Shown piece by piece: positions 1 through 64,000 of a stretch of 64,000 nucleotides of DNA. The DNA comes from Octopus vulgaris (taxonomy: Eukaryota). The stretch is taken from the NCBI GenBank assembly GCA_951406725.2, contig OX597820.1, positions 113,708,001 through 113,772,000 on the forward strand. The letters are read 5' to 3'. The notes beneath the pieces were generated by a model. It was not told the DNA's origin and did no database searches. It saw only the letters and a list, made by a program, of their open reading frames with translations. Within the stretch, counting starts at the first letter, position 1. Each line of letters opens with the position of its first letter. The translations under genes and the position numbers were made by a program.

Positions 1-86
1 TCCCACATACTCTCCGTCTGGCTGAGACTTTGGCGAAACATGAGATATGAAGGTCCGAGAAAAATGTTTATATAAAACAGTCTATA

Positions 87-167
<81 letters not shown>

Positions 168-296
168 TTAACAATTGAGGATAAAATCTTTAAAAGAAAT
201 TATCAGAAATTATCAATTTTGTTTATTTTAGTAGTTTTGACCGCATTGGTCCCTCTTAGCGTGTTGGTATCTACGAATAGTAGTACCCTCAATATA

Positions 297-356
<60 letters not shown>

Positions 357-394
357 GTATATACTCACACACACACTCACATATATATATATAC

Positions 395-748
395 TTCTGT
401 TTCTTCCTTTGTTTGTCATTTGACTGCGGCCATGCTGGAGCACCGCCTTTAGTCGAACAAATCGACCCCCAAGACTTATTCTTTGTAAGTTTGTACTTAT
501 TCTATCGGTCTCTTATGCCGCACCTCTAGGTTACGGAGACGTAAACACACCAACATCGGTTGTCAAGCGATGGTGGAGGGACAAACATATATATATATGA
601 CGGGATTGTTTCAGTTTCTGTCTACCAAATCTACTCAGAAGGCTTTGGTCTACCCGAGGGTATACTAGAAGACACTTGCCTAAGGTGCAACGCAGTGGGA
701 CTGAAACCGGATCCATGTGGTTTGTAAGCATGCTACTTACCACAGAGC
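395..748 (-). mobile_element. SINE family B
   Basis: Reverse complement matches 32094-32496. Confidence 0.85.
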
Positions 749-1097
749 TATATATATATGTATATGTATACATGTATGTATATATGTATATGTGTGTGTG
801 TAGTGTGTGTCTATATATATATATATATATATGTCTATATATATATATATATGAAAAGGCAACAACAATAAGATTGCCGTGGCAAGTAGAGCTTCAAAAC
901 AGTTTCCGTTGCTTTTTGCAAACGATACGTCTTGCAGATGCAGACCAATTTCAGTCCCCCTGGAATGCATACATACACACACACAATACAGACATACAGA
1001 CTGACTGACGGACAGTCAGATACACATACATATACACCACACCACATACATACATACATACATACATACATACATACATACATACATACATACATAC

Positions 1098-1416
1098 ATC
1101 ATCATCATTGTTCGACCGTGGTCGAGACAATGGAATTTACTATGTTACGCCAGACTTCACGGTCCAGCATAGCATTACGGAGGTCCTGTTGTTGGATGCC
1201 TGTATCCCTGGAGATTACATCAGGGTAGGAGTGTGTGCGCTCTCTGGTACCGCGAGCAGATGGCTTCCAGAGGAGAAGAGTAGAAATTACCTCGTTTTCA
1301 GCTCTACAACAATGTCCAGCAAACTGGACTCTTCTACCTTTCACAAGAGATGATACAGGTGGTAGTTTCCCATATATTTGTACTTTGATTGGATGACGCT
1401 TCCACGAGAGATTTTG
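1098..1416 (-). mobile_element. 5'-truncated LINE 3' end (RTE-group ORF2 C-terminus) with short (TGA)n tail
   Basis: Peptide RRVQFAGHCCR...LLLWKP...SYPDVISRDTG...AMLDREVWRNIV, then stop and tgatgatg; flanked by (TACA)n. Confidence 0.8.
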
Positions 1417-1458
1417 TATGCATGTATGTATGTATGCATACATACATACATACATACA

Positions 1459-1487
<29 letters not shown>

Positions 1488-1489
<2 letters not shown>

Positions 1490-1690
1490 TGATTTCAAAT
1501 TTTGGTACAGCAATTTCGGGAGATGGGGTAAATTGATTTCATCGACCAGTACTCAACTGGTACTTATTTTATCGACTGCGAAAAGATGAAACACAAAGTC
1601 AACTTCGATGGAATTTTAAATCAGAACGTAAAGTCGGAAGGAAAGCCGCTTAGCCTTTTGTCCGGCATGTTATCGGCTCCTCACGTTGCA
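1488..1690 (-). mobile_element. Old SINE family A copy
   Basis: ctggtacttattttatcgac...aaagatgaaacacaaagtcaac. Confidence 0.7.
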
Positions 1691-1841
1691 TTTATTAATA
1701 TATATTCTTTTATTCTTTTATTTGCTCAACCTCACATAGAATAGGTTTGACACTGGTAACAGGTTGTATAGGAAAAAATATGTAATCATGCTACTATTAA
1801 CCTGTTTAATAATTACTGTTTTTCTCTCTTTTGTTTTCCAG

Positions 1842-1907
1842 AATGATCGTTTCCCACCAGAAGACACAGCTTCCTTCCACGTCATTTCAAATACTTCGTC
1901 ACAGCAC
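1842..1907 (+). CDS. Internal coding exon, 66 nt, phase 0/0 (NDRFPPEDTASFHVISNTSSQH)
   Basis: Long pyrimidine tract + ttccag acceptor; gtaagt donor; length divisible by 3. Confidence 0.75.
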
Positions 1908-1930
1908 GTAAGTTACTTCAATTTCTAGGT

Positions 1931-1964
<34 letters not shown>

Positions 1965-2106
1965 TAAGCTTGATTCTTTCAGTTTATATGCCCTTTCGGA
2001 CATGAACGTGTTTTTTCCTCTGTAGATACCTCTCGCTCATAAATGCATATATGCATACAAAATGCATGCATATATATATGTATATATATATATATATGTG
2101 TGTGTG

Positions 2107-2191
<85 letters not shown>

Positions 2192-2200
2192 ATATCTATA

Positions 2201-2249
<49 letters not shown>

Positions 2250-2388
2250 GGAGAGTTTACGAAAAAAACAAAAGACGAAGACAGGTGGTGTACAAAACAA
2301 ACAGATGTATTAGTATAACGCTCGGGAATAGAAAAAGTCTTTTACGTTTCGAGCCTACGCTCTTCTACAGAAGGGGACACAGAAAAAA

Positions 2389-2452
<64 letters not shown>

Positions 2453-2499
2453 GATGGATGTGTGTGTTAGTGCGTGTATTTCTGCATCCTGTGTCGTTA

Positions 2500-3180
2500 A
2501 ATACTCCCCCACATGTCTCTATATAATGCCCCAGATATTCCACAATACAACATTTTATTTCTCTATGAGCTATTCTGTCATTTCTCGAGGAGTCACTTAG
2601 GGCATCTATCTGAACTGGCTTCTTTTTGAATGCCTCGTGTAAACTGATTGCACAAACCTTGTTCTCTAACTCCTCTCATACCGGCTCTGCCAACTGAGAG
2701 GTCAGAATGTTCGCCATCTTGAAACGTCCGCACCCCTTACTTCCTTCATTAAGTTGTACCCTTCCTCGAAACATTGATTCTCAAGCATTTCTAATCCCTC
2801 TCTTACCTCCAAACCTTTGGCCACATGGAAACGTATGTTTGTTGCCAAATCAAAGCTTTCTACATTACATAAACCATGTTCCTCAAACCTTCTGGTTTTT
2901 AGTTCAGCTAATTAGATGGAACTTCACCAATTCTAAGCAGTAAAATGGGCATCAGTTCAGTCCTTATTTAAAACTGGCAGACCAGTAAAGGAAACCCTCG
3001 TACATGATATGTTCTTCAACATGTTCTTCATGCAACCGAAGTTTAAAAACTTAAACATCCAGTGTTTCACACGTAGCTGCACTACAAGTTGCAGGTTAAG
3101 GATGAAATCCCCACCAACATTAATTGAAAAGGATGCAACATGTCTATCAGGAAATCAAGACATGAGTCTCTGATGCATAC
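2500..3180 (-). mobile_element. Possible highly decayed LTR-retrotransposon pol remnant
   Basis: Minus-strand snippets FLID...ASFSI (protease-like, needs a frameshift) and KCCIVEYLGHYI (RT-like); no long frame. Confidence 0.3.
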
Positions 3181-3649
3181 ACAGACTATGAGCAGTGAAT
3201 CTTAGTACAAAATGAAAGTGTTAAACATACATACAAATGCACACATTTACACGCACGCACCACACACACACACACACACACACACACGTCTGATGTATTT
3301 GGTGTGTTTCTTTGCAGTGCCGTGTGTATACACCGCCAGTGTATTTGCTGTGTCTGTACACGATTTACTATTCACCGTGTGATTTTGCTGAAAGCATCAG
3401 TTTTGTGTGAATTTAGTTTTCTTTATTTTTCATCGAGCTGTATCCCTAATATGTCAAAGAAAGTCATATACCTCTAAATAACACAGGATTCAAATTGTGT
3501 GTTCTGTCTGATTTTTTCTTGCAATTTATGCTCTATCTTCACCTCTTTATTTTCTCAAGAATGCAATGAACTGGGTTACATAGTCATCTGAAAGTTGACG
3601 TTAGGAATTAGTGACATTGGCATAAGAACTCAGAGGTATGATGGTGGTG

Positions 3650-3862
3650 GACAAGTCCACCACCATCAATTCACCGCAAGAAAAGTTCACCGCCATCAAT
3701 TCACCGTGAAGGAAGCTCACCGCGAGAAAGTTTACCAAGAAAATATATCCATAGTATCTCACCATTAATAGTTAAAAACTATTTTATTGAAAAAAAAAAA
3801 CAAGTGAATTGATGACGGTGAAACTTTACCTGCAGTGAATTGGTGACAATGAACTTACCAGA
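3650..3862. mobile_element. Small element with inverted arrays of about 15-bp TTCACCG-containing subrepeats
   Basis: aattcaccgc / aagttcaccgc units at 3655-3740 and gtgaatt / ggtgaaact units at 3805-3860. Confidence 0.55.
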
Positions 3863-4059
3863 CGTAGGTTTAGTGAGATGACGGCTAGAGAAAACCTGTG
3901 CGGAACAATTGAGGCAGAACTCGTATAACTTCATGGGTTATTTTCTACACCCACTACGGGTGCCATGGGTATTATCCGTTGATATCATGAAATTGCAAAT
4001 ATGGACGACACTACTAGTAATGGTACTAAATGCTTTGTATCATGGGGTTGGTCGATTAA

Positions 4060-4890
4060 AGCAATGAGCTGGCAGGAAGATGACATGTACAAGCGCCTTG
4101 GACAGTATGCTCATCAACATTTCTTTCGGCTTTTTTACGTTCTAAGTTCAAATCCCAACGAGATCAACTCTGCCTTGCATCTTTTGGGTGTCGATAAAAC
4201 CAGCACCGTTGAGCACTGGAGATCGATATAATTGAGTAGCACTCTTTTCCCGAAAACTACTAATCTTGTGCCGAAGTTTGAAACCATTAAGGGGGCGAGC
4301 TGGCAAAATCATTAGTGCGTCGGACAAAATGCTTATCATCATATATTCTGACTCTTTACGTTCTGAGTAAAAATTCCGCCGAGGTTAGTTTTGCTTTCAT
4401 CCTTTCGGGGTCGATAAAATATATGTAAGTTGAGCATTACGGTCGACTGTCCCTTTCTCCCATAATTTCAGGTCTTGTGCCAACATTTGACAGAACTATT
4501 ACTACTATTAAGGTAGCAAGAGGTAGGATTGTTAGTACTTCGAACAAAATGCTCAGCAGAGTTTCTTCCCGCTTTTTACGCCCTTACTTCAAGACCCACC
4601 AAAGTCAGGTTTGCCTTTCATTCTGTTGAAGTTGATAAAATAAAATACCAATCAAGTACTGGAGTCGATATAGTCGAGTAACCCAATCTCTTAAATTTGC
4701 TAGCCTCGTGCAATTGGTTACAAACCGTCAAAGCGTCCGACAAAATGTCTTACGTTATTTGTTCCGGCTCTTTGTGTTCTATGTTCAAATCCCGCCGAGT
4801 TCAATTGTGCCTTTCACACTTCCAAGGTCCCAATCAAAATACATGAAATCTACTGTATATAATCGACTGTTCCATGTTCTTGAAATTTCT
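4060..4890 (+). mobile_element. Head-to-tail array of about four old SINE family A copies
   Basis: Recurrent gagctggca / ttcaaatcc / gcctttcat / gataaaa motifs every 210-230 nt. Confidence 0.75.
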
Positions 4891-5300
4891 AACCGACAAT
4901 TATCTGGGGGCCGGTGGAAAAAGAACTAGTTAAGATTTAGGGTTCAGTTTAATTTATTACAACCACTACACCTCCTCTTTCTTTCTCTCTCTTTCTCTCT
5001 TTCTTTCTCCCAGTCTTTAAATTTGTGGCTGTGTACTTACATTAAAAATCGCTATTTAAAGATGCTTTACCTTCTAAGCTTTTAATATAAAATTTCTATA
5101 CAGGACATAAGCAGGTTTTGATTTCAAAATTAATCCATATTTTAAGTATGCATGTGTATATGATACTACAAAGATATTGAGATCTCTCATAACACAGTTT
5201 ATCGCTAAATTAATTTCTGCTCCTCTCCACAATTCGCTTCTCTTATTTCCAATTTTTCTGTTTTTTCTTTTTTTTTCTTTTTTTCATTTTGCTTTCACAG

Positions 5301-5366
5301 ATGGCACTCAAAGCGGCTCACCATTATACTTCGGCGAGTAGTGTACTTCTACCGCTGATAACCTGG
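5301..5366 (+). CDS. Candidate internal exon, 66 nt, phase 0/0 (MALKAAHHYTSASSVLLPLITW)
   Basis: Very long T-tract + tcacag acceptor; TGG|gtaact donor; only frame 0 is open. Confidence 0.55.
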
Positions 5367-6337
5367 GTAACTACACAGTTGTTCCTTTGCACCATGTTTG
5401 CATCCTTCATTCGGTCTCCAGCACGTCCTCAGTCGTTTCTGAAAAGTTCTCTGTTAATTCTTGGCACCTGTCATCTCAATCATTTACACACTTTCAAATA
5501 GCTTCTCTCTCTTACATACATACATACATATATACACTCTCGCTTTCAGCCACTCTCTCTCATTTTCTCTCTCTTTATCTCTCTCCTTCTCTCTCTCTCT
5601 CATTATACACACACACACATATACATATATTAGATTTTACCTTTCTCCTCTCTCTATCTTTCTCTCTCTCTCTCCTCATTGTAACATTTCTCTCTTCCTC
5701 TCTTATTTTCTTTGTATCTCTCGTTCACTCTCCCTCTCTCCCTCTCTCTCTTCTCCTTCTCACTTTCTTTCGCTCTCTTGCCCCTCTCTCACCCTCTCCC
5801 TCTCTCTCTTTCGCTCTCTCTCTCTCTCTCTCTCTCTAAACCTATCTCTCTTCATTGCCATTCATCTTTCACCGGTACTGTACAGAAGAAAGACCTTCAA
5901 AAAGGTCTGCGACCAGTTTCTATTTCAGCGTGCAGTTACTTTACTTCACAGATCTCATCGGTTCCTCAATGGAGAGCAATACCACAACGACCATCCATTT
6001 GTCGCCCTGGACCCAAATTAGGATCTGTATGGAGCAGTTTGAACTTGCAAATGATAGCAACATATTCGTAAATGTGGATAACTGAGTAATCAGGATAGTG
6101 AAAAACCATCCCTGAAGTCGGCCGTTGATAGCCAGTCACTCAGCTCTCTATTGTAAGCGTAGCCAAGACAATAAACGCTCAATCACTTCAAGACAATTAA
6201 GAGAAGAAATAACTTCATCTTGCAGTCGTTGGCAGTAGCTGCGCATTAAATGTGATAAGTGGTTCGTTAACTTAAGGGATTAAGCTTAATTTCTTTGTGC
6301 TCAGCATCTGGACTATTACAGTGTATAACAATTTTTT

Positions 6338-6770
6338 TCTTGTCTTTGATCACTGTTATTTCCTATTAGTTTCTATCTAGAGATCAAAGAAAATGACTTA
6401 TTTCCTTCAAAATGCTTTTGACATCAATGTTTTGAAACTGACCTATTTTCCATTGCATTTCAGACAGATTCAGCGCTGAGTTGCCGATGCAGAAATATCG
6501 TTATAGCAAATATTCTGCTCAACATCACAGATTTGCTTGTCAGTTGTTTGACCTTTACCACTTGAGCATGTCCCTTAGTGGCTGACAATGTGTACATCTC
6601 TGATGATGAGCGAGGATAGTCAGCGAGCATCATAGTTATGCGTTGAGAGGGATTCTTTGGGGTTTCAATAAATGTAACAAAAGCAAAGTTTGAAGGAAAT
6701 ATTAGTTATTTTTCATTCTTCCTAGGGGTAAACAAATTGGAAATAACAGTTCCTACCCAAAGACAAAAGT
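6338..6770. mobile_element. Old MITE-like element with long diverged inverted arms (about 6338-6425 / 6673-6770)
   Basis: actgttatttcc...tatttccttcaaa...gcttttg is mirrored by caaaagc...tttgaaggaaata...ggaaataacagt. Confidence 0.55.
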
Positions 6771-6855
6771 CATGTTTATGTTATTCTGTATAAATTCTAT
6801 ACCATATATTCTTTCTATATATATGTGTGTATGTATGTATATACCTGTATTTTTA

Positions 6856-7066
6856 CGACGGGGTGCTGAAAGTTCCCACCTTTGGGTAAAAGAAAATACA
6901 AGAAGATCAATTGTGATTTTATTTATCATATTCCTCTCTCAGATTCACACCCTTATTGCAGCGGTCCTTCAGTTTGTTAAGCCCTGTGAAAGAAATTGGA
7001 AGGTTGGACCTCCAACCAGGTCTTTCGTAATATCCTTAAAGCCAGGAACTTATCAGCACCCCCTCG
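6856..7066. mobile_element. Mariner-type MITE with TA target duplication
   Basis: TA|cgacggggtgctgaaaagttcc ... ggaacttatcagcaccccctcg|TA. Confidence 0.8.
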
Positions 7067-7112
<46 letters not shown>

Positions 7113-7779
7113 TGATATCTACATAATTATTTCTACTTATATTCGCTACTTCTGTTGCACTAATATTTATAACATTTTTGATGTTCTTTATGCACAAATG
7201 CCTATCTTTCAGTTAATGTTTGCTTGATATCTTCATACATATGTTTGTAAATATTTATACTTATAAATATTCATATATCTAAGCTGTTTCATATTTGCAT
7301 GATATCACCATATAATATTCACCTAAATTCATTTATAAACGTATCTTTATATTTTCGTTATAGTTTCATTGATACCATTTTATTTATATACTTATTTTAG
7401 CGTGGAATATAATATACATGATACACACACACACTCACTCACACACACATATAAACACACACACACACACACGAAAACACACATATAATATATATAAATA
7501 AACATACATACACACACATATATACATACATACATTATAATGGTAGATATAAGGAAGGCCGTTTGTACTTCGATACTTTTGCATTCATCTTTATTGTGTT
7601 ATATTTTCAATGATAAACTCAAAGCTAAATGTTCGTATTATCATATCTTTTCTTTCATCTCCTCAACACTTACCGTTACCTGCTACCAGTTTGGTAATAT
7701 TTGCATGAATATCTTATTTTCTATGATAAAACACACATCGTGCAGCCTTTAAGTATGCTATATTTTTCTTTCTCTACAG

Positions 7780-7824
7780 ACTCAAGTTGTAAAAGACAGG
7801 GGCAGACAACTGTTACATTATAGT
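7780..7824 (+). CDS. Internal micro-exon, 45 nt, phase 0/0 (TQVVKDRGRQLLHYS)
   Basis: tttttctttctctacag acceptor; gtaagt donor; only frame 0 is open. Confidence 0.7.
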
Positions 7825-8739
7825 GTAAGTATAACGTTTGCAGTATCGTCTGCACTTTTCGTTGAAACACAACGCAAACAGAACGTGACACAAACTTATT
7901 GTTAATGCTTACTTTTTGTCTAAATTTTGAGAAAGTAACCAAGTGACAGGAGAGTGGAATATATTCCTACCTTTTAGGAAATTAATCGCATTTTGTTAAT
8001 AGAAAATATCACTTTTAATAAAAGAAAAATGCAACTGTTGCGCTTTACATTGTTGATGTCTACCTCATCTTTATTGTCGCCATCTTCGTCGTCATCGTTG
8101 TCATCATCGTTGTTATCGTCGTCGTCGTCGTCGTTATTGTTTTAGTGCTGCCTCAGATGAGCTGTGATTGAATAAAACAGTATAATTTGATCAAAAATAT
8201 AGGTGTATTTCTTGGTTCAATTCATTGACATCAAGTGTTCCAGATATCTTATGGATTCGCTTCGTTAATAGACCTACCATATCACGTACACTGACATGTC
8301 GCCTGCTAGCAATTGTTTTCTATCTTACAAGGATAAATGCCCCTATCTTCCTCTGCTGTTCATACAGCTTTACTGCATTCGAAAATCACTTTCCTATCTA
8401 CAAAATTGTTTTTGCTGTTTTGTTTTGTTGCTACAACCATTGTTGCGGTAGTGGTGACGGCGGCGGTGACGGTGGCGGTGGCGGCGGTAGTGGTGGTGCT
8501 CTTGTTGTTTAGCTTCAGATCAGCCCTGTTCAAGATAACCTACATTGAAAAGCATTCTAGTTACAAGCATCCGGAGTTTTCTATTGTATTTCGCGCTTCT
8601 TAGATCAAACACCCCATTTGTCCATTGTGTCGTACCTTATTTAAAGACGACAGGGTAGGATATAGTCGCTGATATTGTTACTGCAGCTGCTGCTGTTGCT
8701 GCTGCTGTTGTTGTTGTTGTTGAGCGTAGCGGTCTTCAT

Positions 8740-9063
8740 CCTAGTGAGAGAAGTCCGAAACGTAGTCCTTTGCTATTCGTAAGACCCGCAGAAGTGAAAA
8801 CAAGTCAACCCCCGACACCGAGAGCATCGACGGATGGATGAATGTGCATCCAGGCTCAGCGATTGCGTAGGAAGTCGGGGACAAGAAACAGGAAGAAAGA
8901 GTGAGAGAAAGTTGGAGCGAAAGAGTACAACAGGCGTCGCCACCACCCCCTGCCGGAACCTCGTGGAGTTTTAGGTGTTTTCGCTCAATGAACACACACA
9001 ACGCCCGGTCTGGGAATCGAAACCGCGAGTCCGCTGCCCTAACCACTGGGCCATTGCGCCTCC
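8740..9063 (-). mobile_element. tRNA-derived SINE with a distinct body
   Basis: Minus strand ggaggcgcaaTGGCCCAGTGGttagggcagcgg...GTTTCGATTCCcagacc (A and B boxes). Confidence 0.75.
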
Positions 9064-9346
9064 TGTTACTACTGCTGCTGATGTTGCTGTTGTTGTTGTT
9101 GTTGTTACCCTGGTCAGCCCTGATCGAGTAGTGCTGCAATCAAGTATATTCTAAACGTTCCAACCATAGTTAACTTTTTCATTCTCCTGTCCAAAATAAG
9201 CAAAAACCACATCACTGTTTTCCTAAGATGTTAAGGTTTGTCTCGAGGGGCATTTCACAGCTAATTCAAGCATAGCAACTGACCCCAAAGCGGCTACCCC
9301 ATTCAGATCGATGATTCTGTAAATATTATTGTGCACTGTTTGTAGA

Positions 9347-9670
9347 ATTAGTGGCAGCGATTGTGAGGGCTGTTGTTTGTACATTTAATGACAATCATTG
9401 TGCAGGCATATTTAATGGCAATGGTTGTGAGGGCTGTTGTTAGTCTATTTAGTGACAATGGTTGTGAGGGCCGTTGTTTGTGCATTTAATGGCAGCGGTC
9501 GCGGTGTCTGTTGTTTGCATATTTGTACCAGCGGTTGTGAGGGCTGTTGTTAATATATTTATGGGCAAAAGTTGAGGGATGTTGTGTGTATAATTTAGTG
9601 GCAATGGGTTGTGAGGGTTGTTGCTTGCATATTTATTTACGGTCGTTGTGAAGGTTATTGTTTGTACAGA
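9347..9670. repeat. Diverged minisatellite, about 37-bp unit, about 8-9 copies
   Basis: Consensus tttartggcaatggttgtgagggctgttgtttgyata recurs, e.g. at 9411 and 9448. Confidence 0.85.
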
Positions 9671-9699
9671 TAATTACGGTGGCTAAGAGGTCAACTGTT

Positions 9700-10046
9700 T
9701 GTTACAGTAACAAGGACTTCAAATTTGCCATCAAGATGTAGGACAAGATTCTGTGATAGCCTGGGCTTCCGAGGCCCACAGCTCTTCAATATCCTCCCGA
9801 AGAACCTAAGAGACCAGCATGGGGTGGATGCAGATGTCTTTAAAATAAAACTGGATCTCTTCTTGTCAGGTGTCCCAGATGAACCAAATTCACGATAGGA
9901 GGTGCAGATGAGGGCAGCTGCATCGAACTCTCTCATGCACCAAATGGCAATTGCTAAAAAGCATTCGTGAAGTAAAATCATGTAGCAACACCAAATGGCG
10001 GTGCCCCAGCATGGCCACAGCTTGTGAGCTGAAACTAGATAAAAAA
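9700..10046 (+). mobile_element. LINE 3' end (CR1/L2-group ORF2 C-terminus plus 3' tail)
   Basis: Frame from 9722 reads SLGFRGPQLFNILPKNLRD...FKIKLDLFLSGVPDEP, with an internal TAG; the tail is shared with SINE family B. Confidence 0.75.
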
Positions 10047-10432
10047 TTTTTAAATAACAAACTGTGTCCCAAGCGTATCCGGGTGTTCTATTTAATCTGA
10101 ACATTTTGATAAAAGGGGTGGGACAATGTTATTGTAACTGTTAATGATGTCGTTATTGCTTTCGTTGTTCTTGTCGTGATTAACTGCCATTGTAAATATT
10201 CATGTTGTTATTGTCAGTGAAGCTATTTCAAGAGATTTCTTTACATATTTCGTTTCTTTATAGGGGAATTTCGAAGGAAGCTCCAAGAAACAAAAAGGAA
10301 ACGACTCGCAGACAATACCGGAGATACAAGTAAACAAAATTTTATCATTTCTTTGAAACAGAATTGGTATTTTCTTTGGACTATGTTGTTATTGTTGTAA
10401 TATATATATAGGCACAGGCGTGGCAATGTGAT

Positions 10433-10844
10433 AAGGCGGCGAGCTGGCAGAAACGTTAGCACGCCGGGCGAAATGTTTAGCGGTATTTCATCTGCCGTTA
10501 CGTTCTGAGTTCAAATTCCGCCGAGGTCGACTTTGCCTTTCATCCTTTCGGGGACGATAAATTAAGTACCAGTTGCGCACTGGGGTCGATGTAATCGACA
10601 ATCCGTTTGTCTGTCCTTGTTTGTCCCCTCTGTGTTTAGCCCCTTGTGGGTAGTAAAGAAATAGGTATTTCGTCTGCCGTTACGTTCTGAGTTCAAATTC
10701 CACCGAGGTCGACTTTGCCTTTCATCTTTCGGGGTCGATAAATTAAGTACCAGTTACGCACTGGGGTCGATTACATCGACTTAATCCCTTTGTCTGTCCT
10801 TGTTTGTCCCCTCTATGTTTAGCCCCTTGTGAGCAATAAAGAAT
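10433..10844 (+). mobile_element. SINE family A, body duplicated in tandem, inserted into the head of a family B SINE (10410-10981)
   Basis: ggtattt...cccttgtg body occurs twice; host reads ...tgtgataag | taagaagcttgcttaccaacc. Confidence 0.85.
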
Positions 10845-11464
10845 TAAGAAGCTTGCTTACCAACCACATGGTTCCGGATTCAGTCCCACTGCGTGGCACC
10901 TTGGGAGAGTGTCTTCTACTATGGATCAAGCCGACCAAAGCCTTGTGAGTAGATTTGGTAGACGGAAACTGAAAGAAGCCTTCCAAAGTTGGTTAGTACT
11001 GATCAAACAGGATTCATATCTAATAGATACATTGGGGACAACGTAAGATTGATATATGACCTGATGAGCTACACAGAATTAAATGACATATATACATACA
11101 GATCATACAATGAAAGCAGGCGAGAGGGATTTTATTAAAAGAAAAATGGAGGCTGTATTATGAGTCTGTAAACGCGTGGTAGTCCTCTAGTATTATTTCT
11201 TGTAGAACTGTATTTTATGAGTGACCAACGAGTGAATGTTTAGTAGGGGGTAGGCTATTTTATTTTATTCTTTTTATTTATTTTATGCCTTCTTTTCTTT
11301 CTCTTCCCTTTCTTTAGTTTTTATTATTTTTTTTGCCTTCTCTTTTTCTTTCTTTAAAAAAAGGGTGACTTGTTCTCCATTTCTTCACGGTCACGTGGCC
11401 GTGGTGTTTTGAATTATAACAGGGAAAACTGGAAATAAAAAAAAGTTAATTATAATATATATAT

Positions 11465-11864
11465 TGTGTGGTAGGTATCTTGTTTACCAACCACATGGCT
11501 CCGGGTTCAGTCCCACTGCGTAGCATCTTGGGCAAGTGTCTTCTACTATAGCCTCGGGCCGACCAATGCCTTGTGAGTGGATTTGGTAGACGGAAACTGA
11601 AAGAAGCCGGTCGTATGTGTATATATATATATATATATATATACATGTGTGTGTGTTTGTGTGTCTGTGTTTGTCCTCCCAACATCGCTTGACAACCGAT
11701 GCTGGTGTGTTTACGTCCCCGTCACCTAGCGGTTCGGCAAAAGAGACCAATAGAATAAGTACTGGGCTTACAAAGAATAAGTCCCGGGGTCGATCTGCTC
11801 GACTAAAGGCGGTGCTCCAGCATGGCCGCAGTCAAATGACTGAAACAAGTAAAAGAGTAAAGAG

Positions 11865-11866
<2 letters not shown>
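11465..11866 (+). mobile_element. SINE family B (tRNA head, CORE-like cttgggcaagtgtctt, internal (TA)n/(TG)n, LINE-like tail)
   Basis: B box ggttcagtccc; near-identical to 32094-32496. Confidence 0.9.
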
Positions 11867-11922
<56 letters not shown>

Positions 11923-11923
<1 letters not shown>

Positions 11924-12323
11924 AAAAAACAAGTCAAAATAGAGAATGCTAAAATAATTTTGTAAAGAACATTTCAGTACCGGTTTCCATCATTTTGAGA
12001 CCTTTTCAACTGTAACGATTAAATAATTAAATTTAGAAAAATTAAAAGAAAATTTTTTTTAAAGGAATATTTGTATAGTCAAATATAAGTGGCATTCTGC
12101 GGCCTCGAACACACAAGTGTAAACAAGGGAGACAGAGAAAGGCAGAATGCCACTTATATTTGAACACTATACAAATATTCCTTTAAAAAAAAATTTTCTT
12201 TTAATTTTTCTAAATTTAATTATTTAATCGTTACAGTTGAAAAGGTCTCAAAATGACCGAAACCGGTACTGAAATGTTCTTTATAAAATTATTTTAGCAT
12301 TTTCTATTTTGACTTGTTTTTTC
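11923..12323. repeat. Foldback element, about 180-bp inverted arms (11923-12100 / 12142-12323), hammerhead-bearing, possibly Penelope-derived
   Basis: Arms are near-perfect reverse complements around a 41-nt spacer. Confidence 0.9.
12234..12271 (+). ncRNA. Minimal type I hammerhead fold (U3-A8 variant, GUA triplet, palindromic stem III)
   Basis: CAG-UUGAAAA-GGUC-UCAAAAU-GACC-GAAA-CCGG-UA-CUG. Confidence 0.6.
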
Positions 12324-12664
12324 ATATATATCAACTCGTGTGTTCCTTTTCACCCATATATATATATATATATATATGACTGCTTAGAACAGTCTGTCTT
12401 TATTTGTTTTTAAGAACATAAGGTGGGAAAATTTAGCAGCTATTTCCAGCATGTGGAGCTGGTGGTGGTGGAGGTGGTCGTCGTCGTCGTCGTTGTAATG
12501 GCGGCGGCGGTGATAGTGACGCTGGTGGTGTCACTGCAGTGGTTACGTTGACAGTTAATCGAGTGAGTAGCCGACATTCTTCTCATAGAAGGTAGAGCGG
12601 GTAACAACAGGCATTATACCATACACACACGCACACACACGAAACGTCACACATGAACACCGAC

Positions 12665-12783
12665 ATATATATATATATATATATACGTGTATGCATGTAT
12701 GTATGTATGTATGTATGTATGTATGTATGTATGTATGTATGTATGTGTACGTATATACATATGTATATATGTATGTATGTATG

Positions 12784-12823
<40 letters not shown>

Positions 12824-12838
12824 ACACGCACACGAATC

Positions 12839-12926
<88 letters not shown>

Positions 12927-12927
12927 C
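12665..12927. repeat. Compound microsatellite (TA)n-(ATGT)n-(TA)n-(GATA)n
   Basis: Direct reading. Confidence 0.95.
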
Positions 12928-13738
12928 ATTTGATATATGCACGTGTGTGCGTGTGTCCGAGCACGCGCGCGCGCTCGTGTAGGAAGGGCGTGGTGGATGA
13001 GTGTATCTGCGAAGATATATATTGTTCATACATAACGTATACACATCTACACATCTACATATTTACATATTTACATATATTGTTCATACAGCCGAACAGA
13101 GAAAAAATATATTATCCACGCTTAGTGAAAGGCTTCAAACCAGCACCAGGTGGCGTTGAACAGCCTTAGCTGTTGGAGTTTAGCTAAGGTAATACTACCC
13201 TTCTGTAATCAGGTACGTTAATAGGGTGTTACCGCTGGCTGTTTCCTTTCCTATTTAAAGGCATGGAATCCCAAAAGCAAGATATTCTTTTCACGCTAAT
13301 TCTTGAAACTTTCAGCATTCGGTTTCTTCCTGAAATATATACGCGAGATATTTTCTGCAAAGAATCTCAAAAATTTCACAAGAAATATTTTCAGGGGCGT
13401 GCTGTATAAAGTTTTCACTTTATAGTTTTCTGCAGAAGATGCGCTTGTGTACACCATATGCAAAATACGCGCACACGCGTGCATATACCTGCATATATGT
13501 GTGTGCATATGGCTGCGCATGTGTATATATATATATGTGTGTGTGTGTGTGTACTTACATCTATATTCATATATATAAATACACAATACATACATGTATA
13601 TATAGTATGTGTGTGTGCGTGTATTTTGTATATATATAGTATTGTTTTATTGTGTGTATATATAGTGTGTGTGTGCGTGTATTGTGTATATATATTAAAT
13701 ACATTAGAAGGTTTGGAGATGATATACAGGTATTATAC

Positions 13739-13967
13739 ATTAGAAGAAATGAGGTACTCAAAAATCTGGATGGTTTTATATTTACAGATATTTATTTGTA
13801 TATTACATGTTTTTATAAATCATATATCATGTATTAGCGCTTTCGTCCACTCTAGTGGGGTTGTCGAAGTAAACTGTTCAATATGACTTATAAAAACATG
13901 TAACATACTAATAAATATCTGTAAATATAAAACCATTCAGATTTCTGAGTACCTCATTTCTTCTAAT
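13739..13967. repeat. Foldback element, 87-bp inverted arms (13739-13825 / 13881-13967)
   Basis: attagaagaaatgaggtactca... versus ...tgagtacctcatttcttctaat; the spacer holds a hammerhead 3' half on the minus strand. Confidence 0.85.
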
Positions 13968-16051
13968 ATAGTAAATATATATATGTGTGTGTGTGTGTAT
14001 ATATATACATATATATATAGTGTGTATATAAGCATGTGTTGTGTGTGTGTGTGTGTGTGGAGTATCTCATAATATCTATTTCGCCTCTTTGTACTCTAGG
14101 TTCAGATACTGTAGAAGCTAGCTTTATTTCCGTTCTTTGGAATCATTACAAAATAAAATTCCAAAAAACAAAGTTCGTATATAAGGAATCGATAACAACA
14201 AATTACAAATATTTGCTAGATCTGCTTTCAAGCTCAGTTTCTGAAAAGTACGCATAAGTAATCGCGATTTCGTTTGACTATACTCCTGGAAAGCGATAAA
14301 ATGGACGGCCACAAGATTTTTGTGTTTGCGGCTGGAAATTTCAACGTTTCTGGCCAGCCGTAAATGCAATCGAAAGCGCGTCCCCTGAAGTGTATTGTCT
14401 GGTTTTAAGAGTTAAGGTGAAGGCATCAATATCATTGAAAATCAAGTAAATCATCGTCGTCGTCGTCGTCGTCGTCGTCTACTATAAAAATAAAAACAGA
14501 AGAAAATGATAAGCCCTTGCGACAAGTACGAAACTAACAATGACACCATTAGCAAGCAGGTTACATTATTCCAGCCTTGAACAATGAAGATCTGTCTTTA
14601 TCTTTGACAAGTCCCTTATAAAAATTCACTTATTCCGCTGAGAGAGAGGTTATCCGAAAAGTCTATCTCACGAGACGTACAGTCCTGAAGCCCTCTGCTT
14701 TCGAAATCTATTTGTCTGGGATGCTTATGGGATGAGAAGTAGAGCTGAGGATAAGTTAAGAATATTAGAGTGCCCTTTTCTCCTTTTTTTAAGTTCACTC
14801 TCGAGAAATTTTCAGTCATGCAAAAGCAGCGGTCACTGCTATGATTTATAGTTTCTCTTCGTGACACATGCATTGCAAAGGGCATGCACTTCCGTAGGGC
14901 ATTTATCCACATTTTAACCCTTTTTTGCAACAACCCACCAGCAACTACTGCTGCTCCTATTATGCAAACTCCCTCTTTTAAAGTGATCTGAATTAAAACT
15001 GTCGATCAGAATGCCATGTTATATTCCAAATACCAACTAATAACGGCAAAGAAATTATAAGTTCTTCATTATTTTTTTAAATGATTGAAAGAGATGTAGT
15101 GCAGTTTAAGAAAGATATAGAAACAAAACGTTAAAGTGATCTAAACTAAAACTATCAAAGTTTCGTAGTAAATTGTTCCAACAACAAGCTTAATAATGAC
15201 AACGCTGTTTTACTAATTTCTTCAGGGCTGTTCAGCAGAAATATCGTATCACCAGAAACAAAAGCTGCAACAAACGTAGAGAAGGTGGATCTCTTATCTT
15301 GGTTGCTTATTTTTCAAGCAAAATATATTAAAGATGATAAGTTTACTTTGTTAAGGTAATTTTTAAATTTCAAGAATTAAGAATGAATTAATATTTATGC
15401 AGCTCCTAAGTGCTTTAAACAGACGAATATAGTTCTAACAAAATAATACAAAAATAACAGACGAAAGTGAGATCATATAACAATAGAATAATAGATTAAT
15501 CACCTCTCAGTTCACAAGAGTCGTAAAATATGTCTTAGAAGCCTACGGAATCATATATTGAGCTTATATGGATGATGTAACTTCTGTTGTTGTAGATTAC
15601 GTCATAATGTTTTATTGAAATGATTCAATACTTATAATGTACTAGCAAGACCTGTGACAATTCCATAGTGTAAGTCAGCATATTTGAAAACATTGTTATT
15701 ATATTAAAAACAACCAAGGAATTTTTTTAATTCTTTTCAAATCCTGTCATTTAATCAAAACTGTACTTTCAAATATGATCGAAATAAACTCAGAAAGTAT
15801 TGTTTGTTTTCCTTCTTTTAATATGTTAGACACACATATGATGTGCTTCACTGCCTATCCCTATATCTTTTAATGCATTAATTTTAAAATCTTCATGAAA
15901 TTTATAAATCTTCGACATTGTTTCAATGTATTAAACATTGCGACTCTGCCTGCGACTTGAACACACAAATGCAGAATAATAAAGACCTCCTCCTCTTCCT
16001 CTCTCTTCTCTATCTATCTCTATCTCTCAGTCGATCTCTCTATCTCTCTTT

Positions 16052-16086
<35 letters not shown>

Positions 16087-16900
16087 TAATCTCACCTCCT
16101 TCCCTTTCCTCCTTCTCTTTATATATATAGTTCTCCATTCGAGTTATTACCTCTTTTGTTGTAAGCGTAATACACGGACAAAACAGACAGTAACGCAGAC
16201 ACACGTTGAATAATAATGGCTGATAAAGTCATGAAGAAAAGAGGTATAACTCTGTCACTAAAGTTAATGTCTGACTTTTATTATCAGCGACACAAACTTA
16301 GTAAAGATTGGTTGGTTTCGTCTCTGGTACAAGAAAAGTTTTTGACTAGTGCAATAAGGCTCGCTTCAACACAAACAGAGCACATATCGATGCGTTTTAA
16401 TTAAAGTACAAATCACAAAAGTACTCGACAAATAACTATTGGTAATCATAAATAATTCAAGACTGCAATGTTAGTTTCTTGCGGGAAATAAAGCTGAATG
16501 GAAATTTTGATACACCACAATTGAAGAAAATGTGATTCATTGTACTTCATAGCTTTACAGTCTTATCGCATGAGAGAGAGAGAGAGAGAGAGAGACGGAA
16601 GCGAGGCAGGCAGAAACCGAGTTAGAGAAACGGAGAAAGAGGGAGTATGAGTGTGTGCGTACGTCCTGTGTAAATTCTCAAATGTATCGTGAGAGTATTT
16701 GCAAGGGTCTCATAAGTCAAGAAGGATAGTATATAAATATGTAATGTAAATGACATTCATTAAAATAATAGTTACATTCCCCAGGCATTATTGTTTTAAT
16801 CAGATAAGCGCATTAAAAAAAATATTCACTTATTACTCACACTCACACACTCACACACTCACACACACCACCACCACACACCACCACAAACCACACACCT

Positions 16901-17131
16901 ATTTCTTTACTACCCACAAGGGGCTAAACACAGAGAAAACAAACAAGGACAGACAAACGGATTAAGTCGATTATATCGACCCCAGTGCGTAACTGGTACT
17001 TATTTGTCGACCCCGAAAGGATGAAAGGCAAAGTCAACCTCGGCGGAATTTGAACTCAGAACGCAGCGGTGGACGAAATACCACAAAGCATTTCGCCCGG
17101 TGTGCTAACGTTTCTGCCAGCTCGCCGCCTT
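16901..17131 (-). mobile_element. SINE family A
   Basis: Close match to 39485-39722. Confidence 0.88.
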
Positions 17132-17271
17132 ATTACTCACACACTCACACACACCACACACCACACAGCCCCACTCACACATATATGATCGACATATATA
17201 TGTATGTGTGGGTAAATGAAATGTGTATCTGTGTGCATGAATATGTATGTATATGTATATATGCATGGATA

Positions 17272-18155
17272 CAGGGTGCGAGGAGTATTTGAGGACAGTT
17301 TCGGTATACAATAAAACAACTATTTTTCAGCATAAATATATATTTGAATAAACATTTGCTCCATTAGTCTTGCTAATGATTTTTAAAGCAAATTATTCTA
17401 TGAAACCGCCTTCAGTTTCGACGACTGCTTCAATGCGGGACAGAAACCGCTGGCATGCTGACACTATGTGGTCCTTATTCATTTCGGACATCACCTGGAC
17501 ATTGACGGCCTTCAGTGAAGCTTTGGTATTTTGAGGATGACGATTGGTCTCCCTTTCAACAGCGCTCCACACGTAGTAGTCCATGGGGTTCAAATCTGGC
17601 GAGTTTGGAGGCCCCATATTGGTTGTTACATAATCGTAAAAATTGTCTGACAACCATTCTTGGGTGACTGGGGCTTTGTGAGAAGGCACTGAGTCTTGCT
17701 GAAACACATATGGCTTTCCGTTGCATACTTCATCAATCCAGGGCTTGATAACAGTTTCCAGTACCTCAATGTATACAGCAGCATTAATTATTAAGACCCT
17801 GTGGAAAAAAGTGGGGAGGCATCACATGACCTTTGCTACTCACCACTCCAAAAACCATCACAGTTGCTGGAAATTTCGTGTGCATCACCTGTCATTTCTT
17901 CTGTTGGACTTTTGAACCTGGCCAAAGTATTTTTCGTCAGAGAAAATCCAAAGCATGCTTTGTTCATGAGGGTTTTTGCACTTTGCTAAGTAACCGTTTT
18001 GAACGGACGAGACGGTTTTCCTGTGTCTTTGCAGACACGAATTAGCCTTTCCTCATTGCATGGGATTTGTATCGAATGTCACGATGTACCACAGTTCTGA
18101 CTGTCCACTCTGACACCCGAAGTTCTTTAGTAATGGTCTTCATTGATCTTCTGGG
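17272..18155 (-). mobile_element. Degenerate maT-type (DD37D) Tc1/mariner transposon, 3' part
   Basis: ORF 17393-17707 FQQDSVPSH...PPNSPDLNPMDYYVW has 37 residues between the last two Asp; end is TA|CAGGGTG; upstream has stops and frameshifts. Confidence 0.85.
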
Positions 18156-19335
18156 GTTGGACCGCCTTTTGCAGTAATTAAAGCTTGAATTCTACGAGTT
18201 ATGGACTCATACAAAGTTTGAATTGTTTCCAAAGGAATGTTTGTCCATTCTTCAGGTAAAACAGTCTCCAGTTCTTGTAGTGATGATGGTGGAGGATATC
18301 GACTCCTTACTTGTTTTTCTTAAATGCACCATAAACATTGAAGACTGTGGTGGCCAAATAAGATGTTCAACTTCACTAGAATGTTCCTAGTGCCATTCAG
18401 TAACAACATTAACTGTGTGAATTGGTGTATCATCATCCTGAAAGATTGCCTTTCCCTCTGGAAACAGTTCCGCAACCATAGGATGAATTTGATCAGATAA
18501 AATGCTTAGTCTTGACTATTAATTCTGCCATGAAGAGAAACCATCGGGTTGGCGGATTTCCAAGATATAGCCCTCACCCCCAGATCATCACAGATCCTCC
18601 TCCATGCTTAACAGTTGGAAGAAGACAGTCTGGGTCAAATGCTTCTTTTGGCTATCTTCACACTCGGCCAGAGATCGGAAATAAAGTAAATGATGACTAG
18701 TCCGAGAAAATAACATTCTTCCACTGCTCGAGGGACTAATTCTGTAAGTTTTTACTCCAATCGAAACGCTTTGCAACATTTGATTTTGAAAGTAGTGGTT
18801 TTCTGATTGCAGCCCTCCCTTGATATCCGGCTCTGCACGGCTCCCGGCGAACAGTTTTTGTGGAAACTGGATTCTTGAGGTGGTCATTAAGCTCTGCAGT
18901 AATTTTGGGAGCCGTACTTTTGTGATCCTTCCTAACAATTCGCGTAAGAGTCCAACCTGAAAGTTTTGGTTTTCTTCCGGAGAATTGTTTCGAGGAGAAG
19001 GTTTTTCCCTCTTTCTCAAAGGCTGTCATTACTTTCGAGACAGGACTTCTTGATACACCAAATATTTCGGCTGTTTTCGTTACGCTAGCGCCTGCCATAC
19101 GAGCATCAACAATTTAACCTCTTTGAAAGTCCGATAGATCTGTCATTTTAATGGATTTTAATTACCTTTTTCTGATGATATCTGAAAAGAAACAGCAATT
19201 TTAGCAAAACATATTAAGCAAAAATAATAATAAATCAAAAAACATAAAAATAAACAAGATTTTGACGGGTTTATATATATTTCGAAATTATGATGCTATG
19301 ATGCTAGGTGTTCCCATTATTTTGTCCAACCCCTG
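18156..19335 (-). mobile_element. Degenerate Tc1-like transposon, 3' end missing
   Basis: HTH region MAGASVTKTAEIFGVSRS, GRKPKL, RKPLLS, WKNVIFSD, IFQDDDTPIH, WPPQS, C-terminal AKGGPTP; end TA|CAGGGGTTGGACAAAATAATGGGAACACC. Confidence 0.88.
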
Positions 19336-19795
19336 TATATATATATATGTGCGTGTGTGTGTATGTAGAGAGAGAGAGGGTGGAGATCGGTTGGAATGGG
19401 TAACGTTCAATACACATGTATATATATCTATAATTGTTTTGTGTATAGATCTTACGTCTGTTAGTGTCAGGGTAGGTTAATCGCTGTGCTATTGACACTT
19501 ATTGAGGCAGAAATATGTTGTCCTCTTCTCTCCATCAAAACAGACTTTCTTTAATGACAAAATCAGCTATGGAGAATTCTTGAGTCATCATTTAGAGTCT
19601 CTAGTAATTCTTTATTGTCTCTCGAAACGAAGATAGTTTCAATAGATCGCGAATTTATCTTGTATAATAATTTAATGTATATTTATTCGTCTTTGTTACT
19701 CAAATTTATGCCACTGACCATTCTGAGTTATTTTTACTTGCAGATTTTTATGAGTGTATATGTGTGGGTTTGTGTGAGGGTGTGCGTGCATAAAT

Positions 19796-20055
19796 GGAAG
19801 ACGCGGGACTTAATGGTTAGGATGTTACTCTCAAGGTCGCTAGGTCATGGGTTCGATTCATGGACAGGGAGGCGTTTTGTATTCTTGAGCGAAACACTTC
19901 GTTTCACGCTGCTCCAGTCCACTCGGCTGATCAGGGGGAACGTCGGTCTGCTCGCCTAGCCAGCAGAGTGACGTCATTCGAAAGCTAAAACAATGCGAAG
20001 CGCATTGTGACGGGCGATGTATAACAACGTATGATAGTCTGGTCGATACCGTGAT
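19796..20055 (+). mobile_element. SINE family C
   Basis: ggttcgattc B box; cttgagcgaaacacttcgtttcacgctgctccagtccactcggctg. Confidence 0.75.
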
Positions 20056-20171
20056 ATATATATATATTTATATATATATGTGACCGCGTCTTTCCTGAGC
20101 GTCCAATAACACTATACTTCTTCCACGTCCTCGCGTTGTTGTTTTTTCTCTTTGTGTTTTCATGTTTGGAT

Positions 20172-20236
<65 letters not shown>

Positions 20237-20390
20237 GTATAGAGAGGGAAGAGTACGAAAAGAAACAACTCAATGTGGTCAAAGGCATGAACTTCTTATA
20301 TGTGTGTGTGTGTGTATGTATGTATATTTATTTATTATTTATATGTAGTTACAAGTTACATTCACTCATGTCAACATGATTTCGTTACAG

Positions 20391-20450
20391 AGCGACACTG
20401 GTGAAGACAATCTAATCGCGCTCCAGGCTTCTGTTACTGATCCCTCTGAC
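20391..20450 (+). CDS. Internal exon, 60 nt, phase 0/0 (SDTGEDNLIALQASVTDPSD)
   Basis: tttcgttacag acceptor; gtaagt donor; only frame 0 is open. Confidence 0.7.
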
Positions 20451-21548
20451 GTAAGTATAATCACGTGATACAAAAGGTGAAATGGGAAGTAGTGGAGAGA
20501 TTGTATGAGGAGAGCGAAAAGATGAGATATTTATGTAATATAAAAAGAGCATGCATATGTATGTATATACAAGATCGTGGTATATAATATGTGAGAATTT
20601 TTGTTTATTTTACAAAAATATATATATTTCTGAGACGACGTTATGTGTCTCAAGAGCTGCTGATTGAATTTTTATTCCGTTGTTTTATATTTGATAGTTC
20701 CGTAATGAAATCGTCTTTAAAATGTAGGATAACACTATTATGAAACGCATGCGCAATGAATATCTGAATGAATATCTGACTGGCGTAAATTCTGAGGAAG
20801 TCATCTATCTATTTGTGCGTGTGTTTGCGCGCGTATTTGTGTGCCTGTGTATTGTGCTTGAGCGTGTGTATGTGCGCATGTGTGTATTTCCAGAAACACA
20901 TATAGGTTTGGATAATAGAGAAGAAAGTACGCAATACTCGTAACAGTTTATTTAAGTGTTCATCCAATCAATTAAAAGCTTTTATTCTCCAACACCATAC
21001 TCAGTGTTTCTCGTTTCCGTGAATGTATATAAAGTACAGAAACGGGGGTGGGGGACTGGGGTCAATTTACTCAATTATACCCCTTTCTCTTCTCTGCACC
21101 AAAAGAAAATTTCAGTGTCTGATTGAATATATATGACTATATATTGAGAGCTATGTATGTGTTCGTGGAGAGGGGGGGACGCTAGGGTAAATATTTACTT
21201 TTACACCCGTCTACAAACTCTGATCGGCGGATTTTGGGAATAGCTATCACTACCTCATGGAGAAAGGAAAAGACAAGAAGGATTTGGGTGTTTGTTTTAT
21301 TCTGTGAAAGAATTTCTTGTCCAAGCCATATAATCTTTTACATTTACCCCACCCCAATTCCGTGCTCTTTTCCGGTAAATTTTTACTATTACCGTATTTT
21401 GCAGCATGGAAAAGATTCGTTTTTGCATTTAAAAAATTTACCTTGCGTCTTCCATAATGCTAGCTGAGACGTTGTTGCTGTGGTTTTCTGAACTCAACGG
21501 GTGGTTGGCAACGGTTACTATCGAGCCCCGGTATCTCGTAGGTCAGCG

Positions 21549-21623
<75 letters not shown>

Positions 21624-21636
21624 TGTGTGTGTATGA

Positions 21637-21941
21637 CAGATTTCTTTCAGTTTCCGTCTATCTACAGGGTGTCCACAAAGTCTGGGTACATGGGGATTAA
21701 CACATAATTTAAGAAATTATTATTTCTTATATTTAATTCGTTATGTTATGATTTTATTTACTCCATGTACCCAGACTTTGTGGACACCCTGTAGAGTGGA
21801 TTTCAGAATCCACTCACAAGGTTTTGGTCAGTCCGGTGCAATAGCAGAGGGTACCTGCCCAAGGTGCCGCATAGCGAGACTGAACCCAAGGTCACATGAT
21901 TGGGAAGCATTTCTCTGAACTACACAGGCACGTCTGCGCCT
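21637..21941 (-). mobile_element. SINE family B 5' half, interrupted by the MITE at 21665-21791
   Basis: ttctttcagtttccgtcta | aatccactcacaagg...gcccaaggtgcc. Confidence 0.75.
21665..21791. mobile_element. Tc1/mariner-type MITE, 127 bp, 29-bp perfect TIRs, TA target duplication, inserted in a SINE
   Basis: TA|cagggtgtccacaaagtctgggtacatgg ... ccatgtacccagactttgtggacaccctg|TA. Confidence 0.92.
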
Positions 21942-22695
21942 GTATATAAAAGAATCTTTCACCTTGAATTACATTCACAAAATCAAGATGCGTCTTCCAC
22001 GATGCTGCCATTCCGCAAAATACGGTACACTCGTCTCACAAGACGGGTGTACTAATAAATATTTTCTGCCAGTACCCTCGAGTATATGTGTTACTGTGTG
22101 CATTAATAGTGTTAACGATAACGGAAGCTAGTTGTATAACTTCCTGCTTTTCTTAAAATTTTGCTTTCTTTGCTTCAATAAATTCGCTAATTGCAATTTT
22201 TATATATTTTTGGAATTCTATTTTTAACCCTATTTTAACTGATTAAATTTTGTTTGTATATTTATGGATTATATTACATTTGTTTTGCTTTGTTTAATTA
22301 ATTATTTTTATTGTTTTGTTTCAAATATTGTTTTATTAATTCATTTATTTGTTTATCCATTTTTTAATTGTTCTTTTCTCTCTTTGTTCTTTTGCATTTC
22401 CACATTCATGCTGCTTCTTATATCCGCTTCTTGTGACAACACTACATGCCATTTTCCATAAATATTAACATTATCATATTAAATTTCCCACCACTGTTTC
22501 ACACACACACACACACACGTATAATTATCTTAAACGTCTAAGAACATGATACCATCTCTACAAACCATTTTCCAAATATATTAGCATTGTCATGTTAAAT
22601 AGTCAACAACTATTTGTTATATATATATATATATATATGTGTGTGTATTCATATGTAAATGTATATTATTATATATATATATTCATATGTAAATG

Positions 22696-22984
<289 letters not shown>

Positions 22985-23063
22985 TATATATATTCATATA
23001 TATATATATATATTCATATACATATTCATATATATATATATATATTCATATGTATATGTATAT

Positions 23064-23141
<78 letters not shown>

Positions 23142-23288
23142 CATTATATGTACGTGTATGTATATATGTATGTGTGTATGTATGTATATGTGAATGTATG
23201 CAGGTATGTATGTTTTTGTGTATGTATGGTATATGTATGCAGGTATGTATGTGTGTGTGCATGTATGCATGCACGTATGTATATATGC

Positions 23289-23789
23289 ATGGTCGGGTCG
23301 TCGGCGACTAAACCGGCAACCCCACTAAGCTTGCTTGGTGAGGAGGGTGTTTATTGGACACCCTGCGGGATGAAAAACAAAACCCGTCAAAGGGCAGAGG
23401 AACTCTTGAGAGTCAACGGCCATCCAATAAATGTCTTAAAGCTGTATCATGCGCGGGGACGTAGAAATAATCGGATTGAATACCCGATTGCACAGTTAAA
23501 CCATTAGGAGTGAAGGACTCCTAACCTTTGTTAGGGCATCCTTCTAGGAGAAGGCAACTCAGGTAACTGGGATAACTGCGACATAAAACCTGCGGCTCAG
23601 TGGTTACCGATGATGTTGACTTGTTCTTCTTTTCGGATTATGGCTGCTGTTGCTTAGTGAGTGGGATTGACTCAGTGCACAGCCTTTCCTCACTTTAAAA
23701 ATATCTTCTTGCACAGGCATTGCATGATAACAACATTGATTAAGCTTCGTGCAATGGCCATACTCGATAACGAGGGGGCAGCCACCACA
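23289..23789 (+). mobile_element. Interspersed repeat resembling an RTE-clade LINE 5' UTR or derived SINE
   Basis: GC-richer block between microsatellites; gggcatccttctaggagaaggcaactc and tttcctcactttaaaaa recalled as RTE 5' features, not verified. Confidence 0.4.
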
Positions 23790-24799
23790 TATATGTATGT
23801 ATATATTTTACTGGTTGACGAATGTTTCAATTGCAAACGCAGTGAGCATCGGTCCAAACTCTAATGACCACTGAAAGAAAACGGTGAAGCATTCGCTAAA
23901 TGAAGACACCATTGCCACTTGCCTCAGTTCTTCACTTACTAATATACAGCAAAACAAGGGCAGGAGGTCTTTTTCCGACACACACACACACACACACACC
24001 AGCACTATCATTTTTTACAGTACCTTCCCATAATGCATTGCCGTTATCCTTTAATCAATTAACCAACAGTATGGCTTTATTATCTCTTTACAAATGTTTT
24101 AATGCTTTTTGTTCTTAATATTGTTGTTGTTATTGATTTTTGTTTTTTCTTGTTGTTTTCTTTTGTTGTTGTTTTTGTTTCTTTGTTTTTTTTTGCTTTA
24201 TGTTTTCAGAAGTGCTGCCCACTCAATTTCGAACTCTTCACCCACGAATGCGGGCGAAGTGACAATTGCTTTGCTTATGTCACGCTGATTTCTTACTAAT
24301 ATAAGGTCACTCTTTCGCTCTTTCCTTTTGTCTCCGTTTCTTTATCTCTTTCCCTTTCCTTTTCGTTCTTTTACCGTCTGTCTTTCTCCCCCCCTCTCTC
24401 TCTCTCTTGCTCTCTCTCTCTCTCTCGCTGTCTGCCTCTTCTCTTACTTACTCTCCCTAATTTCACTTTATATTTCCAAATAGTTGATCGAAATAGATAT
24501 AGAAGTAAATACACCCAATAATTGTGCCTAGTCTAGGCAGAAAGCGACAAAACCGGAAAACAGATACCCACACGGGAAACAGACACAGAAGGTCACCAAA
24601 TCTTCAATTTCGTGCCTTCAATGACAATATTGATCCCCTTCTGGTGATACCGACAGCACGATATCGTTGGGGAATGGAGAACCATCGAACAAGGGACCAA
24701 AAATGGTAGAAAATGAACAAACAAGAAATAAACAAATATGCAATACAGAAAGTGAACATACAAATATGAAATACAAGTAATTCAAGATGAGACCATTAT

Positions 24800-25490
24800 T
24801 GGCATTTCACCCGAATTTTACAATCCGATTTCAAATTCCACCAAAGACATCTTTGCCTTTCATCCTTTCGGAGTCGATAAAATAAGTACGAGTTGAATAC
24901 TGGTGTCGATGTAATAGACTTCTCCCTTCCCTCAAAAACTGCTAGCCCGATGCCAAAATTTGAAATCATTATTGTGTCTACTCTAAGTTATAATATTTTA
25001 TGCCTAAGTGAAGGCGGGTAGCTGACAGAATCGTTAGCACGTTGCACAGAATGCTTTTCAGCACTTCTTCCAGTGATTGTGTAACAATATCGATGTCAAT
25101 TATAGGGCGGCAGGCAGAATCGTTAGCACACAGGGTAAAATGCTTAGCGGCGTTTCGTCCGTCTTTACGTTCTGTGTTCAAGTTCCGCCGCGGTCGACCT
25201 TGACTTTTATCCTTTCATAGTCGATAAAATAAGTACCAGTTGAGTACTGGAGTCGATCTAATCGACTTAACCCACTCCGAATATTTGGAACCAATATTTC
25301 TGCTAGTGATACTGCTGGAAGAATTAGTAGAGCATCTGATAAAATGCATTGCGATATATTGTTGCAACTCTTTACATTCCAAATTCGAATTCTGCTTTGT
25401 CTTTCATCCTTTCAGGGTCGATAAAGAAGTACCAGTACCCCACCCCCCGAACTTGATGGTCCTGTGCCAAAATTTAAAAATCAATCTCGG
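24800..25490 (+). mobile_element. Head-to-tail array of old SINE family A copies
   Basis: Core tttcatccttt...gtcgataaa at about 24860, 25205 and 25403. Confidence 0.75.
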
Positions 25491-25820
25491 CATGGATGGT
25501 GTAGCAGTGTAGTAATAGTTGTATAGCGTATTGTGGAGATTGTGGTTGTGTTTAGTTGCAAAGTCGCTGAAGGTGATGCTGTAGAAGCTACACTATCAAT
25601 ACAGTACAAGCACTAGTATTAATAATGCTAAGGTTTAGTGCTTAGATCACTCACAATGCAATAAATGTAGCACGACTGCACCAAAGTTCCTCTGCACTTG
25701 ATAACCTATTAACATTGCACTGCTTCGCTGTTCTTCCATATGCATTTTCTTTTCTTTCTTTTCTTTTTTTTTCAATGTAACTTTCATTTTTAACCCCGCG
25801 GGGTGCATATATATATATAA

Positions 25821-26052
25821 AAGGGCGGCGAGCTGGCAGAAACGTTAGCACGCCGGCGAAATGCGCAGCCGTTTTTCGTCTGTCGTTACGTTCCGAGTTC
25901 AAATTCCGCCGAGGTTGACTTTGCCTTTCATCCTTTCGGGGTCGATAAATAAAGTACCAGTTACGCACTGGGGTCGATGTAATCGACTTAATCCCTTTGT
26001 CTGTCCTTGTTTGTCACCTCTATGTTTAGCCCCTTGTGGGTAGTAAAGAAAT
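25821..26052 (+). mobile_element. SINE family A
   Basis: ggcggcgagctggcagaaacgttagc...cccttgtgggtagtaaagaaat. Confidence 0.88.
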
Positions 26053-27511
26053 ATATATATATATATATATATATATAGTGGGGTGCAGCTTTGTTCTGTT
26101 CTTACTGATTGACAGCTGATGTTTGTAGCCCCATAAACAAGCAGTTTAGCAAAAAGTATCCGACAGAATAACTACCCGACTTAAGTAAGTACTAGAATTC
26201 AATGGACCGACTAAACTCTTGCCCCAGCTTGGCCGCAGTCCAACGACTGCAACAACGGAAAGAATATAAGAATAAAAGAAATGTAATTTGGTTGCTAGGG
26301 AGATAACAGTGGAAGATTCGTGCCTGGCAACTGAAATACTTCTTTCAATCAGATTAGATCATATAAGCTTCAATATTATCAAATTCCCTTGGTCTGATGT
26401 CATAATATATACAATCCATGAATATCCTCAGTTTAAAATTCACTGATGTTAACTTTAATAATAAATACGTCATAGCGATTATGCAATATACCATACAGCA
26501 AAAGACTGCACTAATCTTGATTGTATATATAAAAAGAACATAACTACAAAGTGTCGTCTTGTCTCCTAAAATAATTCCATTAAGATGTATTATAGGAATT
26601 ATAGAACAACTGCTGTGTTTAAATATAGTACTGCACTAATCTAAAATGTGGTGGTGAAGTTATATACTTTATCTTTTTTAACCTTTAACATGCTGTACGC
26701 GCATCATATCACCGTACGAGTTTTCTCCCCTCTCGATGCGACACAATGCGCCTGCGGTCACAGGGCGGTAACTCTTACGGCAACAGTCAGTTGGTATATC
26801 TTATCCGTTTGTCCACCTTCTCGCTTCTACACTCACTGTACGGACGCATCATCGAGAGTTAAACAAAATTTCCCATTCCATATTTTTAATATGGGTGTAT
26901 TTCATTTCGATCTACCGTTTCGCCGTTCTGTCCAAACATTTTCATTGATTACAGTGTGTGTGTGTGTGTGTGTGTATACAACATGACAGATCATCAATTA
27001 CCAAATTCATAATCATTTCATGCTGTTGGTAGTAAAATTGGTGCAAATGTACTTAATTGTAGTAAACTAAAAAATTTTAATTAAAATTACGCCCCTAATG
27101 ACGATAAACAATCATAAGCTTAAAGATAAAGTTTGGTGTAGAAAGGCGGGGGAGTACTCCAGAATTTGAATTAATTAAAATTAAAAGTATAATGCAGTGA
27201 TGATTGAGTAGCGTAACAGTTAAAGTAATCGTAAGAGTTTTCATGTTATTGACAAAAACATGAAATAGACCATATTTATTGCTAAAAACAAGAAACCCAA
27301 AACTGCAACAAGTATCATGTGATAATCTATAAAGATGATTCGATATAAAATTGGTAAAATTTATGCAAACTTAAACGTGAATGTTCCATAGGAACAAACT
27401 GTACTGCGCTTAGATATCACGAGAGAAACTTATATTGGCTTTTGGTGAAAAACTCATTCTTGTTCATATCACTGGTTAGGAGATAAATTCCCACCATCTC
27501 CAGCGCCGAGA

Positions 27512-27558
27512 CCACCAGATCACATAATTTCGACCTTCCTTGGTCTTGTCAATGACGG
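27512..27558 (-). ncRNA. Type I hammerhead ribozyme fold (U3-A8 core variant), AUC cleavage triplet
   Basis: Minus strand: CCGUCA-UUGACAA-GACC-AAGGAA-GGUC-GAAA-UUAUGUGA-UC-UGGUGG; stems I (6 bp, two G-U), II (4 bp) and III (4 bp) all pair. Confidence 0.75.
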
Positions 27559-27818
27559 ACACTCGACCGCTAGAGATAGCAGCAATTCGACCCTGCTAAC
27601 GATATATAGAATAACTGTACCAGAACAGGCGCTTGTGTCGCGATTAGCCAGTATTAATACCGAGAGGTAATATTTATCCCCACTTACACGGGACTGTTCT
27701 GTTAGAACAAATTATACTGTGGTTGATACCACGTGGGAAACTCTCATATTGGCTTTTCCTGCAAAATGCACTTATTTACATCGCTTATTTATATACCCGC
27801 CATCTTCAACGCTGAGAT

Positions 27819-27863
27819 CACCAAATCATGTGATTTCGACCTTCCTTGGTCTTGTCAATGATG
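27819..27863 (-). ncRNA. Type I hammerhead ribozyme fold (U3-A8 core variant), AUU triplet; tandem partner of 27512-27558
   Basis: Minus strand: CAUCA-UUGACAA-GACC-AAGGAA-GGUC-GAAA-UCACAUGA-UU-UGGUG; offset 306 nt from the other copy. Confidence 0.72.
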
Positions 27864-28920
27864 GATGCTTGTGTGTGTGTGTGTTTATACAACAGGCTTC
27901 TTTCAGTTTCCGGCTACCAACTTCACCCACAAGGTTTGGTCGGCTCTGAACTACAATACTAGTTACTTGCCCAAAGTGTCACGCAGTAGGACTGAACTTG
28001 AGGGGTAAAAATGACGGATGATCCTAGAGGAACGTCTTTAATCATAGGTCTGCACAATCAGTCTGACCTAGGGTTAAAGAACAACACTCTACGCATATTG
28101 TACTAATTTCAGACATTTTACACGTGTCGTTGAAATTTCATTGACACGGTAGTCAGAACTGCATAACATGATGTTATCTCTCTGTGATTTGCTCCAGCTA
28201 TACCTCGAACGCCACAACTCGTTTATTTTTCCCCTTTAAAAGTATAGAGTTAATTTCTAAAAGGAAAAGGTTTATAATATTACTTTAAATCGCCCCTGAG
28301 TAGAATAGAATTAAAATCCTGTCGAGCGAACGAGGTGTGGCTTGTCATTCTCAGTTTTATTCATGCCCTTGAGAAAAAAATGGATGTTACGACTATGCCG
28401 TCACTGTATTATTATTTGTTTTAATCAAATGTGTGACATTTTGCTTAATTCAGAAAGCATTACTCATCAGCGCTTGATCAAGAAACTGTTGGAAAATGAA
28501 CAACATCGAATTTAGGATGTCGTTGAACTACAAATTCTACAGCTGTGCTGTTTAATAAATGTTGATTTTGCAAAGATAATGACAGCATCCAAACATAATC
28601 TCTTGTCTTCTCTAATGGCCGCTCTGATTACATTCTTCCTGTTGTCGTTCTGTTGTTTTTATTGCTGTTGTTGTTGTCGCTGTTGCTCTTTGTTGCTGTT
28701 ATATTTTTTTAATATACATATTTCTGCTTCCTTTTTCTTCCTCAAAGATAGTTCACTAGAACAAACAACATCATTTTACTTCTACTTAAAATGACAATTT
28801 AGAGAGAAACATTTAGAGAAATCATTTATGAATAATGGATGCTAAAACTAGTCATTTATCAAGCAGTAATATCATCACCATCATCATCATCATCACTATT
28901 ATTATTATTATCATCATCAC

Positions 28921-28968
<48 letters not shown>

Positions 28969-29212
28969 CATTATTATTATTATTATATTATTATCATTAT
29001 TATATACTCGAAATATACCCGAGGCATTTTCTACTTAATTTACATGAATTCACTTTATCAATCTTCGCTTCATCTAAAACACAATCAGATGAAATAATAT
29101 TCCGTTTTTATTTAATAAATGAACACTGGAAATTTACAGCTAAAATATTTGATACATTGGTGAGGTTTAAATAGTTTAAAGACACTGCAACTGTTTAAAC
29201 ATACATATACAT

Positions 29213-29275
<63 letters not shown>

Positions 29276-29280
29276 GAAGC

Positions 29281-29482
29281 TATGTTGCCAACTTAATGTG
29301 GCAGTCCCATGAAAGGAGAGAATGCTTCTGCTATTTAGCCCTTGACACATTTTCTGTGTCCTTAAGTTTTCAAAGGGGGAACAGAAAATGTGTCAAGACC
29401 AACTGGAAACGCTGTTTCATTGGGCTAAATAGCAGTATCATTCTTCCCTTTCATGGGATTGCCACATTAAGTTCGCAACATA
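29281..29482. mobile_element. Palindromic MITE-like element with a nested second hairpin
   Basis: Arms 29281-29341 / 29422-29482 are inverted; inner hairpin cttgacacattttctgt / acagaaaatgtgtcaag. Confidence 0.7.
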
Positions 29483-29720
29483 ACATCACCTTATCGCGCT
29501 GCTACTGTATAAATCTCTCTGAGAGATTTAGAAATGCAATGTATATATATATATTGGAGGGCTGGCCGTGATCTAGTAATCTCAAGATTAATCAGCCGAA
29601 ATTACTACGATGATCCGGTTCTTGACTGAAGACTGAGGGTTTCGAATGTCCTGTCCGTGTTTATTGTATCGTCTTCTAAGAGTTATACGTTCTTGTCCAT
29701 GTTGTATTTTTCTACATACC

Positions 29721-29756
<36 letters not shown>

Positions 29757-29800
29757 TATATAACTATATGTAGGTACACACACGCACACACATCTACATC

Positions 29801-29844
<44 letters not shown>

Positions 29845-29891
29845 CATACATATATATATACATATATATATATATACATACATATATATAC

Positions 29892-30010
<119 letters not shown>

Positions 30011-30709
30011 CATGTATATTTGTGAGGACAATGAACAAAAACATAAAAGACAACAACGGGCAGACGAGTTGTAGCAAACGAATTAGTTTCCCGCTTAAAA
30101 AGGAACGGAAAGTCTTCATGTTTCGGGCGTTAGTTCTTCAGCAGAAGAGAAGTTTAGAAAAAAGTAAAAGATGAGTGTAAAAGAGGTAAAAATGATTGAT
30201 AAAAGAGGTGAACGAGATGGTAGCGCCCTGATGGGAGTTCTATGGGAAGTTAACTAGAGAGGAAGAGTCGAGTGCGTATGAGCATGCATATATAATTTAG
30301 AAGTATACTGAAAATCACGACGCGTCAGTAAAGCGTTTGTGCTCAGTAAACAGTTCTCCACTCCACTCCTCCATTCCACGCCGTTAGAAAATAACCCTCG
30401 TATCACTGGATGGGTTATCGTGGGAGTCAGAGGCAAATTTTATAGTAATAAGAAACGCAGGAAAGGCGACTGGTATTCTTAAGAACTTACATAACATACA
30501 CGCATTATTTTAAACAACTTTAAAGAATGCCATAAAATCGAATCATTAAACTCATTAAACCATTGATGCCGAACCACTGTAATTGGTTAAAGATGGCTCT
30601 TCTACGATGAAGTGGTCTCAATTTCGACGCACGGTTTCAGATCACAACACTTGTTGGACTCCAATATGCTGGACTGAGACTTCGGAGGAAATATATATAA
30701 AAAAATGCT

Positions 30710-31040
30710 AAACTTCTGGGAAGTTTTACATATTTTTACTGTTCCTTTCATGGCTTGTTTCTGTAAGCTTCAAATTAGCTTTTTCCTTTCTGGTTTTAAA
30801 AACACCTAATTTCCCAAGATTGGTGCCAAGGCAGTTTGTTACATATCCTAGAGATCCAATAATTACAGGTATAAATCTGAACTTGTAATCCGGGTAGCTG
30901 TAGATTTCACAGTGGTTCAGAGTGTTTTCTTTTCCGCTGGTCTTTAGCTTTATGCTGACATCTACGAGGCAACTGATTTCCATGACTGTACACAGAATCT
31001 CTTCTCTGTCTCAAATTACTATGTCTGGGCTATTATCTCG
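30710..31040 (-). mobile_element. RLE-type non-LTR retrotransposon 3' fragment
   Basis: Peptides NSPDIVI, EISCLVD, YPDYKFRFIPVIIGSLGYV. Confidence 0.7.
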
Positions 31041-31355
31041 CATTATGGGACGAAAGTATTACACATAGGATACAATACATACATACATGCATGCATACAT
31101 ACATACATACAAAAATACATGCATGCATATATACATACATATACACGTAGGTACGTGTTTGTGTGTGTGTACGAATGTGTTAAATAATTTTAAAAATTTA
31201 GAAAAGTCTCTGCATTCCGTTATTCAAAAATGGATTTTCTTTGCTAAAGTATTGAATATTTCACATAAAGCCATTCGCTCTACAGTTATATTTCACTTGT
31301 TTAGAATGCTCTTTGGATTTCTACTTTGCTTGATAATTAGCTCTAGAATTTTCAT

Positions 31356-31391
<36 letters not shown>

Positions 31392-31938
31392 ATATATGTA
31401 TGCGCATTTTATGTCGAATTTATAACTATATGAGTATGATTGCTTAGTTTGAGTTTATATCTTAATTCTTGTGTGTGTGTGTGTGTATAATTGACGGAGG
31501 GAACGGAAGATAGATTTAGCATTAGTCTTTATTCAGTACGACGATCGTTTCGATCCATCCTGCAGGTGTCCGTTATGGGTAGCATTTTGTGTGCATCTTA
31601 GTGTTTGCATCAATCTGTGCAGCTTGTGTCACATCTGCTACATGCATAAAGAAAGGGATGTCCCACTGGATATACTGAGATGTATACCGTTGGCGATTTT
31701 TTTTCCTCTGTCTTCCCTTCTCGGGATCTTTCCTTCTCCTATGTTTCCGACGAAGAGCTCCGCTCGAAACGTTAAACCCTCCTTCTTCCCTTCTTTCCTG
31801 AGCGTCCAATAATACTATATTTGTTCCACGTCCTCGCGTTGTTGTGTTTTTTTTTTTGTGTTTTCTTGTTTGGATTAACTATATATATATATATATATAT
31901 ATATTATTATTATTATTATTATTATTATAATTATAATG

Positions 31939-31972
<34 letters not shown>

Positions 31973-32034
31973 GATTATTACGAAGTAGCATATCATTACC
32001 TTTAATTCCTTTATATATATGGTGGGCGTGCGTG

Positions 32035-32093
<59 letters not shown>

Positions 32094-32096
<3 letters not shown>

Positions 32097-32248
32097 AGTG
32101 GCTGTGTGGTAAGTAGCTTGCTAACCAACCTCATGGTTCCGGGTTCAGTCCCACTGCGTGGCATCTTGGGCAAGTGTCTTCTGCTATAGCCCCGGGCCGA
32201 CCAATGCCTTGTGAGTGGATTTGGTAGACGGAAACTGAAAGAAGCCTG

Positions 32249-32294
<46 letters not shown>

Positions 32295-32496
32295 CTGTGT
32301 TTGTCCCCCTAGCATTGCTTGACAACTGATGCTGGTGTGTTTACGTCCCCGTCACTTAGCGGTTCGACAAAAGAGACCGATAGAATAAGTACTGGGCTTA
32401 CAAAGAATAAGTCCCAGGGTCGATTTGCTCGACTAAAGGCGGTGTTCCAGCATGGCTGCAGTCAAATGACTGAAACAAGTAAAAGAGTAAAAGAGT
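32094..32496 (+). mobile_element. SINE family B, full length
   Basis: A box tggctgtgtgg, B box ggttcagtccc, tail gactgaaacaagtaaaagagtaaaagag. Confidence 0.9.
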
Positions 32497-32978
32497 ATAT
32501 ATATATACATAAGAATTAAGATATAAACTCATATTAGGCAACTAATTACTTATACAGTAATAAATTCGACTTAAAATGCGCACACATATATATTAATACA
32601 TGTCGACACATATGAATATCTTTTTTTTATATTTATGAAATATAAATACAAATATAAATATACATAAAACTACATTTAATAAAAACCCATGTGGGATACA
32701 TATGGAAGGAAGTGTGAGAAAAAGGAAACTGGTAAAAAATTTTTGTACTAAAATTCAGGGCGGTCAAGAGTTTCAATTAAAAGATCCACAGAGCTCGATG
32801 TGTTTTTTTAATATATAAATGGTATATAAAGTATATAAGGTATATAATACAGTCCAAGGAAGTCCACTTTCTACGCCCGTTTCTTGCTAGAAATATTAAA
32901 AGAAAATCTTACAAACCATGCGCACGATGTCCACTCCATCAGGAAAGGGTTGTCTCGGGTTCGACCCACGTAAGAAAG

Positions 32979-33032
<54 letters not shown>

Positions 33033-33318
33033 CTTCAAATAGACCTACACATGTCTATACTGCATCAGTTAATAACCGTTGCAATTGCAGTTTCTTCGGA
33101 GTTTTTGTGCATTCCGAAATTTTATCAGTGAACAGGTCGCGGTCTCAAAGCGACAAAAATATTTTGACAAATTAAATTTACATGTTGAAGTGAATCTAAC
33201 GGTTTTTGTGTGTTTCTTAAATGGCTTTTAAACACCTTCCACGCTGCAATTGTTTGCGTTCCAGCGCACAATCTCAGATCAAGTCACTCGCTATGCAAGT
33301 ACATCTCCGTAATATATT

Positions 33319-33374
<56 letters not shown>

Positions 33375-33522
33375 CAGAGAGAGAGAGAGAGAGCGACAGA
33401 GAGAGAGAGACAGACAGACAGATAGATAGATATACGTATGTATACAACACACACATATACATATATGTTATACGCATATATATATATATACATGTATATA
33501 TGTATATATATGTATATATATG

Positions 33523-33622
<100 letters not shown>

Positions 33623-33733
33623 TACATGTATATTTAATATATATAGATTTGAGTGTGTGTATCCTGAGTGTGTACATACAGATATATACATGTGCGTTAT
33701 ACTTACTGTTATGTATGTATATAATTACACACG

Positions 33734-33771
<38 letters not shown>

Positions 33772-34118
33772 CACACACGTATGCGCGTGAAGCATACTTA
33801 CATATAGGTGAATACTGGTATATGACAATACCTATAGTGTGTGCATGTATGTATAGAAAAGTGTATATATTAGATTTATTCATTCATAGCTAAGGTTTTC
33901 TTTTATCTCTACTTTGAGTATATTGCGACATACATACATAGAAAATAAATCCCGCCCGGAGAAAATCGTGACAATTCCGGAAATAACCGAACTGGAAATA
34001 AAAGTTTTCTCGACACCACAGAAGAAAAATGATCCAAGATGTCATCCGATTGATTAAATCAGAAAATAGATTTTTCATCTGTCTATTTCAGAATTTTAAT
34101 GATACATGCATATGTATG

Positions 34119-34170
<52 letters not shown>

Positions 34171-34188
34171 TATATACATACATATATA

Positions 34189-34258
<70 letters not shown>

Positions 34259-34510
34259 CATACATATATATATATATACATACATATATATATTTATATA
34301 TATATATATATGTATATATATACACATGTATGTATGTACGTATGTATATATACATATATATATGAATAAATATATATATGTATATAAGTATACATATAAA
34401 TTTATGTGTGTGTGTGTATGAATATCTGTCTATGTGTGTGTAATCTATAATATATATATATATATGATATATATACACACACGCATATATATATATAAAA
34501 TATGTATATG

Positions 34511-34563
<53 letters not shown>

Positions 34564-34568
<5 letters not shown>

Positions 34569-34897
34569 TCAGTGGTTAGAACGTCGAGCTTACGATCGTG
34601 AGGTTGTGAGCTCGAATCTCGGACCGGGCTGCGTGTTGTGTTCTCGAGCAAGGCACTTTATTTCACGTTGCTCCAGTTCACTCAGCTGTAGAAATGAGTT
34701 GCGAAGTCACTGGTGCCAAGCTGTATCGGGCTTTGTCTTTCCCTTGGATAACACTTGTGGCGTGGAGAGGGGAGGCTGGTATGCATGGGCGACTGCTGGC
34801 CTTCCATAAACAACCTTGCCCGGACTTGTGTCTAGGAGGATAACTTTCTAGGTGCAATCCCATGGTCATTCATGACCGAAGGGGGTCTTTACCCCTT
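34564..34897 (+). mobile_element. SINE family C (tRNA-derived head, gagcaaggcactttatttcacgttgctccag body)
   Basis: A box tggctcagtgg, B-box-like gctcgaatc; related copies at 19796-20055 (+), 36405-36583 (-), 38465-38711 (-), 48805-48930 (+). Confidence 0.82.
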
Positions 34898-35342
34898 TAT
34901 ATATATACGTATACATATATGTATGTATACATACATATATGCATATATGTAGATAGATATGTGTGTGTGTCTGTTACTTGGATACGTATTCTATCATTTT
35001 AATTGTTTCTTCTAATTTCATACACATTCATATGTGTAGATGTACATATATACACATATATACACATACACACAGGGGGGGGGGTGTTATATGTAATCTG
35101 TGTATATGTCCAGATAAGTAAGTACGGATGCATCTATCTTTTCGTCAAATCTCCATTGAATACGAATTTGTTGTACTGAAATATGTTGCAGATAGCTTAA
35201 TGTATGGAAGCCTAATTCCATCAGAAGTTTTATGTATTAGGATTACAGAACTTTATAGATTGCAAATAACATTGCAGATATCTTCTTTTTTTTTTTGTCT
35301 TACGACACACTCCCATACAATAAACATCTAAAGAAATAAGTA

Positions 35343-35380
<38 letters not shown>

Positions 35381-35558
35381 TGCACATGCGGACGCACAGG
35401 CACATATGCATGCATATGTGTGTGTGCGCGCGTGTGTGGCTTTGTATATGATATATATATATATATATTTATGGCAATACTTATTGATCCGAGGGGAGGC
35501 AATGTGAGCAGCAACTAAAGGAACATTACAAAATTCACAGAAAGATCAAACACATACA

Positions 35559-35865
35559 TCTTTATACATAAAACTGAAGTTGTGTGAGAGTCTGTCTCCT
35601 CCGATTTAGATTCCTAAATACTCCCACATTTTGCGGTGCAGTTTAACCAAAAGCGGGTATCTTATAGTTGTGATTCATATCGAGCCCTTCTGGGTATTAG
35701 CGCGCGTCTACGATGAGTCTACGACTTTAAAAAAAATTTACCATCATTTTTTTCGTTTTTTTTAATGCATTTTTTGCTCGGTTTATATAAGGGAAGTAAC
35801 TCTCTAAAAATGCTTATATAGTTATTTCCCTTACAAACCCGAGCAACGCCGGGCGATACTGCTAG
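35559..35865 (+). mobile_element. Non-autonomous Helitron-like element
   Basis: A|TC 5' end, subterminal hairpin cccgagcaacgccggg, CTAG|T 3' end, no target duplication. Confidence 0.75.
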
Positions 35866-36230
35866 TATATTCATATATTCATTTATATCTACAGAACAGA
35901 TATAAAGTCCGACGTTTAAAATTATAATAATATATAAATATATAAACATCATATCAAAATATATAAATATATATATAATATGTATTTATCCCCACTTTTT
36001 TAACTTACCTTTTTTTCTCCATTTAAATTGTATCTACCAGAAAATTAAACTAAGAGTATCTTTTGCGTATGTTTTAGTACGTAGTATTCTGTAAGAAAAG
36101 GTTCACATGATTTTTTTTTCTTTTTTATATTTTGAACATATTTGTTCTCCATATCACTCTCCCTAATCCTACGTTCATGTCTGTTCTACACACACAAACA
36201 CACATGTATGTATATATATACACATATGTG

Positions 36231-36263
<33 letters not shown>

Positions 36264-36580
36264 CATGCATATATATATGTGTGTGTGTGTATCACGGACT
36301 CTCTCGTCGTTAGACTTTATATGAGAGTTCGGAAATTTCTTACTGAACAGCTACACAGATGATTCGTTTATAGTGATCAAATGTTTGTGTTCATATAAGC
36401 TGACTCCCTCCATCAAATCGACATTTCTTGTGTAGGTGCACCATGTGCTACATGTCAGATTACGAAATGATCGCAGAGCAACGTGAAATGAAGCGGTTTG
36501 CTCAAGAACACAACGCAACACCCGGTCTGGGAATCGAACCCACGATCTCGTAATCGTGAGTGCAGCACCCTACACACTCA

Positions 36581-36627
<47 letters not shown>

Positions 36628-36633
<6 letters not shown>

Positions 36634-36985
36634 TATCTTTTATTGGTTTTGGTCACTCGACTGCACCGATATTGGTGCACCGCTTTGAAGAATTTTAGTC
36701 GACTGAATCGACCCAGTACTTTTGTAAAGCCTGGTACTTATTTTATCGGTTACTTTTGCCGAATCGCTAGGTTGCATGGACGGAAACACACCGACACCGG
36801 TGGAATACAAATACAGACACTGGGACACACACGGTTAGACTGCATTCAGTTTCTGTTGACCAAATGCTTTGGTCGATTCGAGGCTATTTTAGAATACACT
36901 TGCCCAAGGGTGCCGCTCAATGAGATTGAACCCGAAACCGTGTGGTTGGGAATCAAGAAAAAGTTTAATAAACATGTTCACTACT
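36628..36985 (-). mobile_element. Old SINE family B copy
   Basis: acacttgcccaagggtgcc and tcgacccagtact motifs. Confidence 0.7.
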
Positions 36986-37060
36986 AGAAAGTATGGAATA
37001 GTTAACTTGTTTTCTTTTCATACAACTGAGAAACATCACACACACACACACACACGCACA

Positions 37061-37092
<32 letters not shown>

Positions 37093-37232
37093 ACATATAT
37101 ATATATATATAGATAGTAAAAGCAATTAAGATTCAAGTGAGTTCTGTTGAATTCACATGAATGAGGTACTTAACTTAGATGCACCAGAAATCTATATGGT
37201 ATTAACCATAAGATAATGCGGGGTGATTATAA

Positions 37233-37370
37233 ACAAGAAAAAAGCAACAAAAATGGATCAATATTTCGGTACTATTGTTTCGTACGAATATTTGCAGCCT
37301 TAATAAAGGTGGTCTTCGTACGAAACAATTGTACCGAAATATTGATCCATTGTTGTTGCTTTTTTCTTGT
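37233..37370. repeat. Foldback element, 56-bp arms (37233-37288 / 37315-37370)
   Basis: acaagaaaaaagcaacaaaaatggatcaatatttcggtac versus gtaccgaaatattgatccattgttgttgcttttttcttgt. Confidence 0.85.
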
Positions 37371-37592
37371 ATATATATATATATATAGTCAAATTTTTTT
37401 TTTTGCTAACGATTTCTTTCATACTTCCTCCATTCGTCCTTTTTCTCTCCTTCAATTCTTTTTCCTTCTCCAACTTTCTTCCTTTCTTATTTCTTTTTGT
37501 CTTTTTCCTTCTCTTATAGTCCGACTTTCCTTCTTTGTTGTTTTTTTTCTTTTATTTCTTTTATTTTTGCTTTACTCCTAATGACATCTATG

Positions 37593-37635
<43 letters not shown>

Positions 37636-38464
37636 CGAACTTATTAACTTTAGCAAACTTCGTTTCCTTTGAAGAGACGCAATTCAAAACATAAGGAAAC
37701 ATCGAATGAAATAAACCTGCTTTTCTTTATTTTAACATTGCGTTATACTTTTTTAATTTGGAATTTCTTCGATTGTTTGTTTCGGATGATCTCTTCTCCA
37801 TCTCGCCATCTCCCTCTTTCCTCATCGCCGTTCCTCCACTTTCCATCTCTTCTCTTCTCCCTCATTCCGTTTCTCCACTCTTCTCCTTGTTATACAAGAG
37901 TGCCTGTGCGGATATATGTGTATACAAACACACACACGCGTACACACACACACACACACACACATATACAAACATATATATATGTATATATATATATATA
38001 TATACACATATATACACACACACATATATATATACATATATATATACACACATATATTTGTATTGAGATATATATATATATATATATACATGCATACATG
38101 TTCAAATATATATGTTCATACATGTGTGTGTATATATATATGTATGTGTGTGTGTATGTGTGCGTGTATGAACATACAGGTATGTATGTACGTAAGCAGG
38201 CAAACTTTGGTGACTAGTTTACAGAGGTTGCATATGTATATGTGTTATATATTCTTACAAATTCACAGATATATATATACATATGTGTGTGAAAGGAAGA
38301 GAGAGAACGTGTGTGCATGTTTGGGTGTGTGAATATGTATATTTTAAATAAAGCATATTACTCTATCTCTGGTATTTGAGTACTCACTTTTTTCCACCTT
38401 GTTTCACATTTGTGTTTACTCCGGTATATATATATATACATATATATAATATATTATAATATAA

Positions 38465-38819
<355 letters not shown>

Positions 38820-38881
38820 TAAAAACGGTAAGATAACAAAAGAAAGAAAGCAACCTCAATATTATGTAAATAGAGGAATTT

Positions 38882-39079
38882 ATCTGTAAATGTAATATGT
38901 GACAATTATTCGGTAGCCAAGACAAAACTTCGGATGCCAAGGTGGAATTTTTTTTTCATAGCGTTTTTCTGATGGCCGGATAACTGAAGAGATGGTGGTA
39001 TGGATTTCCACCTCGGCATCCGAAACTCGAAGTTTTATCTTGGGTACCGAATAATTGTCACATATTACATTTACAGATA
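38882..39079. repeat. Foldback element, about 66-73 bp arms (38882-38947 / 39007-39079)
   Basis: atctgtaaatgtaatatgtgacaattattcggta versus taccgaataattgtcacatattacatttacagat. Confidence 0.85.
38979..39039 (+). ncRNA. Type I hammerhead fold with canonical CUGAAGA/GAAA core, extended stem II, GUU triplet
   Basis: GAUAA-CUGAAGA-GAUG-GUGG...CCAC-CUCGG-CAUC-C-GAAA-CU-CGA-AG-UU-UUAUC; stem I GAUAA/UUAUC perfect; one extra C before GAAA. Confidence 0.6.
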
Positions 39080-39225
39080 TATATACATGTATGTATGTAT
39101 GTATGTATGTATGTATGTATGTATGTATGTTTGTATGTGTGTATGTATTCTAATAACAAATTATCAATTCCTTTGTTCATGACATGAATGACTATGCTGT
39201 ATTTCAATTTTTTCTTCATTTCCAG

Positions 39226-39291
39226 CTACAAGATTGTTCCGTTCATGACGAACCGAGGACTAATTCAGACCTGCCAACTAATATCGCTTGT
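39226..39291 (+). CDS. Internal exon, 66 nt, phase 0/0 (LQDCSVHDEPRTNSDLPTNIAC)
   Basis: ttttttcttcatttccag acceptor; gtaagt donor; frame 0 open. Confidence 0.75.
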
Positions 39292-39484
39292 GTAAGTATG
39301 CCACATTGTCTAAAACACAAACCATAGAACTAAAGAATTATACAAGATTTCAGTTTTTTGTATATTTCAGACTAATAACGCTGTTCTTAGAAATAAAATA
39401 TTATTTATTTAAATTATAGACGGGTTCATAAAATGTTCCTTTTGCAGCCGTATGTTTTTATTTTTAGACACATTCCGAATACCT

Positions 39485-39722
39485 ATTTCTATTTCTTTAC
39501 TACCCACAAGGGGCTAAACACAGAAGGGACAAACAAGGACAGACAAACGGATTAAGTCGATTATATCGACCCCAGTGCGTAACTGGTACTTATTTAATCG
39601 ACCCCGAAAGGATGAAAGGCAAAGTCGACCTCGGCGGAATTTGAACTGAGAACGTAATAGCAGACGAAATACGGCTACGCATTTCGCCCGGCGTGCTAAC
39701 GATTCTGCCAGCTCACTGCCTT
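39485..39722 (-). mobile_element. SINE family A (tRNA-like head, gcctttcatcctttcggggtcgat core), full copy with 16-bp target duplication
   Basis: cacattccgaatacct at 39469-39484 and 39723-39738; the core resembles the MetaSINE central domain as I recall it. Confidence 0.9.
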
Positions 39723-41444
39723 CACATTCCGAATACCTTGAATAAGTATTCTTATGCCTCCAGATAAATCGTGTGTTGTCAGTGAAATTTGATAGAAGGT
39801 AAAATATAGCTGTCGTGGTTTCGATTTCCACACCGGTAGTGTGTTATATTCTTGAGTAAAATACCTTTATTTCTCGCTGCCCCAGTTCACTCATCTGTAG
39901 ATGGTTACCCAGTGACGGACTGGTGTCACAGACCACCCATCGGGTACGAGGAAGCACATTGTGACAACATTTGATAGTCTTGTCGATACACATCCATGCA
40001 GAGTTGGCATATGTATTCAGAATTGACTGGACTGAGAATTCTTCCATTTCAAAATCCCGTCCATTCTCGTAGAAGTCACACGAGTGATTCCATCAGAGAC
40101 AATAACTCGCTACTCATTAAAAAATAGTAAATAATATATATTAAAAACTATTATGTTCATAAGTTAGGGTGGAAAATCTGACATAAAAGGACATAGACTG
40201 AGGGTTTTAACGATAGGGACCGACGAAAAAGGGATACAGTTGCTCTCTTGCTTACAGAAATGAGATGTGATGAACCACTTACAAATGTATTTAAGCAATT
40301 AGTTTCTGAAAAGGGTCGCCCATGTTCTAGATCGAACGTAAGTTTTCAACACCGCAATGTATTAATTAATATAATCCTTATATGTAGTCAGAGATATCGA
40401 TTTGATGAAATATATCTCAAGAGATGTCGGCAGACATTGTAGAAAGTTTTCAAGTTATTTACCAAAAGACCGTGAAGAATGTTAATGAAATGAAATACAG
40501 CATTAAAATAATCAACTTGGTGGCTGTTATATAACTGAAAGTCGTAATCTAGTTAAATAAAGGTATCAGAATAGTATTAATAGCAGGAAATCCTGATAGA
40601 ATTCCGTTTATCCAACTTCAATTGCAGAGATAAGATGATTAGCTATAGGGGTGGATTGCGTAATATCAAACAAAAAAAAATGGAAGGTAATGAATGTTTC
40701 CATGATAAATCTACATCAATTAAATCATGCATTAAATAAATTATATTGTGATTAATTTAGCTTAAAGACGATCAGTATGCTAGAGCATTCTCTAAAAATA
40801 GAGGTGATGAATATGAATTAATTTTAGGCAGGAAGTCAACTCGTTTGACACTGAGGAAGTTATGGAAGCTTCCTAATTAGCAGACTACGTTGACAATATA
40901 ACCTGCTCGGTTCTGGACATCACATTATTCTTAATTTAGACGGGCAACCGAAACGGAAAGCTTCTCCGTCGAGTTAACTCTGAACATAGATGACCTACGT
41001 TATCTAGCTATAAGTAAACCTCATTATTTAATGCAGACATACATATATGTGTGTGGCGTGTGTGTGTGTGGCGTGTGTGTGTGTGTGTGTGCGTCTGTCT
41101 GTCTGTCTGTCTGTCTGGCAGCTACCATACAATAAGACTCCGGCGCTGAGATACATTCAAGCTCTCATATAATAACTTAGATGTGACTTAAATTAACCAA
41201 GGAAATGGGCAGATCGTGACGCCATCCAGGATTCTTTTCTATGTCTTCTTTCAGAAGAAAAGTCTGTCATCTTAGGAAACAGGTATTTGTAGAATCTAGA
41301 AATAGCGACGCAAGGGATGGCAGCCAATTGCATTCTCATCTGCGCGCGCGTAGGTGTGTGTGTATGTGTATGCGTGTGTGTGCATGTGTGCACGCGCGCG
41401 TGCGTATGTTGTACATAGCTACCTATCTATACAAACACACACAT

Positions 41445-41878
41445 ATGTATGTATGTGTCAACATATATATGTATATGTGTATGTATGCATGTATGTATGT
41501 GTGTATGTATGTATGTATGTGTATGTATGTATGTGCATGTATGTATGTATCTATGTGTGTATGTATGTATCTATGCATGTGTGTATGTATTTATGTGTGT
41601 ATGTATGTATGTATGTGTGTATGAATATATGTGTGTATGTATGTATGTATGTATATGTGTATGTATGTATGTATGTATGTATGTATGTATGTATGTATGT
41701 ATGTATGTATGTATGTATGTATGTATGTATGTATGTATGTATGTATGTATGTGTGTATGTATGTATGTATGTGTATGTATGTGTGTGTATGTATGTATGT
41801 GTGTATGTATGTATGTATGTATGTGTGTATGTATGTATGTATGTATGTATGTATATGTGTATGTATGTGTGTATGTAT
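41445..41878. repeat. (ATGT)n / (GT)n compound microsatellite
   Basis: Direct reading. Confidence 0.95.
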
Positions 41879-42014
41879 ACTAGAGTATACTATTATAAAT
41901 TTAGGCTCATAACACAAAATTTCATGCTACCGAACGGTCTCATATCAGGCAACTATTTAAGTGTGGAAAGGTAATTCGATACTCTCGATATATTATTTTT
42001 TTATTATTATTATT

Positions 42015-42561
42015 GAGTGAGAGAGCAGTGCATGCCATCAAAGTGACACTGGGGTAAAATATACGAATCCTAGTATTCCCATCATGACTACCCGTCTGAT
42101 AAGGGTACACCAGGCACATGCATCACAACCATATGTGCGCGACATGGTGATCTCATATCAAGATAAACAGCATATGACCTTGCAGGTGGAGCCCAGTTAG
42201 AATTTTCTTCTGGTCAAGTAACCCATCCTGCTCAAAAGGTCCCTGAATAAAGGTTGTTTAAGGATGTTGAACGAAACACCCATGTTTCCAGAGGTGAGTT
42301 ATTCAAACCCCGAAGAATCCCTCTCAACACATGGCTATGATGCTCCTCCACTGCTTCTGCTCGTGATCAGAGATGCACATATCGTCAACCACTAAGGGAC
42401 ATGCTCAACTAGTTTAGGTCAAACAACTGACAAACAAATCTATGGTATTGAGCAAAATATTTGCTGTAGCCCATCTTTTATACCAAGACAAAACAATGTA
42501 CATAATAACACTTCCAATCAGTTAAGATCAGAAGCCATGAGAGCCACTGCCTAGTACTGCA

Positions 42562-42565
<4 letters not shown>
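42015..42565. mobile_element. Unclassified interspersed repeat flanked by (ATT)n; internal segment shared with 6500-6670
   Basis: 42300-42470 is similar to the reverse complement of 6500-6670. Confidence 0.6.
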
Positions 42566-42593
<28 letters not shown>

Positions 42594-42595
42594 TA

Positions 42596-43137
42596 AGATG
42601 TCGCATAGTAATCAATATCGTGATGTTGTTGATTGCTGATAATGTGTCTACGGGGGGTTTGTACTGTCTGTCAGGCCTCAGACGGACAGTTCTTTACGCG
42701 ATGTGCATGCAGTTCCAAGTAATGCCGACTTTTGCAATACACGTAGATTGTAGGGTATTTCTAAAGCTTCTAGATACTTTTCCAGGTTGGGTGGTATTGA
42801 ACCCAATGCTCCGATGACAACAGGAAAAACCTTTATGTTTGACTCTCGTAGCTCCCACATCTTGACCATCTCAATTCGCAGGTCTCCATATTTGTCAAAC
42901 TTTCCTCTTTCATGATGACACTGTCACGTCGATTATTAAGCACTCTTGTTTGTCCCCACTAAAAGTTACTATGTCCGTCTTCGGTGCTCTGACACCTTGT
43001 CTGTCTGAAAGTCAAATCCCTGAGGATTTTTGCCTTCCCCTTTTCGTCCATTACCTTTACCGGTGTATGTTGGTACCAAGCACCTGTTATCTCGTATCCA
43101 TACTTTCGATATAGTAGCCAGTGAAAGTTTTAGGCTA
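42596..43137 (-). mobile_element. R4/Dong-like non-LTR element 3' fragment (restriction-like endonuclease C-terminus) ending in (TAA)n
   Basis: Peptides WYQHTP, KIL-D, MW...VFPVVIGALG...LQKSALLGTA; (TAA)n follows on the minus strand. Confidence 0.8.
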
Positions 43138-43195
43138 TTGTTATTGTTGTTGTTGCTGTTGTTGTTGTGTTGTTGTTACTGCTGCTGTTGTTGTT

Positions 43196-43600
43196 AAGGC
43201 GGCGAGCTGGCAGAGTCATTAGTGCGCTGGGCGAAATGCTTAGCGGTATTTCGTCTGTCAATATGTTCTGAGTTCAAATTCCGCCGAGGTCGACTTTGCC
43301 TTTCATCGTTTCGGGGTCAGTTAAATAAGTTCCAGTTACGCACTGGGGTCGATATAATCGACTTAATCCGTTTGTCTGTCCTTGTTTGTCCCCTCTGTGT
43401 TTAGCCCCTTGTGGGCAGTAAAGAAATAGGTATTCCGTCCGTCTTCACGTTCTGTATTGAAATTCCGCTGAGGTTGGCTTTGCCTTTCATCCTTTCGAGG
43501 TCGAAGTACCAGTTGAGCACTGGGGTTGATATAATCGATTTACGCCCTCCCTCAAAATTGTTGGCTTTCTACCAAAATTTGAAGTCATTATCATAATTGA

Positions 43601-43658
<58 letters not shown>

Positions 43659-43908
43659 TGTGTTGATGTTGTTATTATTACTGTTATAGCTATTAAGGCG
43701 ACGAGCCGCAGAATCGTTAGCACGCCGAGCAAAACGCTTAGCAGCATATCGTCCGTCTTAACGTTCTGAGTTCAAATTCCGGCGAGGTCGACTTTGCCTT
43801 TCATCCTTCCGGTATCGATAAAATAAATACCAGTTGAAAACTGGAGTCGATGTAATTGGCTCACCTCCTCTCCCGAAATCGGTGGCCTTGTGCCAAAATT
43901 TGGAATCA
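43196..43908 (+). mobile_element. Cluster of SINE family A copies (43196-43590 composite; 43695-43908)
   Basis: Repeated head and core motifs separated by (ATT)n. Confidence 0.85.
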
Positions 43909-43909
43909 C

Positions 43910-44515
<606 letters not shown>

Positions 44516-44923
44516 TGATGTTTGTTGTTGCATTATATTTTTTATTTATTTATTTATTTATTTATCCATTTCTCTTTGCATTGACTCATTACATTTCTAC
44601 ACCATTTCTCGCACCTTCACACATCGACCACCACAGAGCATGCATTGTCAAAGTCAGCACCATCCGACCGCACGCACGCGCACCATTGTTAGGAACAGTT
44701 AGTCGTTGTAGTAGATGCAGTAGTAGTAGTAGCAGTAGTAGCTGTGATAGTAATAGTAGAAATTGATGTCGTTTTTGTCGTTGTTGATGTTGCTGTTGTT
44801 GTTGTTGTTGTTGTTCTTCAGATTGTTGTTGTTATTGTTGTTGTTAAAACTGCTGTTTGCATCCTGCAAGTTGTAGGATCTCATTTTTTTTTCCTATTTT
44901 CGTCTCCTCTTCCTCTCCACTAT

Positions 44924-44963
<40 letters not shown>

Positions 44964-45107
44964 CGATGATGACGATGACGATGATGACGATGACGATGAC
45001 GACGATGACAATTAAGACGATGATGACGATGATAGTGATGATTGAAACGCATGGTGGGGTGGGGTATTGGTGGCGGCGACGACGATGACGATGATGATGA
45101 TGATGAT
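44924..45107. repeat. (GAT)n/(GAC)n trinucleotide repeat
   Basis: Direct reading. Confidence 0.9.
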
Positions 45108-45209
45108 AAGGAAGAGGGAAAGATCTGAAATGTATAATGCACTTTGTAATAACCATAATTACCCCCAAATAAGTTAAATCCTATTTCTTCTAATTAATAT
45201 ATATCATCA

Positions 45210-45263
<54 letters not shown>

Positions 45264-45276
45264 GTATGTATATATA

Positions 45277-45485
45277 AGACGCAGAGGTAGCTGAATCCTT
45301 GTCACGCCGGACAAAAATGCTTAGCAGCGTTTCGTCCGTCTTCATATGCTTAGGTCAAATGCCACCGAGGCCGACTTCACATTTCATCCCTTCAGGCCGA
45401 TAACATAAGTACCAGTTGAACAGTGGGGTCAATGTAATCGATTTAACTCCTCCCTCGAAATTGCTAGCTTCGTGCCAAATTTTGA

Positions 45486-45488
<3 letters not shown>
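45277..45488 (+). mobile_element. Old SINE family A copy
   Basis: tttcatcccttcaggccgataacataagtaccag core. Confidence 0.7.
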
Positions 45489-45549
<61 letters not shown>

Positions 45550-45552
<3 letters not shown>

Positions 45553-45888
45553 TGTATATTTAAACACATAAGAGGCACGCCGACAAAAAACTGCGCTTGC
45601 GCGGTGGATTTGAAAAATTATAATGTATAAGCAAGAGGCACATGTTATATTTATCTCGTACTTATATGTTTAATCTAGGCGTACCTGTTGATGAAGACGT
45701 CGCCTAGTAAATTATTTTATTTGCGAAAAAAAAGTCAGAAACCATGGTCCAGGAGATAGATGGTGAATGTTTTTATTTTTCATTCCCTTCGAGTTTTTAT
45801 CCATAATAGTGGTTTGGACTTTAGCTGTTCCTTCTGGCGTGAAAGGAATCCTATGACGGATACCTCTTATGTGTTTAAATGTACACTG
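45550..45888. mobile_element. MITE with 26-bp TIRs (CAGTG ends)
   Basis: cagtgtatatttaaacacataagagg / cctcttatgtgtttaaatgtacactg, one mismatch; TA only on the left flank. Confidence 0.7.
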
Positions 45889-45984
45889 CGTTTATATGAA
45901 TAATATATAGTGTATTGACTAATTTTTCTACACGCTAGGCCACAGGTAGTAAAAACTTCTAAAATCTTTATTACTCTGATATTA

Positions 45985-46064
<80 letters not shown>

Positions 46065-46640
46065 TGAGATAGAGATCTTTATATATATCTATATATAGGT
46101 ATATAGATATATATCTTCATATAATGTATTAGACACAAACACTTAAAGTCTATTAACCCAGGTCTATATATATTACACTCCCCAGCCCATCCACTCCGTT
46201 ATATTAGTCTTACAACATTAGCCCATCTATAAGCCTCTCTGTACACCAGACTTCGCTGTCTTTCTAGTCCACCATCGTCACCACCACATAGCAACAAGAC
46301 CCGTAATAAGTTCCATTCTATATCTGATAGTTCCTTGTTGTTAGACCCGTAAAAATGGATGCCAGTTATTTAATCCATCATGTTGTAGATACTAGATTTA
46401 TATAAGCAAACCTTTGATATTGGATTCATTATATTAGACATAGCATTTAGCCTGTGTCTGTCTTTTTACTGTAAGGTGGTCTCTCGTCTTTAGTGAAACA
46501 ATTTCCTGTAGATCAGCATTGTTAGATTCATTGCCAGACGATTCTACATCGCTGTCTCTTCCTCCCATTCTTCCTCTCCTCTTTCTCTCCCCTTTTTTCT
46601 CACTCTCCCTTTCTCCCCTCCCTCACATACACACACACGC

Positions 46641-47381
46641 TTTTTACAGTAGTGCTTGGAAGGAACGTGCGTAGCGTGTGATCGTCGCATTGAACATGAC
46701 AGAGAAAGTTGTCATGGCGATAACTGCTCAGAGGCCTACGCAAAGTTGCAGAAAGTGTATGGAGAGGAGTGCATGAGCCGCACACAAGTAATATGAGTAG
46801 TTCAGACGTTTCCAAGATGGCCGAAAAAATGTCGATAGTGACAAGCGCTGTGGAAGACCCGCAACCTGCAAAACTAAGAAAAACATCGCAGATGTGCGTG
46901 CAGATTTAAGGGAAAATCCTCGAATCACCATCCGTGAGTTATCAGAGGATGCGCAGATTAGTCCATTATCACTGAAGATTTGGGTATGAGATACGTGTCT
47001 GCCAATTTTGTGCCAAAACTGCTTTCAGCTGACCAAAAAGACACTCGGGTTTCAGTTGCACAAGAGCTCCTGGATTGTATCGAGAACAATGAAAACTTTT
47101 TGAAAGCTTTGCGTAGGCCTCTGAGCAGGTATGTCCAAGCTTTTGGCAAAATTTGATGCAGATTCTCTGCTCAACTTTCTCTGTCATGTTCACTGCGACG
47201 ATCACGTGCTACACTCGTTCCTTCCAAGCACTGCAGTAAACAGCGGAAGTGAACTAGAACATTAAACCTTTGTGCGCATGCACAGCAGTGTTCAAGATCA
47301 ATCTGTGCCCAGCAGCTTTATTCTGTGTGCTTTAACTTCGTTACTATGACAACAGTCCGGATAATTATTGATCAGACCACA
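46641..47381. mobile_element. Mariner relic: + strand transposase N-terminus followed by an inverted copy of the element 5' end
   Basis: + strand peptides MTEKV, CSEAYAKLQKVYGEECMSRTQV, RCGRP, RITIRELSED, DLGMRYVSANFVPKLL; minus strand MTEKVEQRICIKFCQK and a TIR-like gtggtctgatcaataattatccggactg. Confidence 0.8.
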
Positions 47382-47447
47382 TATACTCCATATTTTCAGT
47401 TCTAGTTTTCCTGTTTGCATCACCATACATACATAACTACATACATT

Positions 47448-47502
<55 letters not shown>

Positions 47503-47596
47503 TCTCACACACATACACACATGTATGTATATATACTTTCATATATCCATATATATATTTATACATATATCATATATACATATATATTCATATATA

Positions 47597-47658
<62 letters not shown>

Positions 47659-47987
47659 AGTGAAGTGTGTGTGAGAGGAGGGTGTTTGATAAATTGCCCT
47701 GACAATGTTAAGGTTACTTATTTTCAGAAATAACGCCGACGAGAATTTATCAAATGTTAGCGCGAATAGAACGGGAGTTCAGAGAAGCAGTCGGTGGGAT
47801 GGCGGTGAGGGGGACTGAAGCGATAAAAACTTAACTCTGGCTCACTTGCATCTCACATTATATTCTCGGTCACAAATATGTATGTATGTAGGTAGGTAGA
47901 CAGGTATGTCTGTATGTGCGCATATGTATGTAGATATGTATGTTTATGTGTATATACGTGTATTTCCATATATGTCTCTGTTTTTAG

Positions 47988-48027
<40 letters not shown>

Positions 48028-49931
48028 CTGTATATTTATTTGTGTATGGTTATATATTTATACGTTTATGTTTGCGTGTGTATGTATATGTGTTTGTGTG
48101 TCTGTGCAAACAGCAAGTCACCTTCTCCGTTGCCATCTTTATCAATAGTATTTCTATAATATAAATCGATCTATGTTTTATTTTGCAGAAATAAAAATTA
48201 TATATATATTGAGAGTAGGAAAAATAGAAGCAGGAACAAAACTAACATAAGCTGGAATCTGTGGCTTTGGGTTTCAATTCTTGACTTATATATTAATAGC
48301 TATTCGAAATAACATGTGAAATGAAATGTAAAGCGTGGTTATGTGTTCATGCCTTTTGGCGAAAATTTGCAGTTTGAAAATCTATTTTAAAAAATGATGT
48401 CAATTTTAAAATCCGGTGTCTTTCGATTACATGAGGCGGGAAAAAAATATTTCGAACGTTTTAGAGGATGGCAAACGTTTCGACATGAAACGCACGATGT
48501 GCACCGGTTCAAACCATGATTTTAACGGTAATAAAATACAGTAAACATTAGCGACATAAAGACAATGTTACTTTCTGCCTAACTTTACTAGCACCACACT
48601 AATGGTAGTGCAAAATATGCCAGGTTTTTCCGCTTCATCCCGTATAATTTTTCGCCTTCACTTAAAATACCGTTCCGCTATCGATCTATCATCAAAAAGT
48701 ATAGGTCACTATCTGATTTTTATTATTGGTAGATGGCAGAATCGGTAAAGCATCGGATAAAATAGGATGCGGTATTTGGTTCAGTGAATGCGCATGATTT
48801 AGTGATTAGTGTGTTCGGTGCATGATAGCAAGGTTGTGGTTTCGATTCCTGACCTGGACAGTATGTTGTGTTTTTGAGCAAGGTAATTCATTCGCCGTTG
48901 TCCCAGCTTCCTCAACTGAAAATGAGTTCCAGAGGATTGATGGTGCAACTTGATACTCCGCTGTCACATCCTCGATATTCCGCTGGGTCAAGAGAAGATA
49001 TCCGAGAGCGGGTGGGGGTCTATGCCTGCTGGCGACTTATCGAGTACCTAAAGCAATTAACTAAAGCATGATACATGCCACCAGGGTCTCACTCGCTTGC
49101 AAGTGATGGTTGCGAAGTAATTTGGTTCTGCCAAAACATGGGAAGATATAAAGACAGTTTCCCCATTACATGCGTCCGGGATTTTTTTTTACAAAGCAAC
49201 TCTTGTAAAGCAATTGATGGGCAAGCAATATGTGTAACACCTGCTGAGAACTGTCCCAAAACTGACGACAGTGGTGTGCGCCTGTCTAAGTTATCACTAG
49301 GGGTCGTTCGTCGAGCAATGACTTAACGAGCAGGTATTTGGTTAGGTCCCTTTCCGTTTTGAATTTAAAATCTTGATCGAATCGACTTCTCCTTCAATTT
49401 ATTCCGAGGTCGCTTAAGTACCCCAGTCGAATACTGGGATGGATATAATCGCTTCTGTATTTGAAAGCGGCGTCCCAGAATGGCTAGGGTCCAGTGACTG
49501 AAAAACGGTAAACGAATTGTAGAATATGATCAACAGAACTGCAAGTACAATCTATTTTTTCTTATTTAAGTAGTTCCTAGTTTTCAACCAAGTATTCCAA
49601 CAGGAACACTCAGAAATTTAGGCTTCAACCCTCACATAAAAAAATAGACTAGCTTATAACAAAACAACATAAAAAAAAAAAGAAATATTTAGACAACAAA
49701 CAGCATCAAAATAAAACTAATTAATTATACAGAAGCAACACCAAAATGTTTTTAAAATGTACAAATGAAGAAACACTCAAATACACATTTCACAAATATT
49801 AACCACACATATTTAGTAAAATAACAACATTAATAAACTTAATAGCGAACAAAATGAAATTTAACTTTTTCTCTTCCCCCATCACTTCCAAAGGTCATTG
49901 AATTTATGTTCATATTTTTTTCTTTCTCCAG

Positions 49932-49979
49932 TCAACGAACGATGACGTTCGGGTCGTCCCTTTAAGGCACAAGAAACAG
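49932..49979 (+). CDS. Exon start / 48-nt phase-0 exon (STNDDVRVVPLRHKKQ) just upstream of the giant ORF
   Basis: Strong acceptor ttttttctttctccag at 49931; only frame 0 open; possible donor CAG|gtgacg at 49980, otherwise frame 0 stops at TGA 50091. Confidence 0.65.
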
Positions 49980-50008
49980 GTGACGGCAGAAAATCTTAAA
50001 GGTAAAAT

Positions 50009-53000
50009 ATGGATAGGGGAGAAAGTAGGGCGGCTCCTAGCCGCATTGAGGTCGGTCGAACAGCTAGCATGGAGAATACCAGAGATGATGTGATAAGGTT
50101 ACCGTTTATTGGCACCTTCCCACGAACTAGGAGGGATAAAATAGATGAGAGTAAAATGCCATCTACCCAGTCTCCGACTAGTTATAGACAGAAAATAAGG
50201 AGTGGTATATTTGGAAACAGAACATCACGATTTCTCGAAGAAGTTAAACCTAGCGAACAAAGGGGGACTATATTTGGTACGCTACCGCGGCGCAAAGTCA
50301 CAGAAACTGATACATATCCGGAACACCATAGCTCATTGCCCCGATCACATTCAGACATGAAAACAATCAAGAGTTTGGTTAAAGAAACTAGTTTTCCTGT
50401 GTATGGTGGTGGTCGAAATACCTTTGAAAGAACAATTATAAACACAGATTACCGAAGATCTCCTTTCGCTGTTCGATCGCCTCGTTCCAATAGTAACAGT
50501 CGTGCCAGTATGCATGACTATGCACTCAGTAGCGACGAGGGTTCTTGGTCGGCTGCGGATAGTGGTCATATTGATGATATGGAAAGTTCTGTGCTTAGTA
50601 CGGCATCCTCGCAAAATGCTGGCGATTCCAATACAGACGAACAGAAAAAGAAGAAGAAAAACATCAAAAGTTTAGGTAAAAGAATCAAAAAGGGTCTCTA
50701 TTCCCTTTTTCACAAACATGAAAAACGAGACAGAGACAGCGGTGTAGACGATATCCGACAAACTGATGAAGAAAGCAACAGAACATACTGTAGCACCGAT
50801 TCCGAATTTGATCGCGACAGCGTGAGCAATTTCTCTTACACGTCCAGCGTCAGTCGAAACAATTACGGAAGCAACGCGACTCTGTCACAAACTGGCCCCA
50901 ATGAAGATCGACTCAGTATGGTATCGTCATCAACGTTGTCAAATTATGGAAACGATAGACATAAAGCCGGTATGCGTAGGGTGAGAAGTATGGGTTTCCA
51001 AGATAAGAAAAGTACTTTAGGCCACTTTGCTAATGCTACTCCTTATGATAAACCTGATGGAGATGTTACTTCGGTGTCTGCTCAAAATCAACGGAAGACA
51101 TATTCGCATCAACTAGGCATGTCTCCCGGAAGTTCAACTGATATCGTGGACAGAAACGTGCAAGATCGCACAGCTTCGGCAAACACGAATATACATGAAG
51201 ATAGTAATATGAGACGCAGCTTAACATCGGAGAAAATTAATAAAGACTCGAAGGTGACCAACAGAACATCATTACCATTTATGGGAATTAATTTGCATTC
51301 TAAGAAGAGCCAAGAATTCTCAGTATCCTCGCAGAAAACACATATTGATCAAACAGCTTCTGTGGAAGACCGTACTGTTTTGTTAAACACAGATACACTT
51401 GTTTGTGAAGATAATAGCATGAGACGCAGCTTAACATCAGAGAAAATTAATAAAGACTCGAAGGCGACAAACAGAACATCATTACCATTTATGGGAATTA
51501 ATTTGCATTCTAAGAAGAGTCAAGAATTCTCAACATCGTCGCAAAAAACACATCTTGATCAAACAGCTTCCACTTCGGAAGACGTTTCTGCTTCTAAATC
51601 AAAGAATACCAGTAAAGTCAGCCGTGGGTTGTTTGGTTTCTCCTTTCCCGGCAGATCTAATAAAAGTTCGTCTTCTCAGCTCAAATCCACAACCAAAAAT
51701 AGTAAAGGCAACACAGATGGGGAGGATACATCCTACAAAACTTCACAAGAACGGAAATCTTTGGAAGAGAAACACGGTAGAATGTTTCTTCCAATCTTGT
51801 CTGGACCAAAAGCCAGCAAGAACAGGTCGGTTGTTGTAGTAGCAAGCAGTATAGTTGGCATGTCACCATTAGGACAATTGTCCGACTCCAGTTTTTCAAA
51901 CATCGAAGATCTGAAGACCGACCATTTGAACGATAACATTCCGTCGTATACGGAACCGGACAAAATTAAGGATTCTCAACAGCATAAAACGATTGCAAAC
52001 TTCTTAGAAAGGAAAGATCCTAGAACACAAGATCTCGCCCCTGCAAGGAACAATAACCAAGTCTATCCTTCGGCAAAACAGTCTGGTACTGAAAACTCTG
52101 TAAAGTTGACAACGTCTAAGCGTGAATTTAACAAACATTCGAACTCAGAAAGTCACCAGTTGGGATCCAATCTCTTACGCAACGAAAGAACTGCTTCCCC
52201 GAAATCTGTTTCTATGCACCAACGTCATGTTCCAGAAGCAGCTGCCATTCGTGTTGAAAGCCAGATGAGTAAAGAGAAGACAAACCTCGGTAACGAAAGC
52301 GTCATTCTGTCACAAGTTACCCAAGTCCGAAATGAAACCAAAAACGAAGAGAAAATATCTTGGCACACTAAAGAAACGAGTGGGAAAACAAATGGAGAGG
52401 ATCTTAGCATTAAAGAGGATAAAACAAGAACTGTGTTTCAATATCGTACTGAAACCAATTACGATGATGATGATGACGACGACGATGACAATGAGTTCTT
52501 TGATATCGAAGAACCGACAGATAAGGCACCAACAAGTTCTGATGGAGATAACACAGATTTGGAGTTCTATGATAGCGTAGAACTCGCTCCAGACACCCTT
52601 GGACAAATAAAAGAAGACAGTAGTGGAGAAAATAAAGCCGCCTTTGGTTATTCTTCAACTACACAAATTAAAACTTCTTTTGAGCATTTAAGTCAGGACA
52701 GAATCCATCGCCGATCGGAAGACAACATTTCGAGTCGTTCTGAAATAAGCAAAAGCAATGTTTCACCACATCGATTACATAATGTAGCAAACTCATCTGC
52801 TCCAGCGACTCAAGCTTTTAAGACTCCTTACATAACAGACAATGGTGCCGAATGGATCAAGAGAACAGATTACAGCCAAGTTCTCACAAAAACCGATGAT
52901 GTCGAAGAAATAAAAAGAAGATCCGATATTATTGTGCAAAAATCGAAGAGTATCGACGAAAGCAGTTCTGGCGAAAGGCCAACACTAGATTTACCAAATA

Positions 53001-56000
53001 GAGTAAATCAAATACAGAGAACAGCAAACCAATCGAAAGCTGTTGAAGAATTAAGTAAATTCAATGAAATCAGTAGTTCAAGCAGAAAGACTGTTTTGTC
53101 AACCTCCCCCTCGATATCAGCAGCAAGAAAAACTGTTCCTTCTAGTAATATTAGCAAGTCATTGGAATTATTCCAGAAAGAAATTACCAAAGTTGGAAAA
53201 CAGCCTATGAAAATAGAAGAAAAGACACAAATCTCAACTAGGGAGGAGAAGGGAGTTTGTGTGAGTAAACATGGGAGAGATAGTGCTGAAGAACCGCCTC
53301 CAGAAAGAGATAAACATGGATTTGGTGTTAAGCCACTGAATGACAATAATGATTCTCTTAGGATTTTTAGCGGTGCAGACGATATTGCCAACGCTAAGTA
53401 CAGAGGAATCAGACAAACCGAAGAATCCATCAAACATATTTCAAGATCTAACAGCGAGAACATTCCAAAGAAAGAAGTTGAAGAAGCGGCCAGAATAAAT
53501 GATGTTCCCACTCTGAGAAGTGATAACATCAAAACTGAGAACCAATATGTTGGTCGGGAAATTGATGGTGAGCATAGCCCTGGGGATCAATCGATAGAAA
53601 ATGTCAGGAAAGATGACATTGAGGAAAATAAGAGCAAAAATATTATTAAATCAGATGAAAATCAATCCAGAAGGATCAATAACGATAAATCCAAAATCAA
53701 AGTTGATTCTGAAACCGCCTTATCGTCAACAGTCAGGAAATCAGATTTGGAATCGACTGCAAATGATACTAAAAGCATATATTCTTCAAAGCATCCTAAA
53801 AGGGAAAAAAGCGAAAAGTCTTGGAAGAAATCTCCTAAAGAGAAGACTGATTCTCACACAGCACATACAGATGGTAGTGCACAAAAGGAAATAGCCAAAA
53901 GCCAGCTTCCTCATCCTGAGAAAACAAAATCTACTAGACGCGAAAATATTGCACAAAAATTCGATAGGCCTGAAGATAAAAATGATGCAAATCTTGGTAT
54001 TGGAGCTACTGAAAATAGGGAACCAATTCAGAAAGAAAAACCCGCTAAATCTGTGAGTGAAATGACTCAAATTTTCGATGCGAGTGGCAAACATTTGGGT
54101 TATGTTAGCATGGAAGAGATTCTACGACTTCTTAGTGAAAAGCTGAATCTTCCAAGTGCTGTCAACTTGGATCAAAATACCAGTAAAGATGCCGCTACGT
54201 CTGTGACCAGTAGCTTACATAGAAAGATGGAAGGGGAACCAGCAGAAAAAAGTTTTAATGCAAAACATAGTTCGTCGTATGAGTCGAAAGATAAATTCGA
54301 CAATGAACCCCATAGACATACCAGCAGTAAAGCTGATATGCCAAAGGAAAAAGAGTTTCGTGATCACTCGAAGATTGATAGTGGAGTTGACAACAAACAC
54401 AGCAAAAAGGTTAGCCCTAAACATAGCAGTGAATCTAGCCCTGAGTCCAGCAGTGAGTCCAGTCCTGAAATCAGCAGTGAGTACAGCACTGAAGTGAGAA
54501 CTGAATCCAGCTCTGAATCTAGTGCTCAGGCCAGTATAATAGATAAAAACGAACATCTCACTGTCTTAAGTGAGCCAACAAGTAATGATACAAGTGCTGA
54601 ACACAGCGTTGAGTCTAGTCCCGAACTGAGCAGCGAGTGCAGTCCAGAACTGAGCAGTGAGTGCAGTCCAGAACTCAGCAGTGACTCCAGTTGTGCAGAA
54701 CTCAGTGGAGAATCCAGTAGCCCTGACGTCAACAGCATCCCTAGTAGTGAGGCCAACAGTGAAACAGAATGCGACCGAGAATTCAGTTTTGAACATAGCC
54801 GTGTATTGAATGAGGAAGATCAAATTAAAGATGGTGACACCAGTTCAGATTTCAAGCTCAACTTTGTTTCTGAGAATAAATCCAGTGATGATTCTAAGAT
54901 TGACATCATAAGAATCATAGATAATGAAAATAGTGTAGATGTTCCAAATAAGGAAGACAGGACAAGCTGGTCCGAACGTGCTCCCAGCGATTCAGATATT
55001 GCTGCTAAGAATGAGAGTCTTGATAATCAAGTTGAAATCGATCATGAAACCAATATTGAAATTGTGAACAGAGATTTAAGCGAGAAACAATTCAAGGATT
55101 CCGAAGAGACCCTTGATACTGCTCACAAAACTGATAAGGAATCCAAACTCCAAACCAAAATTGATGCAGCTGATAAACGTAAAGTGAATTTAAGCCCAAC
55201 TTCAACCGAAGAGAATTTAAATAACATGAGTGATTTAAAACATCATAGATCTGAAACACTTCAGGCAAGATCTACAGTTTCAGACGATGTTGGCGTTACG
55301 TCTAAGGAAGTTTTCACTGAATTTGGTCCAAAACAGAAACCAGACGACGTAAATATTGAACAAATTGTTTCTGAATTCGTTGACAGTAAACGTAAGTCAA
55401 GTGAGTATGATCTCAGAGCTTCCAATCAAAACAGCAGCGATGGAATTTTAGCTAAAACGAATGATGCCAAAAATAGCAAAAGCAGCGAAAATATTAAAGC
55501 CATTGAGATTTCCCGGAGCAAAAGTGAAAGTATTGAATGCAAAGAGGAGAAAGAAAACAAATACACGGAGCCAAACAAGCCAAAAGTAATCAGGAAATAC
55601 AGTAAAAGTTCAAAACATGTTGATATCGATCTTTTGGCAGACCAAATGAAGGAAGCAGATGCGAGCAACAAGACAGATAAACTGGAAGATTCTGATCATA
55701 TAGTTTCGGAACAAAATAAAGTAAAAGTTGACAAAGATGAGAAAAAGGAAGAAAAATCCCGGCCGCCGAAACAGAATCGCAAATCAGAACAGAAAAGAAA
55801 TAAGAAGAAAAATAATATAAATAAAACATCACGGAATAATGAAATCTTTAGTAGCGAGGATAACTCTGCTAAATCCAGTGGTGCTGATATTCCAGGTAAG
55901 ACATCGTCTGAAAGACCTAAAAGAAGTGCGGTAGAATCTTCTGAAAGTGACGGTTCCAACAGTTTGGCCAATTCTACGAGTAAAGTTAAACGTAAAGTAG

Positions 56001-59000
56001 ATTCGGACAACGAAAGAGATTATAAGAATAACATAACATCAGATAATTCTTTAAAAGAGCAATCTAGCGATAGCAGAAGTTTCGAAGGAATTTGCGATAG
56101 AAAGATTAAGCCACTTCCGGTTAAGGATGATGTTAAAAAGATAACAGGCCAGATTTCTCCGTCTGTAAACAATGAGCAAATTATGAATAAGAATAGCATA
56201 AAAGATGATTCTACTGTACTGAATGAAAAGGAAAGCAAAATTATGGTGATTAAAGGGCGAGATAAGATTAAATGTGACATCACATCATCATCAGATGATT
56301 CATCATCGTCTGCTAGTGTTGATAAGACAAAGCTTTCTAGGTCTGCAGCTGTTAATGTGAAAAAAAGGGTTTCGTTTGACTTGAAACCTGACATCAGCAA
56401 ACATCCAGAAGATACAAAAGATAATGAACGTGTTTTGGATACGAAAAGCAACTACAAGGAGAAGAAACCTAAACACAAGTCAAAGACGAAAACTAGCAAA
56501 AATATCGAAAGCAGTTCTGCAGTAATCAGTGAAACTAGGAGTAAAGTAAAGTCAGAAGACTCTTTATTAACAAAAGAGAAGAATGGAGAGGCTATTTGCA
56601 CTGAGGAATCAAATAACGCTCCATCAGATATTATCCTTGCCGAAAGTTCGAATAAAGAAACGGAGGCAATTGATGGGTTAAAATTCTTCGAAAGACATCA
56701 GGCCGACAACGAGGTGACGACATCCGTCAAAAAAGAGAAAGGAACCACACCCTTTAAAACTGAAGAGTCTAAAAAGTCGAGGAGTAGAAATATGACGGCT
56801 GGTGTAAAAATATCAGAAATCCAGAAAGCGTCATATCTTTCCAGTAAATTCGGGTCGATTCATAACGAAAGCAAAGAAGACAAACAGTTCAATTTGCCAC
56901 ATTCTGGAAGTCAAATAAAGGGGGAAATGCGTGAGGGATTAGGTGAATCAAATTTTAAACAAACACACGACCAAACAAACGACACAGGGAACGAAACAAA
57001 AGAGAAGGAACTAGAAATCGAAAATTTGAACGTCAAAGATCAGAATTATGCCAAAGATATCACCAAAGAAACGAAACTGGGAACCGATACCAATTTGAAA
57101 GAAAACTGGGGGATTTCGAAAATGCAAAACGAAAATTTCGAAAATACATCTTGCCAAAAGATTAAGCAAAGTACTGTTGATGTTAGTGAGAAAGAACTTG
57201 ATCAGGTAAGAGTGTATGAGACTATGTCAAACGGGACTGTCGCTGAAGTAAGAGATGCAGGAAAAGATGCTGTTAAAATAGACTCTGTCAAAGACGAAGA
57301 GTCAATAAGTAAAGAGTTCAAAGAAAACAGCTTGTCAGAAAAGGAAGAAGCCAATTTCATCTCTTCATCAAAATCGGCCGAATATACGGAAGTTAAAACC
57401 TCAAAGGAGGCAGTGGTGAAAGATGTTGAATTAGATGGAAATGAACAGAATGGCAGGGGTTTCTCGAATAGAGAGGGAGAAAGTTGTGCAGAAGCAGATA
57501 TTGACAAGCTGAAAGTTGAACAAAAAAAGGAGGATTCGGAATCTGAAGTTCGAATTGAGAAGAAGGAAGCTCGAATTATTGAAGATCTTTGTAAATACGC
57601 GGTGGAGGGTATAACAGAACCGCTGGAGGTTCTAAATACTCAGAATGTAGAAAACACGGAAATGTCGATGGAAATTGTCTATGATAACGTAGCTGATGTC
57701 TCCATCGAATCTCATGAAGTTGTACAAATGAATGTTGGCGAAAGTCTTACTGATCCTGTAAACTTACATTGCAACGATCCAATGGAGGACTTGACGACAT
57801 CTTTGAGTGACCAACTGGAAGATATTCGGACGACGCCAACAGAGGTTCTAGAGAACGAGTTTAAGGAGATCTCGATTTGTCCCGATGATGTTTGTTGTAA
57901 ACATTCAACTGAAATGTTTACTGATGTAAACAATGAACCAGAAGTCCTCCAAGATTCTGTATGCGTTCTGGAAGCAAACACCTTAGAAACACCAAAGGAA
58001 TCAATAACCGACCAAAACGAGAGATTAGCAAAATTAACAGAAATTACAGATTATGAGGTTATACATGTTGGCGGTGGTATGGAGCTTAGTGTATCAATAG
58101 AACAAGCAGATACAGTATGTGAGGAGAAAAGAAATATTTCCGATGAGACCAAAGATTCTGAAGAACCATTAAAATCTCCACAAGAACTTTATTCCACAGA
58201 ATCTACAGAGCCTCTACAATATGAAGAAGTCAGTAAACTTGTTACGGCGGTGACGAGAGCTCATTTCAAAGACTCGCCAAGTTATTTGATTGATTGTCTG
58301 AGCTGCTCAGATGACAATAAAGTAGAATATTGTACAGATTTGGTGGACTTGGAGAACATAGACCACGAAGAAAACATCATAGAGATCACCGTCGTTGAAC
58401 ATTCTAGAGTAGAGGGTATTCCGATTGAAATGTTTGATGTTGCATCAATAGACGAAATCATAAGCTTTGTGAAACTTGAGAATACGATCTCTGAAGATCC
58501 GATCCATGATTCAACCGAACCTGTAGACATTGTCAAAGAAGTTCTTGCAAACGCTTCACTAGAACCTGAACACGTGCTCTGTCAAAAGATTACTGAAACT
58601 CTACTGGAATCTATAAAAAGTCAACAGAAACTGGACTCTCAATCTTCTTCAGTTGCCAGTCGAGAAGATGACTCCAAGAGTTTCACTGGTGACAAAAGCC
58701 AAGTAACATCTGAAGAAAAATCTGAGAAAAATTACTCGCCCGTAGAGTCACAACAGTCACAGCGGACATCAAACGAATTAGAAGAACAGAGCGTAAAAGA
58801 TTCTAAAGAACTTACTGGTAAAGTTAATGACAAAAGCATGTCTCTTTGCCTTGAAAGTGAACAACGAGGGGTTGATTCGAAAATCACTACAGATAAAACT
58901 TCAAACAATTCAAGCTACCTATCACCGACAAATGTGAATGATTTTAATGAATCTGAAAAAGATAAGGAAACATTAAAAGATCAAATTAGTTCAGATATTG

Positions 59001-62000
59001 AAACATCTAAATATAAGGAGAAATTGATAAATGAAGATAGCAATGAATCACTGGAAACAACAAGTTGTCAGGCAGTTGTCAAGGAAAAATCGACATGTGA
59101 CAAAGATGGCGCTTTTAATGAGATTGATGATAAAGAATTAAAAACGAATAAAGATAACGATGCCAAATTGACTGTAGAAATTGTCGGAGCTGATAAAGAA
59201 CTAAGTAAAGCGGCAATAATTGAAGGAAAAAAAGAGAAAAAAGAAAAAGAAGAAAAAGCAAAAAGAGAAAAGAAAGAAATGAAAGAAAAAGAGAAACGAG
59301 AAAAGAAAGAAATGAAAGAAAAAGAAAAACAGGAAAAGAAAGAGAAGAAAGAAATGGAGAAAAGAGAAAAGCTAATGAAAAAAGAGAAGGAAAAGCAAGA
59401 AAAGATAGAGAGAAAGTTGAAGGAAAAAATGAAAAAAGAAGGAAAAGTCGAGGCAGAAATAATAGAGGAAAATAGGAAGGAAAATGAAGAAGCGAAGATT
59501 GAAGAGACAGAAATCAGAACAACTGACATTGTAGAAGACAGAAAGAATGAAGGAGTAGAAAATATAGATGGAATAAATCTGGAAAATAGGGAAGAAAAAA
59601 TAGAAAAGATGTCGGTCGTGAAGATGGAAGAATCTAGAAAAACAGAAGAAACTCCTGCTTTTGTCGAAAACAAAGAGAAGACAATTAAGGAAGGGGAATT
59701 GGGGAAAATGGCATCGATCTTTGAGAGAACGAATGAGAAGGACTTTCAGGAAAGACAAACTGAAGAAGTACTGGTCGTGGATGGAAAGGAGGGAAAGGAA
59801 AGGAAAGAAGAGAAAGTTGAGGTACTGTCAGTAGCAGAAAGAAAGAGAGAGAAAGGTAAAATAGAAGAAAAATCTAAAGACGTTTTGGTCGATAAAGGTA
59901 AAGAATTGAAGAAAGTTGAAGTCATCGAAGGAAATGAAGAAAATAAAATGAAAGAAAGAGAAAGTAAAGAGATTTCTGCGGTTGAAAGAAAGAGGGAGAA
60001 AAATGAAAAAGAAGAAAAGTACGAAGAAAAACAGGTCTTTGAAGAAAAGAAGGAAGAACTAAGAAATGAAGAAAAAACCGAAGAAGTGTTAATCGTTCGT
60101 GACGAGAAGAAAGTAGAGCTAGGAGACAAAATGGAAAGGATATCATCGGTCGCTGACGTAAAGGAGAAACAGGCGAATATAATGAAAGAAATGAAGATTG
60201 AAGATGAGGCTGAGGGAGAAGGTGAAGGTAAAGTAGACAGGGAACGGGAGAAAATGAGTGGAAATGAACTTGTAAATTTGGAAAAGGAATCAGAAGTTAT
60301 GGGGAATAAAGAGAGAAATAACAAGGAGGAGATAACTATGGATAAGAGAGAGAAGCATGATCAACAGCAGTTGTCACTTAAGGATCGTAATGAGGAGGAG
60401 GAAGAGGAGGAGTTTTACGACAGTGTGGACATATCACCACGGGAAAGTGCAAACGAACTCCCTGCTGAATTGCGTGAACAGAACGATAATCTCAAGCCTA
60501 ACGAGAGTTCAGTTAAAGCGCAGGATTTAGAATCGGTGACACCTCCTTCTTCAACTGAGTCACTGAAGGAATTGAAAAGTCCCTGTTTAGATAAAGATGG
60601 CGCTCTGAGCAACATTCAAGATAGTATTACTGCTGCTACTGTTGATGTCACTAAAGATATAGACATAGCAAAACAAGTGACGGAAACAGCAAGTAGTTCG
60701 TTACCGGATATTTCCGTGGCGTCATCTACTTCGGAAAATGACGGCTTCAAGGAACAAAGTACTAACAACAATAATATAGACGATAGCGAAACTATGTTAT
60801 CACAGCGTAACAGTAAACAAGACAGTAGTGGTTCAGATATTACTGATATAGCTCTAGCGAAGCAGGAAGAGGCTAAAGATAACGATATCACAAGCATCAG
60901 TAAAGAAGTAAGAGCTACAACAGCAACAACAACAGCAGCAACAAAAACAACAGTCACAACAACAGTAGCAAAAATCGATGGAACAGATCTTCAATCCAAT
61001 GAAACTGAAGAGACTATTGATACCTCAGATTCAACAAATATCTTGAACACTGGACAAAACAAATATGTACCTCCTCAGCGTGAAAGCTGTGAAGATATGT
61101 CGTTAGCAGATACTAGTGCTTCGAGCGGAAATGAGAAAATAAGCTATGAAAAACCAACAGAACATAAGATCTCTACAAACATGGAGGATGATGTTAAGGA
61201 AATTAGTTTTCCTGATAAAGTCGAAAACAACAGAGAAATTGTTTTGTTAGCTTCAGATAGTGAAGCTGAAATGACCGTCCCTGCTGAGAGTAGATCTGAA
61301 GAACAGTTGCAGAGTGCAGTTTGTGAAAACGCAAAACTAAACAATGACGAAATATTAGTACAACCCATTGTTGATGAATCGAAAGAAATTTCTCCCAGTA
61401 TTTCAACGACTGATGACACTAAAGATGAAGTTGTTGCATCGACACAAGCAAACAACGTGTCGTCTGATTTAGTCGAAAAAGGTATACCTCATACGACGAT
61501 TGAAAGTAACGAAGAAGAGGAGAAAACTCAAGCCACACCCACCAAAAGTGGTGTTCTTTATGCTGTTGATGCTCTAAAGAGAATGTTTGGCTTTTCTTCG
61601 AGTGAAGAACTTGAAACATGTGACAAGAATAAAGAATGTATAATCACAAGTGAAGCCAGTGACAACAGGCAGCAATTGGATGGCAAAAAGGACAGTGTGT
61701 GTCACGATGAGGATAATATTTCTGTAGAAGTCGCGAAAGGAATCAATGAACGGGATACACCAGAAAATAAGGATTCCAAAGACTCTGAAGTTGAATATTT
61801 TGACAAGAACGACGGAAGTGATAAAACTGATACATATTTAGAAGAACAAATATCACTTCAGCCAACGTCTATGGAAGATAAGAAAGAAGATATAAACAAA
61901 GCAAATAAAGACATTGAGATCGAATCTTCAAAAGAGGAAACCGGTGAAATGAAACACAGCGAGGATATTGTTAGTTCTGAAGGGAAAGATAGAATTATTC

Positions 62001-64000
62001 CTTGTGATGAAATAATACAGGTGTCGGAAGACGGAGATCATGCCAGCAGCGAAGACACAACAGATCAAGAAAGTAGCTCAGAATCTTCAAAATCGGTAGA
62101 AGAATCAAACAGTGAAATAAGTGAACCAGATTCTGCAGAAAGTTCAGGAATTATTGCTGCAGATTTAGAAGAACTGCCTCCGTTTTCTCCTCAACAAACA
62201 TCAGAGGAGAGAAATCTTGAAGATAGCGACGAAAAAGTCTTCAATGAGGAAGACCAGAAAGACACATCTCATGAAGAGTCAAAAGAATTTATAACCACTG
62301 AAGAGGGGGAAACAGAGCTCGAATTGTCGCCAGTTATTTCTAAGATTGATAACTTAGAAGATGGCTGCATCGAAAACACGGTCGAAATTACAGTCGTTAC
62401 AGATGAAGATTTGTCCGGTGACTTGTTGCCGGAATCAGATATTCTCAAAAATGAAGAAGATGCAAGGGCTCAGTCAGTGGACACTGATGTTGACGCAGAA
62501 TTTATTGTGACATCTTCTGGGTCCTCAGATATTGTAACACCAGAAGAGAATCTTGAATCTAAAATTAAAAGAAAGCCACCAGTTCCACTACCAAGAACAA
62601 CTTCCAAGTCAGAAGCAAAGGATTCTAACAAGGAATCAGAATCATCTGAAGAAATCGAAGATTTAATAGACACGGAATCAATGAATGATTATACGGAAGA
62701 TGGACAAACTTCAGTAGAAAGTAAAAGTAAAAAACCAGTTCCTTTACCAAGAAGTGGTGTTAAAGCGGCTGAAACGGTAAAAGAATCACCTGAAACTGAC
62801 GAATCTATAGAGGAACAGTTCAGAGATCTTTCGAGCAGATTTAACATGTTGCCACCAGAAATGGGTGAGAAACTAAATTTCAAAAAGAAACCTCCAAAGT
62901 TACCGCCAAAATCTAAACTTAGTGGTGAACCAAATAGCACCGAAGAAATTAATTCTTGCGATGAGGAATCTGAAAATAATGATTCTGAAGAAATTAAAGA
63001 TATCAAAAGCAGATTAAGTATGTTGCCAGCAGAAATGGGTTTCAAACTTAATTTTAAGAAGAAAACTCCACCGCCACCACCATCGAAACTTGCAACAAAA
63101 GAAGATAAGGCAGGTGAAATACCTGAAGCTGAAAGTGACGCTCATAATGAGGAAGAGAAGTTAATTGAAAATATAGAGATAAAGGAACAGGACAATAAAA
63201 TCGAACCAATATGTTCTGGCACTGAAGACGCTGATGATGCACAAATGGATCTAAAACGAAGAATGAGTATGCTATCGGCAGAAATGGGAGTTGAAATTAA
63301 TTTGAGGAAGAAAAGCCCTCCAAGTCCAGCACCAAAGGTAAAAAGGAGCGATAATTCAATTAACGCGGAAGAAAATAAATTAATTGAAGGCGACAAAGGC
63401 TCTGAAAGTATTGACGGGTTGGAGCAAGTTTCTGATAACATCAGTAATACGGACGATTCAGACGAACAATCAATGGATTTAAAAAGTCGGCTAAATAAAT
63501 TATCTAACGAGATGGGAACTCAAGTAACTCTGAAGAAATCAGCCCCGGTACCGCCACCTAAATTTACCAAAGACAAAACGAAATTACAATCGGAAGATGA
63601 TGAAGAAGAAATGGATTTGAAGTCACGAATGAATAAACTTTCTTCAGAGATGGGTACTGAAATTAATTTAAAGAAAACCAAAAAACCCCCAGTGCCTTTA
63701 CCAAAGACTGCAGCGGCAAAGATCAATAGTGTGACGGAGGTAGAGTCAGAAGATCCAGAGGAAAGTGGGGAGACCTCTTGTACATTCGTTATTTCTACAA
63801 GTATTAATGACGTAGAATGTGATGAATCAGGTAGTTTTACGTTTGTAATCAACAGTGATGCTACGGAAGATCAAACCGTATTTGCAGTCAGCGATAGTTC
63901 TGGAACAAAATCTGAAACAACTACAGACGGTGACGTAAAAACAGCCGATAGCAGCGCAAATAAAGCAGAAGGTGATGATGAGAACTCTAACAGTTTTACT
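50009..64000 (+). CDS. Giant uninterrupted ORF (at least 13992 nt, 4664 aa, 3' incomplete); acidic/Ser/Lys-rich, predicted disordered scaffold protein
   Basis: ATG at 50009 in strong context (aaaatATGG) with in-frame TAA at 50003. Reads MDRGESRAAPSRIEVG...; the same frame reads KAEGDDENSNSFT at 63962-64000. The ORF track lists no stop-terminated ORF in this frame and my spot translations are open. No SINEs or dinucleotide microsatellites in 14 kb. Confidence 0.93.
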   Translation, partial: MDRGESRAAPSRIEVGRTASMENTRDDVIRLPFIGTFPRTRRDKIDESKMPSTQSPTSYRQKIRSGIFGNRTSRFLEEVKPSEQRGTIFGTLPRRKVTETDTYPEHHSSLPRSHSDMKTIKSLVKETSFPVYGGGRNTFERTIINTDYRRSPFAVRSPRSNSNSRASMHDYALSSDEGSWSAADSGHIDDMESSVLSTASSQNAGDSNTDEQKKKKKNIKSLGKRIKKGLYSLFHKHEKRDRDSGVDDIRQTDEESNRTYCSTDSEFDRDSVSNFSYTSSVSRNNYGSNATLSQTGPNEDRLSMVSSSTLSNYGNDRHKAGMRRVRSMGFQDKKSTLGHFANATPYDKPDGDVTSVSAQNQRKTYSHQLGMSPGSSTDIVDRNVQDRTASANTNIHEDSNMRRSLTSEKINKDSKVTNRTSLPFMGINLHSKKSQEFSVSSQKTHIDQTASVEDRTVLLNTDTLVCEDNSMRRSLTSEKINKDSKATNRTSLPFMGINLHSKKSQEFSTSSQKTHLDQTASTSEDVSASKSKNTSKVSRGLFGFSFPGRSNKSSSSQLKSTTKNSKGNTDGEDTSYKTSQERKSLEEKHGRMFLPILSGPKASKNRSVVVVASSIVGMSPLGQLSDSSFSNIEDLKTDHLNDNIPSYTEPDKIKDSQQHKTIANFLERKDPRTQDLAPARNNNQVYPSAKQSGTENSVKLTTSKREFNKHSNSESHQLGSNLLRNERTASPKSVSMHQRHVPEAAAIRVESQMSKEKTNLGNESVILSQVTQVRNETKNEEKISWHTKETSGKTNGEDLSIKEDKTRTVFQYRTETNYDDDDDDDDDNEFFDIEEPTDKAPTSSDGDNTDLEFYDSVELAPDTLGQIKEDSSGENKAAFGYSSTTQIKTSFEHLSQDRIHRRSEDNISSRSEISKSNVSPHRLHNVANSSAPATQAFKTPYITDNGAEWIKRTDYSQVLTKTDDVEEIKRRSDIIVQKSKSIDESSSGERPTLDLPNRVNQIQRTANQSKAVEELSKFNEISSSSRKTVLSTSPSISAARKTVPSSNISKSLELFQKEITKVGKQPMKIEEKTQISTREEKGVCVSKHGRDSAEEPPPERDKHGFGVKPLNDNNDSLRIFSGADDIANAKYRGIRQTEESIKHISRSNSENIPKKEVEEAARINDVPTLRSDNIKTENQYVGREIDGEHSPGDQSIENVRKDDIEENKSKNIIKSDENQSRRINNDKSKIKVDSETALSSTVRKSDLESTANDTKSIYSSKHPKREKSEKSWKKSPKEKTDSHTAHTDGSAQKEIAKSQLPHPEKTKSTRRENIAQKFDRPEDKNDANLGIGATENREPIQKEKPAKSVSEMTQIFDASGKHLGYVSMEEILRLLSEKLNLPSAVNLDQNTSKDAATSVTSSLHRKMEGEPAEKSFNAKHSSSYESKDKFDNEPHRHTSSKADMPKEKEFRDHSKIDSGVDNKHSKKVSPKHSSESSPESSSESSPEISSEYSTEVRTESSSESSAQASIIDKNEHLTVLSEPTSNDTSAEHSVESSPELSSECSPELSSECSPELSSDSSCAELSGESSSPDVNSIPSSEANSETECDREFSFEHSRVLNEEDQIKDGDTSSDFKLNFVSENKSSDDSKIDIIRIIDNENSVDVPNKEDRTSWSERAPSDSDIAAKNESLDNQVEIDHETNIEIVNRDLSEKQFKDSEETLDTAHKTDKESKLQTKIDAADKRKVNLSPTSTEENLNNMSDLKHHRSETLQARSTVSDDVGVTSKEVFTEFGPKQKPDDVNIEQIVSEFVDSKRKSSEYDLRASNQNSSDGILAKTNDAKNSKSSENIKAIEISRSKSESIECKEEKENKYTEPNKPKVIRKYSKSSKHVDIDLLADQMKEADASNKTDKLEDSDHIVSEQNKVKVDKDEKKEEKSRPPKQNRKSEQKRNKKKNNINKTSRNNEIFSSEDNSAKSSGADIPGKTSSERPKRSAVESSESDGSNSLANSTSKVKRKVDSDNERDYKNNITSDNSLKEQSSDSRSFEGICDRKIKPLPVKDDVKKITGQISPSVNNEQIMNKNSIKDDSTVLNEKESKIMVIKGRDKIKCDITSSSDDSSSSASVDKTKLSRSAAVNVKKRVSFDLKPDISKHPEDTKDNERVLDTKSNYKEKKPKHKSKTKTSKNIESSSAVISETRSKVKSEDSLLTKEKNGEAICTEESNNAPSDIILAESSNKETEAIDGLKFFERHQADNEVTTSVKKEKGTTPFKTEESKKSRSRNMTAGVKISEIQKASYLSSKFGSIHNESKEDKQFNLPHSGSQIKGEMREGLGESNFKQTHDQTNDTGNETKEKELEIENLNVKDQNYAKDITKETKLGTDTNLKENWGISKMQNENFENTSCQKIKQSTVDVSEKELDQVRVYETMSNGTVAEVRDAGKDAVKIDSVKDEESISKEFKENSLSEKEEANFISSSKSAEYTEVKTSKEAVVKDVELDGNEQNGRGFSNREGESCAEADIDKLKVEQKKEDSESEVRIEKKEARIIEDLCKYAVEGITEPLEVLNTQNVENTEMSMEIVYDNVADVSIESHEVVQMNVGESLTDPVNLHCNDPMEDLTTSLSDQLEDIRTTPTEVLENEFKEISICPDDVCCKHSTEMFTDVNNEPEVLQDSVCVLEANTLETPKESITDQNERLAKLTEITDYEVIHVGGGMELSVSIEQADTVCEEKRNISDETKDSEEPLKSPQELYSTESTEPLQYEEVSKLVTAVTRAHFKDSPSYLIDCLSCSDDNKVEYCTDLVDLENIDHEENIIEITVVEHSRVEGIPIEMFDVASIDEIISFVKLENTISEDPIHDSTEPVDIVKEVLANASLEPEHVLCQKITETLLESIKSQQKLDSQSSSVASREDDSKSFTGDKSQVTSEEKSEKNYSPVESQQSQRTSNELEEQSVKDSKELTGKVNDKSMSLCLESEQRGVDSKITTDKTSNNSSYLSPTNVNDFNESEKDKETLKDQISSDIETSKYKEKLINEDSNESLETTSCQAVVKEKSTCDKDGAFNEIDDKELKTNKDNDAKLTVEIVGADKELSKAAIIEGKKEKKEKEEKAKREKKEMKEKEKREKKEMKEKEKQEKKEKKEMEKREKLMKKEKEKQEKIERKLKEKMKKEGKVEAEIIEENRKENEEAKIEETEIRTTDIVEDRKNEGVENIDGINLENREEKIEKMSVVKMEESRKTEETPAFVENKEKTIKEGELGKMASIFERTNEKDFQERQTEEVLVVDGKEGKERKEEKVEVLSVAERKREKGKIEEKSKDVLVDKGKELKKVEVIEGNEENKMKERESKEISAVERKREKNEKEEKYEEKQVFEEKKEELRNEEKTEEVLIVRDEKKVELGDKMERISSVADVKEKQANIMKEMKIEDEAEGEGEGKVDREREKMSGNELVNLEKESEVMGNKERNNKEEITMDKREKHDQQQLSLKDRNEEEEEEEFYDSVDISPRESANELPAELREQNDNLKPNESSVKAQDLESVTPPSSTESLKELKSPCLDKDGALSNIQDSITAATVDVTKDIDIAKQVTETASSSLPDISVASSTSENDGFKEQSTNNNNIDDSETMLSQRNSKQDSSGSDITDIALAKQEEAKDNDITSISKEVRATTATTTAATKTTVTTTVAKIDGTDLQSNETEETIDTSDSTNILNTGQNKYVPPQRESCEDMSLADTSASSGNEKISYEKPTEHKISTNMEDDVKEISFPDKVENNREIVLLASDSEAEMTVPAESRSEEQLQSAVCENAKLNNDEILVQPIVDESKEISPSISTTDDTKDEVVASTQANNVSSDLVEKGIPHTTIESNEEEEKTQATPTKSGVLYAVDALKRMFGFSSSEELETCDKNKECIITSEASDNRQQLDGKKDSVCHDEDNISVEVAKGINERDTPENKDSKDSEVEYFDKNDGSDKTDTYLEEQISLQPTSMEDKKEDINKANKDIEIESSKEETGEMKHSEDIVSSEGKDRIIPCDEIIQVSEDGDHASSEDTTDQESSSESSKSVEESNSEISEPDSAESSGIIAADLEELPPFSPQQTSEERNLEDSDEKVFNEEDQKDTSHEESKEFITTEEGETELELSPVISKIDNLEDGCIENTVEITVVTDEDLSGDLLPESDILKNEEDARAQSVDTDVDAEFIVTSSGSSDIVTPEENLESKIKRKPPVPLPRTTSKSEAKDSNKESESSEEIEDLIDTESMNDYTEDGQTSVESKSKKPVPLPRSGVKAAETVKESPETDESIEEQFRDLSSRFNMLPPEMGEKLNFKKKPPKLPPKSKLSGEPNSTEEINSCDEESENNDSEEIKDIKSRLSMLPAEMGFKLNFKKKTPPPPPSKLATKEDKAGEIPEAESDAHNEEEKLIENIEIKEQDNKIEPICSGTEDADDAQMDLKRRMSMLSAEMGVEINLRKKSPPSPAPKVKRSDNSINAEENKLIEGDKGSESIDGLEQVSDNISNTDDSDEQSMDLKSRLNKLSNEMGTQVTLKKSAPVPPPKFTKDKTKLQSEDDEEEMDLKSRMNKLSSEMGTEINLKKTKKPPVPLPKTAAAKINSVTEVESEDPEESGETSCTFVISTSINDVECDESGSFTFVINSDATEDQTVFAVSDSSGTKSETTTDGDVKTADSSANKAEGDDENSNSFT
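51160..51570 (+). repeat. In-frame 210-nt (70-aa) tandem duplication inside the giant ORF
   Basis: gagacgcagcttaacatc at 51211 and 51421; peptide MRRSLTSEKINKDSKxTNRTSLPFMGINLHSKKSQEFS occurs twice. Confidence 0.92.
62825..63706 (+). repeat. Five protein-level repeats D(L/I)xxR(L/M/F)xxLxxEMGxxxx(L/F)(K/R)K plus a Pro-rich tail
   Basis: Units start at 62825, 62999, 63248, 63476 and 63614. Confidence 0.9.

Follow-up and report, generated by a model that had tools for sequence, protein, structure and literature searches.

FFAT-like motifs in a giant octopus protein, likely docking sites for VAP-family proteins of the endoplasmic reticulum

Introduction

Several partners of the VAP-family proteins of the endoplasmic reticulum (ER) depart from the canonical FFAT core EFFDAxE. 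AKAP220, with the core EFFDSFD, is directed to the ER in yeast, a serine at position 5 is found in AKAP220, ACBD4 and ACBD5, and the two ACBD proteins have the sequence D-S-hydrophobic-E (PMC3261905; PMC9213790). For motifs with a tyrosine at position 3 a phosphotyrosine switch has been raised as a possibility (PMC3261905). Tandem FFAT motifs occur in PTPIP51, ORP3, SNX2 and chlamydial IncV, those of IncV lying 24 residues apart (PMC9213790).

The locus described here lies in a window of 64,000 nucleotides of Octopus vulgaris DNA (assembly GCA_951406725.2, contig OX597820.1, positions 113,708,001 to 113,772,000 of the forward strand), this whole stretch being the sequence that was analysed. 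A sequence-only reading of the window had described three FFAT-like motifs with acidic leaders in a giant protein and, near its C-terminal end, a WH2-like/PxxP array, and had combined the two in a model of a very long flexible tether between ER and cytoskeleton.

Results

The motifs are carried by a single long open reading frame at the end of the window, preceded by a possible exon boundary:

50009..64000, + strand, giant uninterrupted ORF of 4,664 codons, from ATG to the end of the window, 3' end open
49932..50008, + strand, candidate exon start, a strong splice acceptor 77 nt upstream of the ATG in a crude splice-site scan

The frame as a whole spans 50006-64000 (about 14 kb), and residues are numbered here from 50006, which makes the methionine residue 2. 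The ATG has A at -3 and G at +4. The candidate exon start at 49932 is among the two top scorers of the splice-site scan; the open frame of this candidate differs from that of the giant ORF, no single-frame chain of upstream exon candidates into the giant ORF was obtained, and 15 exon-frame readings of the small upstream candidates gave no significant Pfam match, the single weak one having an E value of 0.16.

The encoded protein is acidic, rich in Ser, Glu and Lys and, as the sequence-only reading had remarked, poor in aromatics (F 2.0%, Y 1.2%, W 0.13%). It is predicted to be disordered, with FoldIndex below 0 in 93% of 51-residue segments, and the part encoded in the window shows no transmembrane segment or hydrophobic signal (top 19-residue hydropathy 1.42). 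A Pfam search assigned it to no family, and SxIP and RRxS patterns are not enriched. Its basic stretches could serve as nuclear signals.

Relatives are few. The orthologue is Octopus bimaculoides LOC106867396 (XP_052825376.1, 'uncharacterized, partial'), of 5,744 residues, which has the same start methionine and is 92% identical across the part covered by the window. By BLAST, Sepia pharaonis CAE1306168.1 has the C-terminal repeat array in common with the octopus protein (30% identity over 380 residues); this record begins about 545 residues upstream of its first repeat and apparently falls short of the region of the three motifs described earlier. Both proteins are without name or function. 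A homologue search with the whole giant protein gave one relative among 1,423 candidates, residues 2-1,101 gave none among 7,998 candidates (proteins of 605-1,925 residues), the repeat region gave two matches among 1.84 billion representatives, and a repeat profile gave one among 3,637 proteins of 80-2,000 residues. The one metagenome locus found by scanning was rejected as chance, being a 14-residue match in DNA of 69% G+C. PDB sequence searches returned chance matches or nothing, and no actin-binding chain. In a protein atlas the repeats had no usable match and the leads for the N-terminal part all scored below 0.9, among them a cluster with DUF4592 on 24% of its members and a CARMIL C-terminal cluster at 0.76; a capping-protein motif that would back these leads was sought in the giant protein and none was found.

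Four FFAT-like sites are present, numbered here along the chain:

52463..52513, + strand, motif 1, nine Asp and an Asn, then EFFDIEE (52493-52513, residue 830), FFAT score 2
52538..52582, + strand, motif 2, leader and core EFYDSVE (52562-52582, residue 853), FFAT score 1.5, YDxV inside
60392..60430, + strand, motif 3, six Glu, then EFYDSVD (60410-60430, residue 3469), FFAT score 1, YDxV inside
61793..61813, + strand, motif 4, EYFDKND (residue 3930), FFAT score 2.5, weak, Lys at position 5

The cores and leaders of motifs 1 to 3 all lie in frame in the ORF, where the sequence-only reading had placed them; motif 4 had been overlooked. Motif 2 starts 23 residues past motif 1. Sites were scored with a matrix reconstructed from PMC7705450 and checked by hand on 20 published rows. 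The published criterion for an FFAT-like site is at most two suboptimal elements, i.e. a score of 2 or better (PMC3261905), later use admitting scores below 3, and motifs 3, 2 and 1 (1, 1.5 and 2) fall within the former and motif 4 (2.5) within the latter. They are the only conventional sites at score 3 or better in 4,665 residues, and motif 3 is the best of them, followed by motifs 2 and 1. The acidic tract is full in motifs 1 and 3 and partial in motif 2 (penalty 0.5). Position 5 is Ile, Ser, Ser and Lys in motifs 1 to 4, and because the preferred Ala or Cys is found at this position in none of the four, the cores are FFAT-like rather than canonical FFAT motifs. FoldIndex at the four motifs is -0.32 to -0.61, which predicts an unstructured setting, and a low-confidence single-sequence model of residues 766-915 places neither helix nor strand at motifs 1 and 2. 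With scores inside the published cut-offs, predicted disorder and a serine at position 5 that is known in VAP partners, the FFAT-like reading holds at the level of sequence.

The four E-aromatic-aromatic-D cores in their acidic surroundings are far above chance. E[FY][FY]D occurs four times where 0.04-0.08 are expected. Three nulls, among them dipeptide-preserving shuffles and local ones of 30 residues, were run 2000 times each, and in none of the 6,000 shuffles was this count reached; the patterns for these tests had been picked after the motifs had been seen. Four of the five F/Y-F/Y pairs in the protein read E-aromatic-aromatic-D. When the two EFYDSV copies are left out, two E[FY][FY]D cores arise in only 3-5 of 2000 shuffles. 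An exact repeat of six residues that includes two aromatics, with its copies far apart, arises in 2 of 1000. Scoring with the entire matrix gives a weaker test. Chance alone yields about one site (0.8-1.1) at score 2 or better, and three or more such sites turn up in 4-11% of shuffles; the scores 1, 1.5 and 2 of the octopus protein are matched in 0.5-1.1%.

The cores of motifs 2 and 3, EFYDSVE and EFYDSVD, are indeed almost identical despite the 7,848 nt between them. The two EFYDSV copies have only one of six whole codons in common, differ at five of six third codon positions, and have flanks that match at 25/60 and 21/60 bases; these differences rule out a recent DNA duplication. The same peptide written in different codons points to selection on the peptide or to an old duplication. 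In O. bimaculoides each of the four cores is unchanged (7/7), against the 92% background; because three 7-mers would be identical about 19% of the time at that background, conservation beyond that of the flanking sequence is not established by this pair. The counterpart of motif 4 in the orthologue scores 3, and the longer O. bimaculoides record has an extra site, QFRDADE, at score 2. Acidic FFAT-like sites are also found in the Sepia fragment, where a phospho-type site scores 1 and two conventional ones score 2; BLAST does not align them with the octopus sites.

The C-terminal array consists of repeats preceded by proline-rich motifs:

62579..62752, + strand, two PVPLPR motifs, PxPxPR being the CIN85/CD2AP SH3-ligand pattern
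62801-62935, 62975-63109, 63224-63358, 63452-63586 and 63590-63724, + strand, five repeat units, from alignment

In each unit a short predicted helix closes with E-M-G and is followed by a hydrophobic residue, then by clustered basic residues and a tail rich in proline; helices are predicted in both units modelled (the last two). The WH2 domain has an amphipathic helix followed by an LKKT/V-type motif. All five octopus units share D, R, L, E-M-G, K and two P as invariant residues, which do not make up an LKKT core; exact LKKT is found in one unit. A loosely WH2-like spacing (a second hydrophobic residue four on from the first, then L-K-K six on), a pattern fitted to the octopus units, is present in three of these five and in none of the six units of Sepia CAE1306168.1. 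A proline three residues ahead of the conserved Met, which falls inside the would-be WH2 helix, is found in two of the five octopus and four of the six cuttlefish units. No WH2 or thymosin family is among the Pfam matches of the five units up to E 10, nor among those of the whole protein. The array noted by the sequence-only reading is real and shared with cuttlefish, while its WH2 label finds no backing in Pfam or PDB. The CIN85/CD2AP pattern, tabulated with its partner in PMC13532356, is present in two exact PxPxPR copies and three PxPxPK variants, i.e. five PxPxP[RK] against about 0.1 expected, and the array would fit better as a set of SH3 ligands than as WH2 domains.

Discussion

In our reading the motifs probably serve as FFAT-like docking sites for ER VAP-family proteins, their strength being moderate to weak, and we consider it reasonably probable that the giant protein is a multi-FFAT VAP client. 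The protein, predicted disordered and assumed to be cytosolic, would be tied as a giant scaffold at two or three points to ER VAP-family proteins. As in known FFATs, the acidic leader would guide the protein towards the MSP domain and its basic face, where the core would then lock. Motifs 1 and 2, 23 residues apart, may jointly bind a VAP dimer, which would offset the poor Ile5 of motif 1, and phosphorylation of Ser5 in motifs 2 and 3 could switch VAP binding off. For the C-terminal array we propose the recruitment of SH3 adaptors, actin binding being no more than conceivable. Such a protein would not be a tether of measured length but a multivalent scaffold anchored at the ER.

The Nck SH2 consensus is pYDXV(S/A/T/Y)X(D/E), and PERK uses YDSV (PMC3937095). 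The two EFYDSV copies might accordingly be pY-D-x-V sites for an Nck-type SH2 adaptor, which together with the PxxP-rich array would make the protein an adaptor and actin-signalling scaffold and the FFAT match incidental or secondary. The octopus protein has a third such core:

57680..57691, + strand, YDxV site (YDNV), with no FFAT context, present in O. bimaculoides too

Three YDxV sites are found against 0.2-0.3 under the null (3-5 of 2000 shuffles), and four in O. bimaculoides; this reading would also account for the Val common to both copies at FFAT position 6, where the matrix sets no constraint, and PxPxP[RK] is in excess (five against about 0.1). However, none of the three sites has the extended consensus in full (+4 S/A/T/Y and +6 D/E), and without the two EFYDSV copies YDxV is unremarkable (383-539 of 2000 shuffles in octopus, 80-203 of 2000 in O. 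bimaculoides). EFFD and EYFD are left unexplained, YDxV is absent from the Sepia fragment, and known VAP partners also combine Ser5 with a hydrophobic position 6. We regard this Nck reading as unlikely. A combination of both functions would make EFYDSV a two-way switch, present twice in a coleoid-specific scaffold: unphosphorylated it would bind VAP, and on tyrosine phosphorylation VAP would be lost and an Nck-type SH2 adaptor bound, so that the protein would shuttle between ER anchoring and actin signalling, with the new cephalopod repeat (E-M-G helix and SH3 ligand) as its output end. This we put forward as a distinctly improbable proposal.

The full model of the sequence-only reading, in which a very long flexible chain holds the ER by its FFATs and actin by WH2-like repeats, is speculative and to us unlikely. 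It can draw on the loose WH2-like spacing in three of five units, on the helices predicted in the last two and on the precedent of JMY, which is listed among the partners of VAP-A at the cytoskeleton and whose FFAT motif is predicted (PMC9213790). Against it stand the missing WH2/thymosin match and actin-binding PDB chain, the Sepia units (0/6, most with proline in the helix region), invariants other than an LKKT core, and the failure to find a capping-protein motif. Moreover the FFAT sites are distributed along the chain rather than gathered at one end, motifs 3 and 4 lying about 800 and 340 residues ahead of the first repeat unit, a layout that does not demand a very long tether.

That the motifs are functionless by-products of a long acidic low-complexity protein would agree with the one or so sites at score 2 or better expected by chance, with conservation within what the background explains and with the post hoc choice of test patterns, but we judge it improbable given four E[FY][FY]D cores in 0 of 6,000 shuffles and an identical 6-mer written in different codons. 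Least probable, and very much so, is a role as LIR/AIM sites that bind Atg8-family proteins, in which an acidic tract precedes an aromatic-x-x-hydrophobic core (here F-F-D-I and Y-D-S-V). In its favour, aromatic-x-x-[LIV] is present in motifs 1 to 3, of which 1 and 3 pass an acidic-leader filter, and the odd Ile of motif 1 would be explained, this motif doubling as an acidic F-x-x-I core. Against it, cores of this type show no enrichment, numbering 2 where 1.39 are expected if the filter is applied and 14 against 12.7 without it; motif 4 has none, and the fixed E and D flanking the aromatic pair are unaccounted for.

VAP-family docking at these motifs would give the first functional handle on a protein of more than 5,700 residues that has no family match and is so far seen in octopus and cuttlefish only. 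If binding holds, the list of VAP clients would gain a multi-FFAT giant scaffold, which is the sort of outcome one would expect. The significance would be greater should the FFAT/YDxV overlap turn out to act as a phosphotyrosine switch, or should the conserved repeat at the C-terminal end turn out to be a new actin- or adaptor-binding module.

Among known VAP clients, JMY resembles the octopus protein in its predicted FFAT-like motif with Tyr3 and Ser5, its proline-rich stretches and the concept of a tie to the cytoskeleton. JMY has recognised WH2 domains, whereas the octopus protein has no WH2 family match; JMY is also far shorter, and homology was not found. AKAP220/AKAP11, ACBD4 and ACBD5 share with it an acidic leader and an E-aromatic-aromatic-D-S-hydrophobic-acid core, and AKAP220 also has two FFAT-like motifs close together. 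Sequence homology to this group was not found, the octopus protein has at least four sites over 3,100 residues, and it has no membrane anchor in the part seen. A reading as an AKAP was rejected, RII-type helices numbering 1 against 1.75 expected, not above chance; the O. bimaculoides orthologue has 2 against 2.48 expected by the same pattern. In PTPIP51, ORP3, SNX2 and IncV a membrane anchor or lipid-binding domain sets the second organelle, and none was found in the octopus protein, yet the 24-residue spacing of the two IncV motifs resembles the 23 residues between octopus motifs 1 and 2.

The giant reading frame and its surroundings

The window DNA is animal, low in G+C and rich in microsatellites, and on its forward strand carries a frame of 4,665 stop-free codons running from 50006 to the window end, its ATG (50009) lying in a strong start context with, by splice-site scan, a strong acceptor 77 nt 5' of it. 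Homologue searches found a sole full-length relative, Octopus bimaculoides LOC106867396 ('uncharacterized, partial', 5,744 aa; P0002), with the same start Met; given 92% identity and 0.5% gaps between it and the encoded protein (P0001) over the part within the window, the frame is evidently a real coding exon of more than 14 kb in a close relative of O. bimaculoides. The giant protein matches no Pfam family; no transmembrane segment is predicted in it, whereas disorder is predicted for 93% of its windows. Duplications inside the frame, at 51209-51621 and 54413-54691, comprise about two copies of a 210-nt unit and 24-nt units rich in Ser/Glu/Pro. An apparently amphipathic basic stretch near the N-terminus (~50640-50720, aa 214-238) could bind acidic membranes or be a nuclear signal, and a single KKRVSF (56360-56377), kept in O. 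bimaculoides and borderline against shuffles, fits the RVxF-type PP1 docking pattern.

Small exon candidates, several of them 45-66 nt long, lie upstream:

1842-1907, forward strand, small exon candidate upstream of the giant ORF
7780-7824, forward strand, small exon candidate upstream of the giant ORF
10264-10329, forward strand, small exon candidate upstream of the giant ORF
15226-15355, forward strand, small exon candidate upstream of the giant ORF
20391-20450, forward strand, small exon candidate upstream of the giant ORF
32891-32969, forward strand, small exon candidate upstream of the giant ORF
39226-39291, forward strand, small exon candidate upstream of the giant ORF
47728-47804, forward strand, small exon candidate upstream of the giant ORF
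49932-50001, forward strand, small exon candidate upstream of the giant-ORF ATG

No in-frame chain from these to the giant ORF could be made, and a Pfam search in the frames tried gave nothing significant; they might make up a gene of their own, serve as a 5' leader joined by splicing, or form the start of the giant-ORF gene. Non-repetitive intronic DNA of higher G+C (~17300-19250 and 46650-47320) may, by eye, be decayed transposon remnants.

FFAT-like cores and their alternatives

The sequence-only reading had picked out three FFAT-like motifs, EFFDIEE (motif 1, 52493-52513), EFYDSVE (motif 2, 52562-52582) and EFYDSVD (motif 3, 60410-60430), and the core and leader of each lie precisely where it placed them. 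We confirm this observation and enlarge it to four sites, the one overlooked being EYFDKND (motif 4, 61793-61813). The FFAT-matrix scoring it had proposed was run on a reconstructed conventional matrix, namely the phospho-FFAT matrix in Table EV4 of PMC7705450 with D/E ideal at position 4 and the last sub-score removed. This reproduced, when checked by hand, 20 of 20 published conventional scores, drawn from two tables of the same paper, EV2 (part 1, ~95 rows) and EV1 (three rows). Motif 3 scores 1, motif 2 1.5, motif 1 2 and motif 4 2.5, and these are the only conventional sites in P0001 scoring 3 or better; among phospho-type sites, four have scores between 2 and 3. QFRDADE (score 2, P0002 5411-5417), with the canonical D-A-x-E ending, lies in the O. 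bimaculoides extension past the window.

Because the test patterns were picked after the motifs had been seen, the following chance figures overstate significance somewhat. Scored over the whole matrix, P0001 exceeds chance modestly: roughly one site with a score of 2 or better is expected, at least three turn up in 4-11% of 2,000 shuffles, and, according to the null used, 0.5-1.1% of them show the 1/1.5/2 pattern. At the level of the core the excess over chance is strong. P0001 has five F/Y-F/Y pairs, equal to expectation, and four of the five sit in E-aromatic-aromatic-D, a count reached in none of 2,000 shuffles under each null (dipeptide-preserving and two local); two such cores, the count without the EFYDSV pair, arise in 3-5 of 2,000, and four of the looser [DE]-aromatic-aromatic-[DE] in 0-1. 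EFYDSV is among at least six exact 6-mers recurring more than 300 residues apart, and such a distant repeat with two aromatics occurs in 2 of 1,000 shuffles. Recent DNA copying of the pair is ruled out, since third codon positions differ at 5/6 and the flanks share 25/60 and 21/60 bases; the pair fits either an ancient duplication or selection for the peptide sequence.

EFYDSV also contains YDSV, an Nck SH2 core (PMC3937095), so that an Nck-type reading is a less likely rival. YDxV is enriched in P0001, with a third site at 57680, but the excess is gone once the two EFYDSV copies are set aside, the extended consensus is not satisfied, and the Sepia part seen has no YDxV. LIR cores fit motifs 1, 2 and 3 but are not enriched in P0001. 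The AKAP reading is rejected, AKAP helices showing no enrichment there. FFAT-like VAP docking appears the likeliest reading of the motifs, and at least one site probably binds VAP.

O. bimaculoides has each of the four cores unchanged, but as 58% of all 7-mers match between the two octopus proteins, three identical cores would be expected 19% of the time. The sole distant relative found, a Sepia pharaonis protein (CAE1306168.1, P0004; 1,203 aa), aligns with octopus in the C-terminal repeat array alone (30% of 380 residues). It has two conventional FFAT-like sites of score 2 and a phospho-type site, EYFSSDE (score 1), ~270 residues ahead of its first repeat unit, octopus motif 4 being ~340 ahead. 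As BLAST did not align the Sepia sites with those of octopus, they give only a hint of possible counterparts.

The C-terminal repeat array

Octopus and cuttlefish share this ~30-residue repeat (window 62801-63724; P0004 540-908), with flanks that barely align; the array is the best-conserved feature seen and has no family match. Each of the five octopus units (Sepia has six) begins with a short predicted helix that ends in E-M-G, followed by a cluster of basic residues and then a tail rich in proline, and two PVPLPR motifs (62579-62752) precede them. Sequence and repeat-profile searches found no relatives outside octopus and cuttlefish genera. PxPxP[RK] occurs five times in P0001 against ~0.1 expected, PxPxPR being the CIN85/CD2AP SH3-ligand pattern (PMC13532356). 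Just 3' of the array (~63780-63860), short aromatic-hydrophobic, strand-like F-T/V-F-T/V-I/L motifs lie between acidic stretches, recurring at P0002 4658 and 4711 and P0004 940 and 975.

The WH2-like label earlier given to the array proved weak: the units match no Pfam family and no PDB entry, exact LKKT occurs in one octopus unit, a loose WH2-like spacing is found in 3/5 octopus and 0/6 Sepia units, and 6 of the 11 units have prolines within the helix region. The proposed ER-to-cytoskeleton tether has no support beyond plausibility, and an ER-to-actin tether, with its putative ends at VAP and actin, is possible but unlikely. Tandem FFATs are already known, as are FFAT-like motifs in general and, in JMY (which has WH2 domains), a VAP partner at the cytoskeleton; a full-text, topic-word literature search, with most subscription papers outside its coverage, found no publication on FFAT motifs of the giant octopus protein, the papers listed being unrelated or on pathogens.

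Comparison with known VAP clients

According to PMC9213790 and PMC3261905, FFAT binding proceeds in two steps, the acidic tract meeting the basic MSP surface and the core following. Octopus motif 1 combines the best leader with the worst position 5. The AKAP220 motif EFFDSFD gives moderate ER targeting in yeast, improved by Ala5 and abolished by Glu5 (PMC3261905), and the FFATs of ACBD4 and ACBD5 end D-S-hydrophobic-E; position-5 phosphorylation is reported to abolish binding (PMC9213790). Octopus motifs 2 and 3 are of the same D-S-hydrophobic-acid class as these three. The gap between motifs 1 and 2, 23 residues, is like that of the two IncV motifs, 24 residues apart (PMC9213790), from which we infer that motifs 1 and 2 could jointly engage one VAP dimer.

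Follow-up and report, generated by a model that had tools for sequence, protein, structure and literature searches.

Near the end of a 64,000-nucleotide stretch of Octopus vulgaris DNA (all of it analysed here and called the window), a long reading frame encodes five copies of a module in which a helix is followed by a glycine, paired lysines and a proline-rich tail. Which partners could such an array bind? The original prediction proposed a multivalent platform for actin or SH3 domains or, alternatively, an array binding MIT domains. The platform held in outline (a helix plus a proline-rich tail, kept in two other cephalopods), but the WH2 identity of its units did not. The array is likely a multi-site dock, with MIT- and SH3-domain partners somewhat likelier than actin.

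Organization of the array and its host exon

All five units were found as originally described, together with the two stand-alone proline motifs, in a single frame of the plus strand (unit coordinates were calculated from residue numbers). The stand-alone motifs are located at 62573–62596 (matching PXXXPR and the class I SH3 consensus) and 62729–62752 (matching PXXXPR). Unit 1 (62825–62911) consists of a helix, a proline break, a short helix, a glycine, Φ-x-F-K-K and a proline tail. Unit 2 (62999–63088) is of the consensus type and near-identical to cuttlefish units 1 and 2, while in unit 3 (63248–63337) serine replaces the proline after the helix core. They are followed by units 4 (63476–63562) and 5 (63614–63706). 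The unit starts are 58, 83, 76 and 46 residues apart, and the spacers proved to be acidic, as anticipated, with a net charge of −65 for residues 4001–4400.

The five octopus units were compared together with six cuttlefish units. The pattern derived from the 11 copies is D-Φ-x-x-R-Φ-x-x-L-(P/S)-x-E-M-G-x-x-Φ-x-Φ-K-K, then a proline-rich tail, and each copy scores 32–63 in a leave-one-out test of the 11-unit matrix. Within the 6,821-residue exon, EMG occurs five times, always inside units (mean 0.43, maximum 3 in 300 shuffles), and the basic-plus-proline motif seven times (mean 0.01, maximum 1 in 300 shuffles), both patterns having been picked after the units had been seen. The five-unit array of a module of about 30 residues is real. 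AlphaFold predicts helices of 11–18 residues in all five units (pLDDT of about 60 for unit 5 and about 70–78 for the other four). A break and a short helix come after the helix of units 1 and 2. The model contains isolated helices with no packing between units (pTM 0.16).

The host of the array is a giant coding exon on the plus strand, 50009–64000 in the window and continuing beyond it. It begins with the ATG at 50009, the same start as in Octopus bimaculoides LOC106867396. The exon extends 6,471 bases past the window end to a GT donor, which gives 6,821 codons in total (about 20.5 kb), and it is spliced. Its product is charged, serine-rich and of low complexity, and a Pfam scan of this product found no domain. 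The host protein is giant, uncharacterised and likely unstructured. Predicted exon 3 of the same gene contains a 34-residue tandem repeat, with 29 copies counted, and shows an apparent frameshift. A gene-naming search with the end of this exon yielded none among 733 candidates, an exon scan of 200 kb upstream gave nothing but short candidates and repeats, and our literature search found no mention of LOC106867396. Among the listed sequencing runs holding the sequence words, none was recorded as RNA; four of the 24 listed runs were nearly devoid of the words, which says nothing on tissue specificity.

Conservation of the units

Conservation of the units is known from three species. The first orthologue (or fragment), O. 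bimaculoides LOC106867396 (XP_052825376.1, partial), has five units; the second, cuttlefish CAE1306168.1, has six units with diverged spacers. Both are uncharacterised. In O. bimaculoides 149 of 150 unit positions are identical, compared with 5,050 of 5,511 positions elsewhere (P = 6e-5) and 126 of 143 in the spacers. The cuttlefish sequence is a 1,203-residue piece whose alignment to the exon is confined to the array region. The units are under strong selection.

A same-genome search for extra units returned the five self matches and two weak non-self ones (E 4.75 and 9.3). With E values up to 10 allowed, the five-unit profile matched none of the 177,635 sequences of the PDB. The ESM Atlas gave no usable match to either the octopus array or cuttlefish residues 545–635, a result that proves neither absence nor novelty. 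The 30-residue motif is new, sharply conserved and carried by a lineage-restricted giant protein, and the module corresponds to no catalogued domain.

Comparison of the helix with MIT-binding motifs

As the best single explanation of the array we tentatively consider a multivalent dock, in which the unit helix is predicted to bind MIT domains and the tail SH3 domains; these partners are possible rather than probable. The alternative MIM1 assignment was borne out in part: the proposed form (D/E)xxLxxRLxxL is present in none of the 11 units, but the minimal published core LxxRΦxxL is present in 10. This core has been suggested to be sufficient for MIT binding, and the USP8 MIT domain is reported to favour an acidic residue ahead of the first hydrophobe (PMC12057046); such an aspartate is found in nine of the 11 units. 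Within the 6,821-residue exon the core is confined to the units (shuffle mean 0.21, maximum 2). Neither the strict MIM1 motif [DE]xxLxxRLxxL[KR] nor the full USP8 consensus [DE][LIF]x{2,3}R[FYIL]xxL[LV] occurs in any of the 11 units, since the residue next to the last leucine is P, S or T; without its last position the USP8 consensus is found in six.

The units share the acidic residue and LxxRΦxxL with the MIM1 motifs of ESCRT-III tails and with the internal MIM1-like USP8 ligands of Girdin and melanophilin. Both MIM1 and the units are amphipathic helices in disordered regions (10 of 11 units having the core), and MIT binding has been described for internal motifs that lie in the disordered parts of proteins other than ESCRT components (PMC12057046). 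However, MIM1 has K/R or L/V after the last leucine, where the units have P/S/T. The units are repeated five or six times mid-chain in a single protein, and they possess two features absent from MIM1, a proline tail and the conserved extension E-M-G-x-x-Φ-x-Φ-K-K. Conservation in the 13 residues that follow the core is no lower than in the core itself, and these residues are unlike any MIT ligand scored.

On a matrix built from the units' helices, two MIT-binding peptides (PMC12057046) scored 8.9 and 6.5, while six same-genome WH2s reached at most 3.3. Two of six same-genome RPEL helices scored 9.7 and 7.8, and the highest-scoring background window in the exon reached 9.2. The units themselves scored 11–25, above every comparator. 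The Hippo SARAH helix likewise contains the LxxRΦxxL core, which, on these comparisons, is a generic amphipathic stripe of low specificity. The octopus genome contains seven matches to MIT domains, split across exons. In its scanned parts, the array protein is not an ESCRT-III subunit.

According to the proposed mechanism, each unit would contact a MIT domain through its short amphipathic helix, which would fold upon binding in the groove used by ESCRT-III MIM1 helices, and its basic proline-rich tail would recruit an SH3 adaptor. Between helix and tail, the invariant E-M-G and Φ-x-Φ-K-K may provide an extra contact surface, which MIM1 lacks. The long acidic spacers would allow several units to engage one oligomeric partner with avidity, candidates being a VPS4-, spastin- or katanin-type hexamer or USP8; a gain of avidity has been described for multi-MIT assemblies (PMC9477494).

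Comparison with actin-cleft ligands

A close rival, which we consider somewhat unlikely, is that the units bind the hydrophobic cleft of G-actin non-canonically, in a manner between WH2 and RPEL, with SH3 adaptors on the tails and the array gathering or holding actin monomers. Counted in the WH2 register from the L/F of (L/F)KK, the units have hydrophobes at −10 and −6, in gapless agreement with WIP L36 and I40 relative to L46 (PMC7407642), and they match the RPEL-register pattern L-x-x-R-Φ-x-x-x-P, with the helix, break and short helix of the AlphaFold models of units 1 and 2. As noted, two RPEL helices reach 9.7 and 7.8 when scored against the helix matrix. The first 21 positions of the unit are free of indels across all 11 copies, a core comparable in size to an actin-cleft footprint, and more binders of the cleft and ledge are to be expected according to PMC2583105.

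Against this reading, profile comparisons gave 0.15% for WH2 and 0.3% for RPEL, and on the whole-unit matrix six real WH2s and six real RPELs were all negative (−10 to −24). The arginine described as critical for actin binding by RPEL (PMC2583105) is replaced by leucine in 10 of 11 units and by alanine in one, although it is arginine in all six same-genome RPELs, where it precedes the proline.

The resemblance to RPEL itself (Pfam PF02755; MRTF, Phactr) is partial, and defining features of RPEL are missing. The units share with it L-x-x-(K/R)-Φ-x-x-x-P followed by E-Φ, the helix-break-helix arrangement and the tandem organization. In contrast to RPEL, the critical arginine is leucine, the distance from P to E is two residues shorter, and glycine cuts the second helix. 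No profile match was obtained between the units and PF02755 or same-genome RPELs.

It is decidedly unlikely, though conceivable, that short ligands of the actin cleft comprise a third class next to WH2 and RPEL, to which the unit would belong. In that case an invariant E-M-G turn would join an arginine-less RPEL-like helix to a basic strand like that of WH2 and to a tail that binds SH3 domains.

Proline-rich tails as SH3 ligands

The class II label PxxPx(R/K) applied to the proline motifs fits three of the seven in octopus and fails for the rest; class I, (K/R)xxPxxP, fits five of seven. PXXXPR, the CD2AP/CIN85 consensus (PMC8996326), is present in two of the seven, the stand-alone ones. The octopus motifs thus contain PxxP with a basic flank, or PXXXPR.

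Extended SH3 ligands exist, and a unit could be a single such ligand of one SH3 adaptor, its tail occupying the canonical site and its helix and strand a neighbouring surface or domain. We regard this as unlikely. Over the 11 units the spacing between helix and tail changes by just 0–2 residues, the tail also stands alone twice in the PXXXPR form, and the middle segment matches no known family. However, within the unit conservation is lowest in the tail, cuttlefish unit 3 is without the canonical proline spacing, and the unit tails end in K, compared with R in PXXXPR.

Resemblance to SARAH, WH2 and other motifs

It is improbable that the unit imitates the Hippo/MST SARAH helix over its first half, with SARAH or a comparable coiled coil as the binding partner. 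Units 3 and 5 have a single Pfam match each, to Mst1_SARAH (PF11629; E 0.085 and 0.073). The same-genome Hippo SARAH aligns with the units over 19 gapless columns (35.8%, pairwise P 3.8e-4), sharing the hydrophobic stripe and E-M, in the span L444–I459, whose residues are named in the MST1 interface (PMC4089488). However, the Pfam matches are not significant, since their 13.3–13.5 bits fall far below the cut-off of 23.1 and they were chosen among 24,736 families. They cover 18–22 of 48 profile positions, less than half of this domain of about 48 residues, whose long helix serves antiparallel dimerisation. The six cuttlefish units are without a SARAH match, the PDB search described above was empty, the score on the 11-unit matrix is negative (−3.1) and in a different register, and the invariant glycine would stop the helix before half of the SARAH helix. 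The SARAH resemblance, too, is partial and lacks defining features of the domain.

Spire and Cordon-bleu are tandem-WH2 nucleators, and it was to such proteins that the array had been compared. That its units are canonical WH2 domains forming a nucleator of this type is very improbable. Like WH2 (Pfam PF02205), the units combine a short helix (amphipathic and before the basic motif in all five AlphaFold-predicted units), a glycine and (L/F)KK in tandem copies by proline-rich motifs, and unit 5 has the exact LKKT. However, PF02205 was unmatched at E up to 10 by the region, single units and the cuttlefish protein; a genome-wide WH2 search gave 10 places, none at the array; and it was hhalign against five same-genome WH2s that returned the 0.15% given above. 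The helix face L-L-x-x-I corresponds to WIP L36, L37 and I40 (PMC7407642). The units have no LL pair: LLxxIxxG is found in none of the 11, and the second-leucine position is P in seven, S in three and T in one, so that seven units have proline in the helix. LKK(T/V) is restricted to unit 5 (one of 11), an aromatic residue replaces the L of LKK in seven of 11 units, and the cuttlefish copies are further from LKKT. The exon contains three LKKT-like words compared with 2.9 expected from shuffling. WH2 membership is unsupported, and with it the Spire/Cordon-bleu-type nucleator. No literature joining cephalopods or octopus with WH2 domains and actin nucleation was found.

Several other candidates were dismissed by eye against consensus sequences: PP1 RVxF (aromatic in just seven of 11 units), dynein LC8 TQT (unit 4 only), the MAPK D-motif (basic residue too distant from Φ-x-Φ), the capping-protein CPI motif and the LD/talin-binding motif (wrong charge). 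Finally, the idea that the units are non-functional remnants of internal duplication, suggested by the other tandem repeats of the gene (the 34-residue unit of predicted exon 3), is extremely improbable and already contradicted by the conservation pattern, in that the units are far better conserved than the spacers in O. bimaculoides and alone align to the exon within the cuttlefish protein.

Significance

A helix-G-LKK arrangement spotted by eye is insufficient for WH2 assignment. The significance of the motif is bounded by the three species in which it is known, and no long-standing question depends on it; its size makes it testable by synthetic peptides. If the units bind actin, they would enlarge the set of actin-cleft motifs overlooked by profile searches. 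If they formed the third class of ligand considered above, the five or six tandem units would be the coleoids' own actin nucleator or monomer store, carried by a protein exceeding 9,000 residues. If, as we tentatively prefer, the units bind MIT domains, an array of internal MIM1-like helices could bring VPS4-, spastin- or katanin-type hexamers together with no need for an ESCRT-III filament.

An array of repeated units in a giant coding exon

The five units of the original prediction and its two stand-alone proline motifs were confirmed in one and the same + strand frame, the units lying at 62825–63706 of the window (G000:C7:113708001-113772000 in the 2.8-Gb genome). This frame opens at window position 50006, is stop-free to the window end and stays open for 6,828 codons, terminating at a GT donor after position 8471 of L002, the genome stretch that continues past the window. 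From its ATG, the giant coding exon (+ strand, window 50009–64000 and L002:2001–8471) comprises ~20.5 kb and 6,821 codons, and its 3' end is spliced in runs of four studies. Contigs from these four sequencing runs (4 of the 24 listed runs were examined) cover the array, and all diverge from the genome exactly at L002:8471 with an identical loose end, which maps to L003:2369 in a further stretch, immediately 3' of an AG with a pyrimidine tract. By arithmetic, the first downstream intron is of the GT-AG type and 3,897 bases long; its position at the contig breakpoint indicates that a spliced form exists, the runs being RNA by guess only and the array and the junction never lying on one single contig.

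Read support is limited to this junction, and the other downstream exons are predictions: exon 2 (72 bases), a second giant exon 3 (L005:4559 to L006:2053, 7,495 bases) in which a 34-residue tandem repeat was counted 29 times, and four small 3' exons in phase 0. The longest contigs extend 2,451 bases beyond the junction, which exceeds predicted exon 2 and the unique part of exon 3 by ~100 bases. An apparent frameshift in exon 3 near L005:7700 reflects an error in the assembly or else a broken allele. If the predicted exons are used, the protein has more than 9,000 residues; no Pfam domains were found in the scanned parts of the gene. Candidate small upstream exons were seen at window 49932–50001, 39226–39291, 10264–10329 and 1842–1907. 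Three of them are 66 bases long, in phase 0 and resemble the small 3' exons; the one at 49932–50001 does not share the reading frame of the giant exon. The downstream neighbour on the - strand (L009:9234–9998 and L010) encodes a G-patch domain (Pfam, E 1.2e-12) and resembles PINX1.

Conservation and anatomy of the units

Between the ATG at 50009 and the splice donor (6,821 residues), EMG occurs five times, always inside units (mean 0.43, maximum 3 in 300 shuffles); for the basic-plus-proline motif the count is seven, against a shuffle mean of 0.01 (maximum 1). Since both patterns were picked post hoc, with the units already known, conservation between species serves as the independent test. 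HMMER over 1.84 billion representatives revealed only two relatives at E up to 0.001. These are the partial O. bimaculoides LOC106867396 (in a separate search, the one match among 5,636 candidates of 2,564–8,161 residues) and a cuttlefish protein of 1,203 residues with six units, the sole match of the five-unit profile among 4,965 candidates of 71–2,000 residues; such searches may overlook single diverged copies in other molluscs. No further convincing locus with a unit was found in the octopus genome.

Identity to O. bimaculoides reaches 149/150 in the units, 126/143 in the spacers and 5,050/5,511 in the remainder, the units being more conserved than the rest (P = 6e-5). The cuttlefish protein aligns to the exon in the array region only; octopus and cuttlefish diverged ~270 million years ago. 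The repeat is thus conserved in orthologues.

The five octopus and six cuttlefish units align gap-free over positions 1–21. The pattern runs (counts of 11 units) D(9)-Φ(11)-x-S(9)-R(10)-F/L/M(11)-x-x-L(10)-P(7)/S(3)-x, then E(11)-M(9)-G(11)-x-K/E-Φ(11)-x-F/L/Y(11)-K(10)-K(11), followed by a proline-rich tail. AlphaFold, with a three-sequence alignment, predicts that the N-terminal half of every octopus unit is helical and, in units 1 and 2, a break and then a three-residue helix after the proline, with coil elsewhere; the pTM of 0.16 indicates that the units do not pack together. As modelled, this anatomy is that of fold-on-binding ligands tethered by flexible acidic spacers. The array is very probably a selected multivalent docking site, so that the platform originally proposed is well supported as a docking array, and its partner is what we infer.

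Candidate partners

A MIT domain together with an SH3 domain ranks first, as a tentative reading of the sequence, because this is the sole family whose minimal published requirement is present in the units, and because of the avidity of MIT oligomers; oligomeric MIT proteins depend on avidity, according to PMC9477494. Neither the strict MIM1 consensus nor the MIM1 pattern originally put forward occurs in any of the 11 units, whereas the minimal core LxxRΦxxL is found in 10 and nowhere else within the giant exon. PMC12057046 cites structures suggesting that this core suffices for MIT binding, and describes internal MIM1-like variants bound by the MIT domain of USP8. The complete USP8 consensus given there fits 0/11 units, and 6/11 without the last position. 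The helix-half matrix gave 8.9 for melanophilin and 6.5 for CHMP1B (ligands quoted there), at most 3.3 for WH2s and 4.5 for Hippo SARAH of the same genome, 9.7 and 7.8 for two of six RPEL helices, and 9.2 for the top-scoring window among 6,579 from the background, the units themselves scoring 11–25. The unit helix thus agrees with a MIM1 reading, but these scores do not set MIM1 apart from two of the RPEL helices or the best background window. With the tail-half matrix nothing tested scored above 0.9, versus 19–38 for the units. The invariant E-M-G and Φ-x-Φ-K-K would lie outside what a MIT and SH3 partnership accounts for.

A non-canonical actin-cleft binder, close behind in second rank, is a somewhat less likely alternative. 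RPEL has the same L-x-x-(K/R)-Φ-x-x-x-P pattern as the units and the same helix-break-helix shape, but the RPEL arginine, critical for actin binding (PMC2583105), is leucine in the units, and the profile comparison with RPEL gave 0.3%.

It is unlikely that the units act as one extended ligand of an SH3 adaptor, the third reading. On the tail, common to this reading and the first, the class II SH3-ligand pattern originally proposed, PxxPx(R/K), fits three of the seven octopus proline motifs; the class I pattern fits five. Both stand-alone motifs match PXXXPR, the CD2AP consensus (PMC8996326). Because they carry basic lead-ins without a helix, the KK originally assigned to LKKT could serve instead as an SH3 ligand's basic lead-in.

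Mimicry of SARAH, ranked fourth, is improbable: SARAH is the top Pfam match of unit 3 (E 0.085) and unit 5 (E 0.073) and aligns over 19 columns (35.8%), but these matches lie far under the cut-off, Pfam found none in the cuttlefish units, and SARAH was absent from the PDB sequence search with the unit profile. The sole Pfam match of unit 2, a Caskin proline-rich model (E 0.028), was taken as an effect of composition.

The canonical WH2 reading is the least credible of these. WH2 is defined as a helix with an L-L-x-x-I face, then LKK(T/V) (PMC7407642). The units carry hydrophobes at positions 1 and 3 of this face and (L/F)KK at the correct distance from the helix, but the second leucine is replaced by P, S or T in 11/11, LKK(T/V) is present in 1/11 and an aromatic residue stands for L in 7/11. 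Pfam WH2, the check suggested with the original prediction, matched neither the array region nor single units nor the cuttlefish protein; a genome-wide WH2 search gave 10 places, the array not among them, and comparison with five same-genome WH2s gave 0.15%, confined to four LKK columns. Units as WH2 domains are therefore ruled out.

Other motifs in the protein and genome

Three FFAT-like motifs (an acidic tract, then E-F-[FY]-D-[SI]-x-[ED]) were seen at window 52493–52513, 52562–52582 and 60410–60430. All are retained in O. bimaculoides, and two carry only substitutions given as tolerated in PMC3261905; weaker F-x-D-A versions occur in L002 and two predicted 3' exons. These motifs point to possible binding of the protein to VAP at the ER. 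Near the N-terminus (window ~50645–50710), a run of lysines leads into a basic amphipathic segment, which might anchor the protein in a membrane or act as a nuclear signal. Directly 3' of the array, F/C-T-F-(T/V)-I is repeated after acidic stretches (63776–63793, 63833–63850, 63992–64000 and beyond), with two similar copies at the same place in cuttlefish. D-x-Φ-K-R-(R/M)-Φ has three copies (window 61568–61588 and L002 ~2220–2410), and the cuttlefish record has a similar one close to its end. Elsewhere in the genome, stretches L014 and L018–L023 (G000:C8 and C27) hold a divergent actin without introns, whose match to conventional actin is 76%, and, clustered on C27, roughly twelve divergent matches to the actin family.

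Novelty of the unit

Taken as a whole, the unit had no matching family among Pfam models, PDB sequences or the examples compared from the same genome. In the literature accessible to us, with most subscription journals outside its coverage, nothing was found on this gene or on cephalopod WH2 nucleators. As a system, the array is a variation on a known type, a tandem short-linear-motif array in a giant disordered scaffold.
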